From NCBI GenBank assembly GCA_001662655.1, contig KV460246.1: DNA of 64,000 bases; one strand, given 5' to 3'. The notes below the pieces were generated by a model that searched no databases, was not told where the DNA came from, and saw only the letters and a list, made by a program, of their open reading frames with translations. Shown in pieces: positions 1 through 64,000 of this stretch; within the stretch, counting starts at the first letter, position 1, and each line of letters opens with the position of its first letter. The stretch comes from Pseudogymnoascus verrucosus. Taxonomy: Eukaryota. Made by a program: the position numbers and the translations under genes.

Positions 1-307
1 CATCCTGCGATGGCCTGCGCACCGCCGATATATGGGGTGGGAATGTCGCCCTGCGTTTTCCAGTGCTTGCGGGTGATGAGGCCGTTTGGTCCATCGGAGC
101 AGGAGACTGCGGTGAGCGAGCGCGCGCGGTTGTCATAGCCATTATCGTAGGAGACTAGAGGCCACCAATATTTGTTAGAAAACCTTCTGTCTTGGTGCAA
201 TAACCTCCTGATAGAGAGTTGTGCTATATTTGAATCCAAGGCTTACCAGTTATGGCTGATATAACAGAGGCGAGGGCTGCAAGGCTAAGTATCTGGGATA
301 AATGCAT
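1..307 (-). CDS. Cerato-platanin family secreted protein (SnodProt1/Epl1-like); 3' end runs off the window
   Basis: ATG at 307, intron 246..155 (GTAAGC..CTAG). Spliced product [65 protein letters not shown] has a signal peptide and the cerato-platanin VSYD.GYD...V.CSDG.NGL motif. Confidence 0.9.
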
Positions 308-1791
308 AATGGCGATAGGGTTATGCTTTAACTTCTGTAGAAATATATATTAGGGGCGTTGTAGCGCTGTTGTATAACTTAAATGTTGGCTCAACGGCTG
401 CCTTTATAACCTATGGTTGAACTATGGTTGGTACCTTTTTTAGCCAACTTATAAATAAATAGAACATATAGTAGAAGATATAATATGATGTAATATATGT
501 AGATCTTACTAATTATAGTGTCATGTGGTTGCTAAACCCGTATAGCATGTCTTAACCTGTTTAGGTGAGACACCGTATACGAACGCTTCTGTGCATGCCA
601 CTAGATTCGGTGTGAATAATGTTGAGATCTTCGCTCCACTATAAGGTATTATTGGCGCAATGACAAGACAGTCCTCGTATCTCACCCCAGCTGACCCATA
701 TACTATAGCATCCTGCCACAGTTTCCGAACGAAACATCCCCCATGACATTCCTCTGCTTCTCGTATACTACACTTCAAAGAACTACCGACATATGTAGGC
801 AGTGAGCATCTAATCGAATGGATACGAGACGGAGGAACCTTGTCTACTACCTAAACAGCTGGAATCAACACTTGTAAGGCTAATCGAGAGCCACTCCCTC
901 ATATTCCCCTACCACGCATTCGTTCGCAAACATATTGACGAATGCAGGTCCAGCGGCACAACCGATGGTGGCTATATAAGGAAGGCAACCCTGGCCTATT
1001 TAGTGTCACCACCAAACTGACATGCTTAATCTTACTCACTCTGATCATCCCCCTGCCCACCCTCGCCTTACCCGAAGAATACCCTCACGGGGGTAAGCGG
1101 CTCAGATTCCACGTCATATTCACTGGCACGATTGAGACTATCGTCCAGGTGTTATGCAAGCTTGTGTATGGCAGAGCAGACGCGATGCCCAATTCTCTCG
1201 AGTCTATGGTCATAGAGGCTTGCAGGTCTCTACCATAGTAGGATATGAGTGATAGAGATGCGATGGTTACCACTATAGTCTCTAGCTTCGTTCCAACATA
1301 TATCCTAGGTGGTGGAGTGTAAGTGTCTATATCATAACGCCAAATTTATAACACAGACGTTGCTATAACCCAGACCAATCTCAACCCCAGAACCCAGCAT
1401 GGTACTGTAGTAGTTCGCCCTCGACCTCTAAATGTCACCGTCGTCCAGCAATAATCGCACCCCGCCTCGCCCCTGAGTAGCTGTGATTTCAGATTTTAGT
1501 CTTCCATTCATCCATTCATCTATCCGCCTGGCCATAATCAGGCGATCGTTGATACAGATAATGACGGGGTGAAGAGACATGACTGCGCGGTTGTGCAGGG
1601 CTGTAGTGAGATGCTTCCGAGAAGCATCACCTTGCGACAGTCCAAGGATCTCCTTGACGTTTCGGACTTGATCATAAGTCCATAAGTATCTAGGGGTTTG
1701 ATTTCCTGGAGTCCTCGACTTTTAATGCCGATGTGATAATTGGATTTTGACGCTTTCGCGATATTTGTGTTTTGCCAAGGGATCACTACAA

Positions 1792-3520
1792 TTATGCAAT
1801 GTCCACCACCTCGGCTGCCATTTTCCCTTGCAAAATCCTCGGAACTAGGGCCGTTAGATCTAATAACTCATGTAACTCAGATGGTTTTTGTACTTGATCA
1901 TCTTGGTTAGATTCGAAAATTGGGATGTCAAGCCATCGAAAAGGAGAGATGGGAAGATCTGATTCTGCCATTCGCCGCCGCAATGTTTCCAGAAGCGTGG
2001 AATTTGGTCCCCCAACATTTAAGAGTACATGCTCTAGTGAATGTAGGGCTTCCCGTGATCCCACCAGCATGCCATGAGTTTCAGTTGCCGAAGGTACGCA
2101 CAGGAGAACGTCTAAGAGCGAATCCGCCATCCGGAAGATCTTGAGCTCCTGCAATTCCTTAATTAGTGAGGGTCTTCAAGGCTGTATATAAATACGGGGC
2201 TAACTTACCATTCCATATCCATGGGCACGAATCGACGAATTCGACACCGTGGTAAAGACTGAAAGCATATCCTTAGCGATCGAGGCAGGAAGTAATGCGG
2301 AAAATGCGTCATCGTCAGCATGGCAAGACACGGGGAAGTTTACAATCGAATATTGCCAAAGGAGGGTTCGAATCCAGTTACGCGTGGCGAGTATATCCAC
2401 GTATTGCATCTCGTTGAGACTTCTTCTATCGGCTTTGAGCCGGAGATTGTGCTGAAAGGCAGAAACCTCGTTTTTCTGGTCTTCAGAAACAATCGCACCT
2501 TGGTGAGATAATGGATGCGTGATGAAGCGGCTTTTAAGATAGAGGAATAGGCGAGTGAGGGCGAGAAATGCCGGCAGTGGGGTGCTGTCGTAACGCGTAT
2601 CGAGATCAGGCGTAGGCAGTTCATCAATCACTTTTAATATGGCGGGTAAACCATTCTGTACGCAGAAAGTCCTAAAAGGCAAGTTAGCAACGCGCGAATA
2701 CGCCGAGCAAGAGGGCTGCCGACCTCTCCGAGATAAACAGAATCCAGTAAACACGGAGCCTTAGTTGGTGCTCACTGATAGCAGTAAGAGACGCAAATGT
2801 TTCTGGCCGATGCAGTTCGAGGCCGTGCGCGTAGGCAATTGCTTCTCGCAAGTAGAGCCCAGCTGTTTGTAGCTTGTTGGTATTGGCGAAATAGACGTGG
2901 ATGAAAAACGAGGTCAATAGCGACGCTATAGAATAATGGTCGCGATAGTCGAAAAGAATTCTCAATCGCTCAGACTCAATCTGAAAGTGGCGCGAGGAGA
3001 TGGGAAGGAACGACGCGGCATGCTCAGGCAACCGGAGCTGGGAGATGACGGCGGCACACAGCGCACCAGCCAACGCATACGCTTCGAAATCTTGGTTGTC
3101 AGCTCTCAGGCGTGAGATGAGATCGTCATAAGATACGATAGGCCAGACTGGGTAGAGACGGTGACGGAAGATTTCCAAGAACTCGAGGTAGGAACTAAGG
3201 GGGATGTGATGCAAGCAGGGTGCTGGTGGTGGAGCGAGCGGTTGTGTGGGCAGATCCGGGCAAGCATCTGCAAGTTGCTTATGGGTCAACGTCGACGTGT
3301 GGTGTAGATCACGACTAGGCGGATTAGCCTTCTCGAGATCTTTCTGAAATGTCTTGATCCTGCAGCCGGTGGCTAGTCGAGGACCTTTCGGGCCCCTCTT
3401 TTTGGGGATGCGCAGAAAAGTGCAGGTCAGGGAGCGTCGCTGGCACTCGGCACATGGGTGTCCACCACGGCATCGTACACGTCGCAGAGCGCAACCGTCA
3501 CAGGGAGTTATGGATCTCAT
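1792..3520 (-). CDS. Zn(II)2Cys6 transcription factor, MalR/AmyR-like sugar regulator (3 exons)
   Basis: CDGCALRRVRCRGGHPCAECQRRSLTC binuclear cluster followed by KKRGPKG; fungal TF middle region (RLRVYWILFISER). ORFs 2684..3532, 2200..2754 and 1792..2154 join through two GT..AG introns. Confidence 0.85.
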
Positions 3521-4127
3521 CGGGGTGTGCACACAGGCAACGCAGGTTGAAGAAGAGTGAAAAGAGGGAGAAGAAGAGGCGGCAGTTGATTCCTCCAGAG
3601 TAACTTACTGTACAGTGCAGCACTACCAAGTGTGGGGATGCGGGGATTCGGGGATTCCACCAGGGACGAGGGGGAAACACTAGAGCACCATCAACCGCGT
3701 GCTACCCTAGTACGCGCCTCGGTACTCAAGTATGAGTACCACCGAAAAGTCTGTCGCTTGGCTCGGACGTGCGCATAAACTCACTCAGTCCAGCTTCAGG
3801 ATAGGTATGGTTGGCTTGGATCGTTCATAACTATTCATAACTGCCTTCGGCCTTCTGCGCACGTGCTTGGCGACAGACTTTTAAGCTGCACGGGACTCGA
3901 GTAGAACTTTACTCCGGTTTCCCCCCAGAACCGCTGGGCAGGTGGGACATTCTAGCTAAGAGGGAGGGTTACCAACTCGCTGGACACTTGTTTTACCACA
4001 GGTAATTAACTGAAAATTCTTCAATATGTAAGGCACGCGGTTCTGTGCGTATAGGATAAGTTATCAACTAAGTTACAAAGTTCCTTGGAGATGTCACCGC
4101 ATTTCACTCCCATCCATGATAATGTGT

Positions 4128-5876
4128 TCACACTTTCTCGCTCGTTACCGGTACCGCATCTGCCACTCGTGCATCCTCCTCTTCCCCTTTCATATTTCCC
4201 CTTGCAAACACGTCTACCTGCACCTTGCGGAAATTGCGAGCGCTGACGCCATCTTCGAAGAGTATATCTAATTCCGCGGCCGACAGGCCCTTGGGCTCAG
4301 GAAGGCGGAAATAGGACCAGATCAGTGCAGACAAACAGAACCCGCACCAGACGAAGCCGCCCTTTCCACGTAGGTTCCATGCACTTGGGTTGAGAATGGG
4401 TGGGTTGAGGAAGTTGGCCACGATGCTCGCAATATTATAGGCATTGCGAGCAAGGACAACACTCTTGATTCGCAGCCGTGTCGATGGAATCTCGGAAACT
4501 AAACAGTAACAAACCGGTCCCACTGTCATACCGTAGGTAGCAACAAAAACCAGCATAAAGCCGCCCGAAGTCCATCCGATCCAGGGTTGAGGGGCCGGGA
4601 TCCCCAGGATGCCGACAATCACGAGGATGGTGAACATAACACTCAATCCGACGAGGTATAATGTGCGTCGACCAATACGCGGCATGATAAACCAAGATGC
4701 AATTGTCCCAGCTAGAGCAATGCCATTAGTGCCGAGACCGAAGTCGAACGACTTGTCGGGGTTGAAGCCGGCCTGTTGCAAGAAGTATGTTATGTTGCCA
4801 CCGAACCAGATACCACATAATACCTGCGTCATCCAGACGACGCTGGCAATTTCAGTCCGGCGGAGATTGGGTCCACGGAGACAATCGAGATACGACGTGC
4901 CTTCTTGGAGCTGCATTTCTAGCTCGTTCGTGTGCGCGATCATGGCCACGGTCTGAGAGATTTCCTCATCGTCAACCTCAGAGCTAGTCAGACCACGCAG
5001 TGCCTTTCGAGCTTCTTCGAGTCGCCCTTTCTTGACCAGCCATGTGGGACTCTCGGGTGCAAACAGCACGCCGAGTATGATTGGAGGTGGGAACGCCCAT
5101 TGTATGGCATACGGTATGCGCCATGCCCAGTCGTCGGAGCGGTGCAGGAGAGCTCGAAGAGTGCCAGTGCTGATCAACTGACCAATTACCCAGCACATGT
5201 TGACATAGGTGGTTAAGATGGGTCGCAGTTGGATCGGAGCCACATCAGCGGCATAGGTGGTCGTGAGGATCTGGAATGCTCCCCAAGGCAAGCCGCAGAG
5301 AACTCCTCCTGCGAACAGCATGGCGATGTTCTGTGCAAAGAAGAATATGAATATGAAGGCGATTGTGAGGAAGAGCGCCCCGATAATGGTTTTCTTGTAG
5401 CCAAAACGATCCGCCAGAATACCTGCGATCATCAGGCCACAAATCTGACCGACCTGCGTTCCATTTTGGAGCCCTGACATCCAGCTCGCCGTCACCTGGT
5501 AATCGCCATTGGCAAGCTCAACTCCAAACCTCTTTCGAAATTGCGGGAGAGCGAAAAAGCTGCCAATAAGAGACGTGTCATAGCCTTCCATGATAATGCA
5601 TAGGGATAGAATCATGGAGTAGGCGATCGCCTTGGGGTATTTCCTGACGGCCTCCATAATGCTCATATTCTTTTGCATAGTGTCCGCTACCTCTGCGTCG
5701 AGCGCCAGGTCGCGAAGCAAGGAGACACCGGGCACTGATTTATGAGGTCCACCATCTTTAGTCGTCGTCGAGACCGGCTGTTCTGGTGACATGTTGTTCG
5801 GAGAGGTTGAGACTACAGGCGAAGAGTATTCTTGATGCTCTGCACCTGTGTCTGGTTTAGAGTCTTTCGAATCCAT
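4128..5876 (-). CDS. MFS alpha-glucoside/maltose:H+ symporter (MAL31/MalP-like)
   Basis: 582-aa intronless ORF with IIMEGYDT, GLPWGAFQ, TTYVNMCW, WRIPYAIQW, PESP, RRTEI, SEIPSTRLR and RLPEPKG motifs typical of maltose permeases. Confidence 0.93.
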   Translation of the reverse strand: MDSKDSKPDTGAEHQEYSSPVVSTSPNNMSPEQPVSTTTKDGGPHKSVPGVSLLRDLALDAEVADTMQKNMSIMEAVRKYPKAIAYSMILSLCIIMEGYDTSLIGSFFALPQFRKRFGVELANGDYQVTASWMSGLQNGTQVGQICGLMIAGILADRFGYKKTIIGALFLTIAFIFIFFFAQNIAMLFAGGVLCGLPWGAFQILTTTYAADVAPIQLRPILTTYVNMCWVIGQLISTGTLRALLHRSDDWAWRIPYAIQWAFPPPIILGVLFAPESPTWLVKKGRLEEARKALRGLTSSEVDDEEISQTVAMIAHTNELEMQLQEGTSYLDCLRGPNLRRTEIASVVWMTQVLCGIWFGGNITYFLQQAGFNPDKSFDFGLGTNGIALAGTIASWFIMPRIGRRTLYLVGLSVMFTILVIVGILGIPAPQPWIGWTSGGFMLVFVATYGMTVGPVCYCLVSEIPSTRLRIKSVVLARNAYNIASIVANFLNPPILNPSAWNLRGKGGFVWCGFCLSALIWSYFRLPEPKGLSAAELDILFEDGVSARNFRKVQVDVFARGNMKGEEEDARVADAVPVTSEKV

Positions 5877-7545
5877 GACGGTTGTATGTTACCCCAAGGA
5901 AAATGATAGGAGTGAAAGGTATTGAACAGTTGAATCATGTTGACTGGGCAGACCATGAGTTTATATAGATATGCCACTTTGTGATAATTTTGCCATTCAA
6001 GTCGTGGAATTTCTTCCCCCTGTAAGTTATGTCAAGGTAACTTAAGTTAGTTTACGACTTGGGGCAGACTCCAGATCCTCCAACTTCCCCTTTGACCTGT
6101 CGTGGGGAAGTGGGGCACCACGCTGTTGGCATGGTCTTAAGGTTAGTCTGGGGATTTCTCCGAGCTCGGGGGGTCTACTCCACCATTAGTTGATAAACTC
6201 CAGCCCAAGTACACTAGTCCAAGACCTAAGTTAGCGTTGCCAATGATGAGAGTTGCCAAATAATTTCGGCAGTACGTTACAGATTTAGGGCTACGGCTTT
6301 GAAATTTTAGCGAATATTTTCGGCGAGGCATTCTAGCTCCACCTGGTACTTGTAAACCGGATATTCAAGCCAGTATACTACATTAGCACTCACACGAGCC
6401 CAAACTCAGATTCACATGCCTCCTGAAACGGACCGAATCAACGGCCGTGCCCCAGGCTTATGCTAGAGCAAGCACTAGACAAGCCAACTACGTGCAAACT
6501 ATCGGCGGGGTAGGGTTCCCTGTTACTTGCCTCGTGGACATCCATCCTGGCTCGGTATGACGCCGAGAGTAAAATTGGTCTTGGCTGTTAACTTAAGTCC
6601 AGAACCAATACCAAGAGTGACTAGTATTCCCAATTTTTTCGATATTTCGCTCTTTCTAACCGCCAGATTGTAGCCATGCCATATTGTGCGTAGGATGTGT
6701 TTGGTCTGCAACATCGAACTACAGGGGCCCCTTGAAATAGTTCATCACAGGGGGTGGTGATTTGATGTAGGGTCTACTGCTGTGAGGCTGTGCTGGTAGG
6801 TTCTGTAGAATAGGAAATGATAATTTCGCCATCATCACGAGTAGGGTCTATTTGTATGCATCTTTTGTTAATATATCACCTGTAATTACTCTACGTACTA
6901 CGGAGTTCTACTCCTGAGCTGGTCTAGAGGTTATTCTCGGGCACGGAGTGAGAAATCTACAACTTTTCACTTATTCGTAGGTCCGTAATGAGCGGTTTTT
7001 GTCACTCTGTGAGACTTGATTGAGCTTCCCATGCAGGCTTGCCACTAATTTACTCGTTCGCCTTTGCAGCCATGACGGCTACTTTGCTCTAAGCCAGAAA
7101 GACTTATAGTTTGCAAAAACAAAAAGGATTTCTCATAATATATAGAGCATAAAACAAGGCCTCGTTGGACATGATAGCTAACGTATGGAGGATTCTATCA
7201 TAAACCCATGGATCTTTCCGGATTCTCTCAGGTCCTCTTGTTCTTGAGATATCGTCCTGAGCTTACACCCGAGAACTGAGTTAATTCAACACATACATCG
7301 TCACATCTCCATTATCCATGAAGTGAACTCCTCTCGAATATAACAATCATGCATATCATGTCATACATGACCAATTTGCTTCATTAGATCTAAATACGAC
7401 AAGAATTTTGTTCCTCCTTCTATAGTGAATAACTCATGTGAGTATCCTTCGTAATGCCAACTTGAATTAAAGTGAAATGGATTCCGAAACACCGACCATA
7501 GCCATAGATAGATCAGAGACTACTTGTTCCAGGCACCAGACAGAA

Positions 7546-9960
7546 TCAAGCGCTTCGGCTGTCCGAGCACATCAACTCTGCTATGGGCCCGGTCAAGGCT
7601 TCATCAATACCTATGCTCAAAAGTCCTCCTATCTTGACAGTGGCAGGGCGGTCAGGTTGGCCGACGAGAGCCCATATTCTGTCTTTAATCTCAAACTCCG
7701 TTTGGTAATTCCGAAGCAGGTCACTGATACGGCTGGAATGATCCAGCACACTCAGTTGTGGAGAGGGACCCATGTCGATAATCAACTCGTTCTCGCCGTC
7801 GGCGAGTGGTTGGAATGTCACAACCATACTTGGGACGAGAGGATAGTTCTCGACCATGATATCTGCATCACTTATGTCGGAACCATTGACGGTGACCTTC
7901 AAAGATGAGGGTATCTCGGTCATCGAGAGAAACCTAAAGGACCATGCACCTCCCTTGATGGTTGCCTTAAGCTGCCCAGAATCCTGCTTATACTGAATTT
8001 TGGCAGTGCGCGGTTCTTGGTCAACTATCCCGGTTTCTGGCTTCACGATATCATCTCGAGCGTCCTCAATAATAGTGAACTCGCCGTCTCGACCAACAAC
8101 CACGAGGACCTCGAAATTTTCGGGGTTTCCACATCCGTTATCAGGCACGAGCTTCCCATCTAGGGGGATGATGGCACCTTCGGGGGCCAAGACAGGTATT
8201 TGTTCTAGAGAACGATACATGTTGAGCTCTCTATCGCCATCATAGACAATGCCAGTGAAAATATCGACATGTCTATGAGGAGGGATCCAGCCCTTGACCA
8301 TGCCTTGGCCCGTTCTTCTGTCCCGCGGCTTAACAATTGGTGCCACAATCAGATGTGGACCAAAATAATATTGGTTGGGGACCTCGTAGGCAACGTCTCG
8401 TGAAGGGAAGCTCCAGTACATAGGTTGAATTAATGGTTGGTGAGAAGCGGCGGTTTCAGCGTTCACTGTGTATAGATAAGGCACGAGGCGGTGACGGAAC
8501 TGCATGAAGTGCTGAATGATGGTTTCGCTTTCCTTGTGGTACGACCACGGCTCCTTCGATGTCCAGGGGCTGTTCGAGGAATGGAGTCGTAGAATCGGCG
8601 AAAATGCCCCAAACTGAACCCACCGAGTGACCAATTCGTCATCTCGCTCGCCCTTCATATGTCCACCTAAATCGTGGCTCCACCAGCCGTACCCTATGTT
8701 CGAGGCAGTGGCAGTAAATTCTGGCTGAAACTCGAAAGTCGCCCAGCTAGTAATGGTGTCCCCAGAAAATCCTACTGGGTACCTGTGGCTTCCAGGGCCA
8801 GCGTAGCGGGAAAATATCAGAGGTTGATCTATAGTCTTCGTGTGCGCACTGTCAAGGAAATGAAAATGGTTCAACAACCAGAGGGGATCAAGTCCTGGTA
8901 CGCGGGAGCTAGCTCCTTGTTGCCAGTCGATCCACCAGAAATCGCAGGCGATATTTTCAATGCCCCGATGGAGTATGTTCAGGTAGGCGTCCATGAATTT
9001 GGGACATGTGGAGTTGAACAAGATTGGAGCTTTCTTCGAGGTATCGTGATTCAAAGCGAGTGCCATTTCTTCGTAGAGGTCCTCGTGGTGATGCACGCCA
9101 GCATGCGGGTGATCGTTCAACGTAATCTTGAGTTTACGGTTGTGTAATGCTTTGCCAAATTCGGATGGGTCTGGGAAAAGGGTTTTATTCCAAGTGTATC
9201 CCGTCCATCCGGTATGAGGAACTCGTTCATCATCAACAAGATGCCAGTCCATGTCAATCACAGCTACCGAGAGAGGAATTCCTCGATTGGTGAATTTGTC
9301 CATCAAACTGATATACTCATCTGCGCTGTACGCATGGTAGCGACTCCACCAATTCCCGAGCGCCCATCTTGGCAGCTGGGGTTGGTCACCAGAGATGGCA
9401 TAGAAGGATCTCATGGCTCCCTTGAAATCGTGGCCGTAGTAGAACAAATACCCATCAATGCGATCACCCGGCTGCCGAGTTGCAACAAAACCTTTTCCAT
9501 CGAAGAGCATGGAGTTGCTGTCATCCAAGCTAGCAAAACCTGACCTTGAGATAATTCCCGCACCTAGGTCGCATCGGCCATCTACCTCATCTAATGTTCG
9601 TGCTGTACCGCCGAGATTGTTCTCAGGGTCACTGCCGTACCTCCACTCCGATCCCCACAGTGTGACTTTGCTGTTGAAGGTGACCATGAGGCCGCTGGGA
9701 CTAAATCGTTGTTTGTCGTAAGTGAGATGAAACGAAGGCGTGATAATATCCAGCTGATCATCCACATCTCGAATCTCATGATTGGGTACCGGAAACCTTC
9801 TATTCATGGCAAAGGTTGAGGCGCGGTCCTCGAATTGGCCGTCGGAGGACCATTCATAGCGAATCACATTGCCACCCAGAAGTGTAAAGCGATAGTTTGC
9901 CTCGGCCACCACAGCATCCGGACTGGCCAGTGGTTCGCATGGAAATGCGTATTTGTCCAT
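7546..9960 (-). CDS. Glycoside hydrolase family 31, GH31_u1-like alpha-glucosidase (intracellular, intronless)
   Basis: About 804 aa from MDKYAFP. Motifs LGGTARTLD, GNWWSRY, VIDMDWH, DFWWIDWQQG (nucleophile region), HRYPVGFSGD (acid/base), WWSHDLGGH, FSPILRLH. No signal peptide. Confidence 0.9.
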   Translation of the reverse strand: MDKYAFPCEPLASPDAVVAEANYRFTLLGGNVIRYEWSSDGQFEDRASTFAMNRRFPVPNHEIRDVDDQLDIITPSFHLTYDKQRFSPSGLMVTFNSKVTLWGSEWRYGSDPENNLGGTARTLDEVDGRCDLGAGIISRSGFASLDDSNSMLFDGKGFVATRQPGDRIDGYLFYYGHDFKGAMRSFYAISGDQPQLPRWALGNWWSRYHAYSADEYISLMDKFTNRGIPLSVAVIDMDWHLVDDERVPHTGWTGYTWNKTLFPDPSEFGKALHNRKLKITLNDHPHAGVHHHEDLYEEMALALNHDTSKKAPILFNSTCPKFMDAYLNILHRGIENIACDFWWIDWQQGASSRVPGLDPLWLLNHFHFLDSAHTKTIDQPLIFSRYAGPGSHRYPVGFSGDTITSWATFEFQPEFTATASNIGYGWWSHDLGGHMKGERDDELVTRWVQFGAFSPILRLHSSNSPWTSKEPWSYHKESETIIQHFMQFRHRLVPYLYTVNAETAASHQPLIQPMYWSFPSRDVAYEVPNQYYFGPHLIVAPIVKPRDRRTGQGMVKGWIPPHRHVDIFTGIVYDGDRELNMYRSLEQIPVLAPEGAIIPLDGKLVPDNGCGNPENFEVLVVVGRDGEFTIIEDARDDIVKPETGIVDQEPRTAKIQYKQDSGQLKATIKGGAWSFRFLSMTEIPSSLKVTVNGSDISDADIMVENYPLVPSMVVTFQPLADGENELIIDMGPSPQLSVLDHSSRISDLLRNYQTEFEIKDRIWALVGQPDRPATVKIGGLLSIGIDEALTGPIAELMCSDSRSA

Positions 9961-11379
9961 GTTGATTGAGTTAAAGCAATTCCTTCTGGTCAACGCAATT
10001 CGGAATCGTAGTTGGGGTGTTGATTATATAGTGTCGAAACAAAGAATGTAACCCGGAAGGGTTTTTCGTGGTACTTCAGACATCCTCTGTCCACCCCACC
10101 ATGTTTAGCAACATTATTCTGGTGTTGGGCAACCAAAAAGCCTGTGGATGGAGAATGATACATCCTTGGCCATAATTTACTGGAGTTAGTGACAAGCACT
10201 AGACAAATAGGTCGTAGATCTTATTCCAAGCTTAGTAGCGCTCGATATGGGGCTCCACTAGTAAAGCTAGAAAGGAGGGTCGGCAGCCTGGCGAAAGTGG
10301 AGGTCAATAGTCCGATGTGGTCGCGTAAATTATTCGTGAGAATTGTTCGCAAGAATTGTTCGCCTTTGTTGCAGACCCAGATACTAAGTTATGCGTATAC
10401 CTAAATTGTTCGCTTGGTCCGATTCAAACGCAGCCCGCCTAGCTGATTTTTCGCAAGTAGTGTGGGGTGTAGTTCTGGTATTTTTATACAGTAAAGCTGC
10501 CTAAGTTCGCCCATGCTTTGTCGATCCGGACGCCTGGCGTAGGATAAAATTAAGGTTAAATTTCTCGCATCAACTCTGTCTTCCTGAAATCCCCCAAGCC
10601 GCAAGCGTCCAATTAGGGGCTTCATTTCACTAGACAAGGACTTGCTTACGCTATACCCAAACTAAGAACGTATTCGTTCAAATGTGGCATTGCGGGGATA
10701 GAAGACTTAGGACGGAGCTATGAGAAATACTTTCGAGCAGCGTTCACCCGAACTGGAAACGCCAAGTATGGCCTTGGATTACGGTATAAATCTTAGGCCT
10801 GTTTTCGGGGTTAGTGAGCAGTCAGTGGGAAACAAACACGCGCGTAGTGGCTACATATTAGTCTTGTGGGACAGCTGCTTCCCTCGTAGTGACTAAAGGA
10901 ACTACTCGAGTATATGGCTGTAAAAGCCTGCCGTATCCCACGGGAATGTCGGTTTCCCCCAACAGTGAAGATTGGAAGGCGCGGCTCACGTGCTTCCCTC
11001 TGGGCACAGAGTGAGAACTCCACACTTCCTCTGTGGCAGGAGGTGGGATTGTCCTTCTGTGAGGTGCTGGAGGATGAAGGCTGGCTGTTGACCTCAGACA
11101 TGATCATACAAGAAGAGTTTTACCATCTACAGGTCGCCTCGAGCGCCATTTAGAGTGCGAGAAGCGCAGGCGTTGCCATTCATACCGTTAGCTTGTTGGA
11201 CTTCGAGCTTCTATACTACCATTCCTAGGAACAACCTAATCTAGGCCCTCTATCGGAATCTCTAAGACAGCTGCTAGGGAACATCAAGGTCCTACGTCGT
11301 CGAACAACGAGATGCTGACTTCAGAGATCGCTATTTTAAAACCCTTCAGTAACTCTTTAGCAATTATCCTGAGACATCC

Positions 11380-12805
11380 TTACAATTCCATCACCCTATC
11401 ATCCTCAATTATAATAACTTCTGGGCCTTCTTTCCTCTCTACTCTTCCATTGCTAATGACTAGCCCACTCTTACTCTCTACATTCCACTCCCCTATCCTT
11501 GGATTATATTCGAGCAAATACACCATTTGGCCACTCTCATTCCCTACGAAATCACCAGCCACGTCTAGAATCAAACTCGGCTCTCCATAATGCCCCATAA
11601 ACTCTAGTTCCAACTTCAACTCAGCCTTCTCCATCTCTCCTCGAAAAGTGATAACGAATGGCTCAGTTCGCAGTACCCGCCTGTTGTGTTCCAACCTTAC
11701 ACTCTGCAGAAACGAAGCAGGTGTATCATCTATGTCGACACCACGAACCTTCAACTCTTGTCTGCTCTCCCCACATTTCAGCTCTACAACCATCCTCCTC
11801 CTCAAGACAAACTCCGGGATGTCGATACCAAGTTTCTCCATCACCTTAACCATGAAATCATCCGTCTTTGCCCTCACCCTTATCGCTCTATCCGCAATCC
11901 CATCCAATTCTGTACTCTGCAAATTACAAATTGCCAGCTTTCCTCTTCGCTTCCCCGACTTTCCCTTAACCTTACCTTCCCCATTTCTCTTTCCCGTAAC
12001 AGCAACTTCAGGTACCTCATTGGCTGGGCTGACCGTGAGCGATGAGCCAAGCACAAGGCAGAGATCTGCTTTCTGAGCTTCTTCGAAGGCGCGTTGTAAC
12101 GCGACAATGGGGAGGTTTTCGCCGAAGTTGATGATGCTGTCTAGCAAAACTCCGCTGCAGATTGCACATTTCCGACCGGTGCGATGGCCAAGCAGCGACG
12201 TCTGGTCCGGCGGTGCGGCGGCACGGAAGTCTCGAATGTATTCTTTTCCACAGGACCTGGAGGATTCACGGTTACTGTTGCCGTGGAGCTCGGATATGTT
12301 GTCCTATGACATCGATATCAGCAAATCGAACATGGCATTCTCCCATCTCCCTACTTGACAGGTGGTATAAACAGCAAAACTCACTGGCAAAATTCCACTC
12401 CTCCGGTGTAACCCATCGCAATTCTGACTGACAAGATACTTTAAAATACCCCTATTCTGCAATTCCACTAGCGCCATGTGTGTTTGCGTTGGCACAGCTT
12501 GCAATGTACTAACAGCTTTGTCTTTCGCTGATCGTTGTCTTCCTTGTGCTCGCAGAGTCCATTGGCCCTCAGAACCGCGAAAGTCTGGTATACCTATACG
12601 AGAAAGGTAAGTTAGTGCGCGGCCACAGATAAATAAATATTAGAAAGATAAGCGTACAAGCAGATGTGGACACTCCGGCTCCAGTGAATGCGATGAAGTG
12701 TTTGCTTTTCCGGATATGGTCAGCGAGGATTTGAGCTTTCTTCTCCACAACCTCCGCTGCTTCGCTGAGCTCTACTTCGGCAACCGCGGGGGCGGACAGA
12801 TCCAT
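11380..12805 (-). CDS. NAD-dependent deacylase, class IV (SIRT6/7-like) sirtuin (3 exons)
   Basis: Spliced motifs [60 protein letters not shown]. Confidence 0.9.
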
Positions 12806-13060
12806 GGCGTGTTGGGGCGCGATCAAGGACTCGAAGACAATAAGCAGGACGTGGCAGAAGTGGCAATAGATATGGAGTCTTGAGACTGGCTGCACGGCTC
12901 GATAGTGGTTTGTGTTGTATTGTCTGAATGAGAAGTCACCAGGTATATAGAGAGTTTGTTTAGGCAACAGGCACATGACAAGGGGAACTATGGTCGTCAC
13001 GACAACAGTTTCGTTAACATCGAACAATAACTAACGTATTTCACAAACGACCAGGACATA

Positions 13061-13156
13061 TGTTCCGGCCTAACCACCAACTATTCTAGTTAGCCAACTG
13101 GCCGGCCCAACCACTAACTTTTGGGTTGGTGGTTCGGCCGGCCCAACCACCAACCT
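13061..13156 (+). repeat. Left terminal inverted repeat
   Basis: Matches the reverse complement of 15192-15287 with 5 mismatches; contains repeated GGCCCAACCACCAAC sub-units. Confidence 0.92.
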
Positions 13157-13890
13157 ATACGTAGAATAGTAGAATAGTATATTAAATTGAATTAAATTAC
13201 CTACTCTACTCTAGCCCGCTTCCACTTTAGCCTCTTAACTAAAGCTATTTCTGTACGAGTAGTAAGACCTGATAAATTGCCACAGTCGTGGTCATCGTTA
13301 TGGCAGTGTACACTACACTACACTCCTTTGCTTCCTTATAACACCTACACCTCTTCGTACTACACAGCCCTTTGCACTGACAGGATATTCCAACCTAAGC
13401 ACTTGTAGAAGCCTCTCTAGCTGCAAGCCCTAGGCCTACTTCCTTAGTAGAAGTAGGAATTACTATATCACCCCGTAGAGCTCACTCTACAACTCCAAGT
13501 GATTTAGTAGGAATAAGGCGTTATATAATACCAGAAGCTGTAAGAATCCGATACCTATGAGGGTAAGGCTCTTCTAGAATTCTTGCAAATAGCCTCTTAT
13601 TATCAGTTGAGGTTCTATCCTCTCGAGGAACCTTTATAGAGACTATTGCTCCTATATTAAAGTGCTGAATATCATGCTTCTTTGTATACTTCTGCACCAT
13701 AGAAATCCTTGCTCGTTGAGTAGCTACTATAGCTCTCTCAATCACAGGATCTAGTGTAAGCCGAAGCTCAGTTCTAAGCTGAGCTAGAACTCGAGCCTAG
13801 GTCCTACGCCGAAGCTCAATTCCAAGTTCTAGCTTAGAGTGTGAGCTCTCAATTGCGAGCTCAATTTCGAGTTCTGGCTCGGAGTAGGAG

Positions 13891-13973
13891 NNNNNNNNNN
13901 NNNNNNNNNNNNNNNNNNNNNNNNNNNNNNNNNNNNNNNNNNNNNNNNNNNNNNNNNNNNNNNNNNNNNNNNN
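13891..13973. other. Assembly gap (83 N) inside a tandem-repeat (ELELG-like) segment of the transposon ORF
   Basis: N run; both flanks carry near-identical GAGTTCTRGCTCRGAGTAGGAG sequence. Confidence 0.95.
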
Positions 13974-15191
13974 ATTCCGAGTTCTAGCTCAGAGTAGGAG
14001 CTCCTAATTCTAAGTTCAATTGAGAGCTCTGGCGCCTGGCGGAGCTGTGGGTGAATTAGAGCTTCGGGCTCAAGATCACTCTTAAATATCAGGCCCATGG
14101 TTGGGTCTTCCTGCTCAATTCCAATTGACAGATCCTTCTAGGCCTAACTGTTGAACCAGTCAATGTGTAAGCTCCGCTCTCGGAATAGAAGCTCAGCTGG
14201 CGCACACCCAGTTGTAGAGTGGATTTGGGTGTTCATAGCAAGCACTACTTCAAGTAGCCCATTCTTCCATTCTATAGACCCATGATCCATTTTCCATGCC
14301 TAGAGCTTATTCTAAACTACTCCATTTGCCTGCTCAACTAGGCCTTGCGTTTGTAGTGATCATAGTGCTCTATTTACCACCTAAATTCCATACTTCCGTA
14401 GTAGAATAAGGAGAGCCCCTTTAAATTCCTTCCCATTATCAGCTTACATAATCTTAGGAGGTAAGAAAGCTGTAATGAATTAAGTAAAGCAGTCTAAAAT
14501 TAGCTCTACGTGCTTGCTTTTTAATGGGTAAAGCTATGTATACTTTAAGAAGTGATCCTTTATATATAGAATCCATTTATACTACCTTAACGGCTCGTGG
14601 TACATGTTAATTAGGTTGATTTAAACCCTCTCCTACACCTGTCTACTTATAATAGGGACTAATGGAGCTTTTGTAGTATTTAGTCGGTTTAAGGTGTAAT
14701 TCTTAGACTGTTTAAGTATAAACTCTACATCCTCTCGCTTTATTCTATAGTACTATTACTCAATTATAGGCTATACCTTATTCTAGCCTATGTGTAGAAG
14801 CTTAAGGTGCTCTTCTATAATAACATTAAAGACCTCTGCTTTCTAAACCATATATCAAGCGTTTAAGTACCGTACGTTACTCTTTCTATAGAGCTTATTA
14901 TCTATAAGCTCAAAATTAGACTACGTACGATGCTTAAGAGCCTTTGCTTCTTTATGTGTTACTTTAAAAGCAGCTAGGTTCTGTAGTATTATGCATATAC
15001 GCTCCTATTTATCATATGAGAGCTGCTCACGATTGTAGTAAGTTGTACTACTTATATAGGCTTTAAAGGCAGTACGCACATCGTTCGGAAATGGATTAAT
15101 TGAAGTAATAGTAGCCATAATTGCGTATATAGGTGTATAATATGAAGCTTCAATACTCTATTCTACTATTCTAACTACCCCGCTCCTTGGC

Positions 15192-15287
15192 AGGTTGGCG
15201 GTTGGGCCGGCCGAACCACCAACCCAAAAGTTGGTGGTTGGGCCGGCCAGTTGGCCAACCAGAATAGTTGGTGGTTGGGCCGGAACA
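15192..15287 (-). repeat. Right terminal inverted repeat
   Basis: Inverted copy of 13061-13156, ending GGAACA and followed by CATA. Confidence 0.92.
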
Positions 15288-16262
15288 CATACAAGCGAGC
15301 AGGACACCCTGACCAAAACGCGTAGATGATTAAACCAGAAAGGAAAGGTCTTGGATTTATGAAAAAGCTAGCTGCTATCGCTTTTGCGCCAAGACCACGA
15401 CCAAAAACATCCGTAGTTGTCAGCCTTCCGCCTTCCCTGCTCCCGCTCTGAGACCATCGCGGCTTTTACCTGCCTGCCTCAAGACCAACACTTCTCCACT
15501 TGTGGCGGCGACTATTGAAGCGGCCTAAGGGCGCTTAAAAAAGCAGAACAATTGATTGATTTATGAAATCTGCCTCGGGTGTTCCAAATGGCCGCATCCT
15601 GTGTGCCGCCGCCTGGAGGGTTCCCGGGGTTCCTACCGCCACACAGGGTTGGGGGTTTCCGCCGCCGCAGGGGGTTGTTAGGGGCCGCCAGACCACCAAC
15701 AGAGGGGAGGACGAGAGGGATGCGAGGTTGCAGGGACGGAATGGTTTTAGTGACCAGAGATAGGGTTGTAGATTAGGTAGGGGAAATGGCGTTTTTATGC
15801 TGCTGCTAGGATGGAGTTGGGGTGCGGGGTTTTAGTTTTTTGCGAAAGGTGAGGGGGTTTTAAGGGAGGGTAGCAGAGAGGGGCTGATGTTATACTTGTA
15901 CGAGATGCGGATACAGATGGTGCTAGGCTAAACAGGAAATAGGATTGTAGTAGGCGTAGGCACTCGCTCCATGCCTTCTTAAGATTCCGAGTAATGAATG
16001 GGAATGAATGGCACTTTCATAACGAATCCATATTGTTACACTGATTTCGTTATCCTGCTCCGAATCTCTGTTATGGCCGTCGAAAAACACCCAATGAGCA
16101 TTGACTATCCCGAAACGTGATACCCTACCAACTTTTAACGATGATCATAAGAGTCGGATAGAAACCTGTACCTAGGCCCTTTGGCTTTTTGGATAGCTTA
16201 CAGTATCTCATTATAGCAATGCCATAATTACTATCCTGTATTGTTATCGGTTACGGGACAAG

Positions 16263-18566
16263 ATGTCCAAACACTCCTTTCACGATGCCCATGGAGAGAT
16301 GGCCAATTATTCTGCCTCCCGCCCACAAGAGGCATCTCTCTCGCCCTCTCTTACACGCATTTCTGCCCCACCTCTAATGGCAGGCGGAGTTGAGACGTTT
16401 CGTCGCACATTTGGAGATTCGAAGCCACCTGATATATCCCGTAAGGTCTCTGCATGTGCGGCGTGCCGGAAACAGAAGGTAAGCAAAAGGCCGAAAAACT
16501 CGCAGAGCGTACTCGAGGAGGAACAAAGACACGTGACCTCGCACGAACACGAAAACAGATGAGATGCTGATTGAAACAATAGATAAAATGTCACATGAGA
16601 AATTCTGAGCCTCCGTGTATAAGATGCCGGAAGCGTGGCTTGCCGTGTACAATTAATAGGAGTTTACAGATGTTGTTGGAGAGCGATGAGGTGTAAGCTA
16701 CTCTTTTACGCCCTCAATTCCATTATTAAGATGCTTCTTTCTTTTCTGCCCAAAATGGATAATAATAGGAGCTGATATTGCTAATTAGTTGGAAAGATCG
16801 ACTTGGCTTGAAGATGCAGAGAATGGAAGCAGCAATGAAGATGCTAGCTGAGAAACTCGCCATGCCTGAGCTTCTTCTATTTGTTGAAGATGAAAATGGA
16901 GATCTAATAGATCAAGAAACTACTGGCGATGACAGAGGAGGAATTAGTGCACCAATCAATTTCGTCAATATTGGGAACAAGTCGAAGAATGGGCTAGCTG
17001 CTAAATCCCCAGATATCACTCCAGCATCAGTACCAGCTTCATGCTTGCCGGAAATTACGGAACGATCTTCTACAGGTATCCTCACCGCAGATACTGGGAC
17101 AGAAATGGACTTGGTTACTCGTGGTATAGTTTCGATTCGAGAAGCTGACGATCTCTTCAACATGTACCACGATCAACTAGATCACTACGTATATCGGATT
17201 ATTCCTAACCACAGCACTCTTGCGAGCGTGAGGAAGGGATCGCCTCTATTGACAGCTGCGATATGCACTGTCAGTTCATTACATCATCGTCCATTGCGCC
17301 CGCTCTTTAATTGTTGTTATAAAGAATTCGTTCGTTTGTGTGCTATAAATGCGTTCTCAAGAAAGAATACGTTGGACGATATACGAGCTCTTTGCATTGG
17401 CGCGTTTTGGCTTGATGAAGTATCGTGGATTCTTGTTGGGATGGGTGAGTTTACCGCCATTACAATACCTAATGAAGCTTTCTAATGATTTTACAGCCGT
17501 GCGAATTGCAGCAGAGAAGCAACTCCACCGTGCATTCATGCATATTACAGAAAATGATCCCACCTACTACCTCCAAGCCCGCCTTTACTATCTCGTATAT
17601 GTCTGCGACCACCACTTCTCGATCCCTTATGGCCGTACTCCCATGACAGGAGAATACGAAGCTATTCACTCTACCTCAAGCCTCCTTGGTTTCGCAGATG
17701 CTACCGAAGACGACGCAAGACTCATTAGTCAAGTAGATTTATGGTCGACTGCGAGCCGCATCTTCTTGACCTTTGGCACTAACATCTCTCTACCTATTCC
17801 AACGAACACGATAAGTCAGCTCCGGCGATTCAATATCACCCTTGATACCTGGCGTGCGGATTGGAATGAGAGATTTGTGCATAATAATCATGTCGGAAAC
17901 TATCCGCGTAAAGGCGTAGGACTCCATTACCATTTCTTAAAATTGTATCTTTGCTCACATGCCTTCCGTGGCGTGCGGAAAGCACCCAACACACTCCAAG
18001 CACTATCTCCGGAGCTGAGGGAGATTGCCGAAATGGCTGTAGCATCGGCAACGTATATTCTACGGACAGTCAATGCTGACGTGGAGTGGCAAGGCTACCT
18101 AAACGGGCTGCCACTATATTTCGATACAATGATCGCCTTCGCAGCCGTATTTCTTATCAAGACGGCAACTGAGTACAGCGGTACTGTAAAGGTTGATACT
18201 GCGGAGTTGCTAGCTTTGGTAGAGGAAAACATGCTTGTTTTGCAAGAAGTCGGTAGGGGAATGTCAGAGAACCATCTTGTAGCAAGGATCGGCGAGGCTA
18301 TTAAATTGCTGATTGAGCGCCTTAAAACGGCCGGAGAAATGTCTCTGGGCGAGGACAAAGCACCTGATGGCGGGGTAGGAGATACTGCGGTGCAAGCGCT
18401 TTATATGCAGGATTGTGCAATGGCCGATGAGTTTGACTGGGTAAATGGCACATTTACTGGTTCGGCACTGCAGGGTTACGATTTATTATCACCGCACAAC
18501 ATGCCCTCTGGATTTGAAGACTGGACATTTGGGGTTGGAGACCAAGGAAGTGGAGTTCCCAGATAG
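16263..18566 (+). CDS. Zn(II)2Cys6 transcription factor (4 exons), candidate regulator of the phosphonate cluster
   Basis: CAACRKQK|IKCHMRNSEPPCIRCRKRGLPC is split by intron 16479..16582. Fungal TF domain follows (RLYYLVYVCDHHFSIPYGR, GNYPRKGVGLHYHF). Confidence 0.88.
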
Positions 18567-19162
18567 AAATAGCCAGATTTTATAAGTCTATAATGACGTT
18601 AATAAGAGCACATTTGGCTCCCTGTGTGGACTTCCGTGCACCCTTGACAAAGCACCATACAAATTTGAGTGCACAGGAAAGCTGCACTATCAATTATTCT
18701 GTAGTTAAGCCTAGTGAAATCCACAAACACCCTTTCCTCTGCGGCTAATCGCCGTTACAACTGTTCTTCTTCCTCCCCTCTCCTACGTTTAGCGTCAAAG
18801 TAAATAATTACTCAGGGTAACTCCAACTTAAAAGATGTTAACTTACGTAGATTGCTTGTCTTGTTGTTTTTAAAGGCGTTAAGTTTGCGTTTATGAAGCT
18901 ACTGTCTTCGCGTACTTTGCTAGCTAAATACTACAGTCTATAAACGCTTTTATACAATTTCCCTTTGTAAAAGTTTGGGTTTGAATCATAGGTAAGTCCC
19001 CGAAAAAAGAAATAAAATTATAGTCTACATTAGAGTCTGCACCCTTATCAAGTGTATACAATCCCAAATATCAATAGCAATTTTGCAAAGTCCTCTGTGT
19101 GTTTCCCTCGATTCATTCATTGCCTTTTATCTTTCCAAATAACCCCGAAACACACGCAGCAC

Positions 19163-20179
19163 TTATACCATAACCTCACTCTCCTGAGCGACAGCATCTT
19201 GTTTTGAGAATGGTGCCGCAAAGCCATATCTCTTCCAGCCTACTTCATATTCCTCCCCGGCAACGCGCTCTTCGAGAAGTTAGCATCCTGGACTAGTGAC
19301 GTCAAAAGTTAAAGCGATTAAGATATGACTAACCATGATCCGGAGGGAAAACAACACGTCTGTCAATGTAGTACTTTTCTCTGAGATCTGGTCCATCTGC
19401 TGCAGAGTGATATGTTGCGTAGACCATAGTGCGCGACTCTGGGGTCCGGTTTGCAAAAGACCGATGAGCAAGGTGGGAGCCGAAGAAAACAATATCGCCT
19501 TTACGGATATATCAGTAAGACAAGTTAGGACTGGAAGACGGACAACGTCTATGTACCTGCTTCAAGTGGTACAAGTACCCACTCGTGACTGTTTTCCCAG
19601 TCTGGATGTATTCTCCCAGCGTGGATAAAATCAACCTTCATGCGGTGCGATCCTGGCACGACTTGTAAACATCCATTTTCTGGCGTTGCGGCGTTGACGG
19701 CGAGATTCGCCGTTGTATGCTCGATTTCTCCGATGTGGTCATAGGCTGGGGCATCGAGGTGGGCAAGGAATCCATTGCCAAAGCCGCTCTTGTAGTTAAT
19801 CTTGTCCTTGAAAAGAAGCATCTCCTAGGCTTGGAGTTAGCAAATTTAAATCTGGTTACTCTTGTATGTAGAAGTTATGACTTACGCCTCTAGTGAGCTG
19901 CGCAATAACACCCCTCAGATTCTCTCCACAGAGTAATGCCTTGAACTTAGGATGGTAATCCACGAAGTTCTCTGTGCGCATAAGTTGTCTCTCGCCATTT
20001 TCGTTTATCTCGTCATATGGCATCCATTTGCCTTTCTCTCGTGGCCAGCTTTGCACCTCTTTCGACCAAGCTTGGAGTTCTTCTCCGGTCACAAGATTGT
20101 GTTCTCCGGCGCGGATGAGCAGATAGCCATCGCTATTGTACTGAGCCACCTGCTCTGGAGAGACAACGTATTTGTGCAT
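19163..20179 (-). CDS. PhyH-family Fe(II)/2-oxoglutarate dioxygenase, PhnY*-like (4 exons)
   Basis: Spliced product has LFKDKINYK, GFLAHLD (HxD), ENGCLQVVPGSH and GDIVFFGSHLAHRS (distal His). Introns 19885..19825, 19556..19499 and a third near 19332..19273. Confidence 0.87.
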
Positions 20180-20909
20180 TGTAAAAATAGTCGCGACGAA
20201 TTGGTAACGTTACGAAAGGACGGGTAGATTGAAACGGGATAAGGGAAAGAATAGTGTTAAAGAATTGATGTAGAAAAGAAAGGAGATATCGCAGGCCAAA
20301 CCTTGGCTCTTTCTATAATTGCTTGGATACTCTAAAGGTTGTCCACATATCACGTGCATCTCGGACTTCTTTCCGACAAACGTGCGACTACAACTAGTTC
20401 AAGTAGTGCGGGGAACCTTATCTTATTCCCACCACTATCGAACGTCGATCTCAGACGTTCTCTTGGAAAAGGCACGTTGTTGAGTAAATCAATGGTTATA
20501 CGGGTGCACGGATGTGAATTCGCATTTTTAGTGTTGCGGTATAACCTAGACTTGCGGACCTTACAACGTGTATTTATAAGCATTAATCCTTGTTGTAAAC
20601 AGGCCCCCGGAGCCCCACGACCCCCGTAGTCCCCAGCTAGGCTCCCCACGACAACTCCATTAATAGCTGAGTCGCTAATACACGTGGCGTATCGACTTGT
20701 GGGTGGATGATGTTCGTGTTGACGCAGATGATGTGATAGAGCTGAATCTCGGTGGGAAGTCCGTCGTGGACTGAACCACCGACAAACGCTGATCCTATGT
20801 GCCTCAGGTAAGTAGAAGAAGGATACATATCGAATAACAACAAAAGAAACATACTTCTGCGACTTTCTTTCTCTCACATTCATCTTTTTGTCACTCAATC
20901 ATTACGAAT
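20180..20909. promoter_or_regulatory. Divergent promoter with Pho4/NUC-1-type E-boxes
   Basis: CACGTG at 20351 and 20681; CACGTT/AACGTG at about 20379, 20473 and 20565. Confidence 0.55.
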
Positions 20910-21588
20910 ATGCTAGTCGCAGCCCCAACGCCGGTCGAAGCTCGCGCTAACGAGATCATCACAACTCTCTTCACATTTATTGAAGATCAGGAAAAGACCG
21001 AATACCTAGGCGAAAGAGTGTCACAGCTGCAGCATTCGCTTCAAGCCGCACATCTGGCCCGCCAGTCCGATGCTGATAATGAAACAATTCTCGGAGCATT
21101 ACTACACGACGTCGGGCGATTTATCCCCACCCTTCACTCCCAGATGCCAAAAATGATCGCCCCAGATGGTGAATATGTGGGGCGCGCAAGCCATGAAATT
21201 TTTGGAGAGAGATATCTAAGGCAATTGGGTTTCAGTGATAAGATTTGCCAGTTGGTAGGCGCTCATGTGATGGCTAAGAGATATCTCACTGCTGTCAGAG
21301 AGGGGTATTATGAGAGCCTTAGTGAGACGAGTAAAAAGACTCTTAAGTTCCAGGTAAGTTTATTTACTCTTCTTCTCGTTGAAGAAGCACTAAGTTATAC
21401 AGGGTGGAATTTTCAACGACGCACAAGTTGCTGAAGCACGGAAAGATTCTCTGTTAGAAGAGAAATTGGCTGTGCGAGTTTGGGACGACCTGGCGAAAGA
21501 TCCAGATATGATTGTCGAGCCTATCTCATTTTATAAGGACATGGCTGTGCAGTCATTAATCAATAGTCTACAAAGCCCCGTCGCATAG
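20910..21588 (+). CDS. HD-domain diiron oxygenase, PhnZ-like (2 exons)
   Basis: EYLGERVSQLQHSLQAA, ALLHDVG, ASHE, GAHVMAKRYL, S..S..TL.FQ|GG, RVWDDLAK reproduce the PhnZ ligand pattern (YxxE, H, HD, H, H, D). Intron 21354..21402. Confidence 0.88.
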
Positions 21589-21975
21589 GGTTGTATAGTC
21601 AAAAAATTTAAATCAATCACTTTTATAAGTTCTTAAAACAAGTGTCGTTGATGGTTGTAATCAGCTGTTCTTGGCAGCCTTCTGTTAGCGGCCCCATATC
21701 GGCGCCCTGGTGCAATGTGAAAACGGGGCAGCCGTTGTAATCGAAGAACAGGCTGCCAAACTTTCTGCCAAACAGCTATCCAAAATGTTCGTATTTTCTG
21801 AGTCATGGGTTGAAACTCCACTCACTAGCTTCATGGTAATAGAGTAGAACTTTAGTCAGGAGGGGGTTGACAAGTGGTTCGGAAACTCACTTGTCCCGGT
21901 AGATGCCGCAAGCGCTGGCTAAATGTGTATATATATGTGTGTATGAGCTGCACTGCACTGCTGGCTGCAGACAAA

Positions 21976-23271
21976 ATGACTTCTCGTAGGTTGGAAATTG
22001 TTATCAATAGTGCAAATGCTGATTGTGTTTCAGACCTCTCGTCATATGTGACTGTTCACTCGAGAACATATGCTCTTCCAAAACAGCCAACCGTGGCCGT
22101 ATGCATCGATGGCTTCGATCCAGAATACCTAGCGCAAGGGATCGCTGATGGTATCCTTCCAAATCTGGCCTATTTCATTCACCACGGATTCCACACCACT
22201 GCAAAGAGTTGCATGCCTTCATTCACCAATCCCAACAATGTCTCTATTATTACTGGTGTCTCGGCCTCTATCCACGGCATAGCTGGAAATTTTTACCTCG
22301 ACCCAGTCAATCACGAAGAGAAGATGATAGCCGATGCAACTCTCCTCCGTGGCCCTACAATCCTCCAACAGTTGTCAAAGCGCGGCGTCAGGGTAGTAGC
22401 AATTACGGCGAAAGACAAGCTCCGCCGCATCCTCTCGCACGGTCTGGAGAATGCAATCTGTTTCTCTGCCGAATTCGCCGGCGAAGCTACTATCGAGACT
22501 AATGGCATCACTGGTGTTGAAGAATGGATCGGCAGAAAAGCACCACTGCAATATTCTGGCGATCTGTCACTGTACGTCCTAGATGCAGGTGTCAAATTCA
22601 TCGAAGAAGACCGTACCGATTTCATGTACCTCACGCTGTCGGATTTCATCCAGCATAAACACGCGCCTGGTGATAAAGATGCGAACGAGTTCATGTCTGC
22701 CCTAGACCAGCGCATTGGCAGGCTGGCACAGCTCGGCGCCATTGTTGCTGTCACCGGGGACCATGGCATGAGCGACAAGAGCCTCGAAGATGGGACACCA
22801 AACGTTTTATACCTGCAAGAGCGCCTGGAAGGGAGATTTGGCCGAGGCAGCGCACGAGTAATCTGTCCTATCACGGACCCTTTCGTACGACATCACGGCG
22901 CACTAGGCTCATTTGTGCGGGTGTACGCCAAATCTGCCTCTGATGTGTCTTCAATGCTGTCCTTTATTAAGTCCCTTTCTGGAGTTGCTCTTGCGCTTTC
23001 AGCGGCAGAGGCTGCTGAATCTTTAGAGTTACCACTTGATCGCGAAGGAGATATTGTAGTCGTGGCAGTGAAGAACGCCGTCATTGGATCGAAAAAGGAA
23101 GAACATGACCTATCAAATTTGGGAGAACACAGATTGCGCTCCCATGGTGGTTTATCGGAACAAGATGTGCCAATACTGATGTCCATACCATTGGGCAGCC
23201 AGCTAGCTGAAGGAAAAGCAACATGGAGAAATTTTGATATCTTTGATTTAGTTCTAAATTCGCAGACCTAA
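21976..23271 (+). CDS. phnA: Phosphonoacetate hydrolase (alkaline phosphatase/NPP superfamily)
   Basis: VCIDGFDPEY, MPSFTNPNN (catalytic Thr), DFIQHKH, TGDHGM, ITDPFVRHHGALG, RSHGG. ATG 21976 lies after a TATATA box; an in-frame 48-nt intron is likely at 21986..22033. Confidence 0.92.
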   Translation: MTSRRLEIVINSANADCVSDLSSYVTVHSRTYALPKQPTVAVCIDGFDPEYLAQGIADGILPNLAYFIHHGFHTTAKSCMPSFTNPNNVSIITGVSASIHGIAGNFYLDPVNHEEKMIADATLLRGPTILQQLSKRGVRVVAITAKDKLRRILSHGLENAICFSAEFAGEATIETNGITGVEEWIGRKAPLQYSGDLSLYVLDAGVKFIEEDRTDFMYLTLSDFIQHKHAPGDKDANEFMSALDQRIGRLAQLGAIVAVTGDHGMSDKSLEDGTPNVLYLQERLEGRFGRGSARVICPITDPFVRHHGALGSFVRVYAKSASDVSSMLSFIKSLSGVALALSAAEAAESLELPLDREGDIVVVAVKNAVIGSKKEEHDLSNLGEHRLRSHGGLSEQDVPILMSIPLGSQLAEGKATWRNFDIFDLVLNSQT

Positions 23272-23928
23272 TTAGCGTACTGCCTAGGAATATTTTCTTA
23301 TAGAGCAATGAACAATTGATAAGGGTCCCTTTGGTATGAACTGTACTTTTGGTATACTTCGCGATTAATATGATAGATCTCTCTAGTAGAAACTCTGGCA
23401 TAAGTAGAAGGTGAGATTGGAGCTAACAGCAGCATATTCCTCTATAAATGTATAAACATTCGTCTTCATAATTATTGTCAGATTGTCACTGTCTATTTAA
23501 TTGTTAAACTATTCATAAGTTTAGCCAATGTAATAGGTATATAGTGGTTACTGTGGTTGGTGGAAAGTGCATAGGCGTGCACTTTTTGCAGTTTGAAAAC
23601 CAAAGATAGATAGTACATGGCGCCCGTCCCATCGAGTATGTATTCGAGTTAATCGGTAATCGGGAACGGTACGTGCACTGGCGTGTCACCTAAAAAGTTT
23701 AAATCCCACGCTGCGAAATTATTGGGTCTGGTGTAATTTCGGTATTTGCCTTGTTGCCCAGGAACGCTATTGTGGGTTATGGCTGCGTTAGCCTTGCTTT
23801 GGTTTCTCTTAGTAATGTCTTAACCAACCCCTATCGCTCTTCTCTCCGGCCCCTCGCGAGCTCCACCGAAATTGCCCAACGACGTTATGCAAATAATTAC
23901 TGATGTGGCTCCCTTACGACGTCGTAAA

Positions 23929-23981
23929 CACGTGGCATCTTTGGTCGGCAGAACGCCCTAAATCCATAATAAATACACGTG
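23929..23981 (+). promoter_or_regulatory. Paired CACGTG (Pho4/NUC-1-type) boxes upstream of the transporter
   Basis: CACGTG at 23929 and 23976, about 220-270 bp upstream of ATG 24202. Confidence 0.55.
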
Positions 23982-24201
23982 CGAACATCGATCGCAGTGT
24001 TAGGCACCAGCTGCTTAGCTTGGTAAGAAGTATAATGTCGTTGAACGTCGGGCTTCACGCCGACTCGGAGGCACATAGCTGCTACCAATTATTGTGAGTA
24101 TGTATTAAAGGCATTAACGATAGAGGTCGTTTTGCGATCAAGTAGGAAAACAGGATCGACAAGCTGCTCTTACAAACTGCCTTCGTCTCAATATTTTCAC
24201 C

Positions 24202-26127
24202 ATGAGTGCTCACCTCGAGACAGCGCCGCTGGCGACTAAGGCCCGTACATCATGGCTGCAGAACATCAAGTTCTTTGCCCTAGCTGGAACCGGTTTCTTT
24301 TCTGATGGTTATCTGAATATTACTATGGGTCTAGGTGAGTTAGGATGGTCAACACTTCAAAGCAATGTTAACAGTATTGTAGTTGTTCCTATGATCGGTC
24401 TCATTTATTTCAAGGACTCTGGCTCTGTTGTCAAGTCTTCCCAAAGCGATGCCATGAAGGGTTCCCTATCTCTCGGCATGGTATTTGGCCAAGTCGGCAG
24501 TGGTATCCTTGGCGATGCCATTGGAAGACATAAGATCTACGGCAAGGAGCTTATTTTGACTATCTTTGGAACGCTCATGGTTATTGTTGCCCCGCCATAT
24601 ATGACTCACGAGGGTATCGTGGTCTGGGTTTGTATTTGGCGTGCTTTTACTGGAATTGGTATTGGCGCAGGTTCGTTATATAAAATTCTCGACAGACAGC
24701 ATTCACTAATACGGCATTAGACTATCCAATGTCAGCAACTTTATCATCGGAGAACAAACCAGTCAAATCCAGGGCGGTGCTCGTTTCTGGTGTATTCTCT
24801 AATTATGGTCTTGGAAGTTTCTCTGCTTCGATAGTCTACCTCGTTTTGATTGTCGCTTTCAAGTCTGCCATCGAAAATAACATTGATCGTGTCCAGTGGG
24901 TGTGGAGATTGCTCTTGGGAATTGGAATTATTCCAGCAGCAGCAACACTCTATGGTCGCCTACGCATGAAAGAAACAGTTCCATATCAGAAGTGTAAGTG
25001 TACACGTTTATCTTTATACAAGGCTCATTTGGCTGACACAGTCTAGATGTCGAAACGCGAGACGGCCGTGGCGAAACAATCAGAAAGGATCTCTATAATC
25101 AATGGGTGGATTTCAAGGAATATTTCTCTGTTCCATTGCATGCGAGAACTCTCTTCGCTACATGTTGCACCTGGTTTCTCTTGTGAGTTCATTTCGAAAT
25201 GTGCCTATACTACACTAGTGAACGAACTAATAGTCAAAAAGTGACATCGCATTTTACGGAATCAATCTCAACCAATCTCTCATCCTAAGCAGCATCGGTT
25301 ACGGCGCGGGCAAGACGCACTGGCAAACACTTTATAATACAGCTATTGGAAACATTATTGTTGCGGCCGCTGTATGTGTCTTCCCATTACAAACGAAATA
25401 CCTCCAGTTTAAGTAATTAACATGAAGTCTAGGGCTTCCTTCCTGGTTATTACGCTGCAATTCCACTCCTTGATATACTCGGTCGCGTTCGTCAACAGTG
25501 GATTGGATGTTGCCTTGTCGCCACTCTTTACGCCATTTGGGCCGGTGTGGCAAACATCACCAGTGCTGGCGGTCTCATTGCGCTCTTCACATTATCTCAG
25601 GTAGGTTTTCAAGCTCATGGTACAAACCAGACTGCCCTATCTACCTCTCCATATAACTCAGCATCGTTCTGCTAACACTTTGGTCTTAGTTCTTTCTCAA
25701 TGCTGGCCCAGCAACCACGACGTTCCTCATTCCCGTCGAGGTCTTCCCAACTCGAGTCCGTGCAACCGCCCACGGCATATCAGCTGCAGTTGGCAAATGT
25801 GGAGCCATACTCACAACCTTTGCTTTCGGCACAATTACCGCAAAGATTGGACTTCGGGGTGTCTTGGGATTGTTCAGTGGCATCTTGTTCCTCACTGCTT
25901 TGCTCACTCTCTGGATTCCTGAGTCGAAGGACAAGACTCTAGAACAGATTGAGAATGGTGATATCTATGGTGGCAACGAATGGGTAGGCTGGAGCACTAA
26001 GGATGCGAAGGCCATTACGGCTTTAGAGACGAGCGAGACGAGCACAGCGACCAATTCCTTCTGTAGTGCTGACAACAAAAGACCTGTTGTTAAGAGGAAA
26101 GATGTACAAATCGAGGATAAGAGATAA
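24202..26127 (+). CDS. MFS phosphate:H+ symporter family (Pho84/Git1-like) transporter, multi-intron
   Basis: [83 protein letters not shown]; about 6 GT..AG introns. Confidence 0.88.
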
Positions 26128-26659
26128 TCAGCGTGGGTAGATATAGAGGCTGAGTTATAAGAGATACCTTTTGGAATTTACATTTTGGAAAGGGGCACTA
26201 GCAGGCTAGCACGATTATTAACTTCATACCGATATGTTGTAAAAAGAAACTGCTAGGCTGGTGATGTCTTTGATGAGTATTCTAAGACTTGCTGCTGTAG
26301 TCACTCTACCCATGAAGGTGTTATTAGCTCGTTACACAAGAGAGTCGCATGAGAAGGAGTAAAAATAAACTCCCGTTCCAAATCGCAAGCTGGATAAAGC
26401 ACTTATCCCACGGCTCTAAAAATAACCAACGCCATGCTTGGGCTAAGGGCCGCCTGGACCCAAGAGATAAAGATATAGCTTGGACAGCTACTGGATGTAT
26501 TTTTGTCAACCGAATAATCGCATGTCACAGACGCAAGAGAGAAATCTACTGCCGCATACCCAGTCATACCTAGATATAGAGATTAGTAGGACGTTCTTGC
26601 TTGGATCTCAAGCTCTTGTTTTATCAATTCTCCTCAAACGTGGCTAGGGACTACTAGAT

Positions 26660-26965
26660 ATGCAACAGGACTCTATGTTTTGTCTTCTTCCAGAAGACAT
26701 AATTATTAAACTAGGACAGAATTCTGAAGATCCAAAGCTAGAGTTGCTTCCGTTATATCACCTTCAAGCAAGGAGCTTGATAAATATGGGAAAGAGCGGG
26801 AAAGCTGTGGAGCTAATTGAGCACGTAGTTAATATCCGAGAATCTACAGTAGCTCAGGATCACCCAGATCGGATTGTGTTACAGTATGTGCTTTCTTGTG
26901 CTTATCAGGCTAATGGAAAAGTCAGAGAGGCTAAAGAGCTGCCTAAACAGAAAACTGAATCCTAG
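26660..26965 (+). pseudogene. Remnant of TPR repeats of the fungal NLR (NB-ARC/NACHT-TPR) type
   Basis: KAVELIEHVVNIRESTVAQDHPDRIVLQYVLSCAYQANGKVREAKEL resembles kinesin-light-chain-like TPR units. Only ~1.5 repeats are present and no NTPase domain is visible. Confidence 0.6.
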
Positions 26966-28312
26966 AATTAGAAACCTACTGAGAACGCATAACAGTCTAG
27001 GATCCAGAAACTAAAATGTGATGTCCTGTTGATTAGTGAAGAAATATCTGCTAACACATGTAAACGGGAGAAAAATTAACTAAATTAGGACATAATTACC
27101 ATGGTACAGCTGTAAAGTACACTAACAAACACGTCTAGATAGACAAAATTGATGCAGTCATGTTTAATTATGTCCGTATCCAGCAAGAACTCCGTGAGGT
27201 TGCCCTCGAAAACAAATAGTTTGCCATGTGTGGCATTAGTGCTTAAAATATCCCCCTGCGCCATGGAAAGGAAACCTTGTTGTTTTTAGTTCGTATGTTG
27301 ATGTGTAGGCTTTGGTTGGAACGAGTACCTGAGCAAGGGGGAAATAGTTAAATGGGTGGCTTAACTTATCAGCGATAAGAGTAAGATGGCACGATTATTT
27401 ATCCGCCACAACATTCTTACCGCCGACGGGCCGCAGGGGTATCATTCAGCCCATGCAGGGTAAATCAGGCGATGAGAGATTAGCGAGTCAGGGGAGAATC
27501 CGGGGTACGCCGAGTAATCCTAGCGGTGAGTTAATAGGGCACGAAGACCGAAAGGGAAAACTTAATCCTTCGAAGCCCCAGAATGCTCTCGGGTCTCTCA
27601 AAACCATTGGATCTGCTTACAGGAGAGCCAGTCTAAGCGGATCGGCGCGGTGTGTTTGCACATCACGCAGCACACGGGATTGGGTCGAATGGCCATCGGG
27701 CAAAGGGAATAGACGTGGGCTTACTCTCATAAATTGCTATCCACAGCATCCGAAAGACGCGTACGCTGACTCATTATCGACTTCAGTGCACTCAACATAC
27801 CACATACTTACATTACTTGGTATACCTTGTCCCTATTATGCCGTAGCCATTGTATACCAAATATAGTATTCGTATATGGTTGTGGCTTCTACCTATACCC
27901 ACCTTTTTCCCCCCTTTTCCGCGGCTGAGGCTGATGGACCTGGATTGTACATAAGCCACACTTTATTCCTGCCACGCGATCATTTATAGCCTCATAAGCC
28001 AGCCCTTAATCACTTACGAGAGACCGGCAACAATCAGGCCGCTGTTACCAAGCTTATCATGGAGGATCTCTAAATCCGCGGCTTGAGAGGTAAAAATAAA
28101 CCTCACATACTGCGCGCCTGCTTGGCCATCTTATTACGGAACAAACATTGCCCCGTGCTGATGATATTGAGGAAGTGGTAATGCCAACAAGACGGAGATG
28201 GATAGATATAAAAGGAGGCGGTTTCCCCGTCTAATTTCACAATCATCATCCTCTTCCATTCACAACATCTTCAGACTCACCAGCTTTTCAACAACCCAAA
28301 CCAGCCATCAAA

Positions 28313-28852
28313 ATGCAGATCTCCCTTTCCACCGCCACCGCCCTCCTCCTCCTCCCTCTCGGCATCCTCGCCTCGCCCGCCCCAGTTCCCGTTGCTGAGG
28401 ACGTGGCCGTGCCTGATGACCTTGAGCTCGAGGCGAGGGATGCCAATCCCGGAGAACTCTTCAAGCGTAACGTTCTTTGCAAGATCACCGGTTCTTCCGC
28501 AACCGTGAATTGCCGCAGCGGTCCCGGCACGGGATACTCGGTTATTGCCACGGTGAAGAAGGGCAGTTACTACAGCTTCGGTTGCTACAAGACAGGAACC
28601 TGTGTCAGTGGAAACTGGTGAGTTGTGCAATACCTAGCCTCTTTACTCACGCCAGCGACCGCAGGGATACATGATTGCTAATTGATTGATTAAAGCACCT
28701 GGGATAGAATTTTCTGGGATGGCAAATCCTGCTATGTCAGTGGATACTACACTGATAGCGCGTGCTCTGCTTGTGAGTTTACATTGTTTGTCCCACTTCA
28801 AAGGTTTTGTTGTTGACCCAATGCCACGACAGCTGCCCTTGGAAAGTGTTAA
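28313..28852 (+). CDS. Small secreted Cys-rich prepro-protein with a stand-alone SH3b-like domain (3 exons)
   Basis: Signal peptide, acidic pro-region, Kex2 KR site. Introns 28618..28695 and 28773..28832. Mature ~81 aa with 8 Cys: VNCRSGPGTGYSVI...WD...CYVSGYY. TATAAA near 28207. Confidence 0.85.
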
Positions 28853-29364
28853 ATTGGCATATTCAATCACGCGTTTCTGATGTTATGAAGTTACGCAATG
28901 TTATTATGACTTGGGGATGGACGCGTGTTGCTCATGTGGACCTTTAGTGGACGGCTTATCTTTCAGCATAGTCATCTTTCAACCTTTTGATTGTGCTTGC
29001 TAGGTTGTGGTGGAAGATGACTTATATAACTTTAAATTGACAAAATTACAGGCTGGTTTAACATAATTCTCTAGCGATATTCACAGTAGTGTAAGGAGCA
29101 ATCGTGACATATTTTATATCTAATAGTATGTCACATAGAGCGCCAGTTCATTATATACCATAAGAAGTCACGATATATGGCTCAGTCCTCAAAGCGAGAC
29201 TTGATGAAACGAATATAAAATAGTTTACAAAACAGCCGCTATCGCTAAAAATCTATCACCGAATCTATATACATGAATGAGACTACTCGACCCTAGGCCG
29301 GATATCCATTTCCTCCCTTTCCAAACCCCAGCAAATGTGGGATGGATCAGCGACTATCTAGCGC

Positions 29365-30694
29365 TTATAGCTTAACAGCTCTAGCATGGCGTCTGCGGCC
29401 TCCAGCAGCATTCTTGACACCGTTTGTGAACCAGCTAACCACATCATCGAAGGTGGCTCCGCTTGGTAGCGGCTTTGCAGATGCGGTCACAGTAACGGTG
29501 ACGGTGGTAGCCGGGGCGGCGACTGTGACGGTGGCGCCCGCGGAAGTCACAGTGACAGTTGCAGCGGCACTGCAGGCGGAGGTTGTCTCGGGGAGTGGGA
29601 TAACGGTCACGATGCGGGTGACGGGCTCTTCATCACCTTGGCCGGGGGCGACAACGACAGGCGCGGAAGTTATAGTTGGGAGCTCAGGTGTGTCGACAGA
29701 GTCGTCTGGGACAACAGGAGAGATGGTAGTCGTAGTTGGGACTGCAGGTACAGTAGAGTTGGAAAATGGGAATGGTGCGCCGGTGGTGGTAGTTGGGGCG
29801 ATGGTAGTTGGGGCAGCGATGGTGGACGGGGTGTCAACGGTGGTTGGGGCGGCGACGGCAGTTGAAGAGCCCTCCACTGGAGCTGGGGCAGCGCCGCTGT
29901 TGTAGAGTGCTGGGCCAGGGATGGCATACGAAGTCAGGGTCTTGTAGATGTCGATGAGGATGCCAGCGTCAGTGCTCTTATAGAGTTCCGTGCCTGCAAC
30001 TCCAGCGGGCTTTGCGGTTCCGGAACCGGTGACGACGAGGTTGATGCACTGGGGGTAATTCTGTGCGCCATTCGCATCATAAGCAGAGTGCAGTGCAATG
30101 ATCTCGTGACGGAGCACGTAGTTGCCTGGTGCGATGTCGGCGGGAATCGTGGCAACCCAGGTGTTGGAGTTCGCAATGAGCTTATCAGAGGCCCAGTTAC
30201 CAGGTGCATTTGACCCATCGATTAGACCTTCCTCGCCGATCTTGAAGAATTTTAGGGCAGTCTTGTCGACAGTTTCGCAGGCGCCGTTGCAGGAGGCGAG
30301 ATAGTCAATGACTGGGCCTTTGTGAGACTCTGGCCATGGTGTCCATTGGAGCTCGACGGTGCTACCGGCGGCCACAGTGATGGAAGTGCCGGCATTGGTT
30401 GCGCCAACGTGGCAAATGATATCATTGTTCTGGAACTTGTCGGGGCCAACAAAACCATTGTCTAAATCTTGGGGAATCGACCAGCCGGCAACAACAGGAG
30501 GTGGGTTGGAGAATTGGAAGGATGGGCTGTAGCCAGTGTTGCTAAGAGGTGTTAGTTTTCCAGAAACAGTATTCATAGAAAGGATATGGTTACAGTTTGC
30601 CATTGACAACAATCCCTGAGACCGTGCCATGGGCAGATACGGATGATAGCAGAGCAAAGGCGCTCGCGGCGAAGGCGACTGATGAGAAAGTCAT
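29365..30694 (-). CDS. AA9 lytic polysaccharide monooxygenase with S/T/P-rich C-terminal extension
   Basis: Signal peptide ending VSA/HGTV (His1); intron 30593..30542; [26 protein letters not shown]-terminus [10 protein letters not shown]. Confidence 0.95.
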
Positions 30695-31351
30695 TTTAAA
30701 CGAGTTAGGCTCTGTCAAAGAGTGTGATATTTTGTAGAATGAGTGTATGTAGTATTGCTTCAGTCAATGAAGAAGTGCACTTAAAAGATGGAAATTGAGC
30801 AAGAGGCTCGAAAGATAGAAAGGAAGAATGAATGAAGGTAAAAGACTCTGTCTCTGAATAGATAGAGAAGAGAAGACAGCAACAAAGAGCAGAAGAGAGT
30901 ACTTATACCATCGTGGCCCAGACGAATGTTAGACAGGCCTCTTCAAGTAAATAATTCCTCGCCACTTACTTACTGTACTTTCCCCTCAATATAAAACGGG
31001 GCGGCAAACTAGCCAACCGGGTCGCATCCTGTCGCGCCTCCAACAATCCCCACCTTCCTGCAGAGGAGATTGAAGGATAAGGGCAAGTAGTGTTAGGGTT
31101 ATCTGAAGTTAAGTGCAAGAGGCTCTTCCAGAACCCCACTATCATCGTGGTGTGCAGTTCTGTGAAACGCCGCGCATCCACTGGCGTTGTCAGACCGTCA
31201 GTGCGTTCGCGGCGGTAATTAAATTCGAACATTTTATCTCTTGGCTCTCAAGGTTCACGTGGGGGTTGATGCGCTATGCCACACTATAGACAGTATATTA
31301 TTCGCGCGAACAGAGCCGCCCAGACGGAAGGAGATTCACCGAAATGGGAGA

Positions 31352-31393
31352 GGAGATGAGGCTGGACCCGACGAAGTGGTGGGTGGATATGTT
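31352..31393 (+). repeat. Direct repeat copy 1 (upstream of DyP)
   Basis: GGAGATGAGGCTGGACCCGAC..GTGGATATGTT, repeated at 33059-33101. Confidence 0.8.
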
Positions 31394-31869
31394 GTAGCAT
31401 CTGCGATAGTACTTCGGACTTCGCTTGCAAATGCGTAGGAAATAAGTCGGTATGGTGCAGAGGGTAGTGTCTCTAATAAATTAAAAAACCAGGCTTCGAC
31501 TTACCTCAGCTGTGTACAACTCTTCACTATGCAGGAAAAATCAAATGATCGAATTTGTTCCTCACCACAACGCACTAACCTATGGTACAATATACAAAAC
31601 GAGATTGACCATTGCCATTGTAGTGAGAGTCTCTGAGCGATCTTGTAACATGAGATGTTTCGCGTGAGAAGAGCTAGTCCATAGGCTAAAATAACGAAGG
31701 AAGTTGTGACGTCATCGTACGTCTGACATGGGACGAAGCTCAACCTTCAATTGGAATACGACGATCCTCAAAGAATCCATGTCCATAAACTATGGTATTT
31801 GGAAGAATCCGTTTGACCTCCAAGTATTCAGCTAATCAACTACACACGGTCAAGCTGACGACGAGGGCA

Positions 31870-32826
31870 ATGACAGGCCGCCACAGCCCCATCGAGCCTC
31901 AGCGCGTCGACGCCCCGCTAACACGGTCTGCGACCTTCTTAGTCGTCTCCGTTGCCAACAGCCCCTCCGCGATCCGGACTATTCGCTCCACACTCGCGAG
32001 TGTCGACGACCTCACTAAGAACGTCGCCATCCGCGATCTCAAAGCCCAGTTCGCATGTACCGTCGGCATAGGCAGTGATGCCTGGGACCGTGTCACCAGT
32101 CTTCCACGGCCGGCTGAGCTGCACCCCTTTATAACCGTTAAGGGTGCGGTCCACAGCGCTATCGCGACGCCTGGCGATTTGTTCTTCCATATACGCTCAG
32201 ACCGGCAAGATTTGTGCTTTGAGTTCGAGCGGCAGCTGTTGGACCTTCTAGGCGACTCTGTTGCAGTTATCGACGAGACCATCGGCTTCCGCTACTTTGA
32301 TGTACGCGATCTGCTAGGATTTGTCGATGGCACGGCTAATCCTGCTGGTCCTGCTATTGGCGCCTCGACCCTTGTCGCTGACGAGGATGCATCCGCCGAG
32401 GGAGGCAGCTATATCGTCGTGCAGAAGTATATACATGACCTTAAAGGATGGCGTGCGCTCCCAGCCGAGACGCAGGAAGCCATCATTGGCCGCACGAAAC
32501 TAGATAACATCGAGCTTGACGATGCAGAGGCTGGAAAGCAGTGCAGTCACAAGACTCTGACTACAATCGAGGACGAGAAAGGCGATGAGCATGAGATCCT
32601 CCGTGACAATATGCCGTTCGGGTCCCCTGGCGCAGGAGAGTTCGGGACATACTTCATCGGGTACTCGCGGCGCCTATGGGTCATCGAGCAGATGATGCAG
32701 CGCATGTTTATCGGGGATCCCCCTGGGCTACACGACCGTATACTTAACTTCTCGAAACCGGTGACGGGCACAACATTTTTCGCGCCATCCGCTACCCTGC
32801 TCGCGAGCCTTGATCCTAGCGATTAA
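31870..32826 (+). CDS. Dye-decolorizing peroxidase, bacterial DypB/class P-like, intronless, no signal peptide
   Basis: RPAELHPF, TPGDLFFHIR, RDLLGFVDGTAN (GxxDG), QKYIHD, IIGRTK, SHK, ILRDNMPFG, FFAPS. Confidence 0.93.
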   Translation: MTGRHSPIEPQRVDAPLTRSATFLVVSVANSPSAIRTIRSTLASVDDLTKNVAIRDLKAQFACTVGIGSDAWDRVTSLPRPAELHPFITVKGAVHSAIATPGDLFFHIRSDRQDLCFEFERQLLDLLGDSVAVIDETIGFRYFDVRDLLGFVDGTANPAGPAIGASTLVADEDASAEGGSYIVVQKYIHDLKGWRALPAETQEAIIGRTKLDNIELDDAEAGKQCSHKTLTTIEDEKGDEHEILRDNMPFGSPGAGEFGTYFIGYSRRLWVIEQMMQRMFIGDPPGLHDRILNFSKPVTGTTFFAPSATLLASLDPSD

Positions 32827-33058
32827 GGGCGTAGGGGAGGGTCTAGATGAAATCTCTGTAAATGGGGTGTTACTCACTTAGTTGTAAATACATCAGTTGA
32901 ACGGTTTTTTACTCACACGAATGTACTCACAGTGTAGTATAAAATAAACCAAATGAATGATTTTTCAACGTGGTGTTGTACTTTATTACTCTTCACTGTT
33001 CAGGAAGCACTCAGTGTAGTACAAGGTAGTATTCGGAATAAAAGCGGCCGGGACAGAC

Positions 33059-33101
33059 GGAGATGAGGCTGGACCCGACATGGTTGGTGTGTGGATATGT
33101 T
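33059..33101 (+). repeat. Direct repeat copy 2 (downstream of DyP)
   Basis: 21-bp block identical to 31352-31372, plus shared GTGGATATGTT and an upstream CAGACGGA. Confidence 0.8.
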
Positions 33102-33513
33102 ATATCTCAATGAGTTGGCCCCTGAAAAATGCAAATAAAAATGGAAAAATTACCTTCCGATGAGGCACCGCCATATATTCACCATAATTGAACACCTTTT
33201 CTGACTTTGGCGCCATCTTACACCCTTTTTTTGGTTTGCTTTTAAACACCGGAATTGTAGGGATCTCTAGCCAAATGTTGGCACCACAGTTTCGGGGACT
33301 AGAAGCCGCAACTAAATGTGTCTTTTTATTAAATATATTTTATACATAAAGACGGGATAACTAGGTAATAACTGTTTGATTCTACGGGGGCTGAGATGCC
33401 TCCACGTTCTTGAGCCAGACTGTTCTGTTGAAAGGGGAGGATGCCACCATTGGGCGAGAAGGCTATGAGCCTAACCAAGATTGCATGCCCTTCGAGCATC
33501 AATAGGGCAATGC

Positions 33514-35788
33514 CTACTGTGTGTAGTCCCCAACCAAACCCGTCAACAATCTATCAATCCCATCCGACATGCTAATATCATTAATATCCGCCATCCACTG
33601 GACCAGGTCCCCTTGGTCCAGGCCATCCGAGGGTGCCAAAGACGCCGGCTCCACCCACCATTCATTGTTCTTATCCACCATCATAGTCCTTGTACGACTA
33701 GCAAGTGCTTCAAAGATATCCCGGTACGGCGCAGCGCCCTTCCACCGCTCAGCCATCACCACGAGAACAATTGTGCAGTCCGAACATGTACTGCTTAAGT
33801 TATCATGTCGGACTGCTTCGCGGACGGCAGGCGAGGTCCACAGGCAGTGTAGATATGTCAGTCCGGCCATGAATAGGCAGTGTAAAGCTCCCCAGGTATA
33901 ATTCACCGATCTGCCGATATATTGTCGTCTGAAGCCGTGACAGATGTTCTCGGCTGCGTGTAGGCATTCCATGAATACGTTATCTGCAGCGCCTTTACTG
34001 TCCATTAGTTGACTCCTGTAGAGGAGGAGAATAGAATAGTTGTAATTGTTATCAAACCAGTCTCGGCTCGCGAATATTGATAGCGCATCACCAACCCGAG
34101 GTGGTATAGGGGGGGCGGATGCAAGCCAGTCTTCTAGCTCAGCGCGGAGTTTCTCGGTACAGGTATCGGAAGGATCGGTGGGACTGGTGCGTGTGGTGTC
34201 AGAGTAGAGATAGGTGTGGATACGAGCCCACAGGCATCGAAGACGTATAACATGAATTGCGACAGACATCGTTGTTGGTGGGTCGCTAGATGAGCGACGG
34301 GGTATCCCACAAATCCCGGCGCTGGTGATATCTACATCATTGATATCCGTGGGAAACTGTGTTAAAATTGATTAGATGAGAGTTCCAACTAATTTGGGTT
34401 CGTTTTCTAAGTACCTCCGCGTCGACCTCTTGGAGAGGCACACCTAATGGCCGTCCAAGTGAAGTGGCGGCAGCACAATCTATCCCATACGCACACCAAA
34501 ATACCCTCTTTCGAAGCTCAAGGCGGAGCGGGTCAGAAGTGGATGAGAACTTTTTTGAGTTACGATGGTAGCCGAGCTCGATGCACTGTCGTAGTGCGAG
34601 TCCTGATAGTTTCCTATTTCTATATCAGTGAAGCTCTGATTAAATCAAGCGTGGTGGGAGCTATTTACCAAATCGATGGGCCTGCAGGAGATCGGAGTGA
34701 ATACATTGCACAACATAGTATTGCTTGAATAGATTCTAGATTATCAAGTGACATCACATGGCTAATGTAGATCTGTGCAGAGGCATATAGTTGCTAATAG
34801 CATGTAAGCATAGTTGTCAATAACGGTGCAGGTGACTAGTAGGACTAACCTGTGGTAAGGAACCAGAGTTTGGCAAGAGCAGAGCGCTAATGGCATAAAC
34901 CTATAATATTTAAATATGAGTTTGCAGGTATTGAGTTCCTAACTTACCATATTCACAAAGAACAAAGAAATAGGGTCAAAGCTGAACGCATCCGTAGCTT
35001 CGGGTTCCCCAATCAGTTTCATCTCCCAATGTCTAAACGTCGGCTCATGCAAGAATGGATACTGAGGGTGAATATTCTGGAAGTAAGCATTGCTAAGCGC
35101 GATGCCGGCTTCATAGCTTGGCAAAGGACATGGGGAAAGCAGATCCATAGGACCTTCAGAAAGACCAAATGTAGTGGGGGGGTTGCCAGAAGCGCCTTCT
35201 CGAAGGGACGAGTTGATTATACGCGAAAAGGCAAAGGTAGATGATGAGCCTAGGTACTGCGGTTCTGCTCCTGCGGCGTAGTGCAAGTTTAGCATCCCAA
35301 CCTTGGAAGCTAAATCGCTTACTGCGTTGTCTTCCTCCTTCGATTTGAAACCAGTTGGTCGGCTGTCATCCTCGCTGGTTATCTGAGCCCTCATGGAAGC
35401 ACCTTGCTGCATCTGCTGAAGGAGGCCCTCGAGGAGAGCAACGCGGTCTTCTAAAGTGTCCGTATAATTTCGTGGCTGGTGCCGCTTCGTTGACGGATCT
35501 TCTACGAGGCATGCTAGAGTACATAATGAGCGACAACATGTGAGTGGTATAGAAACTAAGTCTCACTTAGACCATGTTTGTCACAATTGGCACATGCTGG
35601 CACCTGTGCATCGCACTGCACCAATCAATCAGCCGAATTCTCTTCAACTTGTCAATCCTAGCCATGATTCCCCTTACCTTGAGTTTTCTTTCCTTACAGT
35701 TAATACAAGCGACTTGTATTCTGCTCCCAGGTACGCGTGAGCGTGGGGCGCCTTCAGATGTCCGCTTCTTGCGGCTGTTTTGCTGCAT
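33514..35788 (-). CDS. Zn(II)2Cys6 transcription factor (Ppr1/UaY-like architecture), multi-intron
   Basis: ACINCKERKLK|CDAQVPACANCDKHG cluster; YLGSSS; HPQYPFLHEP; RVFWCAYGIDCAAATSLGRPLG. Confidence 0.85.
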
Positions 35789-36359
35789 GGTAACCCTTAA
35801 AGCCAAGAATCTAATTGAAGCGACTCATTAAATGTAGTGGGGAGGTTAAGGACTTTATATAGAGAATTAGACTGCCAATGTCATCCTGTTGATAGGCTAT
35901 CGCCCCCCCATTTTCTTATCATTTGCGGGGTGTCCCATTCGTAGATGGCCCTAAACGCGGGGTACCCCAGTCGGAGATGGCCCCGAAGTAGTTTCAACCT
36001 CGGGCGCATCAGGTAGTTAACATTCATCTCACACTTAATCAGCACCTATATTAAGAAAATCAAGAATTGTAAACAAGCTACCTCTACAATTGAATTAATA
36101 GTATGATTTTCGCCACACGAAACCCAGTATACAGGCCAGTTACACTAGAAATAGAATGGAGGTTTGCGAGTTCATCGGCTCTGTATATCGACAGCAATAT
36201 ATTTATTTCATTATCCTACGAGCTTTACTATTGTAGGCCGATCTAATTTAGACCCGGAGCTTGCTGTCTTCCACCATCTCGTTCTCTCTAATACTAGATC
36301 TCATAGTTAGCATGACAAACAGATCATGACCCTTCCCCCACCACCAGCAAAATATATCC

Positions 36360-38087
36360 TCACCTTGGCTTATCTAGGTTTCCCTCCCCGCCCTCATCAC
36401 TATCAATGCCCAGTGGCCGATTCAGCCTTCTAAATGCGTTGAACCACGGCCCCTTAAACAAGGCGTCAATTTCCTCCACACTCAGACCAGCGATCTCAGG
36501 GACCATCAGGTACGCATAGCATAGCGAGATGAAGCACCAGCAGGCGAAGAAAAGAAAAGCTCCCCAGTTGTCAGTCTTCGCAAGAAGTGATGGCAGGCCG
36601 TACTGGAAGCCATAGATGAATAGCCAGTGGAACGTCGCTCCTAGTGCGCCGCCGAAAGAGCGGATTCTATCGGGCCAAAGCTCTGCACCGAAGACGTAGG
36701 GGAGGATGAGGAGACCTTTGTGAGGAAGACATGATTAGCAAGAACGCTAGGAAATTAGGAAGTGGTTGTCTCAGGCTTACCGACCGCATACCCAAATGCG
36801 TGTATGAAGATGGCCGCGATGGCCGCCTCTGACGAAGCAAAGTTGGCAGCGTTCTGTTGTTTGAACTTGATGTACACCCCAATATAAATGTCCGATATCA
36901 TTTGCAAGGTGATTCCTACAAACAGTGATTTCCGCCGGCCCAAGGCATCGATGAAGAAGAAAGAAGCAATCAGACAGAAAAAGAGCTTCGACATTGCGTA
37001 CATGCCGCTGAGAAACAAACTCCGTTTGGTATCGCCGCCTAAACCCATAATACTCAGGATTGGCACGAAGTAGGAGGTGATCGAATTTGCACCAGATAGC
37101 TGCGCGAGCGCATATGAGACGAGGACTTGCTGCAGACGGCGCAAGTTGGACCTCCTTGTGAATGTCTCCTTGACGATATCAATGAACCTTGGAGGTCCAT
37201 CTTCCTCGGAGCCACCCCTCGATTTATTGATGGAATCTTCAATACTTCTAATTTCCATCGCCACGCGAGGATGGTCAGAAGGCAAGCCACGGAGTTTGAC
37301 CAGGGTTCGGATGCCCTCCTCGCGCAGACCAACTAGGAAGAGCCATCTGGGTGATTCGCAAAGAAAGAAGCTCGCGATGATGAGCAGTAGCATAAATATG
37401 CACGGTGCGAAGAACACAGTCTGATACTGTAGTCTGCTCACGGGGATATGGGAGTAGGCTCCATAGACGCAGAAGACTGAAACGAACAGCGACAGGCCCA
37501 TGGCGACACTGAACCACGCACTGAGGAGACCGCGGATTTCCATTGGTGCAATTTCCACAATTGCCATAGGTCCGATGACCGTGAGAGCTCCGATGCCCAT
37601 CCCGGAGATAATTCGAGATGCATGTAGACCTGACAGCCCAGGGGAAAAACAGGCGACGAGTTGCCCAATAGTCCAGATCACGATATAGAGGCGGTAGGAC
37701 CATAACCGACCGATGCGGTCGTTAATGAAGAATGATAAAGCTGCACCCATAGCATAACCAATGTACACGAGGGAGACAAAGTTCTTGATTTGCTTTGCGT
37801 TTGCCCCGGAGCTAATGTGGAATTGCTGTTGGAATCCAGGCAAAGAGGGGATGACGGACGCCGAACCTTGGTCCCAGGCTTTCAAGGGGTTGTTAGCAAA
37901 TTCTCTATTTGCAAATATCCCGTAGATTGAGAATATAGTGATGCTTACTCGCAGGAATAGCAGACATAGCAAAAAGGATCGCAGAAAGGATCACATTGCG
38001 ATTAAAGATCACCTCTCGGGGCGCACTTCGAATTGCTTTTCCATAATTTGCCAGAGGCGATCGGAGGAAAACTTCTTTGACGCCCAT
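36360..38087 (-). CDS. MFS sugar porter (quinate permease-like), 3 exons
   Basis: DRIGR, EIAPMEIRG, CESPRWL, AQLSGANSITSY, DALGRR, AELWPDRIR, VPEIAG. The 3' end is approximate. Confidence 0.88.
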
Positions 38088-38518
38088 CTTTGCGTTTTGA
38101 GCCTTTGTACAAATTGTCGTCACATGGTAGGGATTCCATGGTATTTATCTCCGAGGACGCATCCTCATCTGGAAACTGATTGAAGTTGCTCGGAATCTCC
38201 CTTGGACTTTTTGAGAGCTATTCCCCGCGTGAGCACGGGTCACCAAGCTAGTAGGCGGGATTTCAACGTCGCTACTCGGATTCTTCCGAGTCAGCCAATC
38301 AGTCGAATGACCCCATTCGGCCTGCTCCCTAGTTTCTTAGCTAGACCCATGATTCTTTGTTAGCTACCTCTCGTTTCTCGGGATCCTACGAGAAGATTGG
38401 CATCTAAGAAAGATGCGACTCAGGGCAGCATTGCTATTATAATAGTAATGCTGCTCCTAGCCAAACTTCAACAACCTTTGGCTCTCTCAATCTTTTCTAA
38501 CTTCTCGGTTGTTTCAAA

Positions 38519-40647
38519 ATGGTATCCTCCGATTCCAAAATCATCATCGTCGGCGCTGGAGTGTTTGGGCTAAGCACCGCCCTATGGCTCGCCCGCGATG
38601 GTTACAAGGACATCACCGTTTTCGATCGCTGTTCTTTCGATAAGAATTTCTACAACCCTTCAAATGGCTGTGACGGAGCTTCCGCAGACATCAACAAAGT
38701 CTTTCGAATGGCATATGGAGAGAAACTAGAGTAAGAACTTTAGCTCCCTAAACCATTCCTATAATTCGAGCTACTACTAAAACCGACTCTGTTCTTAGCT
38801 ACCAGAATCTCGCCATCGAGGCAAGAGATACATGGCTCTCCTGGAACAAGGAGATAGCAGAAAGCGTTGCTGCTGATCTTCCTCCCGGTCTCACTCCCGA
38901 GGATAAACTCCTTCATATCTGTGGATGTTATTTTGTTGCCGAAGGCAGGAAGTTGCACGATTTCTATGCGGAGAGTTTGGATACGATGGAGAAGACGGCG
39001 CCGGAGATGCGGAAGATGCAATTCGTCAAGGTATTGAACTCTGATGGGTCGACCGCATTAGATACTCCAGCTAATCATTCACACCTATAGGGACACGAAG
39101 AGGATAAAGAGGCCCTACGCAGAATAAGCCGGAAGTGGGTCGAAAAGTACCACGTTATCGATGGGATCAATGGCGGCGACACAAATGGATTCATCGATAT
39201 CAATGGTGGAATCACTATCGCCGACAAGGTAACTGACCTAGAGACCCCCCCCTTGAAATGTGCTAACAAATGGAATCATTTAAGGCCTGTGTCTACGCAC
39301 GATTTCTATGCGTCCAAGCCGGCGTCAAGTTTATTCTCGGCGACCCCCAGGGCAAGCTTGAGACTCTGATTACCGCGCACAATGGTCCGGAAAGGAAGGT
39401 GGCTGGGATTAAAACGTGTGATGGCCAGACTCACTCTGGTGATCTTGTGATAGTTGCTGGTACCACTCTCTCTCTCTCCCGTCGATTACGGCCTCCGTTT
39501 AATAATGCTAATGCCTGTCTGCAGCTGGCAGCTGGACAGCCTCAATCATTCCGGAGGCGCATCGAGTTGTAGAGGCCACGGCCGGCACTGTCGCGTTTAT
39601 CGACATCCCACGGGATCGGCAGGATCTGTGGGATAGATTCCATCCCGATAATTATCCCGTCTGGTCTTATAGAAGGGGGGAAGGTGATGAGTGAGTTTCT
39701 CCTCCTCAGAAGAAGTAGGTCGCGTGCTAATGAACGTTCGTTCAGGTACTACCAAGGAGGGAGCTTTCCCATCACCAAAGAAGGGCGACTGAAATTTGGC
39801 TTCCGCGGGCGCAAGGTAAGTCGATTGGTGGGTTGTTCTGCTGCTGAACAGGAGGAGGTGCTGATTACTTGCGGCGGCGCAGTTCACCAATTTCCAAGAC
39901 CATCCTACTGAACCAAATCTCCGCATCTCGACTCCGAGAACGAAGTACACGAAGGAGCCTATAAACACCGTGCCGCTCTATGGCCTTAAGCTCATGAAAG
40001 AGATTATAGCCCAAGCTTTGCCTGAGTTGGTGGAATTTGGATTTACTGATAGCAGAGTACGTATACCTATCCCTCAAAGCTGCCTTAGGATGAACTGACA
40101 TCCTATAGTTATGTTGGTACACAGATAGCATCGACAATGATGTAAGTAAATGCTACACTTCAGTATCAAACATATTACTTACGTTTTAGTATGTCATCGA
40201 CTATGTCCCCGGCTACTCAGACTCTCTTTTCATCTGCACAGGAGGATCGTAAGTGCTTCCCCCCGCCCTCCTCGACTAAGACTACCATCTAATATACTCC
40301 CACAGCGGCCACGGCTTCAAATTTCTCCCCGTGCTCGGCAGAGTAAGTTGGCCTGTCTCTATAACGGCAGTTTATAAGGGCTAATGCGGGTCGTTGGGTC
40401 TCTAGCACGTCAAAGCCCAAATTGAACGCAACCCGGATAACTTCACGTCGTTGTGGAAGTGGCGTGTTGTCGAGGAAGGGAAATCGAACAACGGGCTGGA
40501 GCAAGGAGAGACGGGTCCGAGAGAGATGTCCAGGCTTGAAATGGCTGAGCGTGCGTCCCCAATCCTCATATAAGATAACGAGTACTGATAGATCCTTTTT
40601 CTTCAGCTGAAGATTTCAAGATCAAACAGGCGGGTTCTAAACTGTAG
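38519..40647 (+). CDS. FAD-dependent fructosyl-amino-acid/sarcosine/pipecolate oxidase family protein, ~11 introns, PTS1 (SKL)
   Basis: IIIVGAGVFGLSTA, SADINKVFR, LCWYTDS (flavinylation Cys region), TGGSGHGFKFLPVLG. Last exon encodes EDFKIKQAGSKL*. Confidence 0.87.
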
Positions 40648-41851
40648 GAGGTGGACATCAATGTAGTTCTTAACATATTACAATAGAGCATATCAACCTA
40701 ATCCTTTGCCGCAACAATTATCGACCCCCCCCGCAAAAGAGCCGTGTTGGGTCGAATGGAAACAAACCGCTCGCAGGCCATGGCGCGGAGATATTTCCCT
40801 CCATGAACGCTCTTTCGCTTCCAGAACTGCTTACAGATGTGAAATTCTCCCTACCACTGTAATAGTAACTCATCTAGTCATTCCGCTTCATCACGATCTG
40901 CAAGAAGTTCAAATGAACGATTTTCGCCATCCCACCCACCTTCAAATCTAGACCTCTCCACGTCAACGCACTTACCATGCGCCCTATGAACGAATTTTCC
41001 CTCTACCGCACGCAACCCACAAAAAAACCACTTGTCACCAAAAAGAAGCCTCGAATCAGATCCGCGGACGGCAGATCACCATGGTGAGACATCATCCCCA
41101 CTGTGATGAGGATATCGCATCACATCTGCATCTTCGGTTCCTGTCCAATGTGCGGGTGCCGAAGTCGCCGAATCCACCACCCCACTGATGTGTACTGTGA
41201 AATACTTCCTGTAGGTCACTGCAGAGTGTGTGTACTGTAGGCCCGCAAGGGCGTGGACGTGGACAGCTGAGAGAGGTTCGTTTCATGGATATTAGTGTGT
41301 GGAGTCCGTGCTATGCCGTGTCGTGCCTCCGTGGTGGTTTTATGAAACGGGAGGGGCGTGGAAAATGGGTAGGGGTTAGGGGAGAAGGGACGTCGCTGCT
41401 GTCACTGGTTGCTTGGGTCAGTATGCGGCGGCACGGCTGAGTGGTTAAATTGCGAATCTGGGAGGAAGCAAGCATTGTTATGAGTTTAATGGGAGTTTAA
41501 TAGAAGCTGTAAAAGCGGATAGGAGATTGAGTGATTGTGAAGCTGAAGTTGATGTTGATGGTGATGTTGATGTTGATGGGGTCGCTTAGATTACAGTGCT
41601 GAGGGGGCGGAGTCTGTTGGTTTTGTGTGTGGGAGGGAGATAAGAGACTCGTTTCCCACATCCATATCCACAGTCCAGAACACATAAACCTGTATTTACA
41701 ATACATGCTGTATGCAAAGTAAACAACGCATTCCAACTCCACCACGTACGTGTTCTAGAAATTACTGGTAGAGCACACAGTATGAGCACAGCATGAGTAC
41801 AGCACACTCTGCACATTCTCCGCTCCATTTTCCACACTGGACTCGGTACCA

Positions 41852-41919
41852 CCCCCTCTAAATCATCTCCCCCTCTAAATCATCTCCCCCTCTAAATCAT
41901 CTCCCCCTCTAAATCATCT
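41852..41919 (+). repeat. 17-bp minisatellite x4 (CCCCCTCTAAATCATCT)
   Basis: Four perfect adjacent copies. Confidence 0.95.
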
Positions 41920-42942
41920 CCCTCTGATGATGTCTTCACCCTCAAATGATCTACCTCTCCCCATCCCTCCCTATCCCCCGGCACATCCGGCCCCTGACGC
42001 ACAAGCATCGCTCATAAACGCCACTACCACCCCTCAAACAAGCCAAGCGAAGGAAATGTTTCGCGACCCCTGCTGATGCCGCAGTAGCGCGCATCTAGCG
42101 AGTGCCGATCACCGATCCGCGACAGGCGGCGAAACACCCTAAGCCGCTCATCGCGCCAATGACAGCGCGCGGTCGGCGTGTACCTGGTTTGGCGTACACA
42201 TCCTTAATTGAAGTTCGAGGCCCAGTCAACGAAGCAGACTCCGCAGGGCGGTGAGTTCTGGAATGTGTATGGTCGGTGAGGGTCCCGTCAAGATGTCTAG
42301 GCCATCCCATCTTTTTTGCCCCTGTTCTGCTGCCCTGCTCTGCTGCCCTGGATTTTCAGGGCTTCCTGGTTTTCTTGCTCGGCGACATGCGTGGCTATGC
42401 CCCTCCTGTTGTTGCTGTTGTTGTTGGAGTTACCTCCTGTTCTTTAATCTCCATGGGAGAGGAGTGAACAATTCTCGAGTACCGACAACCTGGACGAGTG
42501 TCCAGGCCCTCTCAGCTACTCCAGCAAGCTACCCCCACCCCCCCAGTAACTCCCAGATCGCAATTCACTAGGGTAATTTGCTTACTTCCTTTTACTCCCC
42601 TTCCATACCTTTCGCCTTCTCTTCTTCTTCTCCTCCATCATCAAGATATTTTTGACATCTTCTTGGTTACTTCACACTCTTTTCTTGCACAGTCCCTTCA
42701 GCCTGGTTGCTTTCTTCTTCCAACTTCTCTCCATTCCTTCGAGAAATCAGACCCAGCGAAATCGACTTTCGCTCCTTTTTCCCCAGACCAACCAAGCACA
42801 TTTCGAACTCGATATCGCTATCCAGTCGACCACCACAGCCTTCTCATCAGAAGATCGATACACAGAGCATTGACTGCTCTCTCGTTTCAGGCAGGCCCTC
42901 ACCACACAAGAAATTTCTTCAAGACAATCCACCAGATTCAAG

Positions 42943-44114
42943 ATGCAGTTCTCCACACTCGCCGTCGTTCTCTTCGCCGGCTTGGCAACTGCCCGCAGCC
43001 ACGGACACGCCCAGCGCTTTCAGCACCGCCGTGCCTTCAACGAGTCCTCTTCCGCCGTTGACCTGACCACCCTGACCGTCCAGATCACCTCCACCCATAC
43101 CGTTATCGGCTGTGCCCAGAACGTCACCGACTGCCCTGCCCGCAGTGCCACCGCTATCCGTACCGTCACCGAGGTCGTTGACTTGACCACCACCGTCTGC
43201 CCCGTTGCATCGGCCTCTGATATCTCCAGCAGCGTCATTGCCTCTGCCTCTGCCGTCCAGACCCAGGGTGCCGTTGTCTCTACCGAGGCTAATGAGCCTG
43301 TCCAGACCAGCGACAGCGTCCTGACCTACACCCTTGGCACCGGAGCTACCCAGTCCGTCGTCACTACCACCATCAAGCACACCATTACTGGTTATGTCGT
43401 ATGTCACTCTTCTTTAACACTTCACCTCTTTGCTATATTCGTCTTCCATCAGTACAGTCACAATCTAACCTCTCCCAGACCAAGACTATGACCAAGAGCG
43501 GCGGTGCCAAGGCCACACCTGTCGTAGGCGGTGGCCAGGCCAACGTTGGTGGAAACGACAAGGGAACTAACAACGGCAGCGGAAGCGGAGCCGGCAATGG
43601 CAACGGTAACTCCGGTGAGCCAACGACCACCGTCCGCACCACCACCACAGCCACCCGCACCATCCATGTCAAGCCAACTGCGTCCGCCGGCTCAGGAACT
43701 GGTTCGTCCAACGGCGAGGGCAGCAATGCAGGAAACGGAGGTGACTGCGCCGCACCAGTTACCGTCACCGTCGCCCTCTCGACCGTCACCGTGACCTACA
43801 CCCCTCCCGCAGCAACAGGCACTACCCCATCTGTTCCAAATGCCGTTGTTCCCGGAAAGGACGCTGTCAAGACCAACGTCGCCGTCGCAACTGAGGCTGC
43901 CCCCGAGGCACCAGCTACCACTGCTGAGCCTACCAACGGAGGAGCTGCCGAGGAGCCAGTTACCATTGTCACTATCCCAGTGATCCCAATCCCATACAAG
44001 AACTCCACTGAGACCGCGACGAGGCACTACTCCCACTCTTCCGGCTTCCTGAAGGCCCCAAGGCCAACTGGAACTGGAAGCAGCATCCAGCCTGCCCGTA
44101 CCGGCTGGTTCTAA
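42943..44114 (+). CDS. Secreted Ser/Thr/Gly-rich cell-wall-type protein (2 exons)
   Basis: Signal peptide; THTVIGCAQNVTDCPA..TEVVDLTTTVCPV module; intron 43399..43478; T/V-rich tail. Confidence 0.82.
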
Positions 44115-44685
44115 ATGGATGAACGTCGAGATTGTCGCCACTAGGCGTTCAAGCATGGTTTAGCATGTTGCAGACACTTTTCTGCCTTACTTCTGAGCGA
44201 CGAACAACAGCATGCACAGCATACCTTCAATTCACTTCTTTGTAACACTTTCGGTATTTTCTGACTGTGTCTTTTACTTCCATTTACCTTTTTATAGACA
44301 GTTTTATTCTTGGAAAAGGAGGGTTTGAGTCATCCGGCCGGGATATGAATAGAACGCAATTGTACCATGTATACACAGAAATGAAGACAATGAACACCCT
44401 ACCTGTGCACCTTCCATCTCTTAGTAATACCGTATTTCCATAATATCTCGATCGTAACTTCCTTAACTTCCCATCGTACCTTCCTGTCTCAGAACGCGCT
44501 AACCGAGGGGTAATGCTTGGCGTGCTGGTGGGGTTCTCAAGGATGAACCTCCAAATCCCAAAAGGTTCACCAACCACCGTTCCGATAAGCCACTTCCCGC
44601 ACTTCTATCACGCTCAAATTACACCGCAAAAGCTGCAATACTCGACTCAATAACAGATCCCATTCCAGATATACGATAAAGCGCA

Positions 44686-45743
44686 ATGTCGCACTCTCAC
44701 TCTCACGAAGGCGCTGGTGCTGGGCACTCCCACGATCCCGTCCAGGCGGCTCTGGATCACGGACACACGCACGAGATCCTTGATGGTCCAGGAAGCTATA
44801 TGGGAAGGGAGATGCCGATTATTGAGGGCAGAAACTGGGAGGAGAGAGCCTATACTGTTGGGATTGGAGGGTATGTTTCTCTATCTGTCTTTGGTGGCTT
44901 AGGGTGAGAGATACCCGAAAGAGATAAGGACTGTATGACACGGCTGGGAAGCTTTCCAAACCAACTCTCATAGTGTGAGAGTTGTCCGTCATGCTACTCA
45001 CCCATCGGCCTCTCCTGTCAAAGCGCCTCGGCCCATACTCCCACTATCCCCCCTCTCCCAATCCAAACTCCAACAATGACGTAACCGCTAACCTCTCCAT
45101 CCCCAGCCCCGTCGGCTCCGGCAAAACCGCCCTCATGCTGGCCCTCTGCCTCGCCCTGCGCGAGAAATACAACCTCGCCGCCGTAACCAACGACATCTTC
45201 ACGCGCGAAGACGCCGAGTTTCTGACCTCCCAAAAAGCCCTCCCCGCCTCGCGCATCCGCGCCATCGAGACAGGCGGGTGCCCTCACGCCGCCGTGCGCG
45301 AGGACATCAGCGCCAACCTCGCCGCACTGGAGGATCTACAGCGGGAATTCCATGCGGACATCCTGCTGATTGAGTCCGGCGGTGATAATCTTGCTGCGAA
45401 CTACAGTAGGGAGTTGGCGGATTTCATCGTCTACGTCATTGATGTGAGTGGCGGGGATAAGATCCCGCGGAAAGGAGGGCCGGGGATCACGCAGAGCGAT
45501 CTGTTGGTGGTGAATAAGACAGATTTGGCGGAGATTATTGGGGCGGATCTGGATGTTATGGAGAGAGATGCGAGGAAGATGAGGGAGGGTGGTCCGACTA
45601 TCTTTGCGCAGGTGAAGGGGGGGAAGGGGGTCGATCATATTGTTAACCTCATACTCAGTGGGTGGAAGGCTAGTGGTGCTGAGGCGGTCAGTCGTGCGAG
45701 AGGTGGCCCGGTGGCGACGGCGGATTTGGCAAAGTTGGCTTAA
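44686..45743 (+). CDS. ureG: Urease accessory GTPase UreG
   Basis: His-rich N-terminus; IGIGG|PVGSGKT split by an intron (~44871..45105); ETGGCPH, ESGGDNL, NKTD. Confidence 0.96.
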
Positions 45744-46426
45744 GGGGTGGGGAGATGGATTGTCGGATGAGTGTCGACGTCAGATTGCCACGAATTGATG
45801 ATGCGTGCGACAGGCGATGGAACAGCTTATATTGTCAACTCGCACTAGCTATTATCCAACCACTTATATAACTACAGTAGCTTAGATTATTGCCTATATA
45901 CTACTCAACCATAGTCTATTTTACTATGCCCTAAAATGTCATGCGTGCTATATATCGTAACACTCCTATTTTCAGCATCATCGCGGGCCTAGCCGCAGCC
46001 ATAACCCGCGGTCCCGAGCCTCCCACACGCGCTATCTATCTAAGTTATCATGCCATGGGCATTATGAACCCTTCATAGTCTGAAGATTATCTAAACGCTA
46101 GGCTGTTAAACCACAGGCCTATGATTTCAGCAGCACCCGACATATTGCTAAAAAGCAGTCGAACACCGCGTAGCCATGGCTCGATATTACCATAACAACA
46201 TCCAACTTACCTAGTGCTCCCACCTCGAGAAACTCTATGACGAATGTAACAAACGCATTTAAAAGCCTCCCTCTTCCCACTCCCCCTTCCTTCCCCTTTA
46301 CTTCTCGCACCCCAATATTCCCAGATCCAGTTCCCTACACACCGCACCACACACAACAAACCAGCACCATACACAAAACCAGCAACCCACCCAACCACCC
46401 AAAACCACCCACCACCAACTGCAAAA

Positions 46427-48247
46427 ATGAAGTACGACCTAAATGCCTCCCTCGAAACCCCCCCACCCGTCGAACCCCCCACCGAGCTCCCAACCAAACA
46501 ACTCACGGTCGGGGAACCCACCCCGCGCCCCCCAAGCCGCAAACACTCCTCCTCGCAGGTCCCCACGCTCTCCACCCCCTTCGAGGACGCCGGCGTCCCC
46601 ACCGAGGGCGAGAGCTCCCCCGAATCCTCCGCAACCTCGTCCCGCGAGGTGACGCCGCCGCCGGCTGCGACGCTTGGGGGCGGCGGGGGGACGCCGCTTT
46701 GTACTATTCATGAGGATAGAAAGTTAGCTGTTTCGGGGGGGGATTGGTTGATGGGGAAGCCGTGGGTGTCGGTGGAGGAGAAGTGGGAAGGGGGGGAGAG
46801 GAAGGATGATGTGAAGACCTCTACGGGGACTGAGCCGCCGCGTGAGCCAAAGGGGCCGCAGAGAGAGGATGATGGACATGTGGTGAATGGGAACAGACTT
46901 ATTGGGGACTGGTCGCTTCCCTCGGCGGGGGTGGGGGAGTATATCGACAGTAACGGGGCGATAAGGGTACCTTATGAGATTGAGCAAGCGATGAGGAATA
47001 CCCCCGCGCCGCCGCATATGAAGTGGACAGCAGACAAGGTTATGAGTGAGATGCGGAGGGAGGAGGAGGAGCGGAGGGAGGCGGAGGAGCAGAGGCTGCG
47101 GGAAACGGAGGGGGAGAGGGTGGCGGAGACTGATGCTGAGAAAGAGGAGAGGTGGGGGATGGAGAGGCGGAGGAGAGTCGCGAGGGGGTGGGTGCGTGGC
47201 AGTGGCGGTGGAAGGGGCGGCAGCGGGAATGCGGGACCAGAACACGAGGACCCGGAAGAGGAGGAGCTGCCGGAGGAGGCGAATGAATATACACCCTCTG
47301 GAGCGGTGTCGCCGGAGATGATCGCTGCTGTGAGGGCGAGGTTGCAGGTGAAGTGGGCGGAGGAGGCGGCAGCGGCGGCTGAGAGAGCTGCTGAGAGGGA
47401 AGCGGCTGCTGCTAGGTCGGAGGCGGCTGCGAGAGAAGCGGCGGCAGTTTTGGCTGCGGCGGAGCCGGCGCTAGATCCTGCGCCGACGGATGTGGCGAGA
47501 AAGATTAAGGCGGCGGAGATGGCGAGGAAGGCGGTGGAGAATGAACCGCATTCGCCGGGTTGGAATGGAAGTACCTATGTTGATGGGCGCGAGCACCATT
47601 ACTGCGGCCCGGACTTCCCGTGTCAGATGGAGCCGGCGTGCGATCCCTCTATCAAGGAGATCTGGGAGAAGGGTCTCCCCATCGATCCTGAGGAGATGCC
47701 ATCGCCGAAGCGTCTTTCGTTCACCGAGCCGGTGCGCGCGTTGTTCGGCTTCAGGAAGTCGGGTCAGCCGGAGATGAAGTATAGGAAGCCTGTTTCCATT
47801 CAATCTATCCGCGTCGGCAATTCAGCGGAAACGGCGGTTCTTGACGAGCCACGGTCAAACACTCCACCTGGATCTGGCCGAAAACCGTCGCCCGCCGGTG
47901 GCGATGCTGAGAGGGGCGATTGCAGGACGATGAGGGGGTTGAAGAAGGTTTGGGGGTTCTGGACGAGCTTTGGTGGCAAGATGGGGCGTCGAGGGGTGGT
48001 GGTGACGAAGAGTGAGGAGAGCATTTCGGTGGTTCAGGGAGAGGATGATACCGATATGAGGTACGAAGCTGCTGAGGCCATTGCGGCTTCTGCGGCTGCG
48101 ACGAACCTTGCGGCTTCGGCATGCTATCCAGTGGGGGAGAGCACTGTGGAAACGGCGCAGGTTGTCCAGATGACGGAGAGTGGTACACCGATTGTTGGTG
48201 TTGAACGAAAATCGGAAAGTAATACAGAGAAATCGGCCACGAAGTAA
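46427..48247 (+). CDS. Hypothetical low-complexity Glu/Ala/Pro-rich protein
   Basis: 606-aa uninterrupted ORF with coiled-coil-like E/R/A runs; no family recognised. Confidence 0.6.
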   Translation: MKYDLNASLETPPPVEPPTELPTKQLTVGEPTPRPPSRKHSSSQVPTLSTPFEDAGVPTEGESSPESSATSSREVTPPPAATLGGGGGTPLCTIHEDRKLAVSGGDWLMGKPWVSVEEKWEGGERKDDVKTSTGTEPPREPKGPQREDDGHVVNGNRLIGDWSLPSAGVGEYIDSNGAIRVPYEIEQAMRNTPAPPHMKWTADKVMSEMRREEEERREAEEQRLRETEGERVAETDAEKEERWGMERRRRVARGWVRGSGGGRGGSGNAGPEHEDPEEEELPEEANEYTPSGAVSPEMIAAVRARLQVKWAEEAAAAAERAAEREAAAARSEAAAREAAAVLAAAEPALDPAPTDVARKIKAAEMARKAVENEPHSPGWNGSTYVDGREHHYCGPDFPCQMEPACDPSIKEIWEKGLPIDPEEMPSPKRLSFTEPVRALFGFRKSGQPEMKYRKPVSIQSIRVGNSAETAVLDEPRSNTPPGSGRKPSPAGGDAERGDCRTMRGLKKVWGFWTSFGGKMGRRGVVVTKSEESISVVQGEDDTDMRYEAAEAIAASAAATNLAASACYPVGESTVETAQVVQMTESGTPIVGVERKSESNTEKSATK

Positions 48248-49487
48248 TGGCAGAAGGAAAGAAGATGGATGTAATACAAAAGTTACTTGATATTTGCTCA
48301 CCTATGCAGCAAAACTACTAATTAACAATACAATTCCAGTATATAAAATTAATAACATATCAACTGCATCGTTCTCTCAAGGCGTAAAAACGTGAATATG
48401 TACCGAATAAATCACATGATCTCGTAGTTCATGAAACTACCAAAACGGAATCGTTTCAAAAACCCAAAACGACGAAATTAATTCAGGCGATTCAAGCTTT
48501 TCTGTTTCGATCGTCAAATGATGTCATTGGGCGGGGCGCCCCTTGTCTCAGATTCTCAGCGGATAATCGGCAATCTACAGGTCGATCGCGCGCGGTCTTG
48601 GCTGTTTGCGCCGATCGTCAGGGCAGTGCAAGAATTTTGATAAGAGATTTCTGAGTTGGGTAGTTGTTATTGTATATACAGTTAGAATGTCTCTAAATTA
48701 ATGCCGAAGTAAGTTAGAAAGCAATAGGAGTAAGAAGGGTATTCATATTTCGACGATTCAATCGATGTACTCGAACGATTTGGGATCGCGATGACCCACG
48801 TCCGTAAGATGATAATCTAGATAGAAAATTCTCATATGAGCGTTCCATTGCATTTGTATCTTCCAGCATTCACTCTATCACCACGGAACTATCCGATATG
48901 CAAACCGTAAAGCGCAATGGTATAAATACTATGTAGATAAATAATGGTGCGATCGTTTTCCGAAGAGGGAAACAGTGGAGGGAAGAGTGGAGAGAGAAAC
49001 AAGAGGAAACAGCAGGAGCGGAACGGGAAGAAACTGGTTGATTTCGTATTTCATGTTCACCAAACAGTCATCCAGCCATTCCCAACGCATTCCCGTGATT
49101 TTTAAAAATAGAAAGGCCATCTATCAATCCACTCTCCCGCGCTAAACTTGTTCTAGAGCGGTAGTGGTGGAGAGGAGGAGGGACTCGAAATTTGATACGA
49201 ATCTGACGACGGAGGAGACATTGAACCCTGCTCTCAGCCCGTCCCTACCATTACGTCTGTTTTACATACACCGCAGACACAACACTCTCTTTACATATTA
49301 CGACTTTCTTTTGGATATCAATTCCTTAGACAAACGGCTCCAATCGTCGTGGCGAATCTAGAATCTGCAGCTCCTGCTCGCCACCACACCCCATCTTCCC
49401 TCAATAGCTTCATCACTGCTCGCAACTGGCACCTCAAACAACGCTCTTGAACGCCGTCAATCTATCCCAGCGGCACCAGCCGCCACA

Positions 49488-51560
49488 ATGCCCATCCAGA
49501 AGGCGGACAGGCAGCGACCTCCTCATATCACGATCAACTCGGGGAGCGGGGGAGACATTCTCGCCGTGGAACCACACAGCAACAGCAGTACCGACTCTAT
49601 AACAACCCGACAGCTCCTACCGCCGCAGCCATTCGCATCCTCGCCGCATTCCAGCGGGACCGCATCGCCAATTTACGGACGGAGGCAGTTCCCCGAAAGC
49701 TCGGAGCTGTTATTACCCCGCGGTGCACCAGCGGCCTATCGCCCGTATCGCGATGTCTCGAATGCGACGGACCCTTACTCGACACATTCGTCGCGGCGGA
49801 CGAGTGCGAGTTCGGATGGGGGGAGATATGGACCTTTTGCTTCGCCGTTTGATGATAGGATAGGAGGGCCGGATGATGATAATGTGAATACGCAGACGGT
49901 GACGGAGAAGTATAATTGTGTGCCTACGCCGGGGTTATTAGTGTTTCCGGAAGACGTGGAGTTAGACGATGAGATGCATAACCCTGATCCGGATGAGAAG
50001 GAACATAGGGATGGGAATATTTGGACGAGGAGAGGAGCGGTTAATCTTGGAGGATTGGGGTTTCTTCTTTTGGGAATGTTGTCGCTATTTATTATATGGC
50101 CGGTATTGTATGTTGAATCCCTCCAGTCGTGGAATACCTTTGATTCTAACAGCTCGCAGAACTGTCGCCTTAAGGAAAAAGAATGCAGGCCACATTGGAT
50201 GCGAGGCGGATCCGGATTGTCTATCAGATTCAGTGCCACTATTGAAAAATATGAGGACGGGCCTTATTGACCCAGACACACCCGAATCGGTGAAAACGAA
50301 GACTTCAAAGGATGGAACGAAGCTAGAGCTAGTGTTCTCCGACGAATTCAAGAAATCCGGCCGCACATTCTACGACGGCGACGATCCATATTTCCAAGCA
50401 GTGGATATCTGGTATGGAGCAACGCAGGACCTGGAATGGTATGATCCAGACGCAGTTTCGACGGATAACGGAACGCTCAATCTACGATTCGACGCCTTTC
50501 AAAGTCACTTCCTCAACTACAGATCCGGTATGGTGCAGTCATGGAATAAATTATGTTTCAAAGGCGGCCGTTTGGAGGCAAGCATATCATTACCAGGGCG
50601 AGGCGACGTCGAAGGTTTCTGGCCCGGATTTTGGGCAATGGGAAACCTCGGGAGGCCTGGATACTTGTCCACTACTGACGGTCTGTGGCCTTACAGCTAC
50701 GAGGACAAGTGCGATGTTGGTATCACCAAGAACCAGAGTTCTACAGACGGTCTCTCATTACTCCCTGGCATGAGGCTTCCCGCCTGCACCTGCGCGGCCG
50801 AAGACCACCCCTCACCCGGCAAATCGCGCTCAGCCCCGGAGATCGACTGTATAGAAGCCTCGGTGGACTTCCTCGATCCCGCCGCTACCAGCAGCTACAC
50901 AGGCACTGCATCGCAGTCCTTCCAACTTGCCCCATTTGATATCTGGTACCAGCCTGACTACAATTTTATCGAGCTCTATGACCAGAAAGTTACGGGAATG
51001 AACACCTATCGTGGTGGTCCCTACCAGGAAGCTTTCTCCGCCGTGACGTTCCTCAATAATAAATGGTACGACGGCAATGCCTACCAGACGTATGGCTTTG
51101 AGTACAAGCCCGGAGCTAAGGGTGACCTGGTCTGGTTCGTCGGCGACGAATACACATGGAAGATCGATCCGCGCGCGCTGAGAGCGAACGGAAATATCGG
51201 ACAACGAATTATCCCCGAGGAGCCAATGGCCATGATCATGAATTTCGGGATGAGTAATTCGTTCGCGCAGGTCTTCCTGGCTGATCTGGCGAAGCTGATG
51301 CCGGCGACTATGCGCTTTGATTATATCCGTATCTATCAGGATCCGAACGAGAAGAGTGTGACGTGCGATCCGGTTGGGTATCCGACGACGGATTATATCA
51401 AGAATCATCCGGAGCCGTATGCCAATCCGAACTTGACGTTGTGGTAAGTTTTGAGCATTTTGACTTCCATCGGATTTGGTATAGGTTGTTAACAAGTAAT
51501 AGGGAGAAAACGAACTACGATTGGCCGCAGAATACCTTTGTTGATGGCTGCAAAGCGTGA
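49488..51560 (+). CDS. KRE6: KRE6/SKN1 family beta-1,6-glucan synthesis protein (GH16), 3 exons
   Basis: Type II TM segment; LIDPDTP, LVFSDEF, DLEWYDPD, YRSGMVQSWNKLCF, WPGFWAMGNLGR, APEID, MRFDYIRIYQ. Confidence 0.93.
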
Positions 51561-52190
51561 ATGGGGCGTATAGAAGATGTGGGTGAAGTGTTGATAGAAA
51601 GCAACGAGATTTTAGTCGCATTGGAGGTGTACAAAAGAGTGTTTCCCCACCCGAAACAAGATAATCGCGAAGCAATCGAGTACCGACAGGGTTCTCATAC
51701 TTGCATATTTTGCCAGTTAGGTACGTGTCAGGTTGAACAAATGAGCCGGCAAGCTTGGTAGGAGTTTTTGGGATTCGGCCGCATTTATGGCTATATATGA
51801 GGAGTTCTGGATATGCCCTGGGATATAGAGACTTTGGAAAGAGGATGATGGATGTATGATGACTTGTAGAAAGAATATATGGATGAGATAGAGAACCCTT
51901 GAGTGGAGCGGGGAAATAAAATGTGAATATATCCCAACCTTGGTTTTATGCTTCGTATCCGAGTAGGTGGGGACGGGAGAAAGACTCCAATATATTGAAC
52001 ACGAGAGAGAGACGAGGGGGACACTACTGGTACAATTACTTTACCAGAGAATAACTCAACTTCGATATAACAATAAAAGGCATGTTATTATTACAGCTGT
52101 TGGTATCGTGAGCCTCCCAGCTGCCTTCCCTCGTTTCGAGCAGCAGTCGACACTCAAGTAGGGCAATTCCCACGTCTCCGCCAATCAAAA

Positions 52191-52262
52191 GGGGATATGG
52201 TTTAGTGGTATAACGCGTCTTTCGCATAGATGAGGTCCGGCGTTCGATTCGCCGTTTCTCCA
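52191..52262 (+). tRNA. tRNA-Ala (CGC), intronless
   Basis: Cloverleaf with acceptor GGGGATA/TTTCTCC carrying the G3:U70 Ala determinant, anticodon loop TTCGCAT, T-arm CGGCG-TTCGATT-CGCCG, discriminator A. Confidence 0.95.
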
Positions 52263-53193
52263 ATGACCTAAAGAGCTTCTTCTTCGGAAGGGGCCCTGAT
52301 TTTTTTACTCTTTTTTGCGTCGTCGACAACTTCGGCTGCGCAGCGACGGGCTCCCTGCATTTGGTGCCATGGATGATCATAGGATATCTCAGGGTTTGAC
52401 TGACATTGCACGCAAGGGAAATCAAGACAGATACATGAAGTCGTGAGTATAGGGTAATTTTTATTTTATATGGACAAAAAAAAATCACTCAAAAAAATCT
52501 TTGAAGCTCTCCAAGAGATATACGCACTAAGCGAACCTGCAGCACGTCCATCTTGGCTTTCGCCGGACAAGAGGCAGGATTATAAAAGGCGAAAAAATCG
52601 CTCTAGCATATCCGGGAATGTAATTAGGCCATTGAAAACCAAGGATAGTGAGTCCTCGGTCCCGAGACGGATCTCGGGAGGGCCAACTCATGGGTATGTT
52701 GGACTGCAAATAGTATATATGGACAAAAGAGAGGACATTGTTACGACGCGGCTGCTTCAACTGCGCTTTCCGGGTAGAAGATGTGTCCCTTCTCTTCATT
52801 GGAAACGTAGGTGCCATAAGACGGTACTGAGTAGAGTGTGATCTTGCAGACAGAAGCTGGAAGTGCTCATGTAAAGCTCAATGGCCTGGTGCAACCATTT
52901 TGGAATGAAAAGGGACACAGCTTCCACGCTGAGAGCATGGTTGGAGCAGGTGCGCCGGTTGTAGCGATGTTAGGGAAAGAGAAAGGTCAAATGGAAAACA
53001 TTGGGAAATATATTGCCGTGCGCCACGCTAGTGGAACATACGCTAAACTGTTTTGGGACACTATTGACACAGTGTAAGCCGCCGATTCAATCAATCAAGC
53101 ACAATTCATTATGCATTTTATATGTTTAGTGTAGAAATATATATATTCATTCAAAAGTGGTTATCAAAACAAGCCTCTACATCGGCAATAATT

Positions 53194-54307
53194 CTAAGCC
53201 GCCTGCTCCATCGTCTGGAAGCTCCCTATCATATTCTTCGTATAAGAATCCGCATCCGACGTTATCGCCGCCATATTGACTCGACTCTGCAGCGTGTTAT
53301 TCACACTATCAACCACCTCCCTCTCCGCCATAATCTCGCTCATCACTCTAGTCTCATTCACCCAGTACTCACCGGCCTTTCCGCGCAGGCCCTCGTCCCT
53401 GTTAACCGTGTTCAACAGCACAGCCGCGGCGCTCATCTTGGATCTCGCGGAATCCAGAACTTTCGTCGCGGTCTCGAGGCGCTCGGCTGGGGAGACGGGG
53501 ATGACGAATGCGCGGTTCGTGGAGGAGAGGAAGAGGAGCCAGCCTATTAGGCCGTCGAGACCAGCAAGAGTAATGTAGCGGTATGTGTGGGTTCTCCAGA
53601 AGAACATATCCAAGTCCTCCAAACGTGTCGCCTTCGCATTCAACTTGTGGTCGTATTCCGAAAGGTATGACATATCCACCACAGCTATAATGACTGCGCA
53701 AATCGTAGCAAATCGCCTCCACACTGTGCCTTCCTCGCCCACAAACATCCCCGAGGTTGCCACGGCTAGCACGGCGAGGTTGAAGATATGCGGGATCAGC
53801 ACGGAGGACATGGTGTAGTAGTAAAAGCTTCTGTGGTCGTCTGCTTTGCAGAACAGGCAGTTGCCGATGGCATCGGGGCCGAATTTGAGGTAGAGGAGTT
53901 TCGACTCGAGGGAAACGAGCTTCTCGCGCAACCGATGGTCCAGTTCGGTCAGGCCATTTGGTCGTATGGCGGTGAGGCGTGTGAACAGTACGTCCACGGG
54001 TATCTGTATGCGGGATTGTGTCTTTGAGAAGATGTTCTCCTCTGAGAACATCGGTAGTGTCGCGATGAGTAGGATGACGGCTATGACGAAGAGTATGCCC
54101 AGCGCTCTAGACACTGCCGGGGGCACTGGTCGAATCGGCCTTCCTGGTTTCTTTGCATTTGCTCGGAATGATCGGTAGTATCCGATAGCCTTGGGTAGGA
54201 GCATAGGCCCAAAGAACATAAGGAGCGACTTGATGCTTTTGAGACATTAGCTGGGCTGTTTAATTTTATGTGGCATGGCGATATACATACGTCCCCCATG
54301 ATACCAT
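53194..54307 (-). CDS. Conserved fungal multi-pass membrane protein of unknown function (2 exons)
   Basis: MVSWGT|IKSLLMFFGPMLLPKA; ENIF..TQSRIQ.P.DVLFTRL, YLKFGPDA, C..C; several TM helices. Confidence 0.8.
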
Positions 54308-54953
54308 CTTTGCGGTATTACTTTGCTAAAGCAAGTTCAATACCTTATATCGTGCGCGAAACTGTGTTCCCAAAAGTTAACATAGCCGTGGGCGCATGGC
54401 GCTTACTATTTCGTTGATGCCAGATGGGCTGGCGGCAGAACGACCCCTGTGGGCCGAGCGGTCAGCCTAACGCGGACTAGCGGCTGGCACGATCTTTTGT
54501 TATCGAAAGCTCGCAAACTTCACTTTGTTCCTCTTTCAACATCATTTCACAACAATTTGGCCAAGTTTCAACCCAAGGACTGCCAAGTGTACTACATCAC
54601 GTATTACATATGTTTACTGAGTATATCTGTGGTTATATGCAACCTCCAAGCTAAACAAGCATTTGCATAGCTCTATTTTTCCTTCTTCTCCCCTCAGATC
54701 CCCCAGTGGCACTTTCGAAGCTTTGGTGACCCCTTCAGTGGTTTCTCACAGTCAAAAAGAATGCCCAGAACGAGCCCCAAGCACTCTGCCAAGAGTCATC
54801 TCACTCGTGTTGCAAGGTCGAGCTGAACAAGCCAAGACATCCTTTGCGTCTTTATTGATGAGAGACAATTCCAAGCCCTCCCCAAGAAAACTTAGTCAAT
54901 AGGCCATTAGTTCATTTAAGCTATTATGCAATGCAATACCCTAATTGTACAAT

Positions 54954-55754
54954 CTATAACTCCTTTTTCGCCTCTGCCTTTTCCGTGCTCGCCGGCATGC
55001 TCGCCTTTTCCCCTCCAGCTTTCATCGGCACCGCCGTCTTCTTCTCCTTCTGCTGCCCCTTCCCAGCCTTCGCCGTCATAACCAACCCCACCACCGCCAC
55101 AACCGCATCACTAACCAGCAGTATCACAGCGGCACACGCCATCCCCCACACCTGTATACTAATCGACCCCAGCGGCGCCCGCGGACACGACAGCAGCCAC
55201 TCTGCATAATACGGGATCCTGCCGTGCGGAAGCCAGAACATGGGCTGCTTGGCGTACCAGAACTGGATGAGCATCCGGAGGCCATTTGTGCCGAGCCAGC
55301 GGAGGGCCGAGACGACGCTGGTGAATTTGGCTTTGTGGCTGTCGAGCGCGGCCTCTGGTGGGGGATGGGGTTAGCGATGGAGTTTAAGAGGGGGTAGGGG
55401 AGGGGAGGGGGGGCGTACTCCTCTTCTCGAGTGTCTCGAGTTTTTTGTCATGCGTTCTGCTGAGTTTGGCCCATTTGGCGAATTGGTCTTGTGCGCTTAC
55501 GGAGTTGAGCTCTTTTCGGATAGCGAGGTATTCTGCTTGGAGCTTCTTTTGCTCTTTGAAGGCTTTGGATGTGGGTGTAGGGAGGCTGTTATATAGGTTC
55601 CATAGCTAGATTCCCCAGGTTAGCTCTCGTGGGTTTGGTGGCCAGGGGGGGACGTATGTTGCCTTACCAGAGTATTGACCGCGGACGCACCTATGGTGTT
55701 CACAAGATGGATGGCCAGCTGCAGAATGAAGACGGTGACGAGCAGGGACGGCAT
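54954..55754 (-). CDS. GET1: ER membrane insertase subunit Get1/WRB (3 exons)
   Basis: MPSLLVTVFILQLAIHLVNTIG; SAQDQFAKWAKL coiled coil; PMFWLPHG..PYY.EWLLS.PRAPLGSISIQVW. Confidence 0.93.
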
Positions 55755-56333
55755 CTTTAATTCGGGAGACGGACCCCTCGAGGAACGACACTTGGCGAGG
55801 GAGGGTGTGTTGGTGGTAGGATCCTGGGGGTTGTAATGCCCCTGTTTGCTAGTAGCTTTCCATGAAGCTGTGATGTGATGACATGTCTCGTGTGCGCGCG
55901 GGGAGCCTCGTTACTTTTTATATGTTGGCCTGAGGCACGGGTCATGCGTCTCATATTTTGTTTGATAGCGAGCTGACTGGACTGTTTCCGTAACGACCAC
56001 TGAGTTGTTTCATTTCAACGATTTTTTTGTGAAACGATTTTCAGAGTGAGACAGGAAGAGCTTTTGTCTTACTAATATTTGTTTGTGTCATGTGGAAATA
56101 TACAAATCATCGTTCGGGGCTAATAGTTGTTCAGGCATTTTGTTTCTCGGCACAAGAGCGAAGCTTTGGTTTAAGTTGTGCGCTCTCCGAGACAAGACAT
56201 ATGAATAAAAACGGTTCTGTCTAAAAATAAGCCTCTGGGCCATCAAAATCTAGAGCCCTCTCAGCCCTCTGCAGTCCCAAAGCGGAAGCAGGTTCTAGGC
56301 CGGTCTGTTACCGATTGCCCCCCCCCCCAAAAA

Positions 56334-57398
56334 ATGTCCGACGACGAGGCACCTGGATTCTCCCTAGAATATGAGGCGCTAGTCGGGCTCCTCAACACGA
56401 GAATATCAGCCGGTCCCTTAGGCATCGAAATCCTCCCCGATGCGAGTTTCATGGTATCTCCTGGCCGCGTCGCCGAGATCGTAAACAACACCCTCGGCGT
56501 ACCCAAACCCGTTCTCGCCAAAGCCTTCATCGCCGCTCGTCGGATCTTCTTCGAGCACGTGGACAACCTGGCCGAGAACGCGGAACTCATCCTCGACACC
56601 ACCTCCATCATCCTTCTCTTCGACCCTGAGCACATCACCGCTGCCAATGCGCGGAAGCGGATCTGTCTCGGCTTCCCCTACCGCGCGCGCTCTGAGCCCG
56701 AGCAGCTCAGGCGGCTGGAGGAGGAGTTATGGTTCAGCAGGTTTCTGCTCATTTCGAGGCTGAAGCGGCATAATAAGTCTCCGACGCTGTGGGCGCATCG
56801 GAGGTGGCTGATCAAGAACTTCTATTCGTTGGGGGGGTTGTTACTGGAGCCGAAATGGGTGCTGTTTGAGATCGAGGAGGTGGGGCTGATTTCGGCGGAG
56901 AACCATCCTAGGAATTACTACGCGTGGGATTATATGCGTTGGTTGATCGCGGAGAGGCCGGGGTTGGATCAGAAGACGAGGTCGGAGTTGAATAGGCCGC
57001 TGGCGAATATGATGGAGAAGTGGTGTAAGCATCATACCAGCGATACGTCTGGGTGGTCGTTTCTGGCGTGGATGATACTGCGGCAACCGCAGACCGACCC
57101 GCGCGCTGGTCAGAATTTACAGGCCCATGTCGGGGCGGAGATTCTGGACTATGCGATGTTGTTGGGGTTGAAGAACTTGTCGTTGTGGAAGTTTTTGCAG
57201 GAGATTTTGGGGTTTCCGAAGAGTGAGGAGGTGGATGACGTGAGGTTACAGTATTTGACGGAGTTGAGCGATTTGAGGGCAGGTGAGCCGAAGGGGTCGG
57301 CGTTGCAGGTGTTTGCGACGAAGAGTTTGATTGCTATTGGGAAGTACGAAGAATCCAGAACAGGATTGAAGATGATGGTTGGTGGTTTGGTGGTTTAA
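56334..57398 (+). CDS. Protein prenyltransferase alpha-subunit repeat protein (PTAR1/Ecm9-like)
   Basis: LLFDPEHITAANARKR, KSPTLWAHRRWL, ENHPRNYYAWDYMR, HTSDTSGWSF PPTA-type repeats. Confidence 0.85.
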   Translation: MSDDEAPGFSLEYEALVGLLNTRISAGPLGIEILPDASFMVSPGRVAEIVNNTLGVPKPVLAKAFIAARRIFFEHVDNLAENAELILDTTSIILLFDPEHITAANARKRICLGFPYRARSEPEQLRRLEEELWFSRFLLISRLKRHNKSPTLWAHRRWLIKNFYSLGGLLLEPKWVLFEIEEVGLISAENHPRNYYAWDYMRWLIAERPGLDQKTRSELNRPLANMMEKWCKHHTSDTSGWSFLAWMILRQPQTDPRAGQNLQAHVGAEILDYAMLLGLKNLSLWKFLQEILGFPKSEEVDDVRLQYLTELSDLRAGEPKGSALQVFATKSLIAIGKYEESRTGLKMMVGGLVV

Positions 57399-60300
57399 AC
57401 GACCGTTTATGAAGCTATATGAAGATACACCAGATTACGATTGAGAATGATAGTGTCAGTTTTAATGGCCGTCTACGAAGTTATATGAAGAAGCCAAGCC
57501 CTCACAGAGAACACTGGGTGCCATTGGGAATGAAGCGCTGCTTGTTATAGATTGTCCATCAACAAAATACTAAGTTATATAATTCCTTCCATCACGAATA
57601 TTAACCATCCTCAAGAAAATCACCCCCACGAAAACATGAAACACATCCAACTATCACGTTAAAAGCGAACGAAGCTACTGCGCCATGGACCCCATACTCA
57701 GCCATCGCTTGACGCATTCATTATCAGATCCAATCCCACTCAACCCAGTGTGCAAGGACTCCTAACCCATGTCACAATCGCGCGCATCCGAACCGAATCT
57801 CAAAATCTCAATACCTTGGAAATCAGAAACACCCGGTCCAGCCCATCATCTCCATATCTCTCATCGTTCCTCCTCTAAAACCAAACCCGCATCGATAATC
57901 GCTCTCCATAGCATCGAGAATCGCTCCATCACGAAATCAAGAAAGTTAGTCTTAGCGGCTGAAACATGAAACATGCCAGTCCTCCTTCCCTTCCCCGCCC
58001 CCCTTTTTTGGTCGTTTGTCGTTTAAGGTACATACCATACCAGTATGTTGGTGGCGGATTTTGGCTCGAGCGGACGGAACGAACGCCCAGACCATGTCAT
58101 GTTCGTGTCCGTGTCCACTCACCGCGATTTTTGAGCGACAGAAACAGGAATCATAGTGGACGTGCATGCGTGCGTGTGGATGGACGTGGGTTTGTCTGTT
58201 CGCTACGGATGGTAGGTGCAGTACCCACCTCTCACTTTTCTTGAGGTTTTGTATGCACAGACAGTTGAGTAGAGTAATTACTGTACAGTGATTACTGTAC
58301 TGTACGGACAGAACGGTACTCCGCACCGCATCCGACCAACAGAACACCACCAGAACACACAGCAGCGTCGTATCGGGCGTCCATGACTGCAGCAAACTCG
58401 TGCTTCATGTGCTGCAAGATGAAAAGACTCGCAGCCAGCCTGCGTGTCTGAGACATGAAATAAGGATGTCCGCCACTAACTCCATCCCCTCGTAGCCCAG
58501 CCTCAACTGGTAGCAGTAGCAGGAGAAGAAGAAAGGTTAGCGCGGATAACTCAGCTAGCCAGCCCGTCTTCTGTCCCCACCGTTCGACTCCATCTTGAGT
58601 GCCGCCCATAATATCCCTCCCCCTTGCCCTTACTCGCTGAACTGACATCACTTATCGCTCACGAACATGTGCCACTCCTCTCTCCGTAGACTTAGACCCG
58701 GCCTTTCCATCAGGGGTTCTCCATCCTCCATGCCGAGTACTCCTCTACCAACGCCCGCTCAAGCCGCACCACGAGATAAGGAGCGCCCTTCCCCCCCTCG
58801 CCACGGCGGTCTGTGAGTGGACGGGTGTGGTGTCCAATCTGCGTTCTTGGTCTGCGTTCTTGGCAGTTCGTTCGGAAGCGGAGTGGGATCAGCGCGGATC
58901 AGCGGTGGGTGGTGAGAGTCCGAGTTGGTCCGTTTTTTTGTGTGTGGATGAGGAGACGAGGAGGAGGGGAGCGACAGGGGGAGGGTATGCATGGGGCAAG
59001 TGGGAAGAGGGAAGAGGACGCTGAGGGAGGGCGCTAGGGATGGAATGAGTGTAGCCGCCGGGGGGTGCGATGGGGTGGATGTAGCTTTTGGCGGGGATTA
59101 AGGTGAGAGGGTACTTGGTCAGAATTCTAAATCTTGGAGTGGTTACTGGTGTGTCTTTTAGCCGTCGGGCTATCTGCAGAGAAGGAAGCTATACTAACGC
59201 TGTATCCGTCGTATTCTTAGTATTCCGCCGAGGAGGATGACATGCGGCTTTTTACTCTCTTTTTCTCTCCCTCTCCCTCTCCCCTTTTTCTGTGTAGCTG
59301 TGCAGAAAAGTGTCTTTCAACGTAGAAACATACATATGTAAACACTATGTCTGTACAGTAAACAAACATGTGTCACTCACCTGCCCTGCCCTGCCCCTAA
59401 ATCATCGCGTCGCGACACACAAAATCTCGTCCACCAAGTGCTTTTCCTGTCCTGTCCTCCTGCCGCCGCCGCCGATCAAGAATCTCGGGAAACTAGAAAC
59501 TAGAATCCAGCCTCCAGGGATCTGATTTAGTGTTAGCGTACCTGCAGCTCCCCCTCCACAAACCTCCACATTTCACACTACGATGACCTTCGGACGCTTT
59601 GGATCCCTTGGCAACCACCGCTAACCACCGCTACCACCACTGCTGGTTGCTGCTTGCCGCTTTCTGCGCCCACCACCACCACAACCACCAAGAAACATCC
59701 CCATAACCTCCTACCTCTGCCCACCCTGCACCTTCCTCCCCTCCCTGTATTCAAGATTCCACTCTTTCTCCACGTCACCGTCACCGACCTCTCTACCTCT
59801 CTCCCTCTCTCTTCCGATCCTTCGCTCTAGAGTAGTCGGCTTTCTTGTTCTTCTCTCGACCTGTTCCCTTTCGAATCCGATTTCTAGATCTTGAACAACT
59901 TGTCTTAGCCTGCATCTTTCGTTTTCTGTGCTTGCCCATTTCCGTCGTTGATTCATATATACCAGTGCCATTTTCACTCCAGGATATTCTCCAACTCGCC
60001 CATACCGATACCACTGCCAGAAAGAAAGAGATCTTGTCGACGACAGCACTGTCATCGACGCGTCTGTCCGGATCACATGGGTCCCAGGTAATCGTCCAAT
60101 TGCTGTTTCCCAGAGGGAAGGGGAGGGATACCATTCACCTGGCTTGACCGGTGATACTTGGGAAGGAAAGAACGACTCAGACCTCATACTTTATACCGAT
60201 ATACCCTGAATCTACGCCTTCTATTTCGACTACACAACGGCTTCACATATTACTGTCTTCCTTGACATATCGCAGCTTCATTATTCCAATTATTTCTACG

Positions 60301-60412
60301 AATATTGGTACAATCACAGCTACCAACCTCGAGGTTTTTTAGAACCCAATCGACACCGAAGACATCCGATGATAGCGACTTGAAGGTTGCATTCCTCACA
60401 AGTTATCCAAGG

Positions 60413-62293
60413 ATGGTGGTTCTCAACCTCCTTCTACTATGCTTCTTTTCGACTTTGGTGACCGCTTTCTATCCGTTTGTGCCGAAATACAGATGTGTTG
60501 AAGATGGAACCTGCTTGGATCTTGCGGGGCGTGAAACCCCCGCCGGTACCCTTGACGGGGCACCGCAGAGGCCAGGAATCTTCAAAATCAAGATCGAGCA
60601 AACACCTCCAACAGTATGCAACCCCAGGAAGATACCCCCCCAGGGCCAATGCTAATTGAACCAGGATGATATTCCTCACGACGTGAGGGTAGCCCGCTAC
60701 GCGGATCAGCTGGCCCGCAAAAATGCTATGAAAAGAGATAACATCTTCCTGACCAGCAAGTCAGATAAACCGACGACGCCGAAGAGTAACGCGATCGACC
60801 AGGATGGGACAGACTTCTGCTACACGACATCGATGTTTGTTGGATCGAAGAACAAGCGTCTCCGCATGCTCGTGGACACCGGCGCTGCAAACACATGGGT
60901 GATGGGGTCTACCTGCACTAACTCATCCTGCGGAATCCACGACCTCTATGGCCCAGCCGACTCGGATACATACAAGGCGAGTACGTCGACTTTCAGCTTG
61001 AATTATGGCACTGGAATGGTCTCGGGGCAGTATATCGAGGACACTATGGGACTTGCTGGATTCAGCTTGCCCGTCCAGTTCGGTGTGGCAAATAATGTCT
61101 CGGACGATTTCAACAACTACCCGATGGATGGCATCCTTGGCCTTTCCCGTGTTCCAAATCCAGTGATCCCGGGCTTTGTAGATACTCTGATGGAGAAGAA
61201 TCTGTTGGAGAAGAATATCTTCAGCGTCAACATATACCGAGCCTCTGACCTGGCCAACAACGGAGAGATTACATTTGGCGGCGTGGATGCCTCCAAATAC
61301 ACCGGAGAGATCACGTACACTGATATTACCGCACCTGGGGCCTCATGGGTCATTCCTGTCGGCGAAGCTGGCTTCAATGGGAAGGATTCAGGACTCAAAG
61401 GCAGGAATGCTATTATCGACACGGGAACGACCTATTGCTTCATCCCCCCATCGGATGCGGCGCTATTTTACGCCAACGTAGCTGGTGCTAATGTTAGCGA
61501 GGACGGGACCTCTTACGGCGTGCCTTGCACAACCACGATACCAGCCGAGTTTACGTTCTCGGGCGTCACGTATTCTATTCCCTCGAAGGACTGGATTGGT
61601 GGCAAGGTGGGCGGTGTGGAGACACAGACCATGTGTACGAGTAATATCTACTCTCGCAACACTACCGAGGACGGGAGTTGGGTGCTGGGTGATACTTTCT
61701 TGAAGAGTGTCTACGCGGTGTTTGACCTGGACCAGAACCGCATTGGTTAGTTGTGCGATTCCACATATATGTGTCCCATGCTAATATTTACCAGGGCTTG
61801 CTTCCAAACCCGTTGTAGTTACGCCGCCAACACCAGTGTCGTCACTAGGTAAGACCACCCCTTCTTTATCCCCAAGCTCCTTTCCATCCTCTGTCCAGTC
61901 TTTGTCTTTGTCTCGTACTAGGGCAATTTCTGACAAGACTCTTTCTCAGCGGCCACCACGAAGACCGCATCTCCATCTCCCACTACCCCACCGGGAACAT
62001 CCCCACCTGACATTTCCACATCTAACTCTCCCTCTCCTATAGCATCAGGCTCTGCCGCTCAAAGCCCAACCGGTGGCCCTGTCGCCACAATGACCACCGG
62101 TTCTCAGGGATTCAATGCCATCGCTGGCTCTTCCAGCGCTCCCACGGGATCAGCTGCGAACCCCACCTCCCCGGACGCTGAGGCACAGTCACAGACGAAA
62201 GACTCGTCGGCTTCTTCCTTACTCGGCACACACTTCACCCTCTATATTGCCGCACTCATCGCCACCACCGCTGCTGCCGTCACGGTCTTCTAG
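60413..62293 (+). CDS. Pepsin-like (A1) aspartic endopeptidase, probably GPI-anchored (CtsD-like), 4 exons
   Basis: Signal peptide; two catalytic motifs LVDTGAA and IIDTGTT; DGILGL; LGDTFLK; S/T linker and hydrophobic C-terminus. Confidence 0.92.
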
Positions 62294-63129
62294 ATGGCCC
62301 CGCGACATCATATTTCTAGCCGCTCAACTCTCTTTCCGAGCTGGCATCACTCATTTTGTACTTAGCGTGTTCTGTTGTTCTTTTTTTCTTCTGCATTTTT
62401 GCATCATTCATCACACTACGACGAGATAGCTGGGACTCTCTTGGGGATCGTGCAACGTACACAGGCCGCGGTGGATGGAGGCGGGGCTGTGTGGGAGGCG
62501 GGGGGTTACTGGGGGATAGGATACATTCTTGCATTGGCAATGCATTTTGTTTGAGAGGTGGAGAGGGGGGATGATTGTAATAGGGGACGGAACTGCATAT
62601 ATTCATGGCCGGCTGTACATATACATACACTGCATTGTCCGTTTTTAAGGGACGGACTGATACATATTGGAGGGGGGTGCGCCGCGTTGGGAGGGGCGGC
62701 GCTGGTAATGGAAACATATTTGAAGTGGTTTTATAGTTTTTGTGCCGTGCTTATCTTTTATTGTCTCCATGTGAAGAATTTACAGCGCCTTGAGGAATGT
62801 ACTAAGTAGATACCAGTATTTCCCTGTACTTGCTCCATTCACATCTAATCTATCACCAAATTCACGCATTCAACAAAGTGAGACGTCAAGTTTTTAACGC
62901 CATGATATGATGGCAAAATTCATTCATATTCCCTCACGCCATAGCTAACTAGCTTTTTACAAACAAAAGAAGCACCCAGTAACACCCAGCAACCTTCCCT
63001 CTCTCTATCACAGCCATCCATACAATTGAGTCCTTCAGTACAAAAATATGGTATTCGCCCAATGATGTAGCTGTAGCTGTGATGTGAAGCAACACAACAG
63101 AGGTTTCGTATAGCAATAGCGAGACAAAA

Positions 63130-64000
63130 TTAAGCCTTGGACTTCTTCGCTCTCTTAGCTGGCTTCTCGGCGACAGCCTTCTCCTCTACGACGGGGGCGG
63201 CAGCGGCTTTCTTGGCCTTGGTAGGCTTCGCAGCGACGACGACGGGCTCCTCGACGACCTTCTTCTCGGCAGCGGCTCTCTTGGGTCTAGTAGCCTTCTC
63301 GACGACTGGCTTCTCGACGACAGCAGGAGCGGCGGCGGCAGCCTTCAAGTCACCAGTAGAAGCCTTGCCCTTAACCTTCTTCTGCTTCTTCTTGCTTGGC
63401 TCCTCGGTCTCGACGGCTTCGGCTTTGCGCTTAGACTCCTTGACCGGCTCGACTGGCTTAACGACCTCAACAGGCTTAGGCTCCTCAACCACGACCTCCT
63501 CCGCAGCCTCGACCTCGGGCTCGGCCTCAACCACGACCTTCTGACGCGGAGTCTTCGGGACGCCCTTCGCGGACTTGAGAGCGGGAGCTTCGAATTCATA
63601 TCCGATCGCCTTCAACTTCTCCTTCTTCTCCTCTCTCCTCTTCGTCTCCTTCGCATTGCGCTTCTCCCATCCCGCCTCATCGAGTCCGGCGTTCAACTTG
63701 CGCCCCTCCATCTTATTCCATGGCACCTTCTTGAAGCGTTTATTCGCTCCCTCCCACAGACTAGCATGGACCTGCTCCTCCGGCACGACCTTGCACTTGA
63801 GGATATGCTTGAAAAGCAGGTAATTATCCATCGTCTTGCTGACGATCTCCGCCACGTCAGCGGACGCGAATTGCACGAAGGCGTAGTGCTTGCTGTTTCC
63901 CGTCTTGCGATTGCGCGACAGGCGCAGCTGCGTGATGTCGCCGAACTGCTTGAAGTATTGGCGCATCTCGTGCTCGTAGAAGCCGTGGGGGATGCGGCCT
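63130..64000 (-). CDS. NOP15: RRM ribosome biogenesis protein Nop15/NIFK; 5' end outside the window
   Basis: GRIPHGFYEHEMRQYFKQFG, RLSRNRKTGNSKHYAFVQF, TMDNYLLF, FKKVPW; K/E-rich tail. Confidence 0.93.
   Translation of the reverse strand, partial: GRIPHGFYEHEMRQYFKQFGDITQLRLSRNRKTGNSKHYAFVQFASADVAEIVSKTMDNYLLFKHILKCKVVPEEQVHASLWEGANKRFKKVPWNKMEGRKLNAGLDEAGWEKRNAKETKRREEKKEKLKAIGYEFEAPALKSAKGVPKTPRQKVVVEAEPEVEAAEEVVVEEPKPVEVVKPVEPVKESKRKAEAVETEEPSKKKQKKVKGKASTGDLKAAAAAPAVVEKPVVEKATRPKRAAAEKKVVEEPVVVAAKPTKAKKAAAAPVVEEKAVAEKPAKRAKKSKA

What the first reader, a model, noticed from the sequence alone, without database searches (positions are those of the whole stretch)
16263..26127. Five-gene fungal organophosphonate catabolism cluster combining oxidative (PhnY*/PhnZ-like) and hydrolytic (PhnA) C-P cleavage
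Seen: Zn2Cys6 TF, a PhyH dioxygenase and HD-domain gene in divergent orientation, PhnA and a Pho84-family transporter within 10 kb, all with intact catalytic motifs and spliceosomal introns. Established: in bacteria PhnY* (Fe/2OG) hydroxylates 2-aminoethylphosphonate or methylphosphonate, diiron PhnZ cleaves the C-P bond, and PhnA hydrolyses phosphonoacetate. A fused PhnY-PhnZ enzyme (PhoF) has been described in fungi. Inference: this is a self-contained uptake, cleavage and regulation module for using phosphonates as a P source. I do not know of a characterised fungal cluster with unfused PhnY/PhnZ plus PhnA, a transporter and a dedicated TF, but I could not search for one.
Basis: partly seen in the sequence, partly recalled or inferred. 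Interest (0 to 1): 0.9.

Follow-up and report, generated by a model that had tools for sequence, protein, structure and literature searches.

The report
Fungal phosphonate-breakdown gene cluster, split fusion gene
A soil/cold-adapted fungus carries five neighbouring genes that look built to import phosphonates and cut their carbon-phosphorus bond in two different ways, and its core three-gene unit turns out to be conserved across many ascomycete fungi, usually with two of the enzymes fused into one protein.

Summary
Window 16263-26127 carries five intact, intron-bearing genes: a Zn2Cys6 regulator, a PhyH-type Fe/2OG dioxygenase (PhnY*-like) divergent from an HD-domain oxygenase (PhnZ-like), a true phosphonoacetate hydrolase PhnA (TIGR02335 558.6 bits, cutoff 407.55), and a Pho84-family MFS transporter. 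PhyH and PhnA are letter-identical to Pseudogymnoascus verrucosus VE01_06973 and VE01_06975.

PhyH-HD-PhnA is a conserved module of Pezizomycotina. In 36 of the 120 best PhnA relatives, HD and PhnA form one ~610-aa fusion protein, and an Atlas cluster holds 144 Ascomycota members. PhyH sits at the next locus tag in eight species. Here the fusion is split: the PhnA intron acceptor lies exactly at the fusion junction.

Only 1 of 75 prokaryotic PhnZ-like loci has PhnA nearby. The HD protein keeps all metal and phosphonate-contact positions, but PhnZ His62 is Arg in 23 of 26 fungal sequences and His in 20 of 20 bacterial ones. CACGTG boxes cluster in two cluster promoters.

The best reading is a phosphate-scavenging module with an oxidative and a hydrolytic C-P cleavage branch. 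The oxidative substrate is open: a congener grows on phosphonoacetate and methylphosphonate, not 2-AEP. Whether the regulator and transporter belong, and expression, remain untested.

The parts
16263..18566 (+). Zn2Cys6 transcription factor gene, about 689 aa. Exons are 16263-16478, 16583-16690, 16769-17444 and 17497-18566.
   Evidence: The Cys6 motif CAAC-RKQKIK-C-HMRNSEPP-C-IR-C-RKRGLP-C is read across intron 1. Pfam gave no hit on the single exon pieces.
19163..20179 (-). PhyH-family Fe(II)/2-oxoglutarate dioxygenase, PhnY*-like, 277 aa. Exons are 20179-19886, 19824-19557, 19498-19334 and 19269-19163.
   Evidence: The spliced model is identical to P0383 (VE01_06973). PF05721 scores 108.3 bits. 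NF052437 scores 166 bits on the near-identical P0121, against a cutoff of 500. It shares 34 conserved positions with 15 HD-adjacent bacterial homologues.
20180..20909 (.). Divergent PhyH/HD promoter with two CACGTG boxes, at 20351-20356 and 20681-20686.
20910..21588 (+). HD-domain oxygenase, PhnZ-like, 209 aa. Exons are 20910-21353 and 21403-21588. PhnZ His62 is replaced by Arg70.
   Evidence: TIGR03276 scores 113.4 + 35.3 bits on the exons. PhnZ 4MLM matches at E=2e-26. It differs by 1 aa from P0364 and from P0367.
21589..21975 (.). Spacer between the HD stop codon and the PhnA start codon. It corresponds to the domain junction of the fused genes in other fungi.
   Evidence: Fused proteins map residue ~198 to position 21567 and residue ~200 to position 22042. 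Related strains carry a 20-nt deletion and 1-nt deletions here.
21976..23271 (+). Phosphonoacetate hydrolase PhnA, 415 aa. It has a 10-nt first exon 21976-21985, an intron 21986-22033, and an exon 22034-23271.
   Evidence: The model is identical to P0371 (VE01_06975). TIGR02335 scores 558.6 bits against a cutoff of 407.55. 1EI6 matches at E=3.8e-112. The splice signals are read.
23929..23981 (.). Two CACGTG boxes, at 23929-23934 and 23976-23981, 220-270 bp upstream of the transporter start codon.
24202..26127 (+). Pho84-family (phosphate:H+ symporter type) MFS transporter. It has at least 7 coding blocks joined by short introns.
   Evidence: TIGR00887 scores 65.8 bits (profile positions 12-131) and 97.1 bits (403-501). 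There are Sugar_tr/MFS_1 hits on four further pieces.

Best explanation
This is a phosphate-scavenging organophosphonate catabolism locus.

Its evolutionary core is a three-gene module, PhyH dioxygenase + HD oxygenase + PhnA hydrolase, conserved across Pezizomycotina. The two C-P-cleaving enzymes (HD and PhnA) are usually one fused polypeptide. In Pseudogymnoascus the fusion has been split into two genes.

Inferred mechanism:
- The Pho84-type MFS imports anionic phosphonates.
- The PhyH enzyme hydroxylates the carbon next to phosphorus of a small alkyl- or aminoalkyl-phosphonate.
- The di-iron HD enzyme then cleaves that C-P bond oxidatively, giving a carboxylic acid and phosphate.
- In parallel, PhnA hydrolyses phosphonoacetate to acetate and phosphate.
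- Expression of the PhyH/HD pair and the transporter is probably tied to phosphate starvation through CACGTG boxes, with the Zn2Cys6 factor as a possible pathway-specific regulator.

Shown: gene identities, intact catalytic residues, and conservation or fusion of the trio.
Inferred: substrates, transport, regulation, and that the two branches run in parallel rather than in series.
For: HD protein:
- All six PhnZ metal-ligand positions, and K123, S138, S141, Q148, R173 and D176, are kept in all 26 fungal sequences; T144 is kept in 25 of 26. These positions are shared with nearly all of the 20 bacterial sequences.

PhyH protein:
- It shares H120/D122/H199 and 31 other conserved positions with 15 bacterial PhnY*-like proteins encoded beside HD genes.

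Conservation of the trio:
- 36 of the 120 listed PhnA relatives carry PF01966+PF01663. 35 of 120 are confirmed by length and motif.
- An Atlas cluster of 144 members is 100% Phosphodiest, 97% HD, and Ascomycota.
- Consecutive locus tags link PhyH to HD-PhnA in Capronia, Cadophora, four Penicillium species, Fonsecaea multimorphosa and Pseudogymnoascus VKM F-103.
- Three separate adjacent genes are annotated in three other Pseudogymnoascus genomes (V501, V502, VF21).
- Identical longest-contig lengths link 11 HD/PhyH, 12 PhnA/PhyH and 5 HD/PhnA pairs. These were compared by eye from the tables.

Reality of the fusion:
- ORFs of 612-633 aa with both domains come from the same collections (Logan, ENA) whose HD hits include exon-1 pieces read on into the intron, for example P0001 ending FQVS.

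Regulation and transport:
- 4 of the window's 9 CACGTG sites lie in 3,047 bp of cluster promoters (binomial P=5e-4, post hoc).
- A Mycobacterium locus has a Pho84-like MFS (TIGR00887 211.9 bits) divergent from PhnY*-like and PhnZ-like genes.

Physiology:
- Geomyces (=Pseudogymnoascus) pannorum P15 uses phosphonoacetate and methylphosphonate as sole P source and accumulates phosphonoacetate in cells (PMC4133637, whole text read except its last part).
Against: - There is no expression evidence.
- Conservation of the regulator and the transporter was not testable outside closely related strains. Searches show only that two related DNA runs cover the stretch.
- The HD protein does not reach the TIGR03276 cutoff: 186.3 bits for a full-length fungal homologue against 214.6.
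- The PhyH protein is far below the methylphosphonate hydroxylase cutoff: 166 against 500.
- PhnZ His62 is Arg.
- G. pannorum P15 did not grow on 2-AEP. Only 1 of 3 strains used phosphonoacetate. No hydrolase activity was found in extracts, and use was phosphate-independent.
- The introduction of PMC4133637 cites a purified Penicillium phosphonoacetate hydrolase as a 43-kDa monomer. That is smaller than a ~68-kDa fusion.
- The PhnA upstream spacer has no CACGTG.
Confidence: 0.7

Rival explanations
1. One serial pathway. PhyH and HD convert a larger phosphonate into phosphonoacetate, or otherwise feed PhnA. The HD-PhnA fusion would then exist for channelling rather than for co-expression of two independent routes.
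For: The fusion of HD with PhnA is conserved, with no linker, in at least 36 listed proteins and in a 144-member cluster. The Atlas's own model of a fused protein has pTM 0.82. Arg replaces PhnZ His62, which could suit a different, for example more anionic, substrate.
Against: Known PhnZ-type chemistry removes the phosphorus and leaves a carboxylic acid, so nothing remains for PhnA unless the substrate has a second C-P bond. No such natural substrate is known to me (recalled). All phosphonate-contact positions of PhnZ are kept. Three fungal fusion proteins keep His at that site.
Confidence: 0.1
2. Only the PhyH-HD-PhnA trio is a functional unit. The Zn2Cys6 factor and the Pho84-like transporter are ordinary neighbours: a general phosphate transporter and an unrelated regulator.
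For: No test of their conservation beside the trio was possible. The fungal loci could not be fetched: one search returned only bacterial-type loci, and there is no whole genome. Zn2Cys6 factors and MFS genes are very common; a second pair lies at 2.7-5.9 kb of this window.
Against: CACGTG pairs occur both in the PhyH/HD promoter and upstream of the transporter. A Pho84-like MFS sits beside PhnY*/PhnZ-like genes in a Mycobacterium genome. However, that is 1 of 75 loci.
Confidence: 0.3
3. The module serves defence or detoxification rather than nutrition. It would destroy toxic phosphonate antimetabolites, for example phosphonoacetate-like inhibitors made by soil bacteria.
For: Phosphonoacetate use by G. 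pannorum P15 was independent of phosphate status. PhnA has no CACGTG box upstream.
Against: P15 grew better with phosphonoacetate as sole P source, so phosphorus is assimilated. CACGTG boxes sit at PhyH/HD and the transporter. An importer beside the enzymes is odd for detoxification.
Confidence: 0.08
4. PhyH and HD act on a non-phosphonate substrate (MIOX-like or other chemistry) and merely lie beside PhnA.
For: Both proteins score below the curated cutoffs of the phosphonate families. A weak MIOX hit exists (16.3 bits).
Against: TIGR03276 is by far the best family, at 186 bits, as high as most bacterial PhnZ-like proteins. The phosphonate-contact positions are kept. The fusion to a C-P hydrolase also argues against this.
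Confidence: 0.04

Closest known systems
PhnY*/PhnZ oxidative 2-aminoethylphosphonate pathway (marine bacteria; PhnZ structures 4MLM/4MLN)
   Same: A PhyH-type Fe/2OG hydroxylase is encoded beside an HD-domain oxygenase. PhnZ matches at E=2e-26. All metal ligands, Tyr24/Glu27 and the phosphonate-contact positions are kept. The residue roles are recalled from the PhnZ structure paper, which was not read here.
   Different: This locus is eukaryotic with introns, and the two genes are divergent. PhnZ His62 is Arg, and there is a 6-7-residue longer loop after it. The HD gene is linked or fused to PhnA. A congener does not grow on 2-AEP.
GmPhnY*/GmPhnZ1 methylphosphonate pathway of Gimesia maris (NF052437 / NF052439)
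   Same: NF052437 is the only specific NCBIfam hit of the PhyH protein. The same two-step logic applies. A congener grows on methylphosphonate.
   Different: The scores of 166 and 133-135 bits are far below the equivalog cutoffs of 500 and 300. These proteins are not members of those equivalogs.
TmpA/TmpB trimethyl-AEP pathway (TmpB structure 6NPA)
   Same: The HD oxygenase is of the same superfamily (E=2.1e-15).
   Different: The partner here is PhyH-type, not the BBOX/TmpA type. NF049941 scores 119-134 bits against a cutoff of 300.
PhoF of Fonsecaea multimorphosa (fused PhnY-PhnZ)
   Same: It is a fungal oxidative C-P cleavage system, and the same species also has this trio (Z520_04641/04642). 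PhoF is known to me only from the review PMC10574752 (passages). The original paper is not held.
   Different: In PhoF the dioxygenase is fused to the HD domain. Here the dioxygenase is a separate gene, and the HD domain's fusion partner in other fungi is PhnA.
Phosphonoacetate hydrolase PhnA (Pseudomonas fluorescens 23F 1EI6; Sinorhizobium 3SZY) of the PhnWAY route
   Same: It is a full-length homologue above the equivalog cutoff. The T68 and D246/H247 (GDHGM) motifs are invariant in 36 sequences.
   Different: No phnW transaminase or phnY dehydrogenase lies nearby. It is linked to PhnZ-like and PhnY*-like genes, which was seen in only 1 of 75 prokaryotic loci.
Mycobacterium sp. locus L084
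   Same: A Pho84-like MFS, a PhnY*-like gene and a PhnZ-like gene lie together, with the MFS divergent.
   Different: It is bacterial, has no PhnA, and has an RpiR-type regulator.

Membership tests
PhnZ-type HD-domain di-iron oxygenase (TIGR03276) | HD-domain with the six metal ligands H...HD...H...H...D | tested here: met
   H42, H66, D67, H95, H119 and D176 are invariant in 46 sequences and align to PhnZ H34, H58, D59, H80 and H104.
PhnZ-type HD-domain di-iron oxygenase (TIGR03276) | Score at or above the curated cutoff (214.6 bits) | tested here: not met
   The window exons score 113.4 + 35.3 bits. Full-length fungal homologues score 186.3 and 171 bits. Of the 20 bacterial HD proteins in that call, 19 also fall below the cutoff.
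PhnZ-type HD-domain di-iron oxygenase (TIGR03276) | Fifth histidine (PhnZ His62) that contacts the substrate 1-hydroxyl (role recalled) | tested here: not met
   Arg70 is here and in 23 of 26 fungal sequences. His is found in 3 of 26 fungal and 20 of 20 bacterial sequences.
PhnZ-type HD-domain di-iron oxygenase (TIGR03276) | Encoded beside an Fe/2OG hydroxylase | tested here: met
   A divergent PhyH gene lies 730 bp away. The same pairing is seen in other fungi.
PhnZ-type HD-domain di-iron oxygenase (TIGR03276) | O2-dependent cleavage of a 1-hydroxyalkylphosphonate | not testable with these tools
   This needs an enzyme assay.
PhnY*-type phosphonate hydroxylase (PhyH family; NF052437 for the methylphosphonate enzyme) | PhyH fold with the HxD...H iron triad | tested here: met
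   PF05721 scores 108.3 bits. H120, D122 and H199 are conserved with 15 bacterial HD-adjacent homologues.
PhnY*-type phosphonate hydroxylase (PhyH family; NF052437 for the methylphosphonate enzyme) | Score at or above the equivalog cutoff (500 bits) | tested here: not met
   It scores 166.1 bits. The three stand-alone bacterial HD-adjacent homologues scanned score 244-271 bits, also below the cutoff.
Phosphonoacetate hydrolase PhnA (TIGR02335) | Score above the equivalog cutoff (407.55 bits) over the full length | tested here: met
   It scores 558.6 bits over profile positions 2-406 of 408.
Phosphonoacetate hydrolase PhnA (TIGR02335) | Alkaline-phosphatase-type active site (Thr nucleophile in SFTNPN, GDHGM, SHGG; roles recalled) | tested here: met
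   T68, D246, H247 and H374 are invariant in 36 sequences and align to 1EI6.
Phosphonoacetate hydrolase PhnA (TIGR02335) | Hydrolysis of phosphonoacetate | not testable with these tools
   The only evidence is growth of a congener on phosphonoacetate (PMC4133637).
PhoF (fused Fe/2OG-HD enzyme) | Dioxygenase and HD domains in one polypeptide | tested here: not met
   They are separate divergent genes here. In relatives, HD is fused to PhnA instead.
Pho84 / phosphate:H+ symporter family (TIGR00887) | Whole-protein score at the cutoff (610.3 bits) | tested here: inconclusive
   Only exon pieces could be scored, at 65.8 and 97.1 bits, covering profile positions 12-131 and 403-501. The spliced protein was not handed to the tool.
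Fungal Zn2Cys6 transcription factor | CX2CX6CX5-12CX2CX6-8C motif | tested here: met
   The motif was read across intron 1. Pfam Zn_clus did not hit the separate exons.

The most novel reading that the evidence does not exclude
Ascomycete fungi possess an undescribed bifunctional enzyme. It is a PhnZ-like di-iron oxygenase domain (with Arg in place of the PhnZ-clade histidine) fused to phosphonoacetate hydrolase, and it works with a neighbouring PhnY*-like hydroxylase. The oxidative branch acts not on 2-AEP but on methylphosphonate, or on another phosphonate such as a carboxy-aminophosphonate. That would give fungi, which have no known C-P lyase (my recollection), their route to methylphosphonate phosphorus, and would explain the growth of Geomyces pannorum on methylphosphonate. 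Pseudogymnoascus shows a recent fission of this enzyme into two genes.
Probability: 0.25. Interest if true: 0.8.

Novelty: new variant of a known kind. Interest (0 to 1): 0.6.

Why it matters
Phosphonate breakdown is understood almost entirely from bacteria. In fungi only a purified phosphonoacetate hydrolase and one fused enzyme (PhoF) have been studied.

A module conserved across many ascomycetes gives concrete genes for decades-old observations that moulds grow on phosphonoacetate and methylphosphonate. This module joins the oxidative and the hydrolytic C-P cleavage enzymes, often in one polypeptide.

It also offers a natural experiment. Fused and split forms, and His and Arg at the substrate-hydroxyl site, can be compared to learn how these enzymes choose substrates.

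Tried and rejected
- **Fungal synteny.** The one metagenome scan returned 40 loci, all with best-segment identity of at most 58% and full-length matches of at most 46%. Three of them encode a PhnY*-like gene beside HD and none encodes PhnA. No fungal locus was obtained. No whole genome is held. Earlier-findings look-ups were empty. Conservation of the regulator and the transporter is therefore untested.
- **Expression.** No RNA holder is listed. The two runs laid are DNA-type contigs with no joints, so they say nothing on splicing or on whether HD and PhnA share a transcript.
- **Physical association of the split HD and PhnA proteins.** Complex prediction gave no verdict (score 0.00, controls not run).
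- **A fused HD-PhnA transcript in this window.** It would need the donor GTCTAC at 21566 and a 468-nt intron. I rejected this as unlikely but did not exclude it.
- **Solved structures.** No PhnY* structure was found by sequence in the PDB.
- **Tyr24/Glu27 of PhnZ as a marker for amino substrates.** They are nearly invariant in all classes, including a TmpB equivalog, so they do not discriminate.
- **Talaromyces models with SDR/KR domains joined to PhnA or PhyH**. The PhyH one looks like a merged gene model. The SDR-PhnA one probably is too, because PhnA has its own Met after the SDR part.
- **HD tree.** This is a quick tree, and the fused rows were not trimmed to the HD domain, so only the monophyly of the fungal rows (SH-aLRT 99) is used.
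- **Literature searches** found no description of an HD-PhnA fusion or of this cluster. The PhoF paper is not held and may discuss related genes.

Full report
**What is there**

Stop-to-stop ORFs and family scans show five genes between 16263 and 26127. I rebuilt each gene model from the sequence.

- **HD gene.** Exons are 20910-21353 and 21403-21588, giving 209 aa, with a 49-nt GTAAGT...CAG intron.
- **PhyH gene (minus strand).** It has four exons: 20179-19886, 19824-19557, 19498-19334 and 19269-19163. The spliced product is letter-identical to P0383, VE01_06973 of Pseudogymnoascus verrucosus.
- **PhnA.** It has a 10-nt first exon (21976-21985), a 48-nt intron with GTAGGT, a CTGAT branch site and a CAG acceptor, and then exon 22034-23271. 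Its 415-aa product is identical to P0371, VE01_06975.
- **Regulator.** Its Cys6 motif is split by a 104-nt intron and reads CX2CX6CX8CX2CX6C once spliced. This explains why Pfam found nothing on the exon pieces.
- **Transporter.** It runs 24202-26127 in at least seven coding blocks with Pho84-type sequence.

The flanking genes are GH31, SIR2, a TPR fragment, an AA9 LPMO and a DyP peroxidase. None is a PEP mutase, a transaminase or an aldehyde dehydrogenase. The locus therefore looks catabolic, not biosynthetic, and lacks the PhnW/PhnY steps of the bacterial phosphonoacetate route.

**Family membership**

PhnA is a clear member of its family. TIGR02335 scores 558.6 bits against a cutoff of 407.55. 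It matches the solved P. fluorescens enzyme 1EI6 at E=3.8e-112 over its full length.

The HD protein is PhnZ-like:
- PhnZ 4MLM matches at E=2e-26 and TmpB at 2.1e-15.
- A full-length fungal homologue scores 186.3 bits on TIGR03276 (cutoff 214.6), 133 bits on the PhnZ1 model and 134 bits on the TmpB model (cutoffs 300).
- Nineteen of the 20 bacterial PhnZ-like proteins scanned in the same call also fall just under 214.6. So the fungal protein sits in the generic family and in neither specific equivalog.

The PhyH protein's only specific hit is the methylphosphonate hydroxylase model, at 166 bits against a cutoff of 500. It shares the iron triad and 31 further conserved positions with 15 bacterial PhyH proteins encoded beside HD genes, with only six conservative class-specific differences.

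**The conserved module and the fusion**

Relatives of all three enzymes are abundant in Pezizomycotina at 60-79% identity.

Of the 120 best PhnA relatives, 36 carry both PF01966 and PF01663 in proteins of 576-633 aa. 35 of the 120 are confirmed by length and the HD[VIA]G[RH] motif. An Atlas cluster of 144 members has this architecture and is Ascomycota.

In these proteins the HD domain runs straight into PhnA with no linker (...SLL|xSWS..LH.R.Y.LP).

The fusion is not only a gene-modelling artefact. Logan and ENA entries of 612-633 aa span both domains (P0347, P0324, P0332, P0280). Those same collections give exon-1 HD fragments that read on into the intron, for example P0001 ending FQVS. That points to intron-blind ORF calling.

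PhyH is the next gene in eight species, by consecutive locus tags:
- Capronia epimyces A1O3_09123/24
- Cadophora IFR05_015602/01
- Penicillium verhagenii, P. longicatenatum, P. angulare and P. lividum
- Fonsecaea multimorphosa Z520_04641/42
- Pseudogymnoascus VKM F-103 V499_06896/97

I compared these by eye from the three tables. Both lists are cut at 120 rows, so these are lower bounds. For chromosome-size contigs, equal length shows only the same contig, not adjacency.

In prokaryotes the link is rare:
- Of 80 genome loci, 75 had the HD gene, 13 an adjacent PhyH, 1 a PhnA within 10 kb (L093), and 1 a Pho84-like MFS (L084).
- Of 40 metagenome loci, 26 had the HD gene, 3 a PhyH and none a PhnA.

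**Fission in this genus**

Fused proteins map residue ~198 to window 21567 and residue ~200 to 22042. The 475 nt between those points hold the HD stop codon (21586-21588) and the PhnA start.

The PhnA intron acceptor (CAG at 22031-22033, phase 1) lies exactly at the fusion junction. The HD reading frame continues past the junction for eight codons (NSLQSPVA) to its stop.

Four other Pseudogymnoascus genomes annotate a 209-aa HD gene and four annotate a 415-aa PhnA gene; three (VE04, V501, V502) have both. One genome merges them into an odd 647-aa model.

I infer that an ancestral fused gene with an intron at the domain junction lost its donor site and was split. A fused transcript using the weak donor GTCTAC at 21566 is not excluded.

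Related strains carry a 20-nt deletion and two 1-nt deletions in the spacer, as non-coding DNA would.

**Active-site reading**

All six metal-ligand positions are kept. So are the positions that, as I recall from the PhnZ structure work, hold the phosphonate (K123, S138, S141, T144, Q148, R173) and the Tyr/Glu pair.

The one striking change is at PhnZ His62, recalled as the contact to the substrate 1-hydroxyl. It is Arg in 23 of 26 fungal sequences, and His in 3 of 26 fungal and 20 of 20 bacterial sequences.

The fungal rows form one clade (SH-aLRT 99; quick tree, fused rows not trimmed). I cannot say what the Arg does.

**Regulation**

CACGTG is not enriched in the window as a whole: 9 sites against 11.45 expected. 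However, two sites lie in the 730-bp PhyH/HD promoter and two lie 220-270 bp upstream of the transporter. That is 4 of 9 sites in 3,047 bp of cluster promoters (binomial P=5e-4, post hoc).

CACGTG is, as I recall, the core site of the fungal phosphate-starvation bHLH factors (Pho4/NUC-1). There is no such site upstream of PhnA.

**Physiology in print**

Geomyces pannorum P15 grew on the following as sole P source:
- phosphonoacetate
- methylphosphonate
- 1-amino-3-methylbutylphosphonate
- N-(phosphonomethyl)iminodiacetate

It did not grow on 2-AEP or glyphosate. It accumulated phosphonoacetate in cells, and phosphonoacetate use did not depend on phosphate status. No hydrolase activity was found in extracts, and only one of three strains used phosphonoacetate (PMC4133637, parts 1-2 of 3 read).

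This fits PhnA plus an importer. It makes methylphosphonate at least as likely as 2-AEP for the oxidative branch. However, it concerns another strain of unknown genotype.

**Known and new**

PhoF, a fused PhnY-PhnZ enzyme of F. multimorphosa, is known to me from a review (PMC10574752, passages). The original paper is not held. The same species also has the present trio, so the two systems are distinct.

A Penicillium species description notes phnY* next to phnZ from KO annotation (PMC12422055, passages).

Seven full-text searches found no account of the HD-PhnA fusion, of the trio, or of this cluster.

**Verdict**

The locus is a new variant built from known enzyme families. Its most interesting aspects are:
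- the widespread HD-PhnA fusion;
- its fission in this genus;
- the His-to-Arg change at the PhnZ His62 position;
- the open question of the oxidative substrate.

Noticed in passing
L011:4858-6174: A metagenome contig encodes one 439-aa ORF with an N-terminal PhnZ-like HD domain (TIGR03276, 181 bits) and a C-terminal PhnY*-like PhyH domain (NF052437, 145 bits). This is a prokaryote-type HD-dioxygenase fusion.
   Followed up: partly
L024:6421-8067 (and L023): A 549-aa ORF fuses an HD domain to a TmpA/BBOX-type dioxygenase (NF049936, 365.6 bits; cutoff 400).
   Followed up: partly
L084:3302-6312: A Mycobacterium sp. contig has a Pho84-like MFS (TIGR00887, 211.9 bits) divergent from PhnY*-like (270.7 bits) and PhnZ-like (216.1 bits, above cutoff) genes. 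An RpiR regulator lies beside them.
   Followed up: yes
L093:3000-4290 and 9209-9748: This is the only prokaryotic locus of 75 with a true PhnA (567.4 bits) within 10 kb of a PhnZ-like gene. It comes from an uncultured Rhodovibrionaceae MAG.
   Followed up: partly
L002:4323-4925: The PhnZ-like ORF on this metagenome contig has one in-frame stop codon.
   Followed up: no
window 15263-16262, 20180-20909, 21589-21975: The 9-mer ATTGATTTA (or its complement) occurs three times in the 64-kb window. All three are in cluster promoter or spacer regions. By my rough estimate this could be chance, given the many words tested.
   Followed up: no
window 2687-10023: A second small group of genes lies on the minus strand: a Zn2Cys6 factor, a sugar-type MFS transporter and a GH31 glycosidase.
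   Followed up: no
window 46000-48300: This stretch has unusually high G+C (0.60) and long overlapping ORFs on both strands, including 46250-48244.
   Followed up: no
P0286 (Talaromyces stipitatus), P0210 (T. pinophilus): Annotated models join a short-chain dehydrogenase to PhnA (666 aa) and a KR-like tail to PhyH (442 aa). These are probably merged neighbours, but an SDR may replace the HD gene in that genus.
   Followed up: partly
PMC5358931, Table 2: Capronia epimyces and Exophiala aquamarina, which both appear among the PhnA/HD holders, are each listed with one antiSMASH 'phosphonate' biosynthetic cluster.
   Followed up: no
window 21825 and 21959-21963: Two related strains (coded runs X1 and X2) lack 20 nt at 21825. 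One of them also lacks single bases at 21959 and 21963, all inside the HD-PhnA spacer.
   Followed up: no
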